Positions 1 through 56,051 of a stretch of 56,051 nt of DNA are shown one piece after another. The position numbers and the translations under genes were made by a program. The notes beneath the pieces are model-generated. The model was given only the letters and a program-made list of their open reading frames with translations. It did no database searches and was not told where the DNA came from. Every line of letters begins with the position of its first letter. Positions within the stretch are counted from its first letter, which is position 1. The stretch is from positions 1 through 56,051 of the forward strand of contig NIVC01003525.1 of the NCBI GenBank assembly GCA_002269645.1, written 5' to 3'. This stretch comes from Macrostomum lignano (taxonomy: Eukaryota).

Positions 1-2055
1 AAGATATAATTAAACGCTGTTAGTAATTGTGCAAAAATGTTGCAAATTTCGCAAAAATGCAATCTTACAAGAAAGCCTTTTTAAATAAATGATATTAAAT
101 GCACACATCCATTATACGAAGTAATCAGTCTTCGGTTTGTCAACGAAAAAAACAATCACTTCTTGCTGCTAAAGTAGAGACTGTGACTTTCTTGCCTCTC
201 CAACGGGGGGGCAGATTTCTAGTTACTATACTAAGCAGAGATCTAGCTTTATCTTTTAACTATAGCCACTTTGCGCATTATATTACCGCATGTTCGTGCA
301 ATTGTTTCAGTTAAAAGTGTCAAGTGTCTTTTCTACTCATTTTTATCACCCCACTTGGCCACGCTGTCGTGTCCCCTGGCATCTAGAGGTCGCAGCCTTA
401 ATTTTACGGCGGCACACAACCTGGCTACAAACGGACACCAAACCTCGATAATTATCTGGGGGCGCGATTCGAATTTGTTAAATATTTATTGACGGCCTGA
501 CAAACTGCCTGAAAGACAGGCAAAGATAATTTGAGAAAGAGATAAGAACTTTGGTCACCAGTGTAAAGCATAAAGCAATTTTGCACGGTTCTGTTAATAG
601 CATAGGCGTCTGATTCTTTGAAAAGATATTACAAAGCTGGTAACCTGACAGAGCTGCACTGCTACAGATGCACCCATGGCCTTCGTGGGAAAGCAAAGAT
701 TATGGTTTTAAACTGCCCCGAACACCAGAAACTGTGATTGTCATGCATCAGTCATAAAAATTTGGACTTTTGCTACAAATTCTTTCAAATTTTATAAACA
801 TAAATAATTAAATTGGACGCCTCGTTGATGGCTTTTCGAAGCAAACCTGGCTAAAAAAGCTTCAGTATAGGTATCCAAATTAATTTAATGACGTTTCTAG
901 GGTAGACGATGCTCAATTTTTATGAAATAGCAAGCAAAAATTATTCAACGCAAAAGCTAACTGCGCTGTTTATTTGCGCTGCGTTCTACGAATCTTACGG
1001 TGGCGTAATAAAACCCCAATAGGCGCTACCAGACAATCTACGTGCTGTCTTGGGAAACTTGTTCGGTGGAGGGAGAACCCTTCTACGTGTAGCGAACTGC
1101 AGCTGCACAGCCCATCAAATTGCATGGAAATCCTCGGGAAGAAATCCTCGGGAAGATCGCTAAACTGCGCATAGCAGGGATTCAGGATGGCGGTGGGAAT
1201 AGAAGAAATCATATAGACGAAATGCTTAAGTGAAGTAGGCAGGGTAAGAGAGTTAGGAGGGCAAAGTCGGCTGTTGCAAGAGGAGCCTCGCAGATTCGCA
1301 GAGACGGTTGAAAATCAATCTTTGCGCAGCGACCAGACGAAGCGGTGACGCACAAACCAAATTAGTCACCGCTTTAAGCTTTCCCAGCGTGCACACGTTT
1401 ACAGAATTCAAAGGGAAACTAAAGCAGTAGATGCTGGAATTCTGGATTCGTGTGCACAGCCTTCATAACTGAGGTGAAAATGTTTCAAAATCTGAAGGAA
1501 ATGCTTTTTCGTTGATTAGTCAAGCAGCTTTTTATCTTAGACAGCAAGCAAAACAAATGCTGACTTGACCCGAGAAAGCCGAAGTTCGGATTGGTCGAAA
1601 TTTTCTCGAGTATTTATTGGTCTCAGTTAGTTTCAAGCTGTATTGTTTGATTCCCTTATCAGCTGATAGGAAGCAAGTTCCAGAATGATCCAGGCACCCC
1701 AGTCTGCCCAGCCGGTTTATTTTTTTACCCTTTATTACATTATTCACCGAGTCAAGGCTTTACGAGTCTTGACTTGTTTTCAACCATATTCATCGTTTTA
1801 AATCAGCTCTTTTAAAGCGTCACAATGGGCTTTGGCTAGACAGCCAACCCTCTCCCCTTTGACAAGAACAGTGCATTACATGTTTTTTAATGCAAAAGCT
1901 GCTCATTCATCTTGTTGTCTTCAGCCCTCGTCGGCACGGGCGCTAAAATACATTGCACTCCCACGCATACTGTCAGAGTAGCAAGCCGAGGATGGAACAC
2001 AGCAGCTGTTCATGCAAACATGCGGCCATGGGACGCATCCTTGTACTACGAGCTA

Positions 2056-5000
2056 TTAATAGCATGTTCTTACCTCGCAGAAGGCACCCTGGTACGGATC
2101 CGGACAGAGTGTACACCGCTCTACAGGAGCGGGATCTGAGCCCGAAGTCGCTGTAGCCTCCTGATACTTGATGTCAAACAGACGCACATTCTGCTGTCCC
2201 TGGAATTGGTACACTCGGAAGAAGACTCCTCGCAGGTCAGTCAGGGCGGTCATCACATCCTGTCGGGTCACTGGGGATCCGTCAATCGCTCGCAGGTTCT
2301 GCTCGTCCAGAGTCACCGAGTAGCGGGTCTCCGGTGCGCGCCTGGTAGTTCGGTCCCAGTACACCAAAGTTTGACCTCGCCAGCCCTGACGTCACACCGA
2401 AATGATTCGAAAATAATAATTTAAATTTCTTAACTTCCTACGCATAAAAAAGTCAATTGATTACCTTTATTCCGAAAATCGGGAATGCAGTGTCCGCTCG
2501 AAGGCCCAGGTCCATTCGTACGTTGGCGCGGACGGTGAAACTGACCTTTCCGCCGTAGGCTGCCAGCTACAATGTTTGTGATCACGATTAGTTTTTCGGT
2601 TGCCTATTGCCTGGTTGCCACAGTCTACAGATAACTTGACATGTTCGATCGAAACGACATAATAACAAAAAATATCGCAACCAGGAGCACTATGCTTGAC
2701 AGGTAAATGTAGACACCGCGGACAATACAGAAAGATCAGTTATATCGTCATGGGATTCCCTGAGTAGCAACTTACAGTGTATGCACCACGAAACCGAAAG
2801 TACGTTCAATCAGACAGAAAGCTGTCAGTCGCCTCAAACTTACACGCTTTCCTGACAGGCTAGTGAGAAAAACGTATGAGTCATCGTCGTCTCGCAGTGC
2901 CCCCGAGCTGTCCCCGGTCGGGGCGACGGAAATCTCCGGCCCGCTCTCCACCGTCAGCTTCTCGTGCGATGTGGACTCCTCGTACACACCGTATAGGCCC
3001 CAGCCCATGAGGCGGACGGACGAAGCATCAATGGGTGTAACTTGTTTCTGCGGTCAGTGACAGAATTTTATTCGAAGCTGCTCACACTCGAGCCTCATCG
3101 CGAAAAATATGAGCTAATCCAATTATTGGTTACCTCCTTCAAAGAACAGGCCAGCATTCTCGCAGGCGTTGGAACGATCTGAGCAAAAGCAGGGCACGCA
3201 GCCATCAGGGTGGTCTTTCCTTAGACTGTGGTAACCCCGCTTGCACCTGTCACAGTTGGGGCCTTCTACGTTGGCCTGAAATTTGTTTAAAACAGTTTTA
3301 CAGCTTACAGTTTGTTCTTTTCTAATTTCTGAAAAATTATTTCTCCTTTGGATCTGCTTAAACTAAAGAAGCTATCGTTCCAGCAATAAATTTTCAGATT
3401 CACTGTGAATCGTAGAGGTCGGCTAAAGGTTTCGCAGCGTCACAACCAGTGTGTACCTTCTTAATATACGCATCGCCTCTGTACGAAAGAACTTAAAGAA
3501 AAGAAGGACCCTATTCATCTATTTATTGCTCAACTGCGCTCATTACTTTATGTCTGCTATTCGGTTTACTTAGTAGCAAGAATCAGAAGTTTCCCTACTT
3601 CTGTTTCTCACCCTGACACCATTCACCCTGAACACTCAAAAGCTCGATTGTATAAATCTGAGATGCTGGGGCCAACGCACGCACCTTGCAATTGCAGACG
3701 TTGTTCTGGCACACGCCGCCAATGCCGCAGGTTTTGTTACAGTCGACTCCGTTGCCGACTACAGTGAGCCAGTTTTCGTTGGATGCATGCAATACAGCCA
3801 TTATATACAATTCGATATGATTGAAATGACTGTGTACGTTTGTACGAGCGTACATGCTAAGTATTAGTTAAATTAAAACATTCCAAGTATTTTTGCGATA
3901 TTCTATTAAAAGTTTATAGATATTTATTTTAGCTTTTAAGTTTATTGACTAAAATATTATCGCCACAAATTAAAACTTTACTGCAACGAATTGGGTATAT
4001 TGTTCCTATTTTTATTGGTAAAGTCGTAGTGATAATAACAATCAATAATGTATTGAGAGTACTAAATAAAATTATGAAAGCTTAAGCGCATAATTTGCAT
4101 AATTCTATTTACTAAGAATTTACGTGTAACAAAGCAGCTACAAATGAAAAGATGCAAGCCAGAATAGCGTTACTGACTTTGCGCGGAATATCATGCAATC
4201 TGATTTGCTTAGGTTGTTATAATCGGTGCAATAATTAGCTTTAAATTTAATTATTCTAATCAAGCAAAAAGCATGCAAAGAAACAAGCAAAAGCTGTGAA
4301 TCTACTTTATTTATTATCATTTTAATAACTAGAGTCAGTTCATACGAGCAGCCACTGTCTTTTAATTTTTTCTCATAAATTTTTTGTTCAACTGCTGTTG
4401 CTGCGCCGCTACCGCCTCGGGCAATTTGGACCGATCTGACCAATCAGCAAATCATGGTTGCACTACAGTGGATAATGAAGGGAGAGCAAAATGATATTGT
4501 TAAGTTGCTGATCAGTTAATGAATCGAAATCAAGTACTGAACGCGCAAAATCATGCTTGTCTTTATAGAAATCATGCAAAAATTTGAATTCTTTTCATCA
4601 AAAGACGTATTAAAATCTAAAGTTTTACTGTTTTTCAATTCACTCCTTTCCAACTATCCAAAATTTGCTTACGTAGATAAAGAAAACTACATCTATTGCG
4701 AACAAGGAAGTTAAGCGAATTCCTTAAAAAAAATGCCCGTCGTGCGTTTTACTCACCCTTGACATCAAAGATTGGCGACAGCTGCCTCTTGCACTTGGTA
4801 ACTGCTTCGCAGTTGTAAAGACATTCGTCCGCTCTCGTGAAGTTCTCAATCACTAGAGTGCCTTCCACTTCATATGTGTTATCCGGGTTGCGACGGACAA
4901 CTCGGTTTGATTCTTTCATCCGGGTCTCGTCGCGCAGTTTGCCCCAATTGCACCGCCAGTTGATGGTTGGTCGCTCGTTGCCAACGGCTCGGCATGTGAG

Positions 5001-8000
5001 CGTCACCCGGGAGCCTTCGCGCTGCTCAACAAGCCGCCTGCTCGTGGGCTCGGTCAAGGCCAGGGAGCAGCACGCGTTCTCATCCTCGCTAGTTGCACAG
5101 TCGTTCTCAGCGTCGCACTCGTACGCCCGAACAATACACTTGTCGTTTGAGTTGCAACAGGTTGAGTTATGAGGACAGTTTAGCCAGGGCTTGTTGATGC
5201 ATGTGTTAGCTGCGGGGTTTTTTATTGAGCGACTCTGAGCACGAATATAAGAGCCTTTTAAAGAAATAAATAAATTATCATATGCACAAGAACTCACTGC
5301 ACCACTTCTTGGATAAGGGAGACTCTTCATCGTAACCGTTCTCGCAGTCGTCCGTGCCGTCACACAGCCAGTGTTTCAAAACGCAGTTTCGAGCCGGACG
5401 CACGCCTTTCCAATCCTGACATGGGACCTCGTTCGGTTCGCAAGGAGCTGTTGGTGAGGTGGAAAAATAGACAAGCAGTAATTGATGCGCTTTCTGAATT
5501 TCAGATTCACATCAACTAATAAAAACAGTTAAGCGGTTCAAAACGCCAGGGAATCCCTAATAAGTATATGAGAACTCACAGCAGAGAGCTGGATGCTCGT
5601 CGGATCGGTCAGCACATTCGGTCACTCCGTTACAGACGATACTCCGGTCTCTACAGCGGTTGTCGCACATGAACTGGCTTGTCTCGCACCAATTGATGTT
5701 CACTTCAGAGGACTTTACCCTCTGGTTGGTGTTGCTGACGTCGTGAATGCAAAAATATGAGCCAGAGTTGCTAGCGGTTGGGTTATCGAAGACAAATCGA
5801 AAAGTGCCAGGTCCAACTGACACAGCTCTGTATGACATCACCGTGCCTCTGAATGTAAGCTTTACATTCTCAGGACGAATTGCGAGATTTTTGTAGTTAG
5901 TGAAATTGCAAATAAACTCGGTTGTTTGTCCAACTACTTTTGCCATGGTTGGGGTTCCAGATTTTGGTGAAACAAGCGATCCATCGATTTTAATGTCCAA
6001 GCTCACTGAAAAGTTACGCGAAATCATAAAAGTTAAATAAAGGATCTAAAAAGTAATCAAGTATATAGTGTTCTCCTCAAGATTCCTAACGGTCTGGAAA
6101 AATCTTACGCGGGTCGCTGACCAGTGGAACCGGGTCAGAGTACTTTCGGATGCCCGTACTCGGGTCGACCCCGGAGCAGCGGTACCACTTATTCGGCTGG
6201 TCGTAGCTTTGATAAATCGTTTTCATGCCGGTCAAAACTCTGTGAGGACTTTTCGGCGGGCCGATGGGATCGGTTTTTTTGTCGTTAATGTGAAACTTGA
6301 TGTCTCCCAGACGCGTGTCGTGCGTGCAGTTTACTTCAGCGAAATTATCGATCTTATAGTACTTATCGACAGTGATGCCTGAAATTTTAGTTTGTTCAGT
6401 ATTGATACTACTTATGAATTTTCGACAGTGCTTGTATAATCTATATACGTATTTTGTCATTAACTCTATTATTTTTTCCTATAGTTCACGCTGCTAGACA
6501 AATCGATGCCCTCTTTAGCTTCTTTTCATTAGCTAATTAGTAATTACTAATTTGCATCGGCTGCGCTGATCTCAGCGTCACATAGTCCAGTTCGTCTCCT
6601 AGGCGGCACTCCAGACGGTAGTTGTTGAATCTCGGGTTGTCACGAAATTTAATAGTCACCAGCTGGCTAGAGCCCGAGTCTTTGATTGAGGTCTCGAAGC
6701 CGCCGGATTCCCGATTCACGGAAATGTCGAAGGATGGCGAGCCGTCAGACGGAACGACCCGCCAGATGACGTCCTTTAGCTCGCCTCCAATAGGGATTTC
6801 GCACTCCAGCTCGTTGTCGGCTCCAGGATTTCTGGCTAAATCATAAATAGCCTTTCCGTACTCGTGAATCGTTGGCACTGGAATAAATGATGACAGTTTT
6901 TTCAGCTCACGGACTCGATATTTTGTAAGGTTTCAGTTGTCGATCATGGCTAGCATATCTCATAGATCTGATTTGCAAATAATAGTATTGCTTACCAATG
7001 ACCCGAATGTCCAGGAAGGCGTACTTCACAGTGCCCCCCACCATGCACCGGTAATAGCCTTTGTTCTTCACGTCGCAGTTTTTGACAGACAGCACGGACG
7101 AGTCAGGATTTTCTTGAATTTCTACTCCACCTTGCCCGCTTAAATCGCTGTACTGGCTGGGGGATGTAGTGGTGTTGTCTCGAAAATACCACTGAGTGCT
7201 GTCACTTGGCGTCACCTTGTGGCACTCGAATGCCACTTTGCTCTTCGGCGTAACGGAGATCGGCACGCTGGCAACATCAGTTGGCAGACCTCGCATGCTA
7301 TCTAGAAATTTGCAGAATTGTTTAGCAGTTGCGTTTTTAAACACATTGTCAATGGGACTTGAGATCTGACTCAAACCAATGCGGCAGTTGACCGCATCCG
7401 CTCACGGATATTTTTTTTTGGGGGGGGGGGGCACACTCACTAATACCACAGAACTAAAGTGGAAAATACCGAATAAATCCACCTAGAAGGCATACTCGTA
7501 CACTGTTGCTATAAGAAAGTCCTAACAATGAGAAGTCAAATTTTGCTCATGATTCGGACGCAGCTCATAAAGCTATCAAGCTAGGCAGTTCCTTAGTTGG
7601 TTCTAATTTTGATTTTTGGCTTCATATAGGTTTGAATTTAAAATATTGTAAGGCATATTTACGTTCGTAGACATTTGTCATTCGGCCGTCAATCATCTGC
7701 TGGACGGGATCTTTCACAACTTTAAAGGCCTGGTAGGAGACGGACGTGTCAGAGGGATCGGCGCACTTGTAATATGTGAAGCCGCTGCCGTGCTCCCGGT
7801 TGAGCTCGGAGTAGCTCAGGACCAGCTGCCTACCCGTCTGTCCAGGTATCTCGTCGAACTTAAAATTTTGATCGTTGTACTTGTACCACTTGATCGAACC
7901 GGAGCCGGAGCGGAGCATGCAGGTCAAGGACACGTCACGGTTCAGCGCGGCAGCCACCTCAGTTGTCCGATCGTCGGGCGGCACTACAGAAGAAATCAAA

Positions 8001-8606
8001 AATAATTTTTTTTTCAGACAAAAAATGCGTAAAATGCAGTAAAACTGCTCTGTTAACATTACAATGGTATACATGAGAATTTGTCTTGTACACCACATTT
8101 CTAACCAAACTCGGTTACAGTCTCCGAGTCTTCTTCGTAAGAAGGTTATAATTGACAATAGATACAAGTAATTCTAAATCTGGTTGTATCAGCTGGTAGT
8201 TAACTTTGCTAAAAATAAATAGTGAGGAGGGCTTCAATGTGCAAAGATACTCACTCTCAGTGATGACAAACTTCATAGCTCGGTAAAGGTTTGGAGATAT
8301 TGCCGGGTCAGCAATGCAGAGATACGTTCCGTATTTGTTGGGATCGCTTCCGCTCAGAGTCAAAGAGGGATCGTTTCCTATAACAAAGCTGTCTTTCACC
8401 CAGCCCTTGAATCGCCCCGGCGGTGACACGTTGCATCTCAGCACCATCCTACCGGCTTGGGCTTGGTGACGCTTCACCGTCACCACGGAGACCTCCGAAA
8501 AGAATGGGTCATTTATATTCAGCAACTGGGCCTCGACTCCCAACTGCGCTGAGAGCAGGAAGCCGAGAAGCAAAATTAAGCAGGCCATGGCCGCGGACTG
8601 TCCCAT
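2056..8606 (-). CDS. Perlecan-like (HSPG2/UNC-52/trol-related) secreted basement-membrane protein, 13 exons, ~1145-1150 aa within the window
   Basis: Hand-spliced exons: 8255-8606, 7663-7983, 6996-7301, 6548-6877, 6109-6378, 5580-6005, 5298-5447, 4757-5209, 3685-3758, 3134-3275, 2844-3040, 2465-2566, 2074-2385. These sum to 3435 nt (1145 codons). Signal peptide MGQSAAMACLILLLGFLLSAQLGVEA. Six Ig-like exons in phase 1-1. Three LDLa modules (CETSQFMC..CNGVTECADRSDE; PCEPNEVPC..CDGTDDCENGYDE; CPHNSTC..CDAENDCATSEDE). Perlecan-type Ig TLTCRAVG..PTINWRCNWG. Laminin EGF CKANVEGPNCDRCKRGY..DGCVPCFC. Laminin IV SGKRLAAYGGKVSFTV..RQDVMTALTDL. The exon 11 acceptor (AAG at 3041) and the 3' end are less certain. 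Confidence 0.85.
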
Positions 8607-8779
8607 GGCTGTGGGTGCCTGGCTGTTCCTTGTGCAACACAGTTAGCAAGCTCACAGATACGCTGTGAATCAAGTTTCCGACCTGCAAACACTATAACAG
8701 ACGTCGCGCGTGTCTGGGTTTATCGTGGAGCCAGTTTTATTTGCATTTTCTACAACCGGACAGCCAAATGGCAGGTCCC

Positions 8780-8835
8780 GGGTTTCTTATTGGTTGGAGG
8801 CGGAAAGATTTAACAGCGTACCTACGATTGGATCT
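8780..8835 (-). promoter_or_regulatory. Candidate proximal promoter of the perlecan-like gene (two CCAAT boxes)
   Basis: ATTGG at ~8788 and GATTGG at ~8826 read as CCAAT on the minus strand, ~180-220 bp upstream of the ATG at 8606. Motif evidence only. Confidence 0.3.
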
Positions 8836-9684
8836 GTTGTATAGTAGACAGCAAGAGCCAAAGAACTGAAAACTTCAGTTCAATTCTGGTGCGTGAAGGC
8901 AGACCCTGACTAGCAGTTTTTAACTAGAAATTCGAGTGCATTAAACAGAAGCAGACTGGAACTGCACTAAAAGAAAATACCTCTTCAACTCGTACAAGGC
9001 CAAAGTTGAAGACAAAAATTCGAGGAAAACATCGGGCATGATTCATCGTCGTCGAACAGTGCCACCACGTGGTTAACTTCAAAATGTCATTGAAATAGAG
9101 CATCGATTCTTTCATTTTTTGAAAAAGCTTTCTACAAAAAACTGATAATAAACATGCATCTAATTATTTTGACGCGTGGCCCCTCTCATCAGGTTTATTT
9201 TGTAGAATAACGAACTGATGTGGTTGAATATTAGGGTGACATGCTGCAGCAGATGTTTCATCCAGTCATTTCTGGTTCTACGAGCTAGTATGCAGCGAAA
9301 CAGCCTGCTGCTACCACAAACCTAAAAAACGCTTCGGAATTATCGACGACTGTCGACTTAAAACATAAATTCTTGAAACTGTCTACTACAAGTAATTTAG
9401 TAAAGAAATGCAGTCAGGTCAAAATGCACAATATTAAATCTGAGTCGGCTCCCGTCCTGATCCGTTTTTTGGTAATTTTGTACCTTGATGCTCTTTCATA
9501 GCTGTTGAGTGGTGTCTCTGTGTGTCAAGTCTAATATCTTTCCGGGCTCGATTCTAACTCTGTCCTCGATCGCGCACTCAACCACATCCCCTTTGTACTC
9601 GTACATTTGCAGAACGCAGAGCCCCAATTTAATGTCGATGTTATCTTCTTATGATGGGTTCGGCCTTTTTAAGCCTATAGCTTT

Positions 9685-10080
9685 GGGCCTCAGAATTCAG
9701 AAATGAATCACTTAGAACTCTGGCCTCTCATTCCTGTCAGATGGTCAGCCCCATGGTAGCTAGATTGTGGGCTAGTAGCAAGGTCCTATAGCTAGGAGGA
9801 GACAGCGAGAGACAAGCAGGGAGAATTTGAAAGGTAGAGATTAGCTAATCCGCAGATTAACTAACCCGCTGCCGCCAGTCCGTGCGCCCCGGCTCACCAA
9901 ACCGGAGCTATCGAAATCGGACTTCTGACTAGAGGGGCACTGCACTTACCTGCCATCTAGTGTCTTTTAGCTGTCTATCTCGAAGTCATAGCCGAATAGA
10001 AGGGACGCTGCTGGGACTAAGATCGCGTTGGCGATTCAGGGACAGAGAGGACTTTTGCAGGGGGTTCTTGCGCTGGCGAG
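9685..10080 (-). repeat. Dispersed repeat family A, copy 1 (unclassified; leader exon plus intron-like segment)
   Basis: Colinear, roughly 75-80% similar by eye to 13349-13712 (shared CCTGTCAGATGGTCAGCCCCATGGTAGCT and TCTCGAAGTCATAGCCGA). Contains a consensus minus-strand donor CAG|GTAAGT at ~9944-9952. Confidence 0.75.
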
Positions 10081-10119
10081 CCTTCATACACTACTAAAAG
10101 TCTCGAGCGTGGTTCGAGT

Positions 10120-10335
10120 TGCCGCCTTTTATAGCTCTCACGCGGCCGATTTGTTACAACGCACGCCGAAATTTCCGATTGGCTGAGAGCTTTTGTTAAA
10201 ATAGGCGCCGAATTTTCTGATTGGTCGAGCCGGGGGCAGTCAGGTCGACTCTGATTGGCTAAGCTCAAGACCCCAAAACCCACCCCACGAGGTGGCCTTC
10301 AGACCCCAGGGAAGATGACAGGTGCGGTCATATAT
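10120..10335 (-). promoter_or_regulatory. Pol II-type promoter module (3 CCAAT boxes plus TATAAAAG) within the repeat family
   Basis: Minus strand: CCAATC at ~10178-10183, ~10219-10223 and ~10253-10258, then TATAAAAGG at ~10125-10133. A related module occurs at 23315-23510. Confidence 0.55.
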
Positions 10336-10515
10336 CATGCGCAAAACATAATAAAAGCCACTAGTCTAGACACCCTGGCGCCAAAAGTGACAGCAAAACA
10401 CATAAATTAAAGGAGAAAGTAACAGAGCGAGTGGGGAGAAGGCTGGAAAGACCTCTTTGACCCAGACAGGCTGGAACCAAAAGTGTCAGCTAGACCGCCA
10501 TAAATCACTGAAAAC

Positions 10516-11092
10516 CAGGGTTTTTTTTTACCCCAATTAGTACCCCATGGGGTATTAGTCAACTGATTTGGGGTACTATTTTGCCCATTAATACCCCAGA
10601 ATGGGGTACTATTTTTTCGACTTTAATTCAAACAAGTTAAGCTTTTTTCTAAAATTTGCTGTTCAATTAAAATTCTGACTGGGCTGGTATGGGTCTTTGT
10701 ACTAAGGTATATCCACTCGTGTGGTGAGTCAGACTGTCAGGCTAAAACTCTAAAAGTGAGAGAGGGTTGGAATTGGAAACTTGGAATTAGATTTAGATTA
10801 GATTGCGATACTGCAACGCCATCTAACTTACTTGAAATTTCGAAATCTAGCTTGTTCAGCCTTCAACGAAAGACACAAGAATGCAGTCAAACATTAGCAG
10901 CTGTGTTTTAACTCTGAATATAGTCTTGATTAAGTTATTTGACTGCGCCAGAATCAATTTTTATAAGAATTCAAGTAAACTACAGAGGCAAAATTAGAAA
11001 TTTCATGGGGTATTACTCCTCCAAAATGGGGTACTACTCAGAGGCTTGATACCCCAATTCGGGTACTAATCAATAGCGAAAAAAAAACACTG
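10516..11092. mobile_element. hAT-type MITE (non-autonomous, 577 bp)
   Basis: 8-bp TSD CTGAAAAC at 10508-10515 and 11093-11100. Imperfect TIRs CAG(G/T)GTTTTTTTTT..ATTAGTACCC. Several internal GGGGTA(C/T)T subterminal motifs. Confidence 0.8.
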
Positions 11093-11605
11093 CTGAAAAC
11101 AGTGAAAAAGCCGCAAATCTGGGGGTCAGAATGGGGTTGAAACCATTCCTCCCAGACTTAGTGTCGCCCGTCTAGACTGCTAGAGGTCAATCTGTCTCAG
11201 ACCCAGACAGTCTGACCTTCAAAGATGCGTAAACAATCCAAAATTAGAATCCTAAGAGAAGTACATTGAGTATTAATCATAACTAATAGTAGTGGCATAA
11301 ATTAGTGTAGAACTTAGCCTGGATGAGAGAATGGAGAAGAGATTCCTAAGCTAGCCTACTGACAGTAGGGGAAAAGCGCATCGAAGCAAAACGTGCAGTT
11401 CTAAGATTGAAAAAGGTGCGTCCTCATCCCTTACAGTAACTCATCATGCTCACAGCTAATATTATTCTTTCTGCAATGTGGGTCAGTGAGTGAGTAATCT
11501 GAGTTACATAAGCCTCTTTGAGATATCTATGCTAACCCGAGATTGAGGCCAGATCACCATGAGCCATCACTTTTCGTAAGCTGGTATTAACTATTGAGTC
11601 AGAAC

Positions 11606-12052
11606 TATGTGGCGTAGCCAAGGGGGGGCCGAGGGGCCGCCCCCCCCCCATCGCCGGGGTGGTGGGGTTGGGCGCGGCGGGTACCAAAAACGATGAGGCA
11701 ATTGAGTGCCTGCGGTGCTAAAATGAGTGCCTGCGGTGCTAAAATGAGTGCCTGCGGTGCTAAAATGAGTGCCTGCGGTGCTAAAATGAGTGCCTGCGGT
11801 GCTAAAATGAGTGCCTGCGGTGCTAAAATGAGTGCCTGTGGTGCTAAAATGAGTGCCTGCGGCGCTAAAATGAGTGCCTGCGGCGCTAAAATGAGTGCCT
11901 GCGGTGCTAAAATGAGTGCCTGCGGCGCTAAAATGAGTGCCTGCGGCGCCAAAATGAGTGCCTGCGGCGCCAAAAGTGGCAATGGCATAAGGCATGGCCA
12001 GCCAGGCCAACCCGCCCCCCCCCCCCAATTGAAATTCCTGGCTACGCCACCG
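11606..12052. mobile_element. hAT-type MITE with internal 21-bp tandem array
   Basis: 8-bp TSD GTCAGAAC at 11598-11605 and 12053-12060. TIR GTGGCGTAGCCA / TGGCTACGCCAC. G/C tracts inside both ends. Confidence 0.8.
11699..11975. repeat. 21-bp minisatellite (AAAATGAGTGCCTGCGGTGCT) x13
   Basis: Near-perfect head-to-tail units with no spacers; explains the MSACGAK/APQALIL repeat ORFs. Confidence 0.95.
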
Positions 12053-13348
12053 GTCAGAACCTCACATGTGGACTGCTGTGTCATAACTAAAATCTATTAG
12101 CTTTCGGTATACAGTACACATGGATAAAAAATCTGCTTATTCATTTTTTCGTCAACGTATTTTTCACATATTTCTACTAGTAGTAGTCAATCAAATAAAA
12201 TGCCGGCCCTAAACCTACTAATTGAATATTTATAATATCCGGCTGTTTTTAATGTAAGTACTTTCATTCTTGAAGTGTCAGTTATTGTAGTTGTGCGCTT
12301 ATATTTCCTATTTATAGATTTATAAGTTTTTATATACGGCGTTAAATATACATTTTTATAGCTGTAAGAAATTAGATTTAGACGAATCTCTCACATGACT
12401 TGAAAAATGCCGCCATAAAAGAAGAATTTTCTGTGAACTCCAGAAGTGCTGAAAGAGGACGGCACCAGATCGACAGGCTGATGGAAGTATAGCTTCCAGA
12501 GTCGACCTGCTGTTTGGTTAATACTACACCTAAGATTTAGGTGCTCACGTGCGATGAAGGGCGATGAAGCAGAGTCAGAAGAAGCGCCTGAGGGCTAATC
12601 TAACGAAGTTCTATGAAAGTAGGGCTGCTGAACCTAATCCTAACACAAACGTTGGTTGAATGCTCCGAAGACCTTAACGCTAACGTAACCAGAAGACTGC
12701 ATTAGCAGACCAGAAGGTTAAGTTTTTGGCACTGTTAATGGCAGGCACGGTGTGAAAAGTAAGACAAGAATGTCTCCGCAAAGTTGACACGCATGCACCG
12801 GGAGCCAAAACAAAAGCTATAGGAGAGAGCGCATGCGCGTGCTGAAAGACTTGTGATAACAAACAACCATTTCACTCAAAGCTGATTGGTATAAGGTACC
12901 ACTTTGGAGGCAGAAAGTTCAAAGACTAATATTGGTCTCTTTCGTTCATTTATATTTTATTTACATAAAACCTCGCTACACATGATGACTTGATGTGTGT
13001 GCTTCTACGTTTTTATCGCATAAATAAACGATGATGGCTGTATGACGATTAGGTTTTAGGTTGAGCTTCCAAGCCTGAGGAGGGATTTCGGATGCGAACG
13101 CATTCTACAGAATCAGTAGCCAGGAGAATAACTAAACTTGTGATGAAATTCTTCTTATGCTTCGAATTGTTTCAAACACGTTGCGCGGTTTGTGGCATAT
13201 ACGATATACCAAAGTACCACTGTATAGAGAGGTACAGCACGTGCAGGGTCCTTGGGTGAGACAAAAGTACGAGCTACAAAAAAATCGCGACTAGGGGGAT
13301 AAAGTTTGATGGGATTCGACCTTCGGGCTCCTTGTTAGGGAAGCCTTC

Positions 13349-13712
13349 GGGCCTCAGGCTCAGAAATAAATCAATTAGAGACCTGGCCCCCCACTCCTGT
13401 CAGATGGTCAGCCCCATGGTAGCTTGATCGTGTGGCGAGCAGTCTAGGTCCTATAGCTTTTGAAAGTAGAAATTAGCTAATTCGCAGATCAACTAACTTG
13501 CTGCCACCAGCCCGTGCGCCCTGGCTCACCACACCGGGACTCTCGAAATCGGGCTTCCGACTAGAAGGGGCTTTGCACTTACCTGCCAACTAGTGTCTTT
13601 TTGCTGTCAATCTCGAAGTCATAGCCGATGATAAGGGACACTGCTGGGACTAGATCGTATTGGCCATGCAGGTACAGAGGGGACTTGTGCAGGGGATTCT
13701 TGCGGTGGCGAG
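13349..13712 (-). repeat. Dispersed repeat family A, copy 2
   Basis: Colinear with 9685-10080; donor-like GCAG|GTAAGT conserved at ~13577-13586. Confidence 0.75.
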
Positions 13713-13799
13713 TCTATGGGGTAGCTACATGTACTATTACATTGCTAAATACGAAGATATGTACTTTTGGCCTTCAACGCGCCAACTAGCCTCTCATAG

Positions 13800-14203
13800 C
13801 GCTGATGATAGAGTGATTTTGGCGTTTTTTAAGCAGAGAAGGCGAGTTTTGGGTGTGCAGAGCGTGCTTTGGGCTGGCTGAGTGTCAGTTAGGCGTAAAA
13901 TTGGGGTGGTGGGTGGGGGGAGAGAAAAACGCCAAACCCGCTTAACCAGCTAATAAACGCCTGGGCAACTTAGGCAGCTAATTTTACGCGCAACCAGCTG
14001 GAAAGACGCCTAGGCAGCTAAGTTTACGGCCATGTAGGAAAGTACGCTTGGGCCGCCGAAATTACGCTCTGCCCGCCCAAATGACGCTTTGGCTGCTCTG
14101 ACAGCCAATTTTACGCTCAACCAACTGAAGTGACGCTTAGACAGCTAAGCTTACGCCCAACCAGTTGGAATGACGCCTAGCCAGCTAAGTTTACGCCAAC
14201 GGG
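13800..14203. mobile_element. CACTA/EnSpm-type subterminal repeat module (left of the transposase)
   Basis: GGCGT-oriented motifs followed by about 13 (T/G)ACGC(C/T) motifs, ending in CCAACGGG at 14203, similar to the CCAGCGGG terminus at 22877. No matching left terminus found. Confidence 0.5.
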
Positions 14204-16393
14204 ATCATGCAAAGTACCGTCGCGCGCTGGTCGCCGCCGTCGCTGAATTCAACGGCCGCGCGGCCGCCGCGCGCGTGGCAGTGACATGAATAATTTCTCG
14301 ACGTCATCCCGCCGCCCCGCACGGTCAGCAGTCGGCTGACGGCCAGCCGCAAGGATGCGGCTAATATCGCAGCCAGATACAAGGAGCTAGTAGGGGAGAT
14401 CACGAGCGCGATTGAAAATTTCATGGCTCCATATTCGGTGTCAATATTGTTACAGTATTAGCTTGCATGGTTGACTTTGCCAGGAAGCTGCACATTTACT
14501 AGCAACATGTTGCCGCTGTATTATCACTGCGGTAGATTATACCCTTTCTGACACCTTGCATTACGTTCTGAAACGCAACAATACAATTGAAAGTAATAAT
14601 TAAAGTAGACTTTTTGATGGAATACAGTAATTCTGTTGGCAAAAGACCGGAAGCAAATGTTTTATTTGGAATTTAACTGCCGTCGAAGGCCCACTTTAAA
14701 AGACCAATGATGACTAATTATGAAATGTATTTCAATTGCGCAACTTGTTGAAAACATCTATTATAGGCATGAATGAACTGAGCGAGCACCCAACGTGTGT
14801 CTACAATTAACGACAATTGCGTTATCTTGCTCGAGTGGAATAGGCACAGATTCAAATTGCATTGTATTTCTCGCTCAGATCATGCCCAAAGAAGAGTAGT
14901 GCTGCACTTCTGTGATCTGCACTTACATTTAACTGGCTGGCATAACAGGCCTCTGCCTAAACCGGAGCTCTCTAATACTAAAAGTATTTTAGTCAATACT
15001 TGGAATGACTGGACCAACTTTTGTGTTTAGTAGTCGTTTATTTGTTGCCTAATTGTTGTGGCTTTGTGCAATGTTAAAATAAGTATAGGAGATTAGTAAG
15101 AGTAATCTGTTAAATGTTTCTTCATCTTTCATTGTAGGCAGCTTTCTAGCTGTACACTTTTTTGGCTTGTACTTAATTAATTATATGACCTTTGTATCAT
15201 TTGTGTGGCAAAATTCTTGATTTTTGCCTTTGGCATGTATATATAAATAAGAATTTGTTGCCAATTAAAGTATATGACTAGACCTATTTACAAGTCGCAT
15301 CTGATAAGATTTTTAGGCTGAGAAGGCCTAAGCTTGAGAGTTCATGTGTTTTGATTCATTATATTGATGTATTTAAACTGTCTTTAGACACATAATTTAG
15401 AGCTTTTTTTCTAGAAATCAATCAGTGTGAAATTGTGAAAATATGCATATATGATGTGATATGAATTTTGTATATAATATTTCATTTTTATTGGTTATTA
15501 ATAGAAAGTCTACATTGCTTTTTTGTCATTTTAGGCACTATCAAGCTGAAAAAATGATTTCTTGCTAGCTACTATCATTCCTAGCTATCTTTTTTTAAAG
15601 ATACAATCATGTCAAAACAGCTGAAACAATTTCTTGCATCTCATTTTGAATATCATACGAAAAGGGAAAACAAGATCTTGAAATAAATAAGTGTAGATCT
15701 CAAGCTTTCAATTCAAGATCTTAAGTCTAGGTTTCTTAATATGCCTAGGAGTAATTATTAATATGCATATTTAGGCGTAATAGGAAATTTTAATTAATAT
15801 AATTTAACATAAAGTCGTATAGTATAGTAATGATACCATACAAAAAATGGACTATTGCCTTTAATGTCCAAGAACATTTGTTTAAAAAAATATCCATACT
15901 TGGCTAGCTTAATTTATAGACTTCTGCATACATAAATCCAAGAAATAGCTTGATTTACAACTGTCCATTTAATGTATAAAAAAAGTAAGAATATAACCTA
16001 TGACACATTTTCATGATTGGTACTACTAACAAGAATAATGTTGCAAATTCCTTCCACTTCTATATCAATTTGCTTCAAAAGTTTTAGCTTCTCAAAGTAT
16101 TTATTTTTAATTTCTTCTTTTAATGTCCCTTTCTCTTTCCTTCTGTTTAAGGTAGCAACATTAGTAAACTCAAATGAAATAGACCTTGAACATGAGGACA
16201 TTAGAGGAGACTGTTGCTTCCACTTCTAGTTCTAGTTATGGCAGCATTGCCAGATTGCCAGTTTCAATATTGGACAACAGCCTCTTGTGGTTGCAGCATT
16301 ATATATATAGACTAAGCAATGGCAAGATCCTCTAAATGCAGCAAAAGACAGGCAGACAGATAATGCGATGCGACCACCCAAAAACCCACAGCC

Positions 16394-19300
16394 ATGGATG
16401 ATGTTCCTGGAGGCGTCAGGCGCCCTGACAGGCGTCAGTATTATGCAGACTACAAGCGGCAACGGATTGCCACGGAGGACCCTGTGAAGGCAGCTGCGCG
16501 TAAGGCACGTGCTGCCAAACACCAGTACCGCTATCAGGCGCGCAAACGGCAGGAAGCTGCAGGCGCAATTGCTGTACCTCCCAGTGGTGCGAATGCAGAG
16601 CCTGCAACTGAGGACACAGTGTACGACGCAGAGCATTCGGACGAGGAAATTAATCGATTTATCCCAAGACCTGCCGGCGACACAGTTGGACCCGTCGCTG
16701 GTGCAAATGCGACGCCAGCTGGCGACCACGTGCACGGGTGTGGCCAGGGGCATGGGCAACGCGAAGCATCGTATGATGCAGACGAAGAGAGCAGCAGCGA
16801 CATGGAGGATGTGCACGTGCTTGGTGGCGACCCTGCTGACAATTCCACAGATTCTGGAGACTCAGAGTCAGATGACACTGCGCAGGAACATGACTATGGC
16901 GGTCCTGACCGGCAGCAGCCAGTGACTGACGGCAGCCGTCACACATACGGCAGTTTCTGCGTTGCTGTCCAGATGTTTAAGGTGAATGTCAGTCTGAAAT
17001 TGTCAATGTCTGTCACGTATGGAATGCGAGTGCCACGAATGCGTCACCTTTTTGCGACTATACAGACGCGACACCGACTCACACGATGCGCACTGACGGA
17101 CCTGCTGCAGCTATTCGAAAGCACCCTGCCTCCTGGCTCCAAGATCCCCACGTCACCCTATCTACTGCGCAAGGCTCTCGGGGTCAACAAAAAGGTGAAC
17201 TGCACACACTACTGCCTGTCCTGCCTGGCTGAAGTCCCGGAGCAGGCCCCCGCCTGTCCATGCTGTGCTGCCGCTCTCACAGCTGACCTGCGCGGGACCT
17301 ACTGGCAGTTGGACATACTGAGCCAAGTGAGACAGTTAATCGAAACGCAGGGACTGCTGCGCAAGGTGGTGTTTCCGGCTGATCAGTCGGCCACAGAGGA
17401 GTCGCTGAGTCGCAGTACCTCCAGCAGATACCAGTATTTCAAGGCCCGTATCGACGTGGCGGCGAAGCAGCATGTCAGCGGAACGGTGAATATTGACTCT
17501 TTCCAGGTCAGTCAACTTTATGGCGTTAAAATCGTTACACTCCGGGCTGCGGCCTATAGTTACAGTCCGATAGTGTGAGTAACAAAATTAATAATTCGTT
17601 GCCATTGTGCAGGTCTTTCAAACAGCCACCTATTCAATTTGCCCGGTGTACCTGAGCATCAACGAGGTGCCCGAACGACTGAAAGGAAAATTTTTAATCA
17701 TCTGCGGGTTCTGGTGTGGACGCCGGAAACTGAATTGCACCGCCTTCCTCCGACTTCTTGTACAGCAGTTAAATATTCTGCAGTCGCGTGGCGTGGAGTA
17801 CTCCACTGGTAAATATTTACTCCAACATTGACGGATAAGACGGTCCAAAGAAAAGCATCCGCACTTAGGCTGCGTATTAAATTTTAGGTGGCGGCCCAGA
17901 CGGACTTTCCGCCGGTCGTCTGTTCGTGACAATCCTGGTGCTGCTTCTGGATGCACCCCAGCGTGTCGAAGCAACCTGTCTGCAGCAGTTTAATGCGCTT
18001 TTCGGGTGTGACCACTGTTACATCCAGACGGCCCCTGTTCCCGGTGGTGGCGGCCGTTTCTTCCCTCCTGATGTCACGAATGTGCACCTCGCCGAAGCGG
18101 AACGGCATGGCTGCCAGAACGTAACACGCCGGACTCTGGAGGACACGGTGCACCTCGCCGGTAATAAGGCACCGGCCGCCAGCAACCTGCTCGGCGTGAA
18201 GTCCGTTTCGCCTCTGATCGGACTGGTGCGACAGGGGTTCGACTACATTGTGGACTCGCCGTTCTGCTACTTGCACCAGACGCTGGGTGGCGTTAAGTAC
18301 ATCATCTGCCAGTTGTTCAGCCAGATGGACAGAAAGCCAGACAAATATGCAGGTGAGATACAGCTGCGTCTATCGCTACAAATCCATCCCACTTACAGTA
18401 CATATGAAGAATACGCAGTTGGAATCCCAATAACGGGCTTTCTTACAGTCAATCCTGATCTGCGGCACGACATTCCGACCGTGGACGTAATGACGGCCCA
18501 GATCCGGGTTCCAAGGGGCTCCATTCAGCGACCTCCCCGCAGTCTCCGGGATCTTCATCACTTCCGCGGGCACGAGTTTGAAGCGTGGCTGCTGGCATAC
18601 GGCCCTCTGGTGCTGCCCCATGTGTTGCATGGCGAGTATGAGCGATACCTGCAACACTTCCTGTTGCTGTCATCCTCCGTCTTTTGGCTGACTCTGGAGG
18701 GGGCGCCGATGACGGAAGTTGCAGGGACAAGGGCGAACCTGCGCCAGTTCGGCCATCAACTCCACGGCCTGTACTCGCGACGCGCCAGTACTTACAATAT
18801 GCACAAGGTGCTGGAGAGTGTCGTTAAGGGTTTTTAAACAAAGTTGCAGATTTTGTTCTCACTGTCACCACACGGTCATTGAAATTTTTTCCACACAGGT
18901 TACTCATCACATGACCGACTATGCCGAAATGTTCGGCCCTATCCACCTGTCAGCGGCGCAATTCGAGGCGCATCATCATGCTCTGCTCTCCCAGCTGCAC
19001 GGCAGCCGGAGCCTCGGCGCTGAGCTGCACGCCGTCATCCAGACGGAGGTCGCCTGTCGGGAACTGCGCGGTAGAGTCCCGCTTCCTCCTGCTGTCCCTG
19101 ACAACCGGCAGGAAGTGGATGGGGTGGTTGTGACTCACCCATTGCGACGGACTGACGGGTGCTTCAGACACGCGTTGCTGCCGAACGGCTTCCGTATTGA
19201 GGCCTACTCACCTCGGTTGCGGGCGCGACGCACAGTCTCCAGCTTCGTCGGCATGTTTGCGGACAACTGGTCTCACCCGAGTGATCGCTCCGCACATGAC

Positions 19301-19597
19301 TTCCTCTTTGCCCGTGTGGAAGCTATTATGCCAAGGGGCCCCCGCGTTATCCTCCGCATCGGACTGCTGCCGGTGGAGCCACCGCCTCCACAGCCAATCT
19401 TCAGTGGCGCTGCAAGCCAAGACAATGCACCCGGGGGATGCTCCTTCCGGCATGTCCGCCGTCTGCGCTGCGACCCCTTTGGAGAACTTCCGGAGGCAGA
19501 CATGCGTGAACTGGATGCGCGGCGCATCTTGGGCGCGTGTGTCCTCACAGACACGCACATCGTGCTCTTGTCGCACGCGCAGGCGTCCCATGCATGA
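16394..19597 (+). CDS. CACTA/EnSpm (CMC superfamily, Transposase_21-like) DDE transposase, 6 exons, ~915 aa, apparently intact
   Basis: Exons 16394-16981, 17066-17506, 17613-17808, 17888-18352, 18449-18807, 18899-19597; all introns GT-AG (79-106 nt); total 2748 nt. Kozak GCCATGG. Family motifs: RHRLT..LLQLF..LPPGSKIP, CxxC..CxCC, NIDSFQVF..SICPVYLSINEVP, LDAPQR..QFN..GCDHC, GVKSVSPL, YLH, PRSLRDL..EFEAWLL, YNMHKV.H..FGP..FE. Confidence 0.9.
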
Positions 19598-20193
19598 CAA
19601 ATTGCGGTGCTGCATGACTGTCTCAATGTCTGTAAACTGACTGTTTTGTAATTAAAATTTGCCTCTGCCGCCGACTGTTTGAGTTATATGTCTTTTCTTT
19701 AAACACTCTTGGATGTCGAATCTTATAAAATCCGCATACAGAAATGAGAAATTTGAATGGTAATCTAGTATGTACACCTTTTTCTGCATTTGTCTATTGT
19801 ACATATTTATATTTAATGGAAGCAAACACTGCTTTTCTTTAATATGCCGTGCATAATTTAATTAATTTTGCTCACATTTCTCCTTCGTTCAGCCAGCGAT
19901 CCTGCGATGTCAGGTCCCGTTGTAAAAAACATCCGTTTCAGAGCGTCCGTTTTGCGACTTGTCTCGCTAGATTCGATGCACTGAATTGATTGCTCTGCTC
20001 TGTTCTGTTTGCTCTGTTCCACTGACTGACTCATTGTCTTAGTTGCTTTTGTGAAACTAAAATTCAGTACCCGCGTAACGTTCCATTTCCACATTTGTGA
20101 CCATTCAATCCCCAGCTAAACTACATCCTAGATACATATCAGTACGTTTCCATATATGTACAGCGACTGCGGTGTTTTGCCCCCCCCTTGCAG

Positions 20194-21867
20194 ACGCAGC
20201 AGACGAAGACCCAGCGCAGGCCGAGTCAGCGCGCAACAACGCAGGCTTCTGCAGCAGCAGTAGCAGCAAGCACCAAGCCGAAGAAGGGCCGCAATGTTAA
20301 CTCCCAGCCAAAAGTCGCTGTACACGTGGAGAATCCCACTCCTAGCCAGCAACCCATTCTGTGCACATTCTGCGGGTCCTGGCCCCCGAGTTCCATTGCG
20401 ACCGCTGCCCCCCTGTAGGTCAGCATACGTGCGACGGCTGCAATACACAGTTCCATAATCACCCCGACCGACGCAGTCATCAGCCTGTGCGTCTACACGA
20501 AGGTAAGCTCAGAAGATATTGATACCGGGTTAAACATTTGCGAAGTCCAAGTCCACACTGTCTCGGATGCACTACAAGTCCCCCTCTCCCACGCCCACAC
20601 AATCCCTCCAGTAATCAATACGGAGCCCGCTGCCCCGTCTGTCTCTGAAGGCGCGGAAAACAGTCAGCCTGCCGCGCTAGCGACAGTCAACGAAGAAGCT
20701 GCCGGCGAAGCTGACGACGCTCCCACAGGTCCGTGCCACCAGTGCAGCTTGCTGGAGGAGCAACTCGGCGAGGCCCGGACGACCGCCAACCGCCTTGACG
20801 CGACGATCGTCGAGCTGCGCGAACAGGTCGCCGAGGCCGCGAGTGCACACCATGCAGAGGTTGCATCTCTCCGGATGGAGATTGACCACCTGCGGAATGT
20901 GTTGGCGGACCGAGACGCCGACCGACACCGTCTGGATTCTGACCTCCTGGCATTGCAGCGCAACGTCGTTGAGTGGGTGCAGTCCACTCGGCAGCACCTG
21001 CAGGGGGACCTGGCACCTCGAAGCGCGCTACAACGCCATCATTGTCTGGAAAATCGTCGTGATGAGGCTGCGGCAACCGAGTCTACGTTTTTGTCGCAGC
21101 TCTACTCTACGGAGGCGGTGTCGTTCTCTGCTGCCACTGCAGCCGCCACCGTGTCCGCCCAGCCCATGGCCGCCGCTGCTGCTGTGCATCAGCAGGACCT
21201 GGCTGCAGGCGGGGCGAGCGGCACGATGACGCCACTATTGGCCGGCTATAATATCTTGGTAAGGCGTCACACTGATTTTTTACAAAACCAAGTATTTTTA
21301 CTTGCAATCACTTCCGTTATTCCGTGTATTTCATTACACTGTCAGGTTCCTGCCCTCACCGCCGTCGTCGTTCGGTCGGCACTAAGTGACTTCAAGCGGG
21401 ACCCGGACGCTCACAATCGGAGCCGCCTGATCCGGAAGCTGCTGCAGGCCCTCTTCACCAAAGAGGAGCTGCAAATCAGCAGCTGGTCCGGCAAGACCCG
21501 CCGGCCCGGCGCTGCTAACAGCCCCGAGAAAATGATGCAGGCTCCGTCGGCTGCAAAGCTTGACGTCCTGGCGTCTTTCCTGTTGACGGAGGCCGGCATT
21601 GCTGACTGCAACGACGAGGTCCGGGCCGTGTTTAAGAACATGGCCGACAACAGTCGGCGGGGCTCGCGCCCGAAGGCTGCTCGTCCTGCCCCTGGAGGTG
21701 GCGATACGCAAGCCGAAAAGCGCCCCCGCCATGCAGAGTCTGCTATCACACTGCAATCACGGCCGGCGAATGCGGCGAATGCGTCTAATCCTGAACCGGC
21801 GGCGAATAGGGGATCTGCACCAGTGGTTAATGATGGCTCTGAACCGGCGGCGACTGCGTCTGCCTAA
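20194..21867 (+). CDS. Transposon-associated accessory protein: B-box-like Zn finger, coiled coil, BEN domain (one frameshift; start not resolved)
   Basis: Exons ~20194-20502, 20612-21258, 21346-21867. C-terminal LIRKLLQALFTKEELQISSWSGK..KLDVLASFL..VRAVFKNMADNSRR fits the BEN pattern. Heptad region LEEQLGEARTTANRLDATIVELREQV. CTFC-x8-CDRC-x7-CDGC-x4-H-x7-H results after restoring one base near 20379. Confidence 0.7.
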
Positions 21868-22479
21868 AAACGTATAATCTGTGTCAAAATAACATCACAA
21901 AAATGGTTACACGTTTTCGTCTTCATGCTGGTTTAAAAGCGCTCTTGCAAGCTAGCTTCAACTCATCCACTGTTTTTTCAGTTGCAAGTTACTAGTGATT
22001 CCCCACAAAATTTGTCCCGGCGAAAAGTTCATTATTGCTGCACCGGGATATCTGTTGAGTTTGACTCAACAGCGCCATGCTTTTATTGTTCTTTAGTACT
22101 TTGCATTGCATTACAAAAAAACAAAAAAATTACATTGTGGCTCTCATTACATTTCCAGCTCCACTGTTTTTGCTGCTCCAGCTCCACAGCATTTTATTAT
22201 GTTCCAGTTCAAGATTTACGTTTACAACTTTCTTTGCTGTTTGTATTACTTTCTTGTTACAGCTACGACTTTTATGCAGCTTGTCTTTTTGCTCAGTCAT
22301 TTGCCAGCGAATTAATGTTAATGTTAATGTTAAAAAATAATATTTAATTAAATACATACGTTCCTAGTTGTGTTATAAATTAAAAAACCAATTAAGGTAA
22401 CTAGCTAAAAATTTTCAGCCATTATCTCTTACACTTTTGATTATTTTCTACGTACGGGACGCAGCTAGTACAGTGTATT

Positions 22480-22877
22480 CCCGAAGTACCGCGGCGTAAG
22501 CAATTACCGGGCAAGGCGTATTTCAAGCGTAGCACTGGCGTATGCCAGGCTGGCAACATGCGTATCTCAAGCGTACCGCAGGCGTAAGCTTAGCGGGCAA
22601 GGCGTATTTCAAGCGTACCGCGAGCGTTAACCCCACCCCAAACCCCAGCTGGTTAGGCGTGCGTGGGCGGTTTCTAGGCGTATTTTTGGCGGTTTCTGAA
22701 AATGTGCCTCAGTTTTACGCCTGTTTTACGCTTCTTTACGCACAACCTGCTATGTTTACGCCAAGTTTACGCGAAGCTCCCCCATCCTCCCCATAGCCGC
22801 GCACCCCCACCCACCCCTCCCCCGGAGCGTTTTTAAAGCGCATTTTAGGCGTATTTCGCGCTCCGTTTTCCAGCGGG
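22480..22877. mobile_element. CACTA/EnSpm-type terminal module or ~400-bp non-autonomous element
   Basis: Begins CCCG and ends CGGG, with ATT on both sides (22477-22479, 22878-22880). Left half has GCGTA repeats and right half TACGC repeats (inverted subterminal arrays). Confidence 0.6.
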
Positions 22878-23314
22878 ATTAGACTACTAGCAGTCTTATT
22901 GAATGATTTCTGCCTCAGCAACAGCACTACTGAACAAAATGAGCAAAAGTGTGCGCCTAATTCAGCTACTGCAACAGGGGACAGATAAGGGATCACCCAA
23001 TCAAGCAAGTCTAGGTAGCCTCTCACCCAACCAATCAGAAACTCAACAGCCGGAGACCAGGTAATCCACAGTGACCGAATCGGCTTGATGCTCTGCAGCT
23101 GTAGACTCGGGATGATGCTGTCACAATCTTCGCTGTTAGCTAGCAGGTGATGCTCTTCACTTGATGTTCGCTGCTGATGACCGGGGGACTCGTCCTTGAT
23201 GATGATGGGGGGGGGGAGTTGCAATCCGGGGATCAAGAAACGACGGTCAGGCTCCGGGAGGTCTCAAGCTAGGCCAAGTTCCCAGGAGGTTGCCGTCCGA
23301 GCGGGCCAAAAACT

Positions 23315-23510
23315 CCGGTTTAAATAGCCGCCAACTGGACCGCAGTTTGTTATAATGGAACACTTCGATTCTGATTGCATGGCTGAGCCGTTTCGTTAAA
23401 ATGAGCACCGAATTTTCTGATTGGCTAAGCTTGTTGCTACCCAGAATCACGTGACCGGGAGATCCTATCAGTTCCCACAGGGTCGTAAAAAGATGACAGG
23501 TGCGGCCATA
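23315..23510 (-). promoter_or_regulatory. Second copy of the repeat-borne CCAAT/TATA-like promoter module
   Basis: TGGCTGAG..GTTAAAAT..CCGAATTTTCTGATTGG..AAGATGACAGGTGCGG matches 10180-10330; TATTTAAA on the minus strand at ~23320. Both family members also share AAAA(G)GTGCGTCCTCATC (~11411-11428, ~24020-24035). Confidence 0.5.
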
Positions 23511-24996
23511 AATCACTCAAAATCGCAACAAAATGATTTATGACTTTTCGCGTAGGATTGACAGAAATTAATGAAAAATATACATTAGAAAGCTCTTATT
23601 AAATAAGTGAAGATAATGAAGAGAAATTGCTAATCGCTAATCCCAAAGTACTTTTAGGGGTAAAACGCATAGCTGTCAAAGTTGTCACACGCTTGAGTGA
23701 ACACGAACAATAGGCTCTGACCTCATAAATCTTGATAGCCTGTCAAAATGATGAAAAAAAGCTACCGCCCGCATCTTCTCAGACCATCTGGCGCCCGCCT
23801 CAACACTGAGTGAGGCGCAGGTGGCTGTCAGACCAGCTTCGAAAGCGATGATTTTTGACCCAAAAAGCTGCGCCTATGTTATTATGACTACTAGTATGAC
23901 CAAACATTGTATCTTGTATAGATTCTATGACTATCCGCAGAAAAAGAATAAAAATGCCCTTAGCCTGTTGTCAGTAGGCTAGTAAGTTTAGAGCCCATGT
24001 GCTAGCGCGGGATATGGGAAAAAGTGCGTCCTCATCAAATTATTTAATTCTTAATTCTTTATTAAGTAAATGGATGAATATTCTCATTTTAAAATGTTCA
24101 ATTTCTTTTTTCTAAGAGGCATCACATTGTTGGTTTTATTTCCTCAGTCGTATTAGCCCTACAAAAGTCACATCACGCGACTTTAGTCAAGCTATGTTTA
24201 CAATTATTCCTGCTTAAAAAGTTAAATGAAGCTCTAAAAACAAGAATGATTTTAAGTATATTGTGCACTTTAATGAACTATAATAACTATACGCTTGTTT
24301 TAATAGGCAAAAAACATTTAAGATGTTTAAATTAATAATAAAAATAATTATTTCAACTTGAGCGGCCCGCGCCCGACGGTTCGTCGTGATCCATCCATGA
24401 AGCATGAAGGTGTGTCCGTCGTTCGACACTGTCCGTCTTACTGAGTGAAGCAAGCAAATTAATTTTGTCAGTTGTCATTAATCTAACTTGATCTATAGTT
24501 CAATACTTAATGGTAATGTTATACCTCGTCATTCAGTCTTAGTTAAATTGTATGAAACGAATATTTGTCATGTTTATGCCTAGTGTCGTTTGTCAATCAG
24601 CTCTAGGCCTATCCTTAAGAAAAAAAACCTGGCAGCAATCGAGAGTCGAAGAAATAGGCCTAGACATTGTGCCTATCTAGATCTTTTTAATATTCTATCT
24701 CTATGGCTTCTGAAGCATTTTTATATTTGCTTTTTTATGTTGGCTTTGTACATAGGGCCTATTACCATCTTACTAGGGGGCCTATCCAAATTTATTGAAG
24801 TTGATTAAGAGGTACTTGCAAGTTAATCAAACTAAATGTTTAGTAGAATATTCACAAGATCTCCACGAGACAAGATTCAAATTTCAAAATCATACATGCG
24901 CAACCTCTAATTTAAACTGGCCATAAGACTTACTTTTTGACAAAAAAATGCGACTTACTTGTGATAGAAACCCTAAAGCAAAATTAATACAATTTT

Positions 24997-25059
24997 GGGT
25001 AAACGGCAGGAGTAACTATGGTGTCTTATTTAGGCTAAATGCCTCGTCAGCTAATTAGT
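24997..25059 (+). pseudogene. Degenerate 28S rRNA fragment (domain IV, R2/I-PpoI target region)
   Basis: GGGTAAACGGCAGGAGTAACTATG..AAATGCCTCGTCAGCTAATTAGT versus the recalled 28S consensus GGGTAAACGGCGGGAGTAACTATGACTCTCTTAAGGTAGCCAAATGCCTCGTCATCTAATTAGT: two ~23-nt blocks with one mismatch each and a divergent middle. Flanks are not rDNA. Confidence 0.75.
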
Positions 25060-26386
25060 ACCACGTCTGTATTTGGGGTGGGCATTTTCGCTACTTTGTC
25101 TACCACAATTTACAGTGGCCAGATCGGCCAGGTCGGCCAACAGTTGCGCATGTATGTTCAAGACAAGATAGGGCCTATTGTCAACTGTTGTATTGACATT
25201 CTTTTCATTTAAAAAAGGCAGTGCTTATTTAGTCGGCACTGGCCGAATAAGTTTGCTACTATTTAGCCGGCAGGCATATTCAGGAAGGTGGCCTCTGAGG
25301 GGGAAAATTCCAGCGCACACAAAGGGTCTCGGCGCACATTGGCGCACAAGCGCGGCGCACACAAAGGGTCTCAGCACACATTGGCACACAAGCGCGGCGC
25401 ACACAAAGGGTCTCAGCACACATTGGCGGTTGGCGCACCCACACTCTGGATCATGTAGTATATGCCCGAAAATTCGGGCGTGCATTGGCCTTGCACGCCA
25501 AAATTAGGTGTGCACAGTTGGCGTGCATCACTCCTAAGAAAAAAATATGCGTGCACACCTGGCGTGCACTTTATAGAATCACGCGTAAGAGTTATTGTAA
25601 AGTAGAAAAAAGATGAAAAAGTTCATTTTTAGGCGCAAATTTCAAGCTTTTCAGTTTTTTCCAGCTCGTAAAAGAGTATTTAAACAAATCTTTGCATGTA
25701 TAAACTTTCCATTGTAAATAGTATTGCCAAAAAAGCTTTAAAAGCAACAAGATTATCTAATAATAAGGGTCTCTTGTGCAATTTAAAAAAAGGTCTTTTA
25801 TTGTCACAATGAAAAAAAGGTCATTTATTGTCGCAACACTGGCATATTTTTGAGAATGGGCATGTACTAATTTTTTTTTGGCATGCAGTAGTAATTATTC
25901 AATTTTTTAATAACGGCGCACAGAGGGCGCACAGATGGCGCACAGATGGCGCATAGATGGTGCACAGATGGCGCACAGACGGCGCACAGATTGTCCCTCT
26001 AAAATTTATTCCGGTGCACACTCTGCCACCTTCTTGACTATGGGCCAGCAGTCCTGCCCCACTGCCAGTCAAATAGCTTGTTACTATTTAGCCGGCAATC
26101 CTAGCCCCCAATGGCCACGCCATTATATATATTTATTCGAGATATTTAAACTTTGGGCAATTCAAAGTAGGTACAGTGAATATAAATCAATGCAGATTCA
26201 GTACAATTTATTACTTGCCTTCAAGTTTGTTTAATTGTTTCTGGAAGTCTTGCATATTCCGGAAATTATTTGAAGCAATAGAAGACACATAAACAAAATA
26301 AAAATTAATTATGCATGTTTTACTTTCACTTTAATCTCTAAATCAAAACCACTCATTAAAGTCAAAAAACCACTGCAAACACCTTT

Positions 26387-28666
26387 GAACGTGGGGAGAC
26401 CAGTTCAGCCTGTGGTCCAGGGTAATACCCAGACATTTAGTCTGCTTGCAGAAGGGGATTTCCCTTCCGTAAAGCGTGAGCGGCCGAATCTGCCACTTGG
26501 TCCTGCTGGTGAACATGATCGCTGCGGTCTTAGTCTCAGAGAGCCTTAAACCACAGCGGTCCGCCCATTGCTCAGCAGCGTAGATGAAGTTCTGAAGAAG
26601 GTCCCTGAGGGTATCAGGGGACGGACCAGATGCCACCGCGGTGACATCGTCCGCATATCCAACTTTCAGAATGGGGTCAGGCCGAACATCCCGGAGGAGC
26701 TCATCAATGACCATATTCCAGAGAACTGGAGACAGCACCCCACCTTGCGGGCTACCTTTGCAGACGGGGACCGTCCTCTGGTAGCCCAGCAGACTGGCGG
26801 TGGCCGTGCGATGGCTGATCATGTACATGATCCATCTGGTGAGATGTGAGTGCGTTAGCCTCTCACAAAGAGCTCTTCGGAACGCCTCAAAGAGGACGTT
26901 ATCGAAGGCGCCAATGATGTCCAGGAAGATCCCCAGAGCAAAGCCACTACCAAGCACGGCCTTCTCGAGTTTATCGACCAGGACGTGCAGCGCGCTTTCA
27001 GTGGAGCGACCCGCCCGAAAAGCGTGCTGGTTCTCGCTGAGAGGTTTGTTCTTCAGCTCAACAGAGAGAAGGCGCCAAAGCACCAGTCTCTCCATCAGCT
27101 TGACCAGGGAGGAGGTCAAGCTGATCGGTCTGAAGGATTTGATAGAATGGTAGTCCGGGCGGCCTGGCTTAGGGATAAAGATCACCTTTGCCTCGGTCCA
27201 TGCCTGCGGGACATAACCAAGCGTGATGCATGCCCGAAGAAGGCTGCAAAGTTTGCGCAGGAAGCCTGGGCATTTAACCGCCTCTCTTAGAAGGGCCGGT
27301 ACAATGCCGTCGGGTCCTGGGGCTTTGAAAGGCTTGAAGGAATTTGCCGCTCTCACAATGCGGTCCTCCGTGATGATAGATGCAGCCAGCGCGTGACCTC
27401 CCTCCGAGTGATCCGGAGTGGTCTGGTTAGCTGGCTCGTTAGGGAAAAACGCAGTGAGCATTACATCAAGCGTTTCCCCTGGGTTGTCCGTGGACGTACC
27501 GTCGGTGCGTTTGACCGAGGAGAGCTTAGACATTTTGTCCAGCGTGAGCGCTTTCACAACTCTGGAGGTGGGGCGTGAGCCCTCTAGCTCCTCACAGTAT
27601 TGTCGCCATTTTTGAGCCTTTGCATTCCTAACCTGCCTTTTAAACTCATGAATTGCTTCATGATAGGCGGTTTGGTCTGCAGGGCTCTTAGTTTTAGTTG
27701 CTCTGCGGTGGAGTCTCTTAGCCCTGCGACGGAGGTTGCCGAGCTCGGGATTCCACCACGGCGCCAATTTTTTCCCTTTATAGGCTTTTAAAGGGCAGGA
27801 CGCCTCAAAGGCGGCGGTTAGCGTCTCTGTCAAAACAGTCGCGCACTCATCCGCCTCTCGGCACGACGTGATCGTGGATGGTTGGCCAGGAGACCGATGG
27901 AATTCCTTCAGGGCGAGCCCGAAGGTTTCCCAATCCGTATTTCTGGCGTTCCGTCTCCACATAACACGAGTTGCGCTACGCGCGGCCATTAGGTTGAAGG
28001 AGATGAACTTGTGATCCGATAGTGAGGACACTGGAAGCACCCGCCACGCCCCAATACTCTGGTAGAGTCTGGGCGTTGCGAGCGTAGCGTCGATCACCTC
28101 CGACCACCGTCCGTTGTCAAAGGTAGGGGTGGACCAGAGTTGCAGAACTCGAGGGTCGTAGAGGCAACGTAGGCTAGGAGGTCTTCGCCTCTCTGATTAA
28201 TGCCAGTGCTGCCCCAGTGAGTGTGGTGGGCGTTGATGTCGCCGGCAACCATGAGCTCGTAGTTTTTGGCAGAGCAGAGCTCTACCAGCGTAGCGAGGGC
28301 TCTGGGGACGACCGCAGCATCGCCTGGTAGGTAAACCGAGGCAATGAGGGTGGTCTTCCCAGGAAGAAGGTCCTCGGATTGGATGACGCAGATGTCCCTG
28401 TTGGACAGGTCCGATCTGAGCCACGCACTGAGCGTTTTGCTCGCAAAGATGCAAGCTCTGGGAGGCTGGTTGGCCTCGCGAGGGTAAGTATAAAAACAAT
28501 TGTAGCCAGCAGGGGCGTTTTGAGGCTTACCTCTGAGAGTCCAGGGTTCCTGGACGAGGATGAGCCCCGGCTTGTCGAGCTCGGCGTAACGCATAAGGTT
28601 GACCGAGGCTGCGACGCAGTGCTGCAGATTAATCTGCAGGCAATGGATTCCCTGGTTGCTGATCAT
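26387..28666 (-). pseudogene. LINE ORF2, N-terminal part: AP endonuclease plus reverse transcriptase, frameshifted
   Basis: APE motifs QINLQH, LVQEPW, ASVYLP, GDINAHH..WGS, SDHKFI. RT motifs KAPGPDG, FRPISLTS, QHAFR, DIIGAFDN, PQGGVLSPVLWN, YADD, LGITLD. A 1-nt deletion near 28133 shifts NSG-(S)TPTFDNGRWSEVID. Confidence 0.9.
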
Positions 28667-28808
28667 TATCACGCAGTTGGGGAATCGTTGAGCAGGTCAT
28701 CCTCCTCCTTTTCAGTGGTGGGTGACCCGCAGACCTCCATGGGAGTTTCAGCGTCCTCAGCAGTTAGGGTGGCTGTGGAGTCCTCCGCGGACGTGAGCCC
28801 AGCGTGGA

Positions 28809-30232
28809 CGCCAAAAGCCAAAAAGGCCTTCGCAGTCCTCGCGCAATTGCGCAGGGCCGTCGGCACCACCTGGGGGCTCACCCCCAAGCGCCTCTGGTGG
28901 ATCTACACTGCAATGGTTAGGCCCGCTATCTCGTATGGCGGCCTGATCTGGGCTAGCGCCCTGCAGATAAAGACCTGTCTAGAGGCTCTCAGGAGAGCGC
29001 AAGGGCGCGCTTGTCGCACGATCATGAGCGCCCCTCCGTCTGCTCCTTACGATGGCCTCAACGCCTTCCTCAACATTCCTCCCCTGGACATCTTTGTCCG
29101 CAGGGAAGCGGCTAAGACTGCCCGCCGTCTAGCTGACGCTGGCATTCGAATCCAGCCCCATAGGGCCATGGCTAAGCGCAAGCTTCTGCCCCACGCTGAC
29201 CTCTGCCTCAAGGACTTGAGAGACAGCGGCGGGCTCCACGTCCTATCTGACGGCGAACCCCGCACTCTCAACCTCTTTCAGCGCTACAAGGTCACCATCC
29301 CCTCTAGGGATGCTGCCAATGACCACTGGAATTTCCAGGAGGTCCATTGCTACACGGACGGATCCATCAAAGACGGTCGCGCCGGCTTTGGGGTCTGCAT
29401 CATCATCAACGGCCGCGTAATTGCCACGCATGCCCAGCACACTGGTAGACTCTCCACAGTCTTCCAGAACGAAGTCCTTGCCATCAGCTCTTGCGCTGCA
29501 GAGCTAAACGCCAAGGTTACGAGAGGAAAGACTATTGTCATCCACTCCGACAGCCAAGCGGCCTTACAGGCCCTTTGCCACACCACAACGAACTCCCGGA
29601 CAGTCGCCGACTGCGCCCGGCAGCTCAACCTCCTGGCCAGAAGCAATACTGTCAGGCTGAAGTGGATCCCAGGGCACGCAGGGTTTCCGGGGAACGAGCT
29701 GGCAGACACCCTCGCCAAGAGGGGCGGCTCTGGCTCTTTTTTCGGCCCTGCCCCCCTGGTCCCTATGCCCTTGACAGTCATCAATCGTCAGATCGACGAC
29801 TGGGCTGACTCCCTCCACAGGGACAGATGGGCGGGCACCCAAAACTGCCGGCAATCTCGTGCCGCGGTTCCTTGCCCGTCTCACAGGCTCAGAAACATCC
29901 TTCTGAACCAGAATCGGAAGGATATTCGAGCCCTTGTCATGACCCTTACCGGCCATGGCTACCTCGCCAGGCACTGCTTCCTCCGAGGCGACCTCGAGAG
30001 CGAAATTTGCCCCTTTTGCGAGTGCGACAATGAAGATGCTCAGCACTTTGTCTGTCACTGCCCTTTCTTTAACAGAGACCGGCTACGCTACCTCGGGCCG
30101 AACCCGTCCATTGACGAGGTTTGCCAGCCCGACAGCATCCCACGGCTCATCCAGTTCCTTCGGGCGACTAGACGAGCCAGTTTCTTCCCAACGGAAGATC
30201 ACGCTGCAGGACGGACCGGCGGACCACCCTGA
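28809..30232 (+). pseudogene. LINE ORF2, C-terminal part: post-RT region, RNase H, Zn knuckle
   Basis: KAKKAFAVLAQLRRAVGTTWGLTP; RNase H YTDGS..QNEVLAI..HSDSQAAL..WIPGH..GNELAD; CPFC..ED..HF..HC; stop at 30232. Confidence 0.9.
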
Positions 30233-32098
30233 CCGGCCCCACGCCTCTGCCTGTCTGCGGGCCTTCAGGGGCTAGCGGAATGGGCGACCCTCGCCTCCCC
30301 GCTGTGTCTACGGACCACCCTGCAGCTAAGTCAAGTCAAAGTCAAAGCAAACACCTTTAACTAAAAACTCCAAAATTGTAGTATAAATAATTAGCTTGTA
30401 GTATGTTAAATTATTAACTTAAGGTCATGACGAGCAGTGCGCAGTTATAAAATGTATAAATGTATTTTGACCAGCATGTCCATTGGGGGCCAGGATTGCC
30501 AGCAGTGGGGCGGGACTGCTGGCTAAATAGTGACACGATTATTTGACAGGTGCCAGCTAAATAGTAGCGAACTTATTCGACCAGTGCCGGCTAAATAAGC
30601 ACTGCCTTTAAAAAAATCCTGAATTTTTTATAGAAAATTCAGATAAGCCATTAGGCCTTATCCTTAAGGTTCAATAATTTTTTTTGCATGTCTACTTGGA
30701 GCAAAAAAAGAATTGCACTCTGAGCTAAGCATAAAATTGCACTTTTAAATTAGGTACAAGTGCAATTTTGTACTTTGCTTCTCTAGCAAAAAACTCAGAT
30801 CTTGTTTTGAATTTTGTCTTAGAAAAAAATTAGAATTTTAACAGCTTTAATTTTTAGTTACAGATAAAAGCTATAATTGAAAATGCTATACAAAAGAATT
30901 GTTTTGCACATAGGGTTTAATGTTCAAAGGCTTTTTATAATATGAACAAAGATAATTGTTAGTAATATTATAGGCCTAATAATTTTTATGGCACTTAAAT
31001 AATATAGTGATCTCATTACCATATAAATAGTGAAATGGTTATTTTTATGGTCAACATATAAAACAAATATCATCTAAGTTTTAGATAGTATCATTTAAAT
31101 ATATAGTACAAACAAACTTTTTTTGATAAGAATAGTTTCAGCGTATGGTGCTAACTTTTTTGATTGGATTTGTTTTGGTGCAGGCATGCTATGATCCTGA
31201 CTATGGGCTCTTAGTAGGATCTTCAGTCTGTTTACCACAAGTTAAAAAGAATACAACCAAAAATGGAAATCTCTAGTCCAAAAATCTAAAATAGCATAAA
31301 AAGTAGGGATTTATATCTTTTAAATTAAAGAACTCTTTAAGAAAATTAGAAAAATATAGAATATGTTAAAAGCAGTGAAGCTAAACATTGTACATTTTTA
31401 CGTATATATAAATTGATGCCAGAAAACACAACTTAAAATGAATTCATTTTTCATGTTAAAATAGCTATTTTAATAAAGTTTAATGATATAGATGCAAAGT
31501 TAGATATGCAATGACTCTGCTTTTGGCTGCCTTTGACTGTTGTGTTACTAAGTATCCTATCGCTATCACCAGTGTTGTGCTTGGCTTTCTAGCTTCTGTG
31601 ATGGGATAGACTGCTATCATCCGAAGCAACCTTGCTAAGTATACTTGTGGAGGCTGAGACTGAGGAGAAATCTAAGATCAAGAGTAGTGCTGCCACCAGT
31701 GTGGGAACCATAGGATCCACAATGAAGGGGTCTGTTTGGGTTCTTCACAAATAAATAATGCTAGAACAACTAGTCTTAGATATTTCAATGTCCAAATGAT
31801 AGGACATCTTATTATTTACAGTGAATGCTAATTACTTAAATGGGATAGTATCTTTTGTATAACCTTGACCCTTCTGCTAAGTCATTGTAACAATAATAAT
31901 TGCTATAAATAAAAACCATAAAAGAAAGCTATTTATCTACTTATATATTTATGCTACTTATCTAAGGAGTAATTATCTAAGAATATATATAGTTGTGGTT
32001 ATAGAGCATAAAGTTATAATAAAAAGTTTCTTTTGAAGCTATTGTACTATGAGATGGATTTAATTGTATTTATTTATCATCATGATTCAATTCATGCA

Positions 32099-35000
32099 AT
32101 GATTGGGAATGGAGGAATTCCTATACAGAGTCTGGCTGGCATCACAAGCCTTACTGACAGTAAGTAATTTGTTTATGAGTCTGGTTACCCTTTTAATATG
32201 GTCCTAATCATTCAACTGCTTGTTCCCATCACTTGAATCTTCCCTAATAATCATTATTAGGATTTCTTAAATGTCCTAAAAATCCTAAGCAGCCATGATT
32301 TTAAAATTCCCCAAAATCCCAGTTACTTGTGCTATTCTATTATAATAAAAGATCATGGTACCTTGAGAATCCACACTCGCCATCACAAATCCACGAGTTT
32401 CCCATTAAGGAATCCTATAGGGAAACTCAGCCACTCATACTACCGGAATTCCCCATGGAGAATCCCAGCCACTTATAATCCCGTAATTCCCCCATTGGAA
32501 ATCCCATCTGCTCAATCGCAGAATGAGAATCTCCCATGGGGAATCCCAGCCACTTATAATCCCGAAATTTCCCATGGGGAATCCCAGCCAGTCATAATCC
32601 CAGAATTCCCCATGGGGAATCCCAGCCACTCATAATCCCGGAATTCCCTATAGGGAATCCCAGCCAATCATCATAATCCTAAAACTTCCTACGGCAATAT
32701 AGAATAAGCCTTCAATCTACTGTGGAAATTAAACAAACCCGCACTACTAACAGTAGTACACTATCGATTATCGCCCGCAGTCTTGCCCGAGCTGCCGCTG
32801 CCCAGGCCTGTCCAGTCCAGTCTATCGCGCCAGCAGTCCCTGTACTACAGCCAGCGAGTTGGTCAGCAGGCCGAGCAGCAGCTGGCCCAGGGGCGCGGCA
32901 ACATGCGCCTGTTAGAGAGCATCGGCTGGGCCCTCACCCAGACCGACACTTCATCTATCGAGCTCAAATCCGATCAATGCGCCGCTGCCGCACCGCCGGC
33001 TCTGTTCCAGGCCGTTTTGGCGCAGAATACCCGCCGATTTGAGAAGCGGCCCGAGTTCGCTCCCTACTGCCAGTCCTTGCTGGCTAACGGAGCCGGCGGT
33101 CGGGCAGCGGAAGACGCCGGTGTCGGGGGCGGCGGAGCCCCGCCAGTCTCGGGGTCGGCCACGTCGGGGCTAGTCGATGACGCCGAGCCGGACCAGGACC
33201 AAGAAGAGTCTGGCAAGCGGGAGAAACACCGGCACAAGAAGAAAAAGCGCAAGAAAGAGCGCGAGCGTCGCTCGTCTTCTTCTACAAGGGACGACACGAA
33301 CGAGACCAATCCGAGCACCTCGACGACACCGTCGGGAGCCTCGGGCCAGGTGACGGTGGTCAGCCGGGAGGGCATCAAGATCAAGCTGAAGCTGCCGTCA
33401 CCCGTGGTGAAGCCAATCAGGATTGAGAATCCCGCTTCGGAGCGGCCCGCGATTGTCTCCGACGATGTCGCCGAAGACTCCGTCGCCGCCGTCGGGGAGG
33501 CGGCGGACGCTGAAACGGCTTCGGTGTCCCGGCAGCATAAGAAAGAGAAGCGCAAGAAGCACAAGAAAGACAAACGGAAACGCAATGAAGTTGATTCAGA
33601 GCCGGGCGGTGATGCTTTGCAGCAACAGCAGCACCCACCGCTGCAGCCGCTCACACTGTCGATGCCTCAGTCGGCTGCTGCTGCACCAGCGTCTTCATCG
33701 CTAACTCCTGGCGGACTCAACGCTTTGGACTCGCCGGGCTTCTCCCGCCAGCAGCAGCAATCGAAGCTTCAGGAGTTATTAACGAGGCCAAGGCCTGCTC
33801 AGCAGACTCCTCAAATGCCTCCCCAGCATCCGCCTCCTCCTCATCAGCAGCCGATGCAGCCGCCGATGCCTCATCAACAGCAGCAGCAACAAACAAATTA
33901 TCCTCCTTCCCAGCCTCCGATGCCTCATCATCATCATCCTCAGCAGCAGCAACAGCAGCTTCCTATGTACGGGTCGCCAACCCAGATGCCTATAATGCCG
34001 CCAATGCAGCAGCAGCAACCGCCGCCGCAGGTGTCCACAGCTCTCCCAGCCTCCCTATTCGATAACCTGCAGCTGCTGCCAGGCTTCCTGGCTGGTCCTA
34101 GCGGGGCCGACGTGCTGCCGGAGATCGGGGAGAACTGGCCCGACCAGCCCACCCTGTCCTATCCCAATCTGGGCGAAGTTTCCTGCGGCGCCGGCGGCGG
34201 CTATCCCGGCGGTGACAGCTCCGGGTTCCCCTTCCTGCCGCAGCTTCCTATCGGGGCTTCGTCTCCGCATCATCTGCATCATCATCAGATGCAGCAGTCC
34301 GTTGCCACACCGCAGCTGTCAATGCAACCGCCGCCGCCTCCTCAGCAGCAGCCAATGCCGCATCCGCATCATCTCAGCGGCGCTGGCAGCGGCAAGGGCG
34401 GCAAGCCAGCCTCCGTCACTGGCGGCGGCTCGTCGACTCGAAAATCCAAACGCGGCGGCGGCGGTGGCGGCACTCGTCGAGGTGGCGGAAGGTCGCGCGG
34501 CGGCGGCGCCGGTGGCGACCCAGTCAGCAGCGAGGTGCGCAACCTCATGGACTGGCGCGTGCGCGACAAAACTGGCGGCGCCTCGACTGCGGCAGACGGC
34601 GGCGACTCCATGGACGCCGACGAGTCGTGGGACTCGCGGCTGGAGCAGCACAACCGGTCTCTGGCTGGCCGGTTCAAAAACTCGCGCCGGCTCGCCGCTC
34701 AGCAACAGCGCGGCAACATGCAGAACATGCCGGACTATCTGGAGAGTGACGACGAGGACGATGGAGAAGGCGGCGGAGCGTCGAAACGGCAGCGGCGCGA
34801 CTCCGACGAGGATTTTAAAGGTAGATGGTCGATGGACTGCGCAAGTGTTTTGACGATTTGCCGTTATTTTGATGTCAAATTTGGCGCCTATCTGATGTCA
34901 ATTTTGGCGCCATTCTGATGTCAGTTTTGGCGCCGATCTGATGTCAGTTTTGGCGTCATTCTGATGTCAGTTTTAGCTCCGATCTAGTGTCAGTTTTAGC

Positions 35001-38000
35001 GCCATTCTGATGTCAGTTTTGGCGCCGATCTAGTGTCAGTTTCAGCGTCATTCTGATGTCAGTTTTAGCGCCGATCTATTGTCAGTTTCAGCGTCATTCT
35101 GATGTCAGTTTTAGCGCCGATCTATTGTCAGTTTCAGCGACATTCTAATGTCAGTTTTAGCGCCGATCTAGTGTCAGTTTCAGCGTCATTCTGATGTCAG
35201 TTTTGGCGCCAATCTGATGTCAGTTTTATTTTATTAGATTTGTTGTCATGTTTCTTAGCCACCTCTTCTCTGCAGTTCTCATTGCATGCCCTCAGTATAT
35301 GGTTGACTGTAGCACAGATCTCTTGAAATACATATTCTAGAATTCAGATTTTATTTTTTAACGATTGTTGTCTTGCGTGTCTTTTGCATATCAATATGCC
35401 ACTATATTATATTATATATTGCAATCTGTAGTTCTGTAGTCATTTAATATCTATGCACTATTATGTAGCACTTTTAGCACTATACTGCGCTGCAGCCTCC
35501 CCTACATACGGTAACGGTTGTTGGATCCAAATTGATCTATTTTTTAAAATCAATACTTCAGTCAGCTTTTTGCTTGCTAGAATCCGAGTCAGTCAGCTCT
35601 TAATGATGAAGCGACAACAGAAACGATCAGTGCAGCCTCGGCAGGAGGAGTCGCTAGTGATGAAGAAGAAATCTCGGCCCAGCCTGCTGAGCTGCGACTC
35701 AGTGGAATTGGCATTAGATTCGGCTAGCAGTAACTTGATTGCCGCATCTGCTCAGCCTTGCATTCGTCAGATAGTACTGTCGGATCGTCTCCATGGTAGT
35801 AGTATAATCTGTTCTAGTAAACCTGCATGCGTTCTGTTTGGTGATCTCTTCTGTTCAATAGTCTTCAGTTCTGTTTCAACTGACATTTTAAAAAAAATTA
35901 TGTTTATTTTTTAAGCGCGATTTTGTGCACATTTTTCGTTGCAACTTTTATTTTACAATTTTAGAATCGCTACATACTACTGGTTGTAAGTAGACGCAAA
36001 AGCATTTTTAACGCGTTTTTATTTTCACAGTTTTTAAACCCATTTTTCGTTTCTTTTAAAATTAAAATTAGCAAATCTTATGCTACTTTCTGTAAGTAGT
36101 AGTATGCAAGTATTTTATGTTTTTTCAGTTGAAAAAAGTTACCAGTGACAAGAATTTATAAAGAGTCTAGTGCAAGCAAATACAAACAAGTAGACTGGTA
36201 CAGCTCTACGGCCCCAGAGCCGCAGACAATAAAAACGTCTAAAATCGACTCTTTGGCGTTTTAGAGTCGGACCGGAGTCACTTGTTGTCTATTTTATCTG
36301 AAAAAATTAATTAGTTTTAATTTTCACAATCCATGCAGTTCGGCTGAAGGGAAGCTCGGAGAGTCGCTACCCGCCGATCGCCAAGGGCAACAGCGACCGG
36401 CCCCGTGAGCGAGTCAAGTGCGGCCTGGGCGTCAACCTGGGCGTCCTGTCCACCGAGGAACTCGTCGCCTCCGAGACCTTCGTCCACTTCAAAGAGTTGG
36501 TTGATCAAGCTCTGGACGCGGTGGAAGATGTCGATATCAAAGTGCTGGACGACTCTGACGAACTGCCAGGCGAGTTGAAGATTCCGTCCAGACTGCTGTC
36601 TGACCTGTGCGCCAAGGCCAACCAGATGAAAGCTGTGGGGGCCATGAAGGAGATGCCGGTTCATCGGCTGGTCCGACTGCTCAGCCTGCTCTTGGCTAAT
36701 ATCAAGGATGGGGCCAAGCTCGTGCCCTTCGCCAAGCCTGTGAGTCTTTGTGGCGTCTGTTTGGCTCTTTGTAGCTGCTGTCACTGTCTCTTTGTCTTTG
36801 TATCTGGTGCCTGTGTGTCTTTGTATCTGGGGCCTGTGTGTCTTTGTATCTGGTGCCTGTGTGTCTGTGTATCTGGTGCCTGTGTGTCTTTGTATCTGGG
36901 GCCTGTGTGTCTTTGTATCTGGTGTCTGTGTGTCTTTGTATCTGGTGCCTGTGTGTCTTTGTATCTGGTGTCTGTGTGTCTTTGTATCTGGTGCCTGTGT
37001 GTCTTTGTATCTGGTGTCTGTGTGTCGTTGTATCTGGTGTCTGTGTGTCTTTGTATCTGGTGTCTGTGTGTCTTTGTATCTGGTGTCTGTGTGTCTTTGT
37101 ATCTGGTGTCTGTGTGTCTTTGTATCTGGTGTCTGTGTCTTTGTATCTGGTGTCTGATTCTTTGTATCTGGTGCCTGTGTGTCTTTGGATCTGGTGTCTG
37201 TGTGTCTTTGTATCTGGTGTCTGTGTATCTTTGTATCTGGTGTCTGTGTCTTTGTATCTGGTGTCTGTGTGTCTTTGTATCTGGTGTCTGTGTGTCTTTG
37301 TATCTGGTGTCTGTGTATCTTTGTATCTGGTGTCTGTGTCTTTGTATCTGGTGCCTGTGTGTCTTTGTATCTGGTGTCTGTGTGTCTTTGTATCTGGTGT
37401 CTGTGTATCTTTGTATCTGGTGTCTGTGTGTCTTTGTATCTGGTGTCTGTGTGTCTTTGTATCTGGTGTCTGTGTGTCTTTGTATCTGGTGTCTGTGTGT
37501 CTTTGTGTCTTGTGCCTTTGTGTCTTTGTATCTTTTATTTGTTTTTATCTGTTTCGCCCTGTATATTCAGCTATTTTAAACGGCAACCCACCTGTACTGT
37601 AACTACAGGCTGAAGACGCCGAAGACACAGAGGGCCGCCTTTGGCGCGAGCTGTGCATGGAGCGGGTGATGCGCTCAGTTGAGTCCTCCCTCACCGCCCT
37701 GATCATCATGACGTCACCAGGCATGCCCAAGCAGGTCTTTGTTGAAGACGTGATCGAGCGAGCCGTGGCGGTGGCCAAGTTCCAGCTGAACAGCACCGTG
37801 TACCCGGAGGCCGACCCCGCCTACCGCAAGACCAGCCAGCACAAGGCCACTCAGCAGAGCATCCGCAGCCAGCGGGCCAAGGAGCGCGGCCACGGTGCCC
37901 TGGCTGCCGGCAGCGGCGGCGGCCGGCCCCGGGCCCTGACTCACCTGTTGAACCGCCTGGTGGAGCTGGTGGACAGCTTCGCCCAGCTGGTGGACCTGCA

Positions 38001-41000
38001 GAGACTCACTGACAATGCCATCTTGGCCATGTCTGGCCTGGCGGTGGCTCCGTTCTTTGTTGAGAACGTTGAGAATCTGCAGCTCAGCGCCCTGCGGCTC
38101 TGCACCAGCGTCTTCTGCCAGTACGAGAAGCACCGGCAGCTGATTCTGGAGGACCTGTTCGCCTCCTTGGCTCGCCTGCCTAGCAGTAAGAGAAGCTTGA
38201 GAAGCTTTCGACTCAACTCTGAGGAGAGCATCCAGATGCTCACGGCGCTGTCCCTGCTGCTGGTGCAGTCTGTAGTCCTGCTGCCAGCCAGTGTGCCGTC
38301 AAGTAAGGATCAAGACAACACTGCGGCAATGGCCCTGCTGGATGCGTACGAATCTGCTAAGAAAACTGCTCAGGTGAGCTGTGTGCGGCTCTGATTCTTT
38401 TAGATAATGCCAGATTTTATCTGGAAGTAACTTCTGGATTTGTCTGTCTGAGTACAGATAATTTAGTGTCTGTAGCTTGATAATTACAGCTAATTAATTG
38501 TCTGTAGCTTGATAATTACAGCCAATTAAGTGTCTGTAGCTTGATAATTACAGCCAATTAAAGTGTCTGTAGCTTGATAATTACAGCCAATTAAGTGTCT
38601 GTAGCTTGATAATTACAGCCAAGTATCTGTAGCTTGATAATTACAGCCAATTAAGTTTCTGTAGCTTGATAATTACAGCCAATTAAGTGTCTGTAGCTTG
38701 ATAATTGCAGCCAATTAAGTGTCTGTAGGTTGGTAATTACAGCCAATTAAGTGTCTGTAGCTTGATAATTACAGCCAATTAAGTGTCTGTAGGTTAATAA
38801 TTACAGCCAATTAAGTGTCTGTAGGTTGATAATTACAGCCAATTAAGTGTCTTTAGCTTGATAAATACAGCCAATTAAGTGTCTATAGCTTGATAAATAC
38901 AGCCAATTAAGTGTCTATAGGTTGATAATTACAGCCAATTAAGTGTCTGTAGCTTGGTAATTACAGCCAATTAAGTGTCTATAGCTTGATAAATACAGCC
39001 AATTAAGTGTCTATAGGTTGATAATTACAGCCAATTAAGTGTCTTTAGCTTGATAATTACAGCCAATTAAGTGTCTGTAGCTTGGTAATTACAGCCAAGT
39101 AAGTGTTTGTAGCTTGGTAATAACAGCCAATTAAGTGCCTGTAGCTTGATAATTACAGCCAATAAGTGTCTGTAGGTTGATAATTACAGCCAATTAAGAG
39201 TCTTTAGCTTGATAAATACAGCCAATAAGTGTCTGTAGGTTGATAATTACAGCCAATTAAGTGTCTGTAGGTTGATAATTACAGCCAATTAAGTGTCTGT
39301 AGCTTGATAAATACAGCCAATTAAGTGTCTGTAGCTTGGTAATTACAGCCAATTAAGTGTCTGTAGCTTGGTAATTACAGCCAATTAAGTGTCTATAGCT
39401 TGGCAATTACAGCCAATTAAGTGTATGCAGTTTGATAATTATAGCGAATTAAGTGTCTGTAGCTTGATAAATACAGCCAATTAAGTGTCTGTAGCTTGAT
39501 AATTACAGCCAATTAAGTGTCTGTAGCTTGGTAATTACAGCCAATTAAGTGTATGCAGTTTGATAATTACAGCCAATTAAGTGTCTGTAGCTTGATAATT
39601 ACAGCCAATTAAGTGTCTGTAGCGTGGTAATTACAGCCAATTAAGTGTCTGTAGGTTAATAATTACAGCCAATTAAGTGTCTGTAGCTTGATAATTACAG
39701 CCAAGTAAGTGTCTGTAGCTTGGTAATTACAGCCAATTAAGCGTCTGTAGCTTAATATTTACAGCCAATTAAGTGTCTATAGCTTGATAAATACAGCCAA
39801 TTAAGTGTCTGTAGCTTGATAATTACAGCCAATTAAGTGTCTGTAGCTTGATAATTACAGCTAATTAAGTGTCTGTAGCTTGGTAATTACTGAAAATTAC
39901 AGATCCTCATTACTAAATCTTCCTACCAATTCCCCTTTTCCAGGTATTCCTCGTCGTATTCCTGAACAAGTGCGCCAAGAAGGCGGAGGAGCAGGACTAC
40001 CGGGGCATATTCGAGAAGTTCGTAGAGGACCTGCTGCTAGCGGTGAACAAGCCGGAATGGCCGGCTGCCGAGATGTTCCTCAGCTTGCTTGGCGGCCTGC
40101 TGGTGAAGCAGTTCGCCGATCGCAGCGTTGACCAGGCGCTCCGTGTGGCCTCGCTGGACTACCTGGGCACCGTGGCATCCCGACTGCGCAAGGACGCCGT
40201 GACCAGCGAGATGAGCGAGCAGGATCTGGACAGTCTGGTGGCGGAGATCCGCGGTCACTCGCGCGGCCTCGAAGCCTCCGGTGCTGGCGCCAGTTCCGCG
40301 ACCGCCGCACCCGACGAAGCCCCAATCACCAAGGAGGAGCGAATCGTTATCCTGCAGAAAGCCATCGTCGACTACCTCAACGCTGAAGATGTGGACGCCT
40401 CGGTGCACTACGCTGTCCGCTTCTACCTGGCCCAGTGGTACAAAGACTGCGCCAAGGAGGTCGAGCGAACTTTGCAGCAGCAACGCGACGCTGCCAATAA
40501 CGATGAATCGGCGGTGGCGCACGAGTCGCTGGACGTGCTGGAGTCCCGACGCACCGCTCTGCTGGTGCGAAGCTGCGAGTTCGGCGCCGCTGACAGTCAG
40601 CAGCTGGCCTCCAAGAGGCGGCTGATGAGCACCGGCAGGAGCGATGCCTACATGCTGGACTATGAGGAGGCCTGCCTGGTGTGCCGCTACCTGGCTTCTA
40701 TGCGGCCATTCTCGCAGAGCTTCGACATCTACCTGTCGCAGATACTGAAGGTGCTCAATGAGCAGTCAGTTGCCGTGCGCACTAAGGCCATCAAGTGCCT
40801 GACAGCCGTTGTCGAGGTGGACCCGTCGGTGCTGGAGCGGGCAGACATCGAGCGGACAGTTCACGGTAGACTGTTGGACAACTCCACCTCTGTTAGGGAG
40901 GCCTGTATTGAGCTGATTGGCAAGTTCATCATTGTGAGGCCGCAGTTGACTGCTCAGTACTACGGGATGCTGTCTGAGCGGATTCTGGACACCGGCATCA

Positions 41001-44000
41001 GCGTGCGCAAGCGGGTGATTAAAATATTTCGCGACATCTGCGTTGAGCAGCCGGATTTCAATAAAATTCCGGAGATGTGCGTCAAAATGATTCGACGTGT
41101 CAACGATGAAGAGGGCATTCGGAAGCTGGTTAATGAGGTCTTCCAGGCCATGTGGTTCTCGCCTGTAAAGGAGTCGCACAATGTCAAGCTGCTGCAGAAG
41201 GTTATGAACATCACGGACGTGGTGGCCGCTTGCAAGGACCAAGTGAGGCTTGCGGAGACCGGGTTTTGGGCAGGAGGGTAGATTTGAGGGTGGGAGGGTT
41301 GATTGAAGGGTGAGAGGATACATTTAAAGGTAGATTGAAGGGTGAGCGACTAGATTGAATGGTGAGAGGCTAGATTGAAGGGTGAGAGGGTAGATTTTAG
41401 GGTGAGAGGCTAGATTGAAGGGTGAGGGGGTAGATTGAAGGTTGAGAGGGTAGATTGAAGGGTGAGAGGGTAGATCGAAGGTTGAGAGGCTAGATTGAAG
41501 GGTGAGAGGCTAGATTGAAGGGTGAGAGGGTAGATTTTAGGGTGAGAGGCTAGATTGAAGGGTGAGGGGGTAGATTGAAGGTTGAGAGGGTAGATTGAAG
41601 GGTGAGAGGGTAGATCGAAGGTTGAGAGGCTAGATTGAAGGGTGAGAGGCTAGATTGAAGGGTGAGAGGCTAGATTGAAGGGTGAGAGGCTAGATCGAAG
41701 GTTGAGAGGCTAGATTGAAGGGTGAGAGGGTAGATTGAAGGGTGAGAGGTTAAAAGAAGGTTGAGAGGGTAGATTGAAGAGTGAGAGGGTAGATCGAAGG
41801 TTGAGAGGCTAGATTGAAGGGTGAGAGGGTAGATTGAAGGTTGAGAGGCTAGATTGAAGGGTGAGAGGCTAGATTGAAGGGTGAGAGGTAGATTGAAGGG
41901 TGAGAGGGTAGATTGAAGGGTGAGAGAGTAGATTGAAGGGTGAGAGGCTAGATTGAAGGTTGAGAGGCTAGATTGAAGGGTGAGAGGCTAGATTGAAGGG
42001 TGAGAGGCTAGATTGAAGAGTGAGAGGGTAGATTGAAGGGTGAGAGGGTAGATTGAAGGGTGAGAGGCTAGATTGAAGAGTGAGAGGCTAGATTGAAGGG
42101 TGAGAGGCTAGATTGAAGGGTGAGAGGGTAGATTGAAGGGTGAGAGGCTAGATTGAAGAGTGAGAGGCTAGATTGAAGGGTGAGAGGCTAGATTGAAGGG
42201 TGAGAGGGTAGATTGAAGGGTGAGAGAGTAGATTGAAGGGTGAGAGGCTAGATTGAAGGTTGAGAGGCTAGATTGAAGGGTGAGAGGCTAGATTGAAGGT
42301 TGAGAGGCTAGATTGAAGGGTGAGAAGCTAGATTAAAGAGTGAGAGGGTAGATTGAAGGGTGAGAGGCTAGATTGAAGGGTGAGAGGGTAGATTGAAGGT
42401 TGAGAGGCTAGATTGAAGGGTGAGAGGCTAGATTGAAGGGTGAGAGGCTAGATTGAAGAGTGAGAGGGTAGATTGAAGGGTGAGAGGCTAGATTGAAGGG
42501 TGAGAGGCTAGATTGAAGGGTGAGAGGCTAGATTGAAGGGTGAGAGGCTAGATTGAAGGGTGAGAGGTAAGCTACAACAAAGCTCCAAAACTAATACCGC
42601 TGAGTCGATAATCAGCCATTTTCATCAGCAATAAACTTGCTCACCAATAATTCAGGGATACGACTGGTTCGAGGGCCTTCTGCGCAGCCTGCTCAAAGAG
42701 GAGAAGGAAGAGAAACTCCGGCCGGTTGAGAAGGCCTGCCGCCAGATAGTGGACACGCTGGTAGCCAACATCATGCGCCTGGAGGAGATCTCCAGCAACA
42801 ACAACCAGCGCCTGGTGGCCTGCCTGTGCACCCTGTACATGCTGACCAAGATCCGGCCGAATCTCATGGTGGACCACGCCAGCACTCTGCAGTCGTATTT
42901 GAAAATCAAAATCAGCAGCCAGCAGGATAACTATGTGCTGCATTATGTGGCTAAGATTCTGGAGCTCACCGTGCCGCTGATGGAGCACCCAGATGAGGAG
43001 GAGCTGCGCTCGATCGAGCAGGAGATGGTGCAGCTGACCATGCGCAAGGGCATGATGGTGCTAGACAGCGCGATCGCCTGTCTGAGCGCAGTGGTGAACC
43101 GGGTCACGCACAACTACTCGCTGATCCGGTCCTGCTTCAACCTGTTCTACACGCCCATCGACCGGCAGCAGCAGGAGAACATGGCCACTGGCGCCGAGCT
43201 CATCGATCCCCGGCAGAAGCCGTCAATCCTGCGCGGCCTGTACACCGTCGGACTGCTGTTGAAGTACTTCGACTTGGAGAGCATCACCACCTACGAGACT
43301 GGAGCTATCATGCAGCGCGTGTTCAGCTCGTTCATGTTCTTCTGCTCCCAGTGCGCCGACCCAGATGTGGTGAAGAAGTCCCTGATGGGCCTTGGCTTCA
43401 TGTGCGCCAGGCACTCGCACCTGCTGCTTCAGGACCCGCTGAAGACCTACTACTGCGAGCTTATCGCCGGTCCCATGGTGTCCGACGAGACCAAAACCCT
43501 GGTGCTGAAGAACCTCACCAGCTTCCTGCTTGAGGAGGAAGCCAGCATGGTGCAGTCCGACTCCACCTGGAAGGAGCATGTGCAGCAGGAGTCGCTGAAG
43601 GAGATGCACGATGTGCAGAGCGGCAAGGCCAGCATGGTGGCTCAGGCTTATCTAGATCACGTGAGTCCCCGGTTGAGTAGGGTCTGCACTCTTTCTCCTC
43701 GGGATAATGGCCCCTCACAACTCTGCAAAATCACCTGGATTTCCCCTCCATAAAAAGTCGACTCGACTGACTCAAAACTGCATAAAAAATCCCAAACCCC
43801 CATCGAAAATCGCCCCCAAGACCCCATCAAAAATCGCCCTCAAACCCCATCAGAAATCGCCCTCAAAACCCATCAAAAATCGCCCTCAAACCCTATCGAA
43901 AATCGGGTTTTCGATAACCCTATCGAAAATCGCCTTCAAACCCTATCAAAAATCGCCCTAGAACCCCATCAAAAATCGCCCTCAAACCCCACCAAAAATC

Positions 44001-46016
44001 GCCCTCAAACCCCATCAAAAATCGCCCTCAAACCCTATCGAAAATCGCCTTCAAACCCTATCAAAAATCGCCCTCAAACCCCATCAAAAACCGCCTTCAA
44101 ACCCTATAAAAAACCGCCTTCCAACCCTATCAAAAATCGCTCTCAAACCCCATCAAAAATCGCCCTCAAACCCCATAAAAAATCGCCTTCAAACCCTATA
44201 AAAACCGCCTTCAAACCCTATCAAAAATCGCTCTCAAACCCCATCAAAAATCGCCCTCAAACCCCATAAAAAATCGCCTTCAAACCCTATAAAAAACCGC
44301 CTTCAAACCCCATCAAAAATCGCCCTCAAACCCCATAAAAAATCGCCTTCAAACCCTATAAAAAACCGCCTTCAAACCCTATCAAAAATCGCCCTCAAAC
44401 CCCATCAAAAATCGCCTTCAAACCCTATAAAAAACCGCCTTCAAACCCTATCAAAAATCGCTCTCAAACCCCATCAAAAATCGCCTTCAAACCCTATCAA
44501 AAATCGCCTTCAAACCCCATCAAAAATCGCCCTCAAACCCCATCAAAAATCGGCTTCAAACCCTATAAAAAACCGCCTTCCAACCCTATCAAAAATCGCT
44601 CTCAAACCCCATCAAAAATCGCCCTCAAACCCCATAAAAAATCGCCTTCAAACCCTATAAAAACCGCCTTCAAACCCTATCAAAAATCGCTCTCAAACCC
44701 CATCAAAAATCGCCCTCAAACCCCATAAAAAATCGCCTTCAAACCCTATAAAAAACCGCCTTCAAACCCCATCAAAAATCGCCCTCAAACCCCATAAAAA
44801 ATCGCCTTCAAACCCTATAAAAAACCGCCTTCAAACCCTATCAAAAATCGCCCTCAAACCCCATCAAAAATCGCCTTCAAACCCTATAAAAAACCGCCTT
44901 CAAACCCTATCAAAAATCGCTCTCAAACCCCATCAAAAATCGCCTTCAAACCCTATCAAAAATCGCCTTCAAACCCTATCAAAAATCGCTCTCAAACCCC
45001 ACCAAAAATCGCCTTCAAACCCTATATAAAACCGCCTTCAAACCCCATCAAAAATCGCCCTCAAACCCCATCAAAAATCGCCTTCAAACCCTATAAAAAA
45101 TCGCCTTCAAACCCTATAAAAAACCGCCTTCAAACCCTATAAAAAATCGCCTTCAAACCCTATAAAAAATCGCCTTCAAACCCTATAAAAATCGCCTTCA
45201 AACCCTATCAAAAACCGCCTTCAAACCCTAACAAAAATCGCTCTCAAACCCCATAAAAAACGCCTTCAAACCCTATCAAAAATCGCCCTCAAAACCACAT
45301 CGAGCATCGCCAACAAACCTCGAACTCGCCCAGGTGCTGGCCGCCTTCTACTACAAAGACGCGGGAGTCCGGCTGGCCGCGCTGACCATGGTGGTGACCA
45401 TCCTGCGGCAGGGCCTGATCCACCCGGTGAAAACGGTGGCGCACCTCATCAGCATGCAGTCGGACACCGATCCCGCTATTCGATCCAAAGCCGACGCGCA
45501 ACTGATGGAGATTGAGAAGCATTATCCCAGCTTCATCAACATGCGGGCCCTGTTCGGGGTGCGCCAGAGCTTCCAGCTGCAGCGGGTGCTTCGGCCCGGC
45601 CGCGTGGTGCGCGGAATCCGCGATCCAGACGCCGACCCGCCCGTGGCCATGAACCACCACCTGTACTCCATGCTGCGCACCAACCGCATGAACCGCCGGG
45701 TCCTGCTCACCAGCATGCTCAACCTGTTCGATGAGAACCCCAGCCAGGTGGGTCTAAGGTCACTGTTTTTGGCTGTCTGTCTGCCTGCCTGCCTGCCTGT
45801 CTGTGTGTGTGTCTGTCTGTCTGTCTGTCTCTGTCTGTCTGCCTGTCTATTTATCTGCCTGCCTGCCTGTCTGACTGTCCGTCTGTCTGTCTGACTGTCT
45901 GTCTGATGTCTGTCTGTCTGTCTGCCTGTCTATTTATCTGCCTGCCTGCCTGTCTGACTGTCTGTCTGTCTGACTGTCTGTCTGTCTGTCTCTGTCTGTC
46001 TGTCTGTCTGTCTGAC

Positions 46017-46099
<83 letters not shown>

Positions 46100-46102
46100 T
46101 AG

Positions 46103-46147
<45 letters not shown>

Positions 46148-46478
46148 GACTGACTGTCTGTCTTAGTGTCTGTATCTGTCTGTCTGTCTGCCTGCCTGTC
46201 TTAATGTCTGTCTTAGTGTCTGTCTCTGTCTGTCTGTCTGTCTGTCTGTCTGCCTGTCTATTTATCTGCCTGCCTGCCTGTCTGACTGTCTGTCTGTCTG
46301 ACTGTCTGTCTGTCTGACTGTCTGTCTTAGTGTCTGTCTCTGTCTGTCTGTCTGTCTGACTGACTGTCTGTCTTAGTGTCTGTCTGCCTGCCTGCCTGTC
46401 TGACTGTCTGTCTGTCTGACTGTCTGTCTTAGTGTCTGTCTCTGTCTGTCTGTCTGTCTGACTGACTGTCTGTCTTAG

Positions 46479-46511
<33 letters not shown>

Positions 46512-46863
46512 GACTGACTGTCTGTCTTAGTGTCTGTCTCTGTCTGTCTGTCTGCCTGCCTGTCTTAATGTCTGTCTTAGTGTCTGTCTGTCTGTCTGTC
46601 TGACTGACTTAGTGTCTGTCTGTCTGTCTGCCTGCCTGCCTGCCTGTCTGTGTGTGTGTCTGTCTGTCTGTCTGTCTCTGTCTGTCTGCCTGTCTATTTA
46701 TCTGCCTGCCTGCCTGTCTGACTGTCCGTCTGTCTGTCTGACTGTCTGTCTGATGTCTGTCTGTCTGTCTGCCTGTCTATTTATCTGCCTGCCTGCCTGT
46801 CTGACTGTCTGTCTGTCTGACTGTCTGTCTGTCTGTCTCTGTCTGTCTGTCTGTCTGTCTGAC

Positions 46864-46962
<99 letters not shown>

Positions 46963-46965
46963 TAG

Positions 46966-47010
<45 letters not shown>

Positions 47011-47341
47011 GACTGACTGTCTGTCTTAGTGTCTGTCTCTGTCTGTCTGTCTGCCTGCCTGTCTTAATGTCTGTCTTAGTGTCTGTCTCTGTCTGTCTGT
47101 CTGTCTGTCTGTCTGCCTGTCTATTTATCTGCCTGCCTGCCTGTCTGACTGTCTGTCTGTCTGACTGTCTGTCTGTATGACTGTCTGTCTTAGTGTCTGT
47201 CTCTGTCTGTCTGTCTGTCTGACTGACTGTCTGTCTTAGTGTCTGTCTGCCTGCCTGCCTGTCTGACTGTCTGTCTGTCTGACTGTCTGTCTTAGTGTCT
47301 GTCTCTGTCTGTCTGTCTGTCTGACTGACTGTCTGTCTTAG

Positions 47342-47374
<33 letters not shown>

Positions 47375-50300
47375 GACTGACTGTCTGTCTTAGTGTCTGT
47401 CTCTGTCTGTCTGTCTGCCTGCCTGTCTTAATGTCTGTCTTAGTGTCTGTCTGTCTGTCTGTCTGACTGACTTAGTGTCTGTCTGTCTGTCTGCCTTAGT
47501 GTCTGTCTGTCTGTCTCTGCCTTAGTGTCTGTCTGTCTGTCTGTCTGTCTTAGTGTCTGTCTGTCCGTCTTATCTGTCTATGTGTCCTTTTGTCTGTCTG
47601 TAACGATATTTCAGCAAAAATGCTTAAAGGAAATGTCTGCGCGTGTGACTAAATTAAAAAAAAAACTGTTTACCATGGCGACAGCCTTGTTCAGCTGCTT
47701 GCTAATATTCAGGCATCTGTTCTGCCTTGATACGGCTGACACTCTAGCACAAAGGCAGGCTTATCCTGCGTATAGAATGAAAATCTGGCGATATTCCTGC
47801 TCGCATCCTAGCAACAATGCGCTGCTTTGTCCTGCTGTTCAGCACCCACCGATGCCTTCGCCTGATTGCGTCAGAAATTCAGCTCAAAGCTCCCTGTTTT
47901 AAAATTGCATTTTTGCTTTTAACTAAAAGGAGAAAAATATTGAGTGAAAACAGAATGGAGTAATTGGTTGCCATGGTTACTGGAATTCAATCCAGCTGTC
48001 GCTTTTTATCTGCTTTTGGGAAATTTGTCTGTCTGCTTTTCCGGGTGTTTATTCTTGTTTGCCAATGTGTATTTGTGTCTGCCTATGTGTCCAACTCTGT
48101 CTGCCATTGTGTCCATCTGTGTCTGCCAATGTGTCCATCTGTGTCTGCCATTGTGTCCATCTGTGTCTGCCATTGTGTCCATCTGTGTTTGCCAATGTGT
48201 CCATCTGTGTCTGCCAATGTGTCCATCTCTGTCTGCCAATGTGTCCATCTGTGTCTGCCAATGTGTCCATCTGTCTGCCGATGTGTCTTCTTTCTTGTGA
48301 ATGTGTCCACAGCCTGTCCACCTGTGAGTATTTGTGTCCATGCTACGCAGCCTACATGCCCGCATCCCCTCCATCCCCCAGCGCGCCCCCCTCGCCGAGC
48401 TGCTGTACGTGGCGGACAACCTGGCCTCTTTTCCCTACCAAGTGGCCGAGGAGCCGCTGTTCCTGATCCACCACCTGGACCTGCTGGTGTCCGTGGCCGG
48501 CTCCACCCTGTTAACTAGCATCAAGGACTACTTGGGCTTCGCACCTGGAACGGAACTGCCTGACGGCTGCACGCCGGAGATGCTGGCCACCAGGATTCCG
48601 GCGCACACGGCTCCAGTTGAGGACTACCTGCTCCACAGCCGGGGCATTGCGCTGCTCCTGTCGCTGAAGCAGTACCTCAAGGAGCTGTACGGAATTAGCG
48701 ACTCCAAGGTGCAAAACTACTCGCCCTCCGACTCGGCCAAGACCTGGGAGAAGCCGCTCAATCGCCGGTCGATCCCCGGCTTCCGGCCGCAGCGCTGCCT
48801 TGACTACCTGGCCTCCGAGTCGGTCAGGCCAACCACCGTGAAATTGGCCGCCGACATTCTCGACTTTGAGGATCTCATGCTCACCATTGATCCCAATGAT
48901 GCTGGCGGGGCCAGCGGAGATGAGGAGGGCGGCGGCGGTGGTGGCGGTAGAGCTGCTGCCGGCACCTCATCAGCTGGGCTGCTCAGCGGAGACACCGTGT
49001 CTGCCAAGCAGCTGCCCTACCACCCGGCTGTGCAGCGGGGCTTGGATCTGAAAGTGCAGCTCACCAGAATTGGTCAGTTTGGGGCTCGATTCTCACTGTG
49101 TAGATTGATAGTCCTACCTTTGTCACTCCTAATTGCTCATTCTGTAGGATTTTCACTCTTTATTGCTCATTCTGTAGGATTGTCACTCCTAATTGCTCAT
49201 TCTGTAGGATTTTCACTCTTTATTGCTCATTCTGTAGGATTGTCACTCTTTGTTGCTCTTTCTGTAGGATTGTCACTCTTTGTTGCTCATTCTGTAGGAT
49301 TGTCACTCTTAATTGCTCATTCTGTAGGATTGTCACTCTTTGTTGCTCATTCTGTAGGATTGTCACTCCTAATTGCTCATTCTGTAGGATTGTCACTCTT
49401 TGTTGCTCATTCTGTAGGATTGTCACTCCTAATTGCTCATTCTGTAGGATTGTCACTCTTTGTTGCTCATTCTGTAGGATTGTCACTCCTAATTGCTCAT
49501 TCTGTAGGATTGTCACTCTTTGTTGCTCATTCTGTAGGATTGTCACTCTTGGTCACTCTAGACAAATTTCACTCTTACTTAGTAACTCGTAGGCAATGTC
49601 ACTCTTTAGAGTCTTAGGAATGGCTCTCCCTGCGTAATGATTCCATTCTTACTATAGCATTCACTCTCATCCAGTCACTCCCAGAGAGTGAATGACTGTC
49701 TCTCTGTTTGCCGTGCGTGCAGCAGCCACCCAACCGCATCGCCATAATTTCATTTCCAGACAGCGGAATGGCGGGTCCGGCAGGCCTTCAATCAGAGGCT
49801 GCGGATGAGGCGGCGGTGCCGGTGCCTGTCGACGATGACGGAGCGAACAGCGATGCCAGCAGCCAGGTGAGTCACGGTGCGGTGTGGGACATACTTGGGC
49901 TGGGCCAACTTCTCAGATCCTCAGTTGCTGGGCCAGCCTCCCAGATCCTCAGTTGCTGGGCCAGCCTCCCAGATCCTCAGTTGCTGGGCCAGCCTCCCAG
50001 ATCCTCAGTTGCTGGGCCAGCCTCCCAGATCCTCAGTTGCTGGGCCAGCCTCCCAGATCCTCAGTTGCTGGCCAGCCTCCCAGATCCTCAGTTTCTGGGC
50101 CAGCCTCCCAGACCCTCAGTTGCTGGGCCAGCCTCCCAGATCCTCAGTTGCTGGGCCAGCCTCCCAGATCCTCAGTTTCTGGGCCAGCCTCCCAGATCCT
50201 CAGTTTCTGGGCCAGCCTCCCAGATCCTCAGTTTCTGGGCCAGCCTCCCAGATCCCTGTCTCCCCTCGCAGCCCCTACAGTTCAGTCCCTCCGCCCATCC

Positions 50301-50452
50301 CACAGGGGCCCCGCATCAAGATGCCGAAGCAGCGGAAGCGCCGCCCAGCTGCCAGATCTGGCGCCGGCGCCCGTCGCAAGCGCAAGGCCTCGGTGTCCGA
50401 AGAGTCCGAGGACAGTCCGTCCAGCGATGATTCCGACTCTCTGTCGGACTGA
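32099..50452 (+). CDS. NIPBL: Nipped-B-like cohesin loader (NIPBL/Scc2/Mis4), 10 exons, ~2327 aa
   Basis: Exons 32099-32159, 32781-34820, 36339-36739, 37609-38373, 39944-41242, 42656-43660, 45334-45747, 48382-49072, 49760-49866, 50252-50452; total 6984 nt, in frame. N-terminal IPIQSLAGITSLTDILPELPLP (MAU2-binding end). HEAT-region motifs RLWRELCMERV..MTSPGMPKQVFVEDVIER, VNKPEWPAAE, VRTKAIKCL, LDTGISVRKRVIKI, QGLIHPV, LYVADNLASFPYQ..EEPLF. The last-exon acceptor was chosen by frame. Confidence 0.95.
32420..32680. repeat. ~36-bp degenerate minisatellite in NIPBL intron 1
   Basis: Repeated GGAATCCCAGCCAC(T/C)(T/C)ATAATCCCG..ATTCCCCATG. Confidence 0.85.
34878..35225. repeat. 21-bp minisatellite in NIPBL intron 2
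   Basis: Units like TGTCAGTTTT(G/A)GCGCC(GA/AT)TCTGA. Confidence 0.9.
36790..37530. repeat. 22-24-bp GT-rich minisatellite in NIPBL intron 3
   Basis: Units GTGTCTTTGTATCTGGTG(T/C)CT(GT)n. Confidence 0.95.
38465..39890. repeat. ~31-bp minisatellite in NIPBL intron 4
   Basis: Units TGTCTGTAGCTTGATAATTACAGCCAATTAAG. Confidence 0.95.
41320..42565. repeat. 20-bp purine-rich minisatellite in NIPBL intron 5
   Basis: Units TAGATTGAAGGGTGAGAGG(C/G). Confidence 0.95.
43790..45295. repeat. ~22-bp AC-rich minisatellite in NIPBL intron 6
   Basis: Units AAACCC(C/T)AT(C/A)AAAAA(T/C)CGCC(C/T)TC. Confidence 0.95.
45773..47575. repeat. (GTCT)n compound microsatellite in NIPBL intron 7
   Basis: GTCT/GCCT/GACT units with TTAGT interruptions; internal ~850-bp duplication. 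Confidence 0.95.
48095..48280. repeat. 22-bp minisatellite near the end of NIPBL intron 7
   Basis: Units GTGTCCATCTGTGTCTGCCA(A/T)T. Confidence 0.9.
49115..49550. repeat. 30-bp minisatellite (alternating variants) in NIPBL intron 8
   Basis: Units TTGCTCATTCTGTAGGATTGTCACTC followed by CTAA or TTTG. Confidence 0.9.
49905..50251. repeat. 28-bp minisatellite in NIPBL intron 9, running into the 3' splice site
   Basis: Units GGGCCAGCCTCCCAGATCCTCAGTT(G/T)CT. Confidence 0.95.
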
Positions 50453-51169
50453 GCAGTGGCGAAGTCAGTATTTTTCAAAGCAGAAGCAGCAACTCCCAGC
50501 GGCATTATGCAGAAGCAATACAGTTTAAATAAGCCGGGTTGTTAAATTACGAGTAATTCTATAATAGCAAATTTGTTTTGATTTTTCTAACAATTTTCAG
50601 TCTCCTTACCCAATTGCAATGCCTAATTAGGTTTTCTAGTGTAGCTTCGCTTGTATCTTTGCTTGTTTATAATTTCCTGTCTTTGAGCACAGTTGAGCAA
50701 CTATTTGTTCTTATCTAACTTATTCGTGTACAGCCAGAATTTAACAGTGCGATAGGAAAAGTACATGTCCTGCTTTTGTGTCCCTTTATTTTCTGCCTTT
50801 GCACTCTGACACCAATTTTTCTCCTGTAAATAATCAAATTTTATTATTATATACCAGTTCTCCCGCGGCACTGCTCTGCCTCGTGTGCTTCTACCTAGCA
50901 GAGAGACAGCTCTTTTGTCAAAGAGAAGAATCAAGAAATTCTTTATTAGCAAGATGTTCTCACAACACACCATTTTTAGTCTTCGTGGCGTCCGTTGTTT
51001 GCACAAAATAGTTGTCGCTTAGTTCGTTCGATGTTGTTCAATTGCTGTACGCTTGCTGGCTTTGCTTTTCTCTTTGTGTGCCGTCTTGGCTCAGGGGCTT
51101 TGGTGATTCAGTTATTGGGAATGCCAGTCGAACTTTTGAGGCTTTGTCATTGTCACAGAATCTCGAAAA

Positions 51170-51700
51170 CATCTCAAATCCTAGGTTGCTGGCCCACCCT
51201 CCCAGATCCTCAGTTGCTGCGCCACCAGACTCCCAGATCCTCAGTTGCTGGGCCACTAGACTCCCAGATCCTCAGTTGCTGCGCCACCAGACTCCCAGAT
51301 CCTCAGTTGCTGGGACACCAGACTCCCAGATCCTCAGTTGCTGCGCCACCAGACTCCCAGATCCTCAGTTGCTGCGCCACCAGACACCCAGATCCTCAGT
51401 TGCTGGCCACTAGACTCCCAGATCCTCAGTTGCTGGGACACCAGCCTCCCAGAGTGTCAGTTGCTGGGCCAGCCTCCCAGACCCTCAGTTGCTGGGACAC
51501 CAGCCTCCAGAGTGTCAGTTGCTGGGACACCAGCCTCCCAGACCCTCAGTTGCTGGGCCACCAGCCTCCCAGATCCTCAGTTGCTGGGCCAGCCTCCCAG
51601 ATCCTCAGTTGCTGGGCCAACAGCCTTCCAGATCCTCAGTTTCTGGGACACCGCCCTCCCAGATCCCTAGCTGCTGGGCCAATTTCCCAGATCCTCATGC
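51170..51700. repeat. ~31-34-bp minisatellite related to the intron 9 unit, downstream of the NIPBL stop
   Basis: Units CTCCCAGATCCTCAGTTGCTG(C/G)G(C/A)CAC(C/T)AG. Confidence 0.9.
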
Positions 51701-52214
51701 TCTCATGCCAGCAACAGTCTTAAGTGTCACGTGACGCCCCAGTCTCATAAAGGTCTGGTTATCAGCTATGCGAGTCGCAGCATCTCGTGTCCCAGCCTTG
51801 GCTTTGCTCGCTGTTTTGCTGGACGCAGAGGTTTTAAATTGTGCGCGCAATTTTTTCATTGCAATGATGTTTCTCCTGTTTCCGTTTTCTGTTCTCTTCT
51901 GCGTCCAGTTTTATTACCTGAAGTTTTAATTCAGTTTCCTAAAGAGACTTCTCATCGTCATAATCGTATTAATTATTGCATAATTGGCCCATCTATAAAT
52001 TAATCGTTAAATGTGTTGCTTTATAAAATACTGCGAATCAGTTGTTGTTGGCTTACCTTACAGTGTGTTAAATATATCTATAAATTGCTTATATTGCTAT
52101 TTATATTATTCCCTACTATTGTCTGCACAGACCCTTTCAAAATATTTAGACCGATTTCGATTTCTCAAAGTTTTTGTGTCTTTTCCCAAAGAGTTTTTTA
52201 AGTGCTTTGTGACT

Positions 52215-53648
52215 GCACTTCTGTCACTGTGTGCTTGAGTGACTGTGCACTTCTGTCACTACGTGCGTGTGACTGTGCACTTCTGTCACTACGTGCGTGT
52301 GTGACTGTGCACTTCTGTCACTGTGTACTTGAGTGACTGTGCACTTCTGTCACTGTGTGCTTGAGTGACTGTGCTTCTGTCACTGTTTGCTTAAGTGACT
52401 GTGCACTTCTGTCACTGTGTGCTTAAGTGACTGTGCTTCTGTCACTGTGTGCTTGAGTGACTGTGCACTTCTGTCACTGTGTGCTTGAGTGACTGTGCAC
52501 TTCTGTCACTGTGTGCTTGAGTGACTGTGCACTTCTGTCACTGTGCGTGTGTGACTGCACTTCTGTCACTGTGTGCTTGAGTGACTGTGCACTTCTGTCA
52601 CTGTGTGCGTGTGTGACTGTGCACTTCTGTCACTGTGTGCGTGTGTGACTGTGCACTTCTGTCACTGTGTGCGTGTGTGACTGTGCACTTTTGTCACTGT
52701 GTGCGTGTGTGACTGTGCACTTCTGTCACTGTGTGACTGTGCAATTCTGTCACTGTGTGACTGTGCAATTCTGTCACTGTGTGCTTGAGTGACTGCACTT
52801 CTGCCACTGTGTGCGTGTGTGACTGTGCACTTCTGTCACTGTGTGCTTGAGTGACTGTGCACTTCTGTCACTGTGTGCTTGAGTGACTGTGCTTCTGTCA
52901 CTGTTTGCTTAAGTGACTGTGCACTTCTGTCACTGTGTGCTTAAGTGACTGTGCTTCTGTCACTGTGTGCTTGAGTGACTGTGCACTTCTGTCACTGTGT
53001 GCTTGAGTGACTGTGCACTTCTGTCACTGTGTGCTTGAGTGACTGTGCACTTCTGTCACTGTGCGTGTGTGACTGCACTTCTGTCACTGTGTGCTTGAGT
53101 GACTGTGCACTTCTGTCACTACGTGCGTGTGTGACTGTGCACTTCTGTCACTACGTGCGTGTGTGACTGTGCACTTCTCTCACTGTGTACTTGAGTGACT
53201 GTGCACTTCTGTCACTGTGTGCCTAAGTGACTGTGCTTCTGTCACTGTGTGCTTGAGTGACTGTGCACTTCTGTCACTGTGTGCTTGAGTGACTGTGCAC
53301 TTCTGTCACTGCGCGTGTGTGACTGCACTTCTGTCACTGTGTGCTTGAGTGACTGTGCACTTCTGTCACTGTGTGCGTGTGTGACTGTGCACTTCTGTCA
53401 CTGTGTGCTTGAGTGACTGTGCACTTCTGTCACTGTGTGCGTGTGTGACTGTGCACTTCTGTCACTGTGTGCGTGTGTGACTGTGCACTTCTGTCACTGG
53501 TGCGTGTGTGACGTACAATTCTGTCACTGTGTGCTTGAGTGACTGCACTTCTGTCACTGTGTGCTTAAGTGACTGTGCACTTCTGTCACTGTGTGCGTGT
53601 GTGACTGTGCACTTCTGTCACTGTGTGCTTGAGTGACTGCACTTCTGC
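52215..53648. repeat. ~33-bp minisatellite with internal inverted repeat
   Basis: Units GAGTGACTGTGCACTTCTGTCACTGTGTGCTT; AGTGAC and GTCACT are reverse complements. Confidence 0.95.
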
Positions 53649-53649
53649 G

Positions 53650-53921
53650 CAGATACACAGACTCACGCAGGGTGTACAGCGGCACTGACTTTTTCTAATC
53701 GTCAGGCATGTGCACTCTTGGGGGGTCCTCTAGGCTGTGAATCGCACGACACCTCCCCCGGGCCAATTCTCGTGCACACAAGCCCCAAATGAACGTTGCC
53801 GCTCACAGGAACTTGACGAATCGCATCCGGAGGGTTTCAGTGTGGTCGCGCTTGGAATCGAACTCAGGGACTCCAGCAAGTGATTCGGGCACGATGCCTC
53901 AACGATACTCGGCTATCTGCC
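53650..53921 (-). mobile_element. tRNA-derived SINE
   Basis: Minus-strand head GGCAGATAGCCGAGTATCGTTGAGGCA..GAGTTCGATTCCAAGCGCGACCA with A-box-like TAGCCGAGTATCG and B-box GAGTTCGATTCC (53854-53865), followed by ~200 bp of non-tRNA body. The 3' boundary is approximate. Confidence 0.7.
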
Positions 53922-53939
53922 TATCTAACACCTAGGCAG

Positions 53940-54300
53940 TTCACATCCCACTCTACCCAACCTCCCACTCTACCCCACCTCCCAATCTACCCCACCTCCC
54001 AATCTACCACCTCCCACTCTACCCACCTCCCACTCTACCCCACCTCCCACTCTACCCCACCTCCCAATCTACCCACCTCCCAATCTACCCCACCTCCCAC
54101 TCTACCCCACCTCCCAATCTACCCCACCTCCCAATCTACCCCACCTCCCACTCTATCCCACCTCCTACTCTACCCCACCTCCCACTCTACCCCACCTCCC
54201 ACTCTACCCCACCTCCCACTCTACCTCGCCTCCCACTCTACCCTACCTCCCACTGTACCCCACCTCTCACTCTACCCCACCTCCCACTCTACCCTAACTC
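53940..54300. repeat. 17-bp C-rich minisatellite (CCCA(C/A)TCTACCCCACCT)n
   Basis: Direct reading of units; the opposite strand is G-run rich. Confidence 0.95.
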
Positions 54301-54659
54301 TTACTCTACCAATCTATCTTTCTATATAATATTTTCCCACTTATTAGTGTTGCTAATGCGCAACCATAATCGCCTGACTTTCGCTTTTGATTGACTTAAT
54401 AGGCGGTGTATTGACTTACATTAGTGCGGCATGCACCCACTCCCACACACCCCTCCGCACCACTGCATTGTGTGTAGCGCTCAGATCGAGATTAATGCAA
54501 GATAGGATTAGGCTTGCATAGCGATGACCATCGGATCTCTGCTGCGAGTCGTAAAATAGCTATTGGCTTACAATGCATATGAATAGCTCACTCAGCTATG
54601 ACGGGGCAATGGCATCTCAGTCTTTACTTTTGTCGTTCAGTTTGAAAATTTTGGTTTGA

Positions 54660-55205
54660 TTCTGGCGCCACCCCAGATTGTAGGGTCTGACTCTGGCGCC
54701 ACCCTAGACTGTAGGGTCTGATTCTGGCGCCACCCTAGACTGTATGGTCTGATTCTGGCGCCACCTCAGACGGTAGGGTCTGACTCTGGCGCCACCCTAG
54801 ACTGTAGGGTCTGATTCTGGCGCCACCTCAGACGGTAGGGTCTGATTCTGGCGCCACCCCAGATTGTCTGACTCTGGCGCCACCCTAGACTGTAGGGTCT
54901 GATTCTGGCGCCACCCTAGACTGCATGGTCTGATTCTGGCACCACCTCAGACAGTAGGGTCTGACTGGCGCCACCCTCATTCTGGCGCCACCTCAGACTG
55001 TAGGGTCTGATTCTGGCGCCACCCTAGACTGTATGGTCTGATTCTGGCGCCACCCTAGACTGTGTCTTCTCGCCACCCTAGACTGTAGGGTCTGATTCTG
55101 GCGCCACCTCAGACGGTAAGGTCTGATTCTGGCGCCACCTCAAACGGTAGGGTCTGATTCTGGCGCCACCTCAGACAGTAGGGTCTGACTCTGGCGCCAC
55201 CCCAG
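54660..55205. repeat. 31-bp minisatellite (CTGATTCTGGCGCCACCCTAGACTGTAGGGT)n
   Basis: About 17 units visible. Confidence 0.95.
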
Positions 55206-56051
55206 ACAAAACTGCTAGCTAATACATGCATCGAGTCAGGCTGATCATAGACACAGGCCCAGAGAGGTCACGGGTGACAGGGGAGAATTTTCTGTTCCCA
55301 TGAAGCAATCCCCAATTCGCACGCTATTGGGCGAAGATCCCAGAGATTTAGCCGCAACTCACCCCACCTCCTAAGGATCCCAGGATTGGGATTTGGTATT
55401 AGCTATAGGATATCTGGGCGCTCAACACACAAGCTCTGTGGTGTGCAGCCTTTTTCATTGCTGAGCTCTATCGGAAAGATCTACTCTCTCTCTCTTTACC
55501 CCTGAAATCTCAGTACCCATAATAGGAATTGTATATAGGAATTGTAAACAGCGCCCGCTGATCCAATCGCTGCCCCCGTATCCGCGATTTGCTGCTGGAC
55601 CTGCGATTGTTTCTCTCATTGTTGCTAGGGCTGCATCAGTCCGGGATAAAATATGATTATTCTACAGCTGTTTGCCTCCCCTGCCGCAGCTCATAGGGCC
55701 TGTTTAAACAGAATCTGCTTTTTAGAAGAGAGCAAGAGACAGAGATATAGAGACAGCAAGCAGCAATAAATTTGAAAAGAGAAACGGCAGCCTCAGAACT
55801 GAAGTGGACAGAAGTGAGACCAAGCAAACTTCATCCAGCGCCCTCCATCGCCCTATCCATATCGCACGCATTACTGCGTGTATTGCAGTTCTTTCAGTGC
55901 ATTGCCAGCTTATTTAAAGCCCCACACCAAATAAGGCGGGGCAACAGCGGAGACTCGCTCGGACAGACAGAGAAAAAGAAAGAATAAACGGGTGCGTGAG
56001 TTAAACGAGTTTGCCGCACTGTATGAGTCTGAGAACGCCCCCCCCCGACCA

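Follow-up and report, generated by a model that had tools for sequence, protein, structure and literature searches.

A second gene encoding a probable BEN-domain protein in a CACTA-group transposon of the flatworm Macrostomum lignano: a candidate functional analogue of TnpA

A DNA transposon of about 9.1 kb with two genes occupies positions ~13783–22877 of contig NIVC01003525.1 of Macrostomum lignano (the window analysed here comprises 56,051 nucleotides of this contig, read on the forward strand from position 1). Its second gene (ORF2) is co-oriented with the transposase gene and lies inside the element ends; intact copies of the element encode it as a separate protein of 502 amino acids. Judged from its sequence features, the element is a cut-and-paste transposon of the CACTA/Mirage/Chapaev (CMC) group and represents the animal type, which has CCC termini. 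By analogy with maize En/Spm, the best hypothesis for the function of ORF2 is that the protein would bind the element ends and bring them together as TnpA does, and we assign a probability of about 0.5 to the whole reading that the second gene of this CMC element would act in such a manner. The features of the window copy are listed below, where L004 designates an intact copy of the element and P0011 (PAA62969.1) an independently annotated, stand-alone protein of 502 amino acids.

13783 to 13809, plus strand: degenerate left terminus of the window copy (L004 has CCCGCTGGAAAATGGTGCCTCAGCGCA at the equivalent site)
13810 to 14205, plus strand: left subterminal region, with a G-rich block (13903–13921) followed by the ACGCY array
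13929 to 14193, plus strand: left ACGCY array, 12 motifs, mostly 20 bp apart
16394 to 19597, plus strand: transposase gene, multi-exon, with its own stop codon (PAA50970.1, BOX15_Mlig001703g12; 915 aa)
20156 to 20502, plus strand: ORF2 exon 1, ATG at 20156, product begins with MYSDCGVLPPP
20362 to 20480, plus strand: B-box-like, eight-ligand zinc finger, CTFC-x8-CDRC-x7-CDGC-x4-H-x7-H, frameshifted in the window copy
20503 to 20611, plus strand: ORF2 intron 1, GT..AG, 109 nt; junction HE/V/INTEP, also in P0011
20612 to 21258, plus strand: ORF2 exon 2, encoding the acidic linker, CxxC, heptad/coiled coil, Ala-rich linker, and, at 21220–21258, the first part of the BEN-like domain
20734 to 20745, plus strand: invariant CxxC in ORF2 exon 2
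20746 to ~21003, plus strand: heptad/coiled-coil segment in ORF2 exon 2, with weak Pfam matches to coiled-coil families
21259 to 21345, plus strand: ORF2 intron 2, 87 nt, in frame; junction NIL/VPAL, also in P0011
21346 to 21867, plus strand: ORF2 exon 3, encoding the remainder of the BEN-like domain (to ~21660) and a basic low-complexity tail; stop codon TAA at 21865–21867
22497 to 22685, minus strand: right subterminal array, 13 ACGCY motifs with 11/20/22-bp spacing
22717 to 22773, plus strand: five TTTACGCY motifs that form a short array of reversed orientation, located between the main right array and the element end
22859 to 22877, minus strand: right terminal inverted repeat, CCCGCTGGAAAACGGAGCG on the minus strand; the element ends with ...CCAGCGGG (22877)

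The assignment of the element is based on the transposase, in which D, D, C(2)C, H(4)H, and E form a signature of the CMC type. The sequences P0001–P0004 share xIDxF, DAPQR with GCDxC following after 19 residues, NxH-x4-H, and FE located 20 residues past the second H, all placed by eye on the alignment without a curated model. None of the Pfam transposase families, including Transposase_21, matched the ORFs of the window or P0001–P0005, even at E-values up to 10. The N terminus of the transposase contains conserved Cys-rich motifs that resemble a double zinc ribbon. L004 is 99.67% identical to the window element and has unrelated flanks; the near-identity of these two insertions indicates that the family was recently mobile.

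CACTA/TAGTG termini or a terminal inverted repeat (TIR) were not found from the window alone, and the ends were resolved by comparison with the related elements L002 and L001 and with L004. The CACTA termini assumed in the initial annotation are not present: the element starts with CCCGCTGGAAAA and ends with TTTTCCAGCGGG. The terminus CCCGCTGGAAAA is found at the right end of the window copy and in L004, and its counterparts in sister elements are CCCGTTGAAAAA (L002), CCCGATTGAAAA (L001), and CCCGTTGGAAAA (L003); none of the compared termini begins with CACTA. The right TIR is homologous to the termini of L001, L002, and L003. On the left side of the window, CCCGCTGGAAAA was not found; homology with L004 begins at position 13810, and the CCCG terminus of L004 lies 27 bp further upstream. 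A CCC core at the termini of animal CACTA-type elements is described in the available text of DeMarco et al. (2006; PMC1636069). Target site duplications (TSDs) of 3 bp were recognized in two of three copies (AGT on both sides of L002, AGA(A) on both sides of L004, none recognizable in L001). A repeat (R; 9681–10337 and 13345–13715/23305–23515) was rejected as an "empty site" of the element because its interruption adds ~70 bp and ~430 bp of unrelated DNA and provides no clean junction.

The exon model of ORF2 reproduces P0011, which stems from a 99.7%-identical copy, and intact ORF2 is present in eight gene models. From the N to the C terminus, the protein consists of a B-box-like finger, an acidic linker, the CxxC, a coiled coil (~40–85 residues), an Ala-rich linker, a divergent BEN domain, and a basic tail. 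This corroborates the initial annotation of a co-oriented, multi-exon gene that is located downstream of the transposase within the element ends. Of the extent proposed there (20194–21867), the end coincides with the stop codon, and the start has to be moved from the acceptor at 20194 to the ATG at 20156, where the coding sequence of P0011 begins; some ab initio fusion models do take the acceptor. Because intron 2 is in frame, an ORF called with the bacterial code runs through it. The annotated calls for transposase and ORF2 share the prefix Mlig001703. Under the naming rule of that annotation, models with a common prefix stem from a single cluster of transcriptional units (≥95% identity), from which we infer that ORF2 and the transposase gene share a transcriptional unit. 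In M. lignano, 7% of the transcriptional units are polycistronic precursors that are resolved by spliced-leader trans-splicing.

The window copy itself appears to be defective. Relative to L004, it lacks one C in each of two homopolymer runs (C8 instead of C9 at 20180–20187, and C5 instead of C6 at 20383–20387), which means that either its ORF2 is frameshifted or the contig contains homopolymer errors. With two frameshifts, the window copy would be unable to make the ORF2 protein, and together with the degenerate left terminus, this would render it non-autonomous or dead.

The strongest evidence that ORF2 belongs to the element comes from related elements. Four transposase families were compared, represented by window/L004, L001, L002, and L003 (a metagenome contig), and the transposases of the latter three are 36–39% identical to that of the window. 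All four families carry a co-oriented gene downstream of the transposase that encodes a CxxC, a coiled coil, and a BEN-like core. The initial annotation would have been contradicted by homologs that are host genes unlinked to transposases, and the comparison turned out the other way. The ORF2 proteins of the sister families have in common the invariant CxxC, the coiled coil, a VPL motif, and the core R-x-L-x4-F-x3-E-x7-G. Identity between families is only 19–26% (20–26% in the BEN-like domain), and the reading frames are open nonetheless. In L001, L002, and L004, the downstream gene is situated inside identified TIRs, which rules out that ORF2 is a host gene that became a neighbour by chance. 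The presence of the same core gene in four diverged transposase families indicates that ORF2 is maintained by the element lineage, and a gene found beside four distantly related transposases is likely to encode a helper of the element. A metagenome scan for further transposase loci confirmed none.

The C-terminal domain of ORF2 is probably a BEN domain, as suggested by profile comparison and structure prediction, with every domain match below the curated threshold. The BEN-like motif noticed in the initial annotation (SRLIRKLLQALFTKEELQISSWSGK) is present at 21421–21495. The name of the domain holds only in part, with backing from the four-family profile and the predicted fold; in Pfam, the match to BEN (PF10523; 17.4 bits, E = 0.005) stays under the gathering threshold of 23.2 and covers positions 2–30 of the 76 in the profile. 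The score with intact ORF2 is 15.6 bits, and the ORF2 proteins of the three sister families gave no match to Pfam BEN at E ≤ 1. When a profile of all four families (A3) was compared with 177,635 PDB sequences, the top three were BEN domains, namely NACC1 twice (8yzs, E = 0.028; 7bv9, E = 0.04; aligned across the whole domain, positions 35–121) and Bsg25A (4x0g, E = 0.56); no BEN domain was found in PDB with the BEN-like region of each family as a single sequence. A single-sequence AlphaFold2 (AF2) model of the region has six helices and a mean pLDDT of 67 (~78–87 in the core), and its best eight Foldseek matches in PDB are all BEN–DNA structures (Bsg25A, BEND6, Insv, and BANP), with probabilities of 0.57–0.99, E-values of 0.25–1.3, TM-scores of 0.35–0.50, and identities of 15–22%.

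The best structural or profile matches of the domain are thus the BEN proteins Insv, Elba1/Bsg25A, BEND6, BANP, and NACC1, and the core of ORF2 resembles their R-x-L-L-x2-lF-x2-eEL-x5-sG pattern. BANP likewise has a coiled coil in addition to its BEN domain. Unlike ORF2, however, these proteins are transcription or insulator factors of the host and not transposon genes. No homologs emerged from word-indexed searches, whether the query was the frame-corrected ORF2 or the BEN alignment of the four families; in the first case, low-complexity words may have crowded out true matches. An exhaustive phmmer search with the BEN region against 1.84 billion representatives retrieved only its own fusion model and a spurious repeat protein (P0006). 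Altogether, no relatives beyond Macrostomum-like sequences were found in searches of 5.8 billion and 1.84 billion proteins.

The long heptad segment described in the initial annotation was recovered as a Pro-free, heptad-like helical stretch that follows the CxxC (20734–21003). The N-terminal finger requires more caution. Its ligand pattern is present at 20362–20480, and in intact copies, it conforms to the cross-brace spacing of B-boxes (C-x2-C-x7-12-C-x2-C-x4-8-C-x2-C/H-x3-6-H-x2-8-H). In all six frames of intact L004, a loosened version of the pattern was found a single time, compared with no occurrence in 200 shuffles. The finger is indeed split over two frames, as originally noted; the cause is the single C missing from the run at 20383–20387 in comparison with L004, and an intron was ruled out because the split is a 1-bp homopolymer difference. 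The name B-box holds only in part, with all Pfam scores for B-box zinc fingers (PF00643/PF22586) below threshold: intact ORF2 matches ANCHR-like_BBOX at 17.6 bits (E = 0.0043; cut-off 27; positions 1–38 of 39), zf-B_box at 9.9 bits (E = 1.1; under the gathering threshold), and zf-HIT partially (E = 0.006). The best matches in a PDB sequence search are the B-box of CYLD (E = 0.13, all ligands aligned) and B-box1 of MID1 (E = 0.37), and the AF2 model of the finger alone is poor (pLDDT 53.7) and gave no meaningful Foldseek match. A B-box-like finger in ORF2 is plausible from these comparisons. Its third loop (C4–C5, x7) exceeds the classical 4–5 residues. The last four ligands, in our own reading, also fit a C2H2 pattern; UniProt titles the fusion models "C2H2-type domain-containing".

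Based on the sequences compared, the finger is specific to the window/L004 family. It is missing from the ORF2 proteins of L001, L002, and L003, which carry another N-terminal module ("YWV...GP") that had no match in Pfam or PDB. A finger that is not conserved across families cannot be essential to their shared function, and B-box plus coiled coil, the TRIM unit invoked in the initial annotation, is not what the families conserve. The finger does have a similar eight-ligand cross-brace spacing and a coiled coil downstream as in TRIM/RBCC proteins, but ORF2 lacks a RING domain in the Pfam scan, and an acidic linker of ~55 residues and the CxxC separate the finger from the coiled coil. This differs from the TRIM/RBCC architecture, where RING and B-box are immediately followed by the coiled coil.

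The element ends provide potential binding sites for ORF2. The subterminal arrays recognized in the initial annotation exist at both ends; their motif is ACGCY, of which the proposed TACGCC is only a subset. Against a background of about 0.8 ACGCY per 280 bp, there are 12 motifs in the left and 13 (22497–22681) in the right array; on the left, ACGC occurs 12 times in 280 bp, compared with a mean of 0.74. Their overall spacings of 10/11/20/22 bp correspond to the helical phase, and the arrays are inverted between the ends. Sister families also have subterminal repeats in inverted orientation at their ends, each with its own motif, and L003 shares the layout with a flipped array at the right end. 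The motif of L002 (GGTAACTTTTGG) contains no CpG, which argues against CpG or methylation as a general theme.

In the preferred reading, the BEN domain would recognize the family-specific ACGCY motifs, which are helically phased (10–11 or 20–22 bp) and in opposite orientation at the two ends, and the coiled coil would render the protein multivalent, possibly aided by the CxxC and the finger. ORF2 might then coat and pair both ends and pass them to the transposase, in the manner of TnpA of maize En/Spm. The position of the left array, ahead of the transposase gene, suggests that ORF2 may also autoregulate transcription of the element.

In available accounts of the maize system, TnpA is likewise a second protein of the same transcription unit, encoded downstream of the transposase (TnpD) frames, and En/Spm also has arrays of short subterminal repeats at both ends; like TnpA, ORF2 is proposed here to bind the ends multivalently, to pair them, and to regulate the promoter. 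By contrast, the sequences are unrelated (Pfam Transposase_24 does not match ORF2), the predicted DNA-binding module of ORF2 is BEN-like, and in the RNA-seq-based annotation, ORF2 is a separate call that begins with an ATG of its own, whereas TnpA is an alternative splice form that shares the first exon. The initial suggestion of a TnpA analogue thus stands insofar as a second protein is encoded by the element in four families; there is no homology to TnpA, and ORF2 can therefore be only its functional analogue.

A somewhat unlikely alternative is that ORF2 regulates the host or its chromatin and that the arrays are read by the transposase itself, whose N-terminal zinc-ribbon-like region could bind DNA. 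ORF2 could then be a BEN-type repressor, an insulator-like protein, an anti-silencing factor, or a target-site tether. The known BEN proteins among the structural matches are DNA-binding repressors or insulator-binding factors, and M. lignano has low-level 5mC together with DNMT1 and DNMT3. Moreover, the N-terminal module of ORF2 has been swapped between families, as expected for an adaptor that meets changing host partners. However, both the subterminal motif and the BEN-like domain have diverged from one family to the next, which fits cognate co-evolution (although the same family-by-family divergence holds for the transposase), and no host target is in evidence.

Systems in which a transposase is accompanied by a non-catalytic, DNA-binding helper comprise plant En/Spm with TnpA, PIF/Harbinger with its Myb-like ORF2, and the Mutator-like VANDAL elements with VANC. 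The Myb-like protein of Harbinger brings the transposase to the ends, and VANC binds short repeated motifs within its own element. We know of no characterized helper of animal CACTA-type (CMC) elements. PIF/Harbinger and VANDAL differ from the element of M. lignano in superfamily and in the fold of the helper (Myb/SANT or VANC fold). A further element for comparison is SmTRC1, an animal "TRC" element of the CACTA superfamily that also resides in a flatworm and, according to the available text of its description, has TIRs that begin with CCC instead of CACTA, short TSDs, a length of several kb, internal repeats, and multiple alternatively spliced transcripts (DeMarco et al. 2006, PMC1636069). 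The SmTRC1 transposase matches Pfam Transposase_21, whereas those of M. lignano do not; the same text gives TSDs of 2 bp (3 bp in two of three copies here) and describes one ORF and no second gene of the BEN type (PMC1636069). In the literature searched, no DNA transposon is described as carrying a BEN-domain gene.

The locus adds a helper-like gene that a flatworm transposon lineage has kept in four or more diverged families and that is accompanied by helically phased end arrays. If the proposed function is true, it would be an animal counterpart of the TnpA system and a convergent two-protein design of the transpososome, in a recently active element (99.7%-identical copies) of a species amenable to transgenesis. 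It would also be a candidate evolutionary source of BEN-type DNA-binding factors. A far-reaching version, which we consider quite unlikely, would see BEN as the native end-binding module of animal CMC transposons and ORF2 as a multivalent, possibly CpG-methylation-sensitive array reader that licenses or blocks transposition, with a possible intermolecular, zinc-hook-like dimerization site at the CxxC where the coiled coil begins; host BEN factors (BEN-solo insulator proteins and BANP-/BEND-type CpG readers) could have descended from such accessory genes of transposons or have a common origin with them.

It is very unlikely that ORF2 is chiefly a C-terminal extension of the transposase, added by cis-splicing to form one fusion of ~1300–1400 amino acids, with the finger, the coiled coil, and BEN as parts of the transposase. 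Seven UniRef gene models do join both frames in frame, at the junctions ...RRILGA/TFPYMYSD... and ...THI/TQQTK... (the latter at the acceptor 20194), and the products of maize En/Spm also arise by alternative splicing of a single transcript (available text of PMC1636069). These fused models, however, are predictions on an older assembly, whereas the RNA-seq-based NCBI annotation has separate proteins of 915 and 502 amino acids. Moreover, the stop codon of the transposase and the C-terminal motif that precedes it (...THIxxLPxxQxxxA) are conserved in all four families, and in each of them, ORF2 has its own ATG, which lies 166 bp to ~5.5 kb past the transposase stop; in L001, an F-box/LRR-like gene even separates the two.

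Most improbable is a captured host gene, a Pack-CACTA-like passenger with no role in the life cycle of the element: CACTA-type elements are known from the literature to capture host genes, and the F-box/LRR-like gene shows that capture occurs in this lineage, but the core architecture, position, and orientation of ORF2 are the same in four families in spite of their diverged transposases, which together with the open frames points to long co-descent under selection and not to repeated capture, and the protein searches found no free-standing host homolog. Existing annotations give ORF2 no other name than "hypothetical protein" or wrongly fuse it to the transposase under the title "C2H2-type domain-containing protein".

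At the sequence level, there is clear evidence that the second gene of the transposon (ORF2) is a conserved, separate gene internal to the element that combines a CxxC motif, a coiled coil, and a BEN-like domain. The transposases of three sister families (P0002, P0003, and P0004), which are 36-39% identical to that of the window, were traced to their own contigs (loci L001, L002, and the metagenome contig L003), and all three are followed by a co-oriented downstream ORF.

ORF2 and its N-terminal module in the sister families
L001:19106-20374 and beyond, ORF2
L001:19106-19450, N-terminal 'YWV...GP' module
L002:14816-16225, ORF2
L002:14816-15130, N-terminal 'YWV...GP' module
L003:2947-4419, ORF2
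L003:2947-3230, N-terminal 'YWV...GP' module

The ORF2s of all four families have in common an invariant CxxC with a coiled coil directly after it, a linker, a VPL motif, and the core R-x-L-x4-F-x3-E-x7-G. Identity between families is only 19-26%, which argues for old co-descent and against recent copying. ORF2 is enclosed by the terminal inverted repeats (TIRs) in L001, L002, and L004 (the second copy of the window family) and lies downstream of and co-oriented with the transposase in all families, which bears out its initial annotation as an element-internal second gene. The 13.9-kb L001 element also carries F-box-like/LRR-like ORFs between transposase and ORF2 (L001:15326-17371; Pfam F-box-like, E = 4.6e-5), which are probably a captured host gene fragment within the TIRs.

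The exon model of ORF2 was built from three-frame translation and inspection of splice sites.

Transposase and ORF2 gene models in the window
16394-19597, annotated transposase PAA50970.1 (BOX15_Mlig001703g12), 915 aa
...-20502, ORF2 exon 1
20503-20611, ORF2 intron 1
20612-21258, ORF2 exon 2
21259-21345, ORF2 intron 2 (87 nt, in frame)
21346-21867, ORF2 exon 3, including the stop

The model is matched exactly by PAA62969.1 (P0011, BOX15_Mlig001703g4), a stand-alone protein of 502 aa annotated independently from another copy, whose N-terminus (MYSDCGVLPPPLQTQQ...) places the ATG at position 20156. L004 is 99.67% identical to positions 13810-22878 of the window but has unrelated flanks; two insertions with 99.7% identity indicate recent mobility of the family. 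Relative to L004, the window lacks one C each in the runs at 20180-20187 and 20383-20387, and its ORF2 differs further by three substitutions and one 9-bp indel. It is the second missing C that puts the two parts of the zinc finger in different frames, the split noted in the initial annotation; the eight-ligand pattern reads intact in L004. Judging from these differences, the window copy of ORF2 is either frameshifted or affected by homopolymer assembly errors in the contig. The transposase region of L004 has three 1-bp indels relative to the window (at 16845, 17899, and 18426), and only ORF2 is annotated there; it seems that, in a given copy, the annotation takes the frame that is intact. The defects are reciprocal: the window has an intact transposase and an ORF2 frameshifted at 20180 and 20383, L004 an intact ORF2 and a transposase with indels. 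The two ORF2 differences, at least, sit in homopolymer C-runs, so that long-read assembly errors may account for some of these indels.

The C-terminal domain of ORF2 is probably a divergent BEN domain. The top three PDB matches of a four-family C-terminal profile are the BEN domains of NACC1 (twice; E = 0.028 and 0.04, with alignments spanning the whole domain) and Bsg25A. In a single-sequence AF2 model of the region (mean pLDDT 67, core helices ~80-87), the top eight Foldseek matches in the PDB are all BEN-DNA structures (probability up to 0.99, E = 0.25-1.3, TM-scores 0.35-0.5). By contrast, the Pfam BEN model remains below its cut-off (E = 0.005; 17.4 versus 23.2 bits) and covers only its N-terminal third, and single-sequence PDB searches with the region gave no matches. 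The coiled coil is marked by the highest crude heptad score at residues 155-196, a proline-free stretch (residues 162-250), and weak Pfam matches of several coiled-coil families. The CxxC directly before it (20734-20745) is invariant in all four families; conservation of only two ligands suggests a putative intermolecular, zinc-hook-like metal site.

The B-box proposed for the N-terminus is plausible as a B-box-like finger of the cross-brace type. The pattern CTFC-x8-CDRC-x7-CDGC-x4-H-x7-H (20362-20480) has a single match across the six reading frames of L004, against none in 200 shuffles, and its top PDB sequence matches are the B-box of CYLD (E = 0.13, every ligand aligned) and B-box1 of MID1 (E = 0.37). 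The Pfam scores, however, are sub-threshold, both for ANCHR-like_BBOX (E = 0.0043 across the full model) and zf-B_box (E = 1.1). An AF2 model of the isolated finger had low confidence (pLDDT 53.7) and produced no informative Foldseek match. By our own reading, the last four ligands are also compatible with a C2H2 pattern, and UniProt names the transposase-ORF2 fusion models 'C2H2-type domain-containing'. Because the ORF2s of the sister families start instead with the common ~90-residue 'YWV...GP' module (..YWVV.., ..GP..), which has no match in Pfam or PDB, the finger is specific to the window family.

Both ends of the window element carry subterminal arrays that are phased, inverted, and family-specific.

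Subterminal arrays in the window
13929-14193, + strand, left array of 12 ACGC(Y) motifs, mostly in 20-bp steps
22497-22681, - strand, right array of 13 ACGC(Y) motifs in 11-, 20-, or 22-bp steps

The background of ACGC(Y) is ~0.8 per 280 bp. The right end consists of the main array, a short flipped array, and the TIR, a layout also present in L003; the motifs of the sister families are GGTAACTTTTGG (L002), GTCGGCACTGCCC (L001), and GCGTAACTGCAACGTAA (L003). Spacing in multiples of ~10.5 bp places the sites on one helix face, as a cooperative oligomeric binder would presumably need. The termini are of the CCC type and not, as first labeled, of the CACTA type: L002 has 27-nt TIRs (CCCGTTGAAAAATTATGG.../...CCATAATTTTTCAACGGG) with AGT on either side, L001 ends in CCCGATTGAAAAT.../...ATTTTCAATCGGG, L004 in CCCGCTGGAAAATGG... 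(left) and ...TTTTCCAGCGGG (right) with AGA(A) on either side, and L003 in ...TTTTCCAACGGG. The right terminus of the window element is that of L004 and ends at 22877; the left is degenerate. DeMarco et al. (PMC1636069) reported CCC-type termini for animal CACTA-superfamily elements, one from a schistosome. Pfam transposase models did not match these transposases; their signature (D; D; C(2)C; H(4)H; E 20 residues past the second H) identifies them as CMC (CACTA/Mirage/Chapaev) type. Between transposase stop and ORF2 ATG, the 12-mer CCCGTTGTAAAA (19916-19927, + strand) differs from the terminal consensus CCCGYTGRAAAA at a single position. Chance alone would give about one such match in the window; the 12-mer might also be the remnant of an internal end.

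By analogy with TnpA of maize En/Spm, the BEN-like domain of ORF2 may read the end arrays; the protein would multimerize via its coiled coil, with or without CxxC and finger, and could pair the ends and present them to the transposase and/or control the upstream promoter. Alternatively, ORF2 may be a chromatin- or host-directed regulator. A role of CpG methylation is conceivable: M. lignano, which has DNMT1 and DNMT3, shows low-level 5mC, but the L002 arrays lack CpG. ORF2 might also be a fusion isoform of the transposase, as in the 1300-1400-aa models in UniRef; because the C-terminal motif and stop of the transposase are kept in all families and ORF2 always has its own ATG, these models are prediction artefacts or minor isoforms. 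The remaining alternative, a passenger gene, faces the conservation of ORF2 across four families. In the Mlig_3_7 annotation, a common name prefix denotes one cluster of transcriptional units with at least 95% identity, and polycistronic trans-spliced precursors make up 7% of the units; from the prefix Mlig001703 common to the transposase and ORF2 calls, we infer a single transcription unit. The ORF2 protein has database entries already, though solely as a hypothetical protein or within a mis-fused model. The literature searched, including one preprint, yielded no account of a DNA transposon with a BEN-type accessory gene; the element adds to the known two-component transposons.

The window is animal DNA (it has an Ig/LDLa exon, a non-LTR retrotransposon, a HEAT region of NIPBL type, and numerous minisatellites), and its transposase ORFs (16394-19597) find their matches among proteins of Macrostomum lignano. 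The retrotransposon occupies 26343-30232.

Non-LTR retrotransposon in the window
26343-28672, - strand, endonuclease and reverse-transcriptase ORFs
28379-30232, + strand, 617-aa ORF with RNase H domain

A 711-aa open frame (32783-34918, GC ~62%) has no Pfam match; after it comes a tandem array with 23/46-bp units (34862-35228). A 412-aa open frame at 40043-41281 encodes a HEAT repeat of the cohesin-loader type (Pfam Cohesin_HEAT, E = 4.7e-13) and probably belongs to a NIPBL-like host gene as one of its exons; long minisatellites lie on both sides (38453-39890, 41331-42567, and 43793-45293). A ~650-bp repeat (79% identity) rich in CCGAAATTTCYGATTGGCT motifs is intact at 9681-10337, and its second copy (13345-13715 and 23305-23515) is interrupted by the transposon and ~500 bp of other sequence. 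Each end of the L002 element also has CCAAT-box-like GATTGGCT motifs.

Follow-up and report, generated by a model that had tools for sequence, protein, structure and literature searches.

A 3,960-nt block (26387–30346) in the 56-kb window, by which we mean the whole stretch of DNA analysed here, is best explained as the product of one retrotransposition event, probably resolved by twin priming, of a non-L1 LINE that bears RNase H and an APE-type endonuclease. The locus is organized as target-site duplication (TSD), inverted 5′ arm, sense 3′ arm, tail and TSD; the TSDs, the arm orientations, the domain order and the contiguity of the arms are all observed in the DNA itself. The block has a GC content of 56–60% against 32–38% in the AT-rich flanking DNA, and it directly adjoins, on either side, a copy of the 12-mer GCAAACACCTTT. 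An exact-match scan found this 12-mer only twice in the window, at 26375–26386, where it abuts the inverted arm, and at 30347–30358. The two copies are identical at 12 of 12 positions and both lie on the plus strand as direct repeats, neither being inverted. This confirms the preliminary description of the locus, in which a single 12-bp TSD pair bracketed both LINE parts. When the two flanks were joined and the window was searched with them by BLAST for a paralogous empty site, only short local repeats matched. The sequence expected of an empty or uninverted allele is ...AAAAAACCACTGCAAACACCTTTAACTAAAAACT....

The inverted 5′ arm (26387–28808, minus strand, ∼2.42 kb) holds the presumed end of ORF1, the start of ORF2, and the endonuclease and reverse transcriptase domains, as delimited by ORFs, Pfam and homologue alignments, with its 5′ limit falling within 28808–28813. 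The ORF upstream of the ORF2 ATG (28669–28808, minus strand, ∼135 nt, ending ..AEDSTATLTAEDAETPMEVCGSPTTEKEEDDLLNDSPTA) terminates in a TGA at 28671–28669, 2 nt before that ATG (28666–28664). It has no Pfam match; judged by its position it is plausibly the C-terminal tail of ORF1 and hence the 5′-most element sequence kept. As first described, this 5′-most sequence lies at the internal junction, the presumed ORF1 tail and ORF2 ATG together occupying 28664–28808. The APE-type endonuclease follows (28000–28666, minus strand; Pfam Exo_endo_phos and Exo_endo_phos_2), running from the ORF2 ATG to an SDH motif at 28019–28011 and containing one frameshift, at ∼28127–28148, where the tblastn alignments change frame. 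The reverse transcriptase domain (RVT_1, Pfam E=2.2e-31) lies at 26424–27176 on the minus strand, with its YADD motif at 26657–26646. The arm ends in ..LNWSPHV, with ...LGITLDHRLNWSPHV reaching 26388, and a single further base (C, 26387) separates it from the left TSD; the end of the reverse transcriptase (..NWSPHV) thus sits beside the left TSD, where the preliminary description had placed the end of the inverted part.

Nowhere does the inverted arm carry an element 3′ end or tail. Because of this, and because its 3′-most coordinate touches the left TSD, it is not an independent insertion. Ordinary target-primed reverse transcription cannot produce a geometry in which the 3′-most coordinate lies against the left TSD, and this argues for twin priming. 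In the output of an annotation pipeline the locus would figure as a head-to-head pair of LINEs (GraffiTE notes such mislabelling for L1), but that two elements inserted independently and came to lie head to head by chance is hardly credible: target-primed insertion could not have given the inverted piece by itself, only one TSD pair is present rather than two, and one arm continues the other in ORF2 coordinates.

The sense 3′ arm extends from ∼28809 to 30346 (1.54 kb) and begins (TP)KAKKAF.., reading KAKKAFAVLAQLRRAVG... from 28814. Its coding part (28814–30232, plus strand), defined by Pfam, motifs and homologue alignments, comprises the region that follows the reverse transcriptase, an RNase H domain at 29339–29725 (Pfam RNase_H, E=8.8e-15) in which the catalytic motifs TDGS, E, SDS and ADxLA are all present, a CCHC motif, CPFCECDNEDAQHFVCHC, at 30008–30061, and the stop codon at 30230–30232. 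The 3′ UTR and a terminal (AAGTC/AAAGTC)n tail occupy 30233–30346 on the plus strand, as established by Tandem Repeats Finder and direct reading, the repeat itself, (AAGTC[A])∼4, lying at 30328–30346 immediately before the downstream TSD.

Taken over both arms, the domain order of ORF2 is APE, reverse transcriptase, RNase H and a C-terminal Cys/His motif, the first three from Pfam matches and the last from motif reading; this order agrees with that of RNase H-bearing APE LINEs of the I/Nimb/Loa/R1/Tad group. When the APE domain was searched against the PDB, the sole match was the endonuclease of TRAS1, a member of the R1 clade (E=1.3e-5), and the L1 endonuclease gave no match at E≤1. The best relatives carry both a reverse transcriptase and RNase H, and the reverse transcriptase matched such RNase H-bearing relatives at 1e-130, as against E∼1e-16 for L1 ORF2p. 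An L1 assignment does not fit, because the element has RNase H, a tail of (AAGTC)n instead of poly(A), a TRAS1 endonuclease match and only a weak L1 reverse transcriptase match. On its domains the element is thus classed as an RNase H-bearing, APE-type, non-L1 LINE with a predicted TRAS1/R1-like endonuclease. The preliminary description had likewise placed it among non-L1, RNase H-bearing LINEs, and the RNase H after the reverse transcriptase, the microsatellite-like tail and the TRAS1-type endonuclease bear this out.

Seventy-eight homologues align across both arms, and all of them put exactly two residues between the HV that ends the inverted arm and the KA of KAKKAF. The nearest spanning relative reads ...LNWTPHIQTKAKKALAVLAQIRRAVG, and the closest relative, P0057 from Macrostomum lignano, runs straight through as NWTPHIQTKAKKALAVLAQIRRAVG. 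By these alignments the arms are adjacent segments of one ORF2, with 0–5 nt missing and no overlap, and the earlier proposal that the sense part continues the inverted part holds. Self-BLAST within the window agreed, detecting neither overlap nor any internal self-match between the arms. In element order, ..CTGAACTGGTCTCCCCACGTTC of the inverted arm is followed by AAAGCCAAAAAGGCC.. of the sense arm. The inversion junction had previously been set at ∼28808; the region was right, but codon and frame reasoning against the 78 spanning homologues replaces the single position with the range 28808–28813, whose bases are assignable to either arm only with a family consensus. An AAAG had also been described as common to the target end and the LINE at the break. 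This microhomology is unverified: GTTC followed directly by AAAAGCC would be out of frame and one codon short, and we rejected the join as described. In P0057 the codon after the GTTC position encodes Gln; were it Gln (CAA) here too, 2–3 nt would be common with the top-strand end ..CCTTT. A MAFFT alignment of ‘AWTP’, read upstream of the sense arm, with the ‘NWTP’ of a relative hinted at an overlap combined with a 12-nt deletion. We rejected this ‘WTP’ overlap: the DNA there, TGGACGCCA, differs at several positions from the TGGTCTCCC of the inverted arm, the homology does not extend upstream, and on the opposite strand these bases can be read as the ORF1 tail.

Repeats misjoin easily, and two fragments of one repeat family wrongly joined during assembly might resemble this locus. 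A misjoin is nevertheless not expected to yield complementary, non-overlapping arms that make up one ORF2, nor to have exact 12-bp direct repeats on its two sides within AT-rich sequence that is unique, and a fold-back chimera would be a palindrome of the same segment, of which self-BLAST gave no sign; we regard an artefact as very improbable. Even less probable is that an ordinary 5′-truncated insertion of ∼3.96 kb later had its 5′ 2.4 kb flipped in a chromosomal inversion. Such an inversion would yield the same two arms, and the frameshift indicates that the copy is not brand new, but one breakpoint would have needed to coincide precisely with the border between LINE and TSD, so that the left TSD stayed intact and uninverted, and a search for inverted repeats that could have driven the event found none at either breakpoint.

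The least improbable of the alternatives, though still unlikely, is ‘dual priming’ or a template switch, in which both nicks primed synthesis but on two RNAs of one family, a second transcript supplying the inverted arm. For some L1 loci, dual priming has been put forward as a process that cannot be told apart from variants of twin priming (PMC2837659), and since the arms do not overlap they give no direct sign of a common template. Priming on two RNAs gives no reason, however, for the inverted arm to end within 0–5 nt of the start of the sense arm, the chance of a match within two codons of an ORF2 of ∼1,200 codons being ∼0.005, whereas such an abutment is expected if both worked on one RNA and the second primer stood in the way of the first reverse transcriptase. 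The nearest relatives are common to both arms and have similar identities to each (P0057, 62% and 59%; P0067, 70% and 60%; P0005, 50% and 40%, for the inverted and sense arms, respectively), and the arms resemble each other in composition (GC 0.56 and 0.60; GC3 0.64 and 0.70), in keeping with a single lineage. Searches of the window with blastn and tblastn recovered no other copies of the element. In JGI metagenome contigs, an exact scan for the uninverted junction (TGGTCTCCCCACGTTC, 0–12 N, AAAGCCAAAAAGGCC) and a third-position-degenerate scan for the ORF2 start each gave 0 matches, and a look-up of the DNA of P0057 returned no record.

Under twin priming, the element endonuclease would nick the bottom strand at the left-hand border of GCAAACACCTTT, and target-primed reverse transcription beginning at the (AAGTC)n tail would produce a cDNA of the 3′ 1.54 kb. 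The first primer cannot have annealed to poly(A), because the tail is (AAGTC)n. The top strand would then be nicked 12 nt downstream, and its free 3′ end (...CACCTTT-3′) would anneal within the same RNA, just 3′ of ...CCCCACGUUC. There it would prime a second cDNA of 2.42 kb toward the 5′ end of the RNA, halting in the ORF1 tail. The first reverse transcriptase would halt at the second primer, and the two cDNA 3′ ends would be joined. That the nicks came in this order, that priming took place as described and that only one RNA was used we infer from the structure of the product, which agrees with twin priming in every geometric prediction that sequence can test; the earlier suggestion of twin priming in an invertebrate non-L1 LINE with a 2.4-kb inverted arm is thereby supported. 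Inverted and without its 5′ end, the copy was dead on arrival; it has one frameshift besides.

Twin priming is reportedly due to Ostertag and Kazazian, who in 2001 invoked it for 5′-inverted L1 insertions. We use the definition given in PMC2837659 and PMC2912911. In the literature twin priming is documented almost entirely for mammalian L1, and among 106 papers that use the term essentially all deal with L1. Reports of 5′ inversions come almost exclusively from L1 in human cells, which makes the prior low for a non-L1 element. The literature also ties 5′ inversions to TSDs of 10–20 nt. Like the 5′-inverted L1 insertions of human and mouse (Kojima 2010, PMC2912911), the present copy has one TSD pair, within the 10–20 bp range, around two opposed fragments of one element, the 3′ fragment being in the sense orientation with a tail, the inverted fragment being the adjacent upstream segment, and a few nucleotides at most being lost at the inversion point. 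It differs from them in being an element of a probable flatworm, not of a mammal, and non-L1, with RNase H, a CCHC C terminus, an (AAGTC)n tail and an endonuclease nearest to that of TRAS1/R1. With the primate L1 twin-priming variants, or ‘dual priming’ products (Meyer et al. 2010, PMC2837659), it shares second-strand priming and inverted sequence within a single TSD pair; in those variants, by contrast, the non-inverted part is very short or only poly(A) is inverted, whereas here arms of 2.42 and 1.54 kb abut precisely.

A parallel among non-L1 elements is zebrafish Nimb-2_DR, an I-group LINE of the Nimb clade with ORF1 and ORF2, for which 1 of ∼30 de novo insertions in chicken DT40 cells was 5′-inverted (Yamaguchi et al. 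2014, PMC4245944). TSD lengths of that element peak at ∼12 bp, matching the 12-bp TSD here, and the same comparative study found 5′ inversion to depend on the LINE and the host alike (PMC4245944). Both are 5′ inversions in a non-L1 LINE, but the Nimb-2_DR element was engineered and the vertebrate cell line heterologous, whereas the present copy occurs naturally in the genome of an invertebrate. The Nimb-2_DR insertion is the sole non-L1 5′ inversion in the literature searched and constitutes an experimental precedent. The claim is consequently less novel than the preliminary description implied, PMC4245944 having already recorded a 5′-inverted insertion of an I-group LINE. The locus is best read as a tidy natural instance of a mechanism already known.

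Twin priming offers a rare view of the second-strand events of LINE integration. Annotation pipelines would call loci of this kind as two head-to-head LINE fragments, inflating copy counts and misdating insertions. One locus is an anecdote, and the value would lie in a genome-wide count for the family. As a clean natural invertebrate case in an RNase H LINE with a 12-bp TSD, the locus supports the view that second-strand priming is permitted by overhang length rather than by L1-specific biochemistry. More tentatively, 5′ inversion through twin priming may extend beyond L1 in mammalian cells and be something that APE-type LINEs generally undergo when their staggered nicks give a 3′ overhang of at least ∼10 nt; on such a view it is conceivable that this I-group flatworm family makes such copies recurrently in the germline, with the first reverse transcriptase halting exactly at the second primer–RNA duplex.

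The block at 26387-30346, which has a GC content of 56–60% against 32–38% in the surrounding DNA, is directly adjoined on each side by a copy of GCAAACACCTTT, at 26375-26386 and 30347-30358, both on the plus strand. Nowhere else in the 56-kb window does this 12-mer occur, even with one mismatch. In only about one of 10^7 trials would chance alone give an exact 12-mer match at two fixed positions; the block is therefore flanked by a real target-site duplication (TSD), and the preliminary description was right to draw a single 12-bp TSD around both arms of the LINE.

The inverted arm, on the minus strand, is 2.42 kb long, in line with the 2.4 kb originally proposed. It carries the end of an ORF (TGA, 28671-28669) upstream of the ORF2 ATG (28666-28664, two bases past the TGA), an APE-type endonuclease (Exo_endo_phos and Exo_endo_phos_2; SDH motif at 28019-28011) and a reverse transcriptase (RT; RVT_1, E=2e-31; YADD at 26657-26646). 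Its frame is open as far as LGITLDHRLNWSPHV at 26388, with only a single C (26387) left before the TSD. The alignments to homologues change frame at one place, ∼28127-28148 (minus strand) within a run of C, so that the endonuclease coding region of this copy appears to have a single frameshift; ORF2 is otherwise free of internal stops in both arms. This suggests that the copy is fairly young, or that the frameshift is a sequencing error in the homopolymer. The sense arm, on the plus strand, reads KAKKAFAVLAQLRRAVGTTWGL... in frame from 28814 and encodes an RNase H (E=9e-15) that retains its four catalytic motifs, then a CPFCECDNEDAQHFVCHC motif before the stop at 30232. Past the stop lie a 3′ UTR of ∼95 nt and a short tail (AAGTC/AAAGTC; 30328-30346) that abuts the right TSD.

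The RT part, used as the query, had 272 homologues; identity was 46–51% for the best of those that were full-length, and two Macrostomum lignano proteins showed 62–70% identity over parts of the query. Both arms were aligned by 78 of 120 retrieved homologues, and in every one of these 78 the V of SPHV, at the end of the inverted arm, and the K of KAKKAF lie two subject residues apart. P0057, an M. lignano protein and the closest spanning relative among the 120, reads CLGLTLDHRLNWTPHIQTKAKKALAVLAQIRRAVGTTWGLTP, which is the inverted-arm end and sense-arm start of the window joined together. From the homologue spacing, the element DNA across the join is expected to be GTT Cnn nnn AAA GCC. GTTC comes from the inverted arm, and the sense side has ..TGG ACG CCA AAA GCC; therefore 0–5 nt are missing and the arms do not overlap, bearing out the earlier view that they are continuous within about one codon. 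In its literal form, the accompanying proposal of a join through a shared AAAG is not supported, since GTTC followed by AAAAGCC breaks the frame and is short by one codon. If the family had one extra residue (HVQ-T-P-KAKK), every base would be accounted for, the Gln codon being completed by the AA shared with the target. The internal junction does lie near 28808, as first described, but as a range (28808-28813), placed from homologues rather than a family consensus. Identities of the inverted and sense arms to their nearest relatives are 62 and 59% for P0057, and 70 and 60% and 50 and 40% for two further homologous proteins, P0067 and P0005; GC3 is 0.64 and 0.70. Shared nearest relatives and similar composition are consistent with a single lineage for both arms.

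Any LINE fragment produced by ordinary target-primed reverse transcription includes the 3′ end of the element. No such end is present in the inverted arm, whose 3′-most coordinate sits at the upstream TSD. Two independent insertions are thus scarcely credible, there being also only one TSD pair. Later inversion of an ordinary insertion, which we regard as very improbable, needs a breakpoint exactly on the LINE/TSD boundary, and the breakpoints carry no inverted repeat. Misassembly seems unlikely from the sequence itself; fold-back artefacts would yield palindromes, and none was seen within the window. Separate RNA templates for the two arms, an unlikely explanation, do not predict that the arms should abut. 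The single TSD pair, the inverted arm devoid of a 3′ end and the abutting arms together give the geometry originally claimed, which matches the definition of twin priming (PMC2837659; PMC2912911), and judging from the sequence we think it quite probable that twin priming produced this insertion. On this model, the second of two nicks, placed 12 nt further downstream, would free a top-strand 3′ end (...CACCTTT-3′), which would anneal within the same LINE RNA and prime a second cDNA, extending 2.42 kb to end in the ORF1 tail. The tail-primed first cDNA would halt at the position of the second primer, which is our proposed reason for the near-perfect abutment.

RNase H lies past the RT in ORF2, and the tail is not poly(A). 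Among solved structures the endonuclease matched only that of TRAS1 (R1 clade; E=1e-5), with no match to the L1 endonuclease, and the RT is a remote match to human L1 ORF2p (E∼1e-16). On these grounds the element is, as previously described, a non-L1, RNase H-bearing LINE, and the same features place it broadly among the I/Nimb/Loa/R1-type elements. No further copies of the family were found in the window or in JGI metagenome contigs, and a DNA look-up for P0057 found no record.

AAAGTCAAA also occurs only twice in the window, once closing the LINE tail (its final 9 nt, 30338-30346) and once in the target at 26358-26366, ending 8 nt ahead of the left TSD. Chance alone predicts about one occurrence per window, and co-location with the insertion site has a probability of ∼4e-4, judged post hoc; the pair may reflect tail/target homology or an endonuclease preference for certain targets. 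Short tandem arrays lie around the insertion region (25313-25428, 25915-25991 and 32420-32671; 42-, 11- and 38-nt units) and left-flank fragments recur inverted in the right flank (∼30474-30550). The LINE may have landed within an older host repeat.

At least 7 kb separate the LINE from the first recognizable exon of a downstream Nipped-B/NIPBL-like cohesin-loader gene, the LINE sitting either in a 5′ intron or in intergenic DNA. The exons (37822-38376, 39941-41269, 42656-43663, 45319-45735 and 48379-48810, plus strand) encode Cohesin_HEAT, PDS5-like and Nipped-B_C domains, and a monogenean flatworm protein matches best (55% identity over 99% of a 412-aa exon). This match and the Macrostomum relatives of the LINE both point to a platyhelminth host. 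Each gap between exons is almost wholly one distinct tandem array; the arrays, at 36785-37533, 38453-39890, 41331-42567, 43793-45293 and 45773-47601, have periods of 23, 32, 20, 23 and 4 nt, respectively, with 33 to 465 copies over 0.7–1.8 kb each. Introns that are nearly all unrelated minisatellites are unusual, and these arrays cause the extreme GC and AT skews of the window. Long GC-rich ORFs (292–711 aa) at 16394-21867 and 32783-34918 (plus strand), for which Pfam gave no match, could be poorly conserved Nipped-B-like N-terminal exons or other repeats.

Of the 106 papers found to mention twin priming in the literature we searched, essentially all are on mammalian L1. In the comparative experiment of Yamaguchi et al. 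2014 (PMC4245944), 5′ inversions arose only for L1 in human cells, with the exception of one insert of zebrafish Nimb-2_DR, an I-group LINE with a TSD peak of ∼12 bp, in DT40 cells; the authors argued that second priming requires a long 3′ overhang. The M. lignano locus, with its TSD of 12 bp and a domain set of I type, is a natural counterpart of the Nimb-2_DR event and agrees with the long-overhang model. It is therefore a new case of a known process, the mechanism itself being already known.
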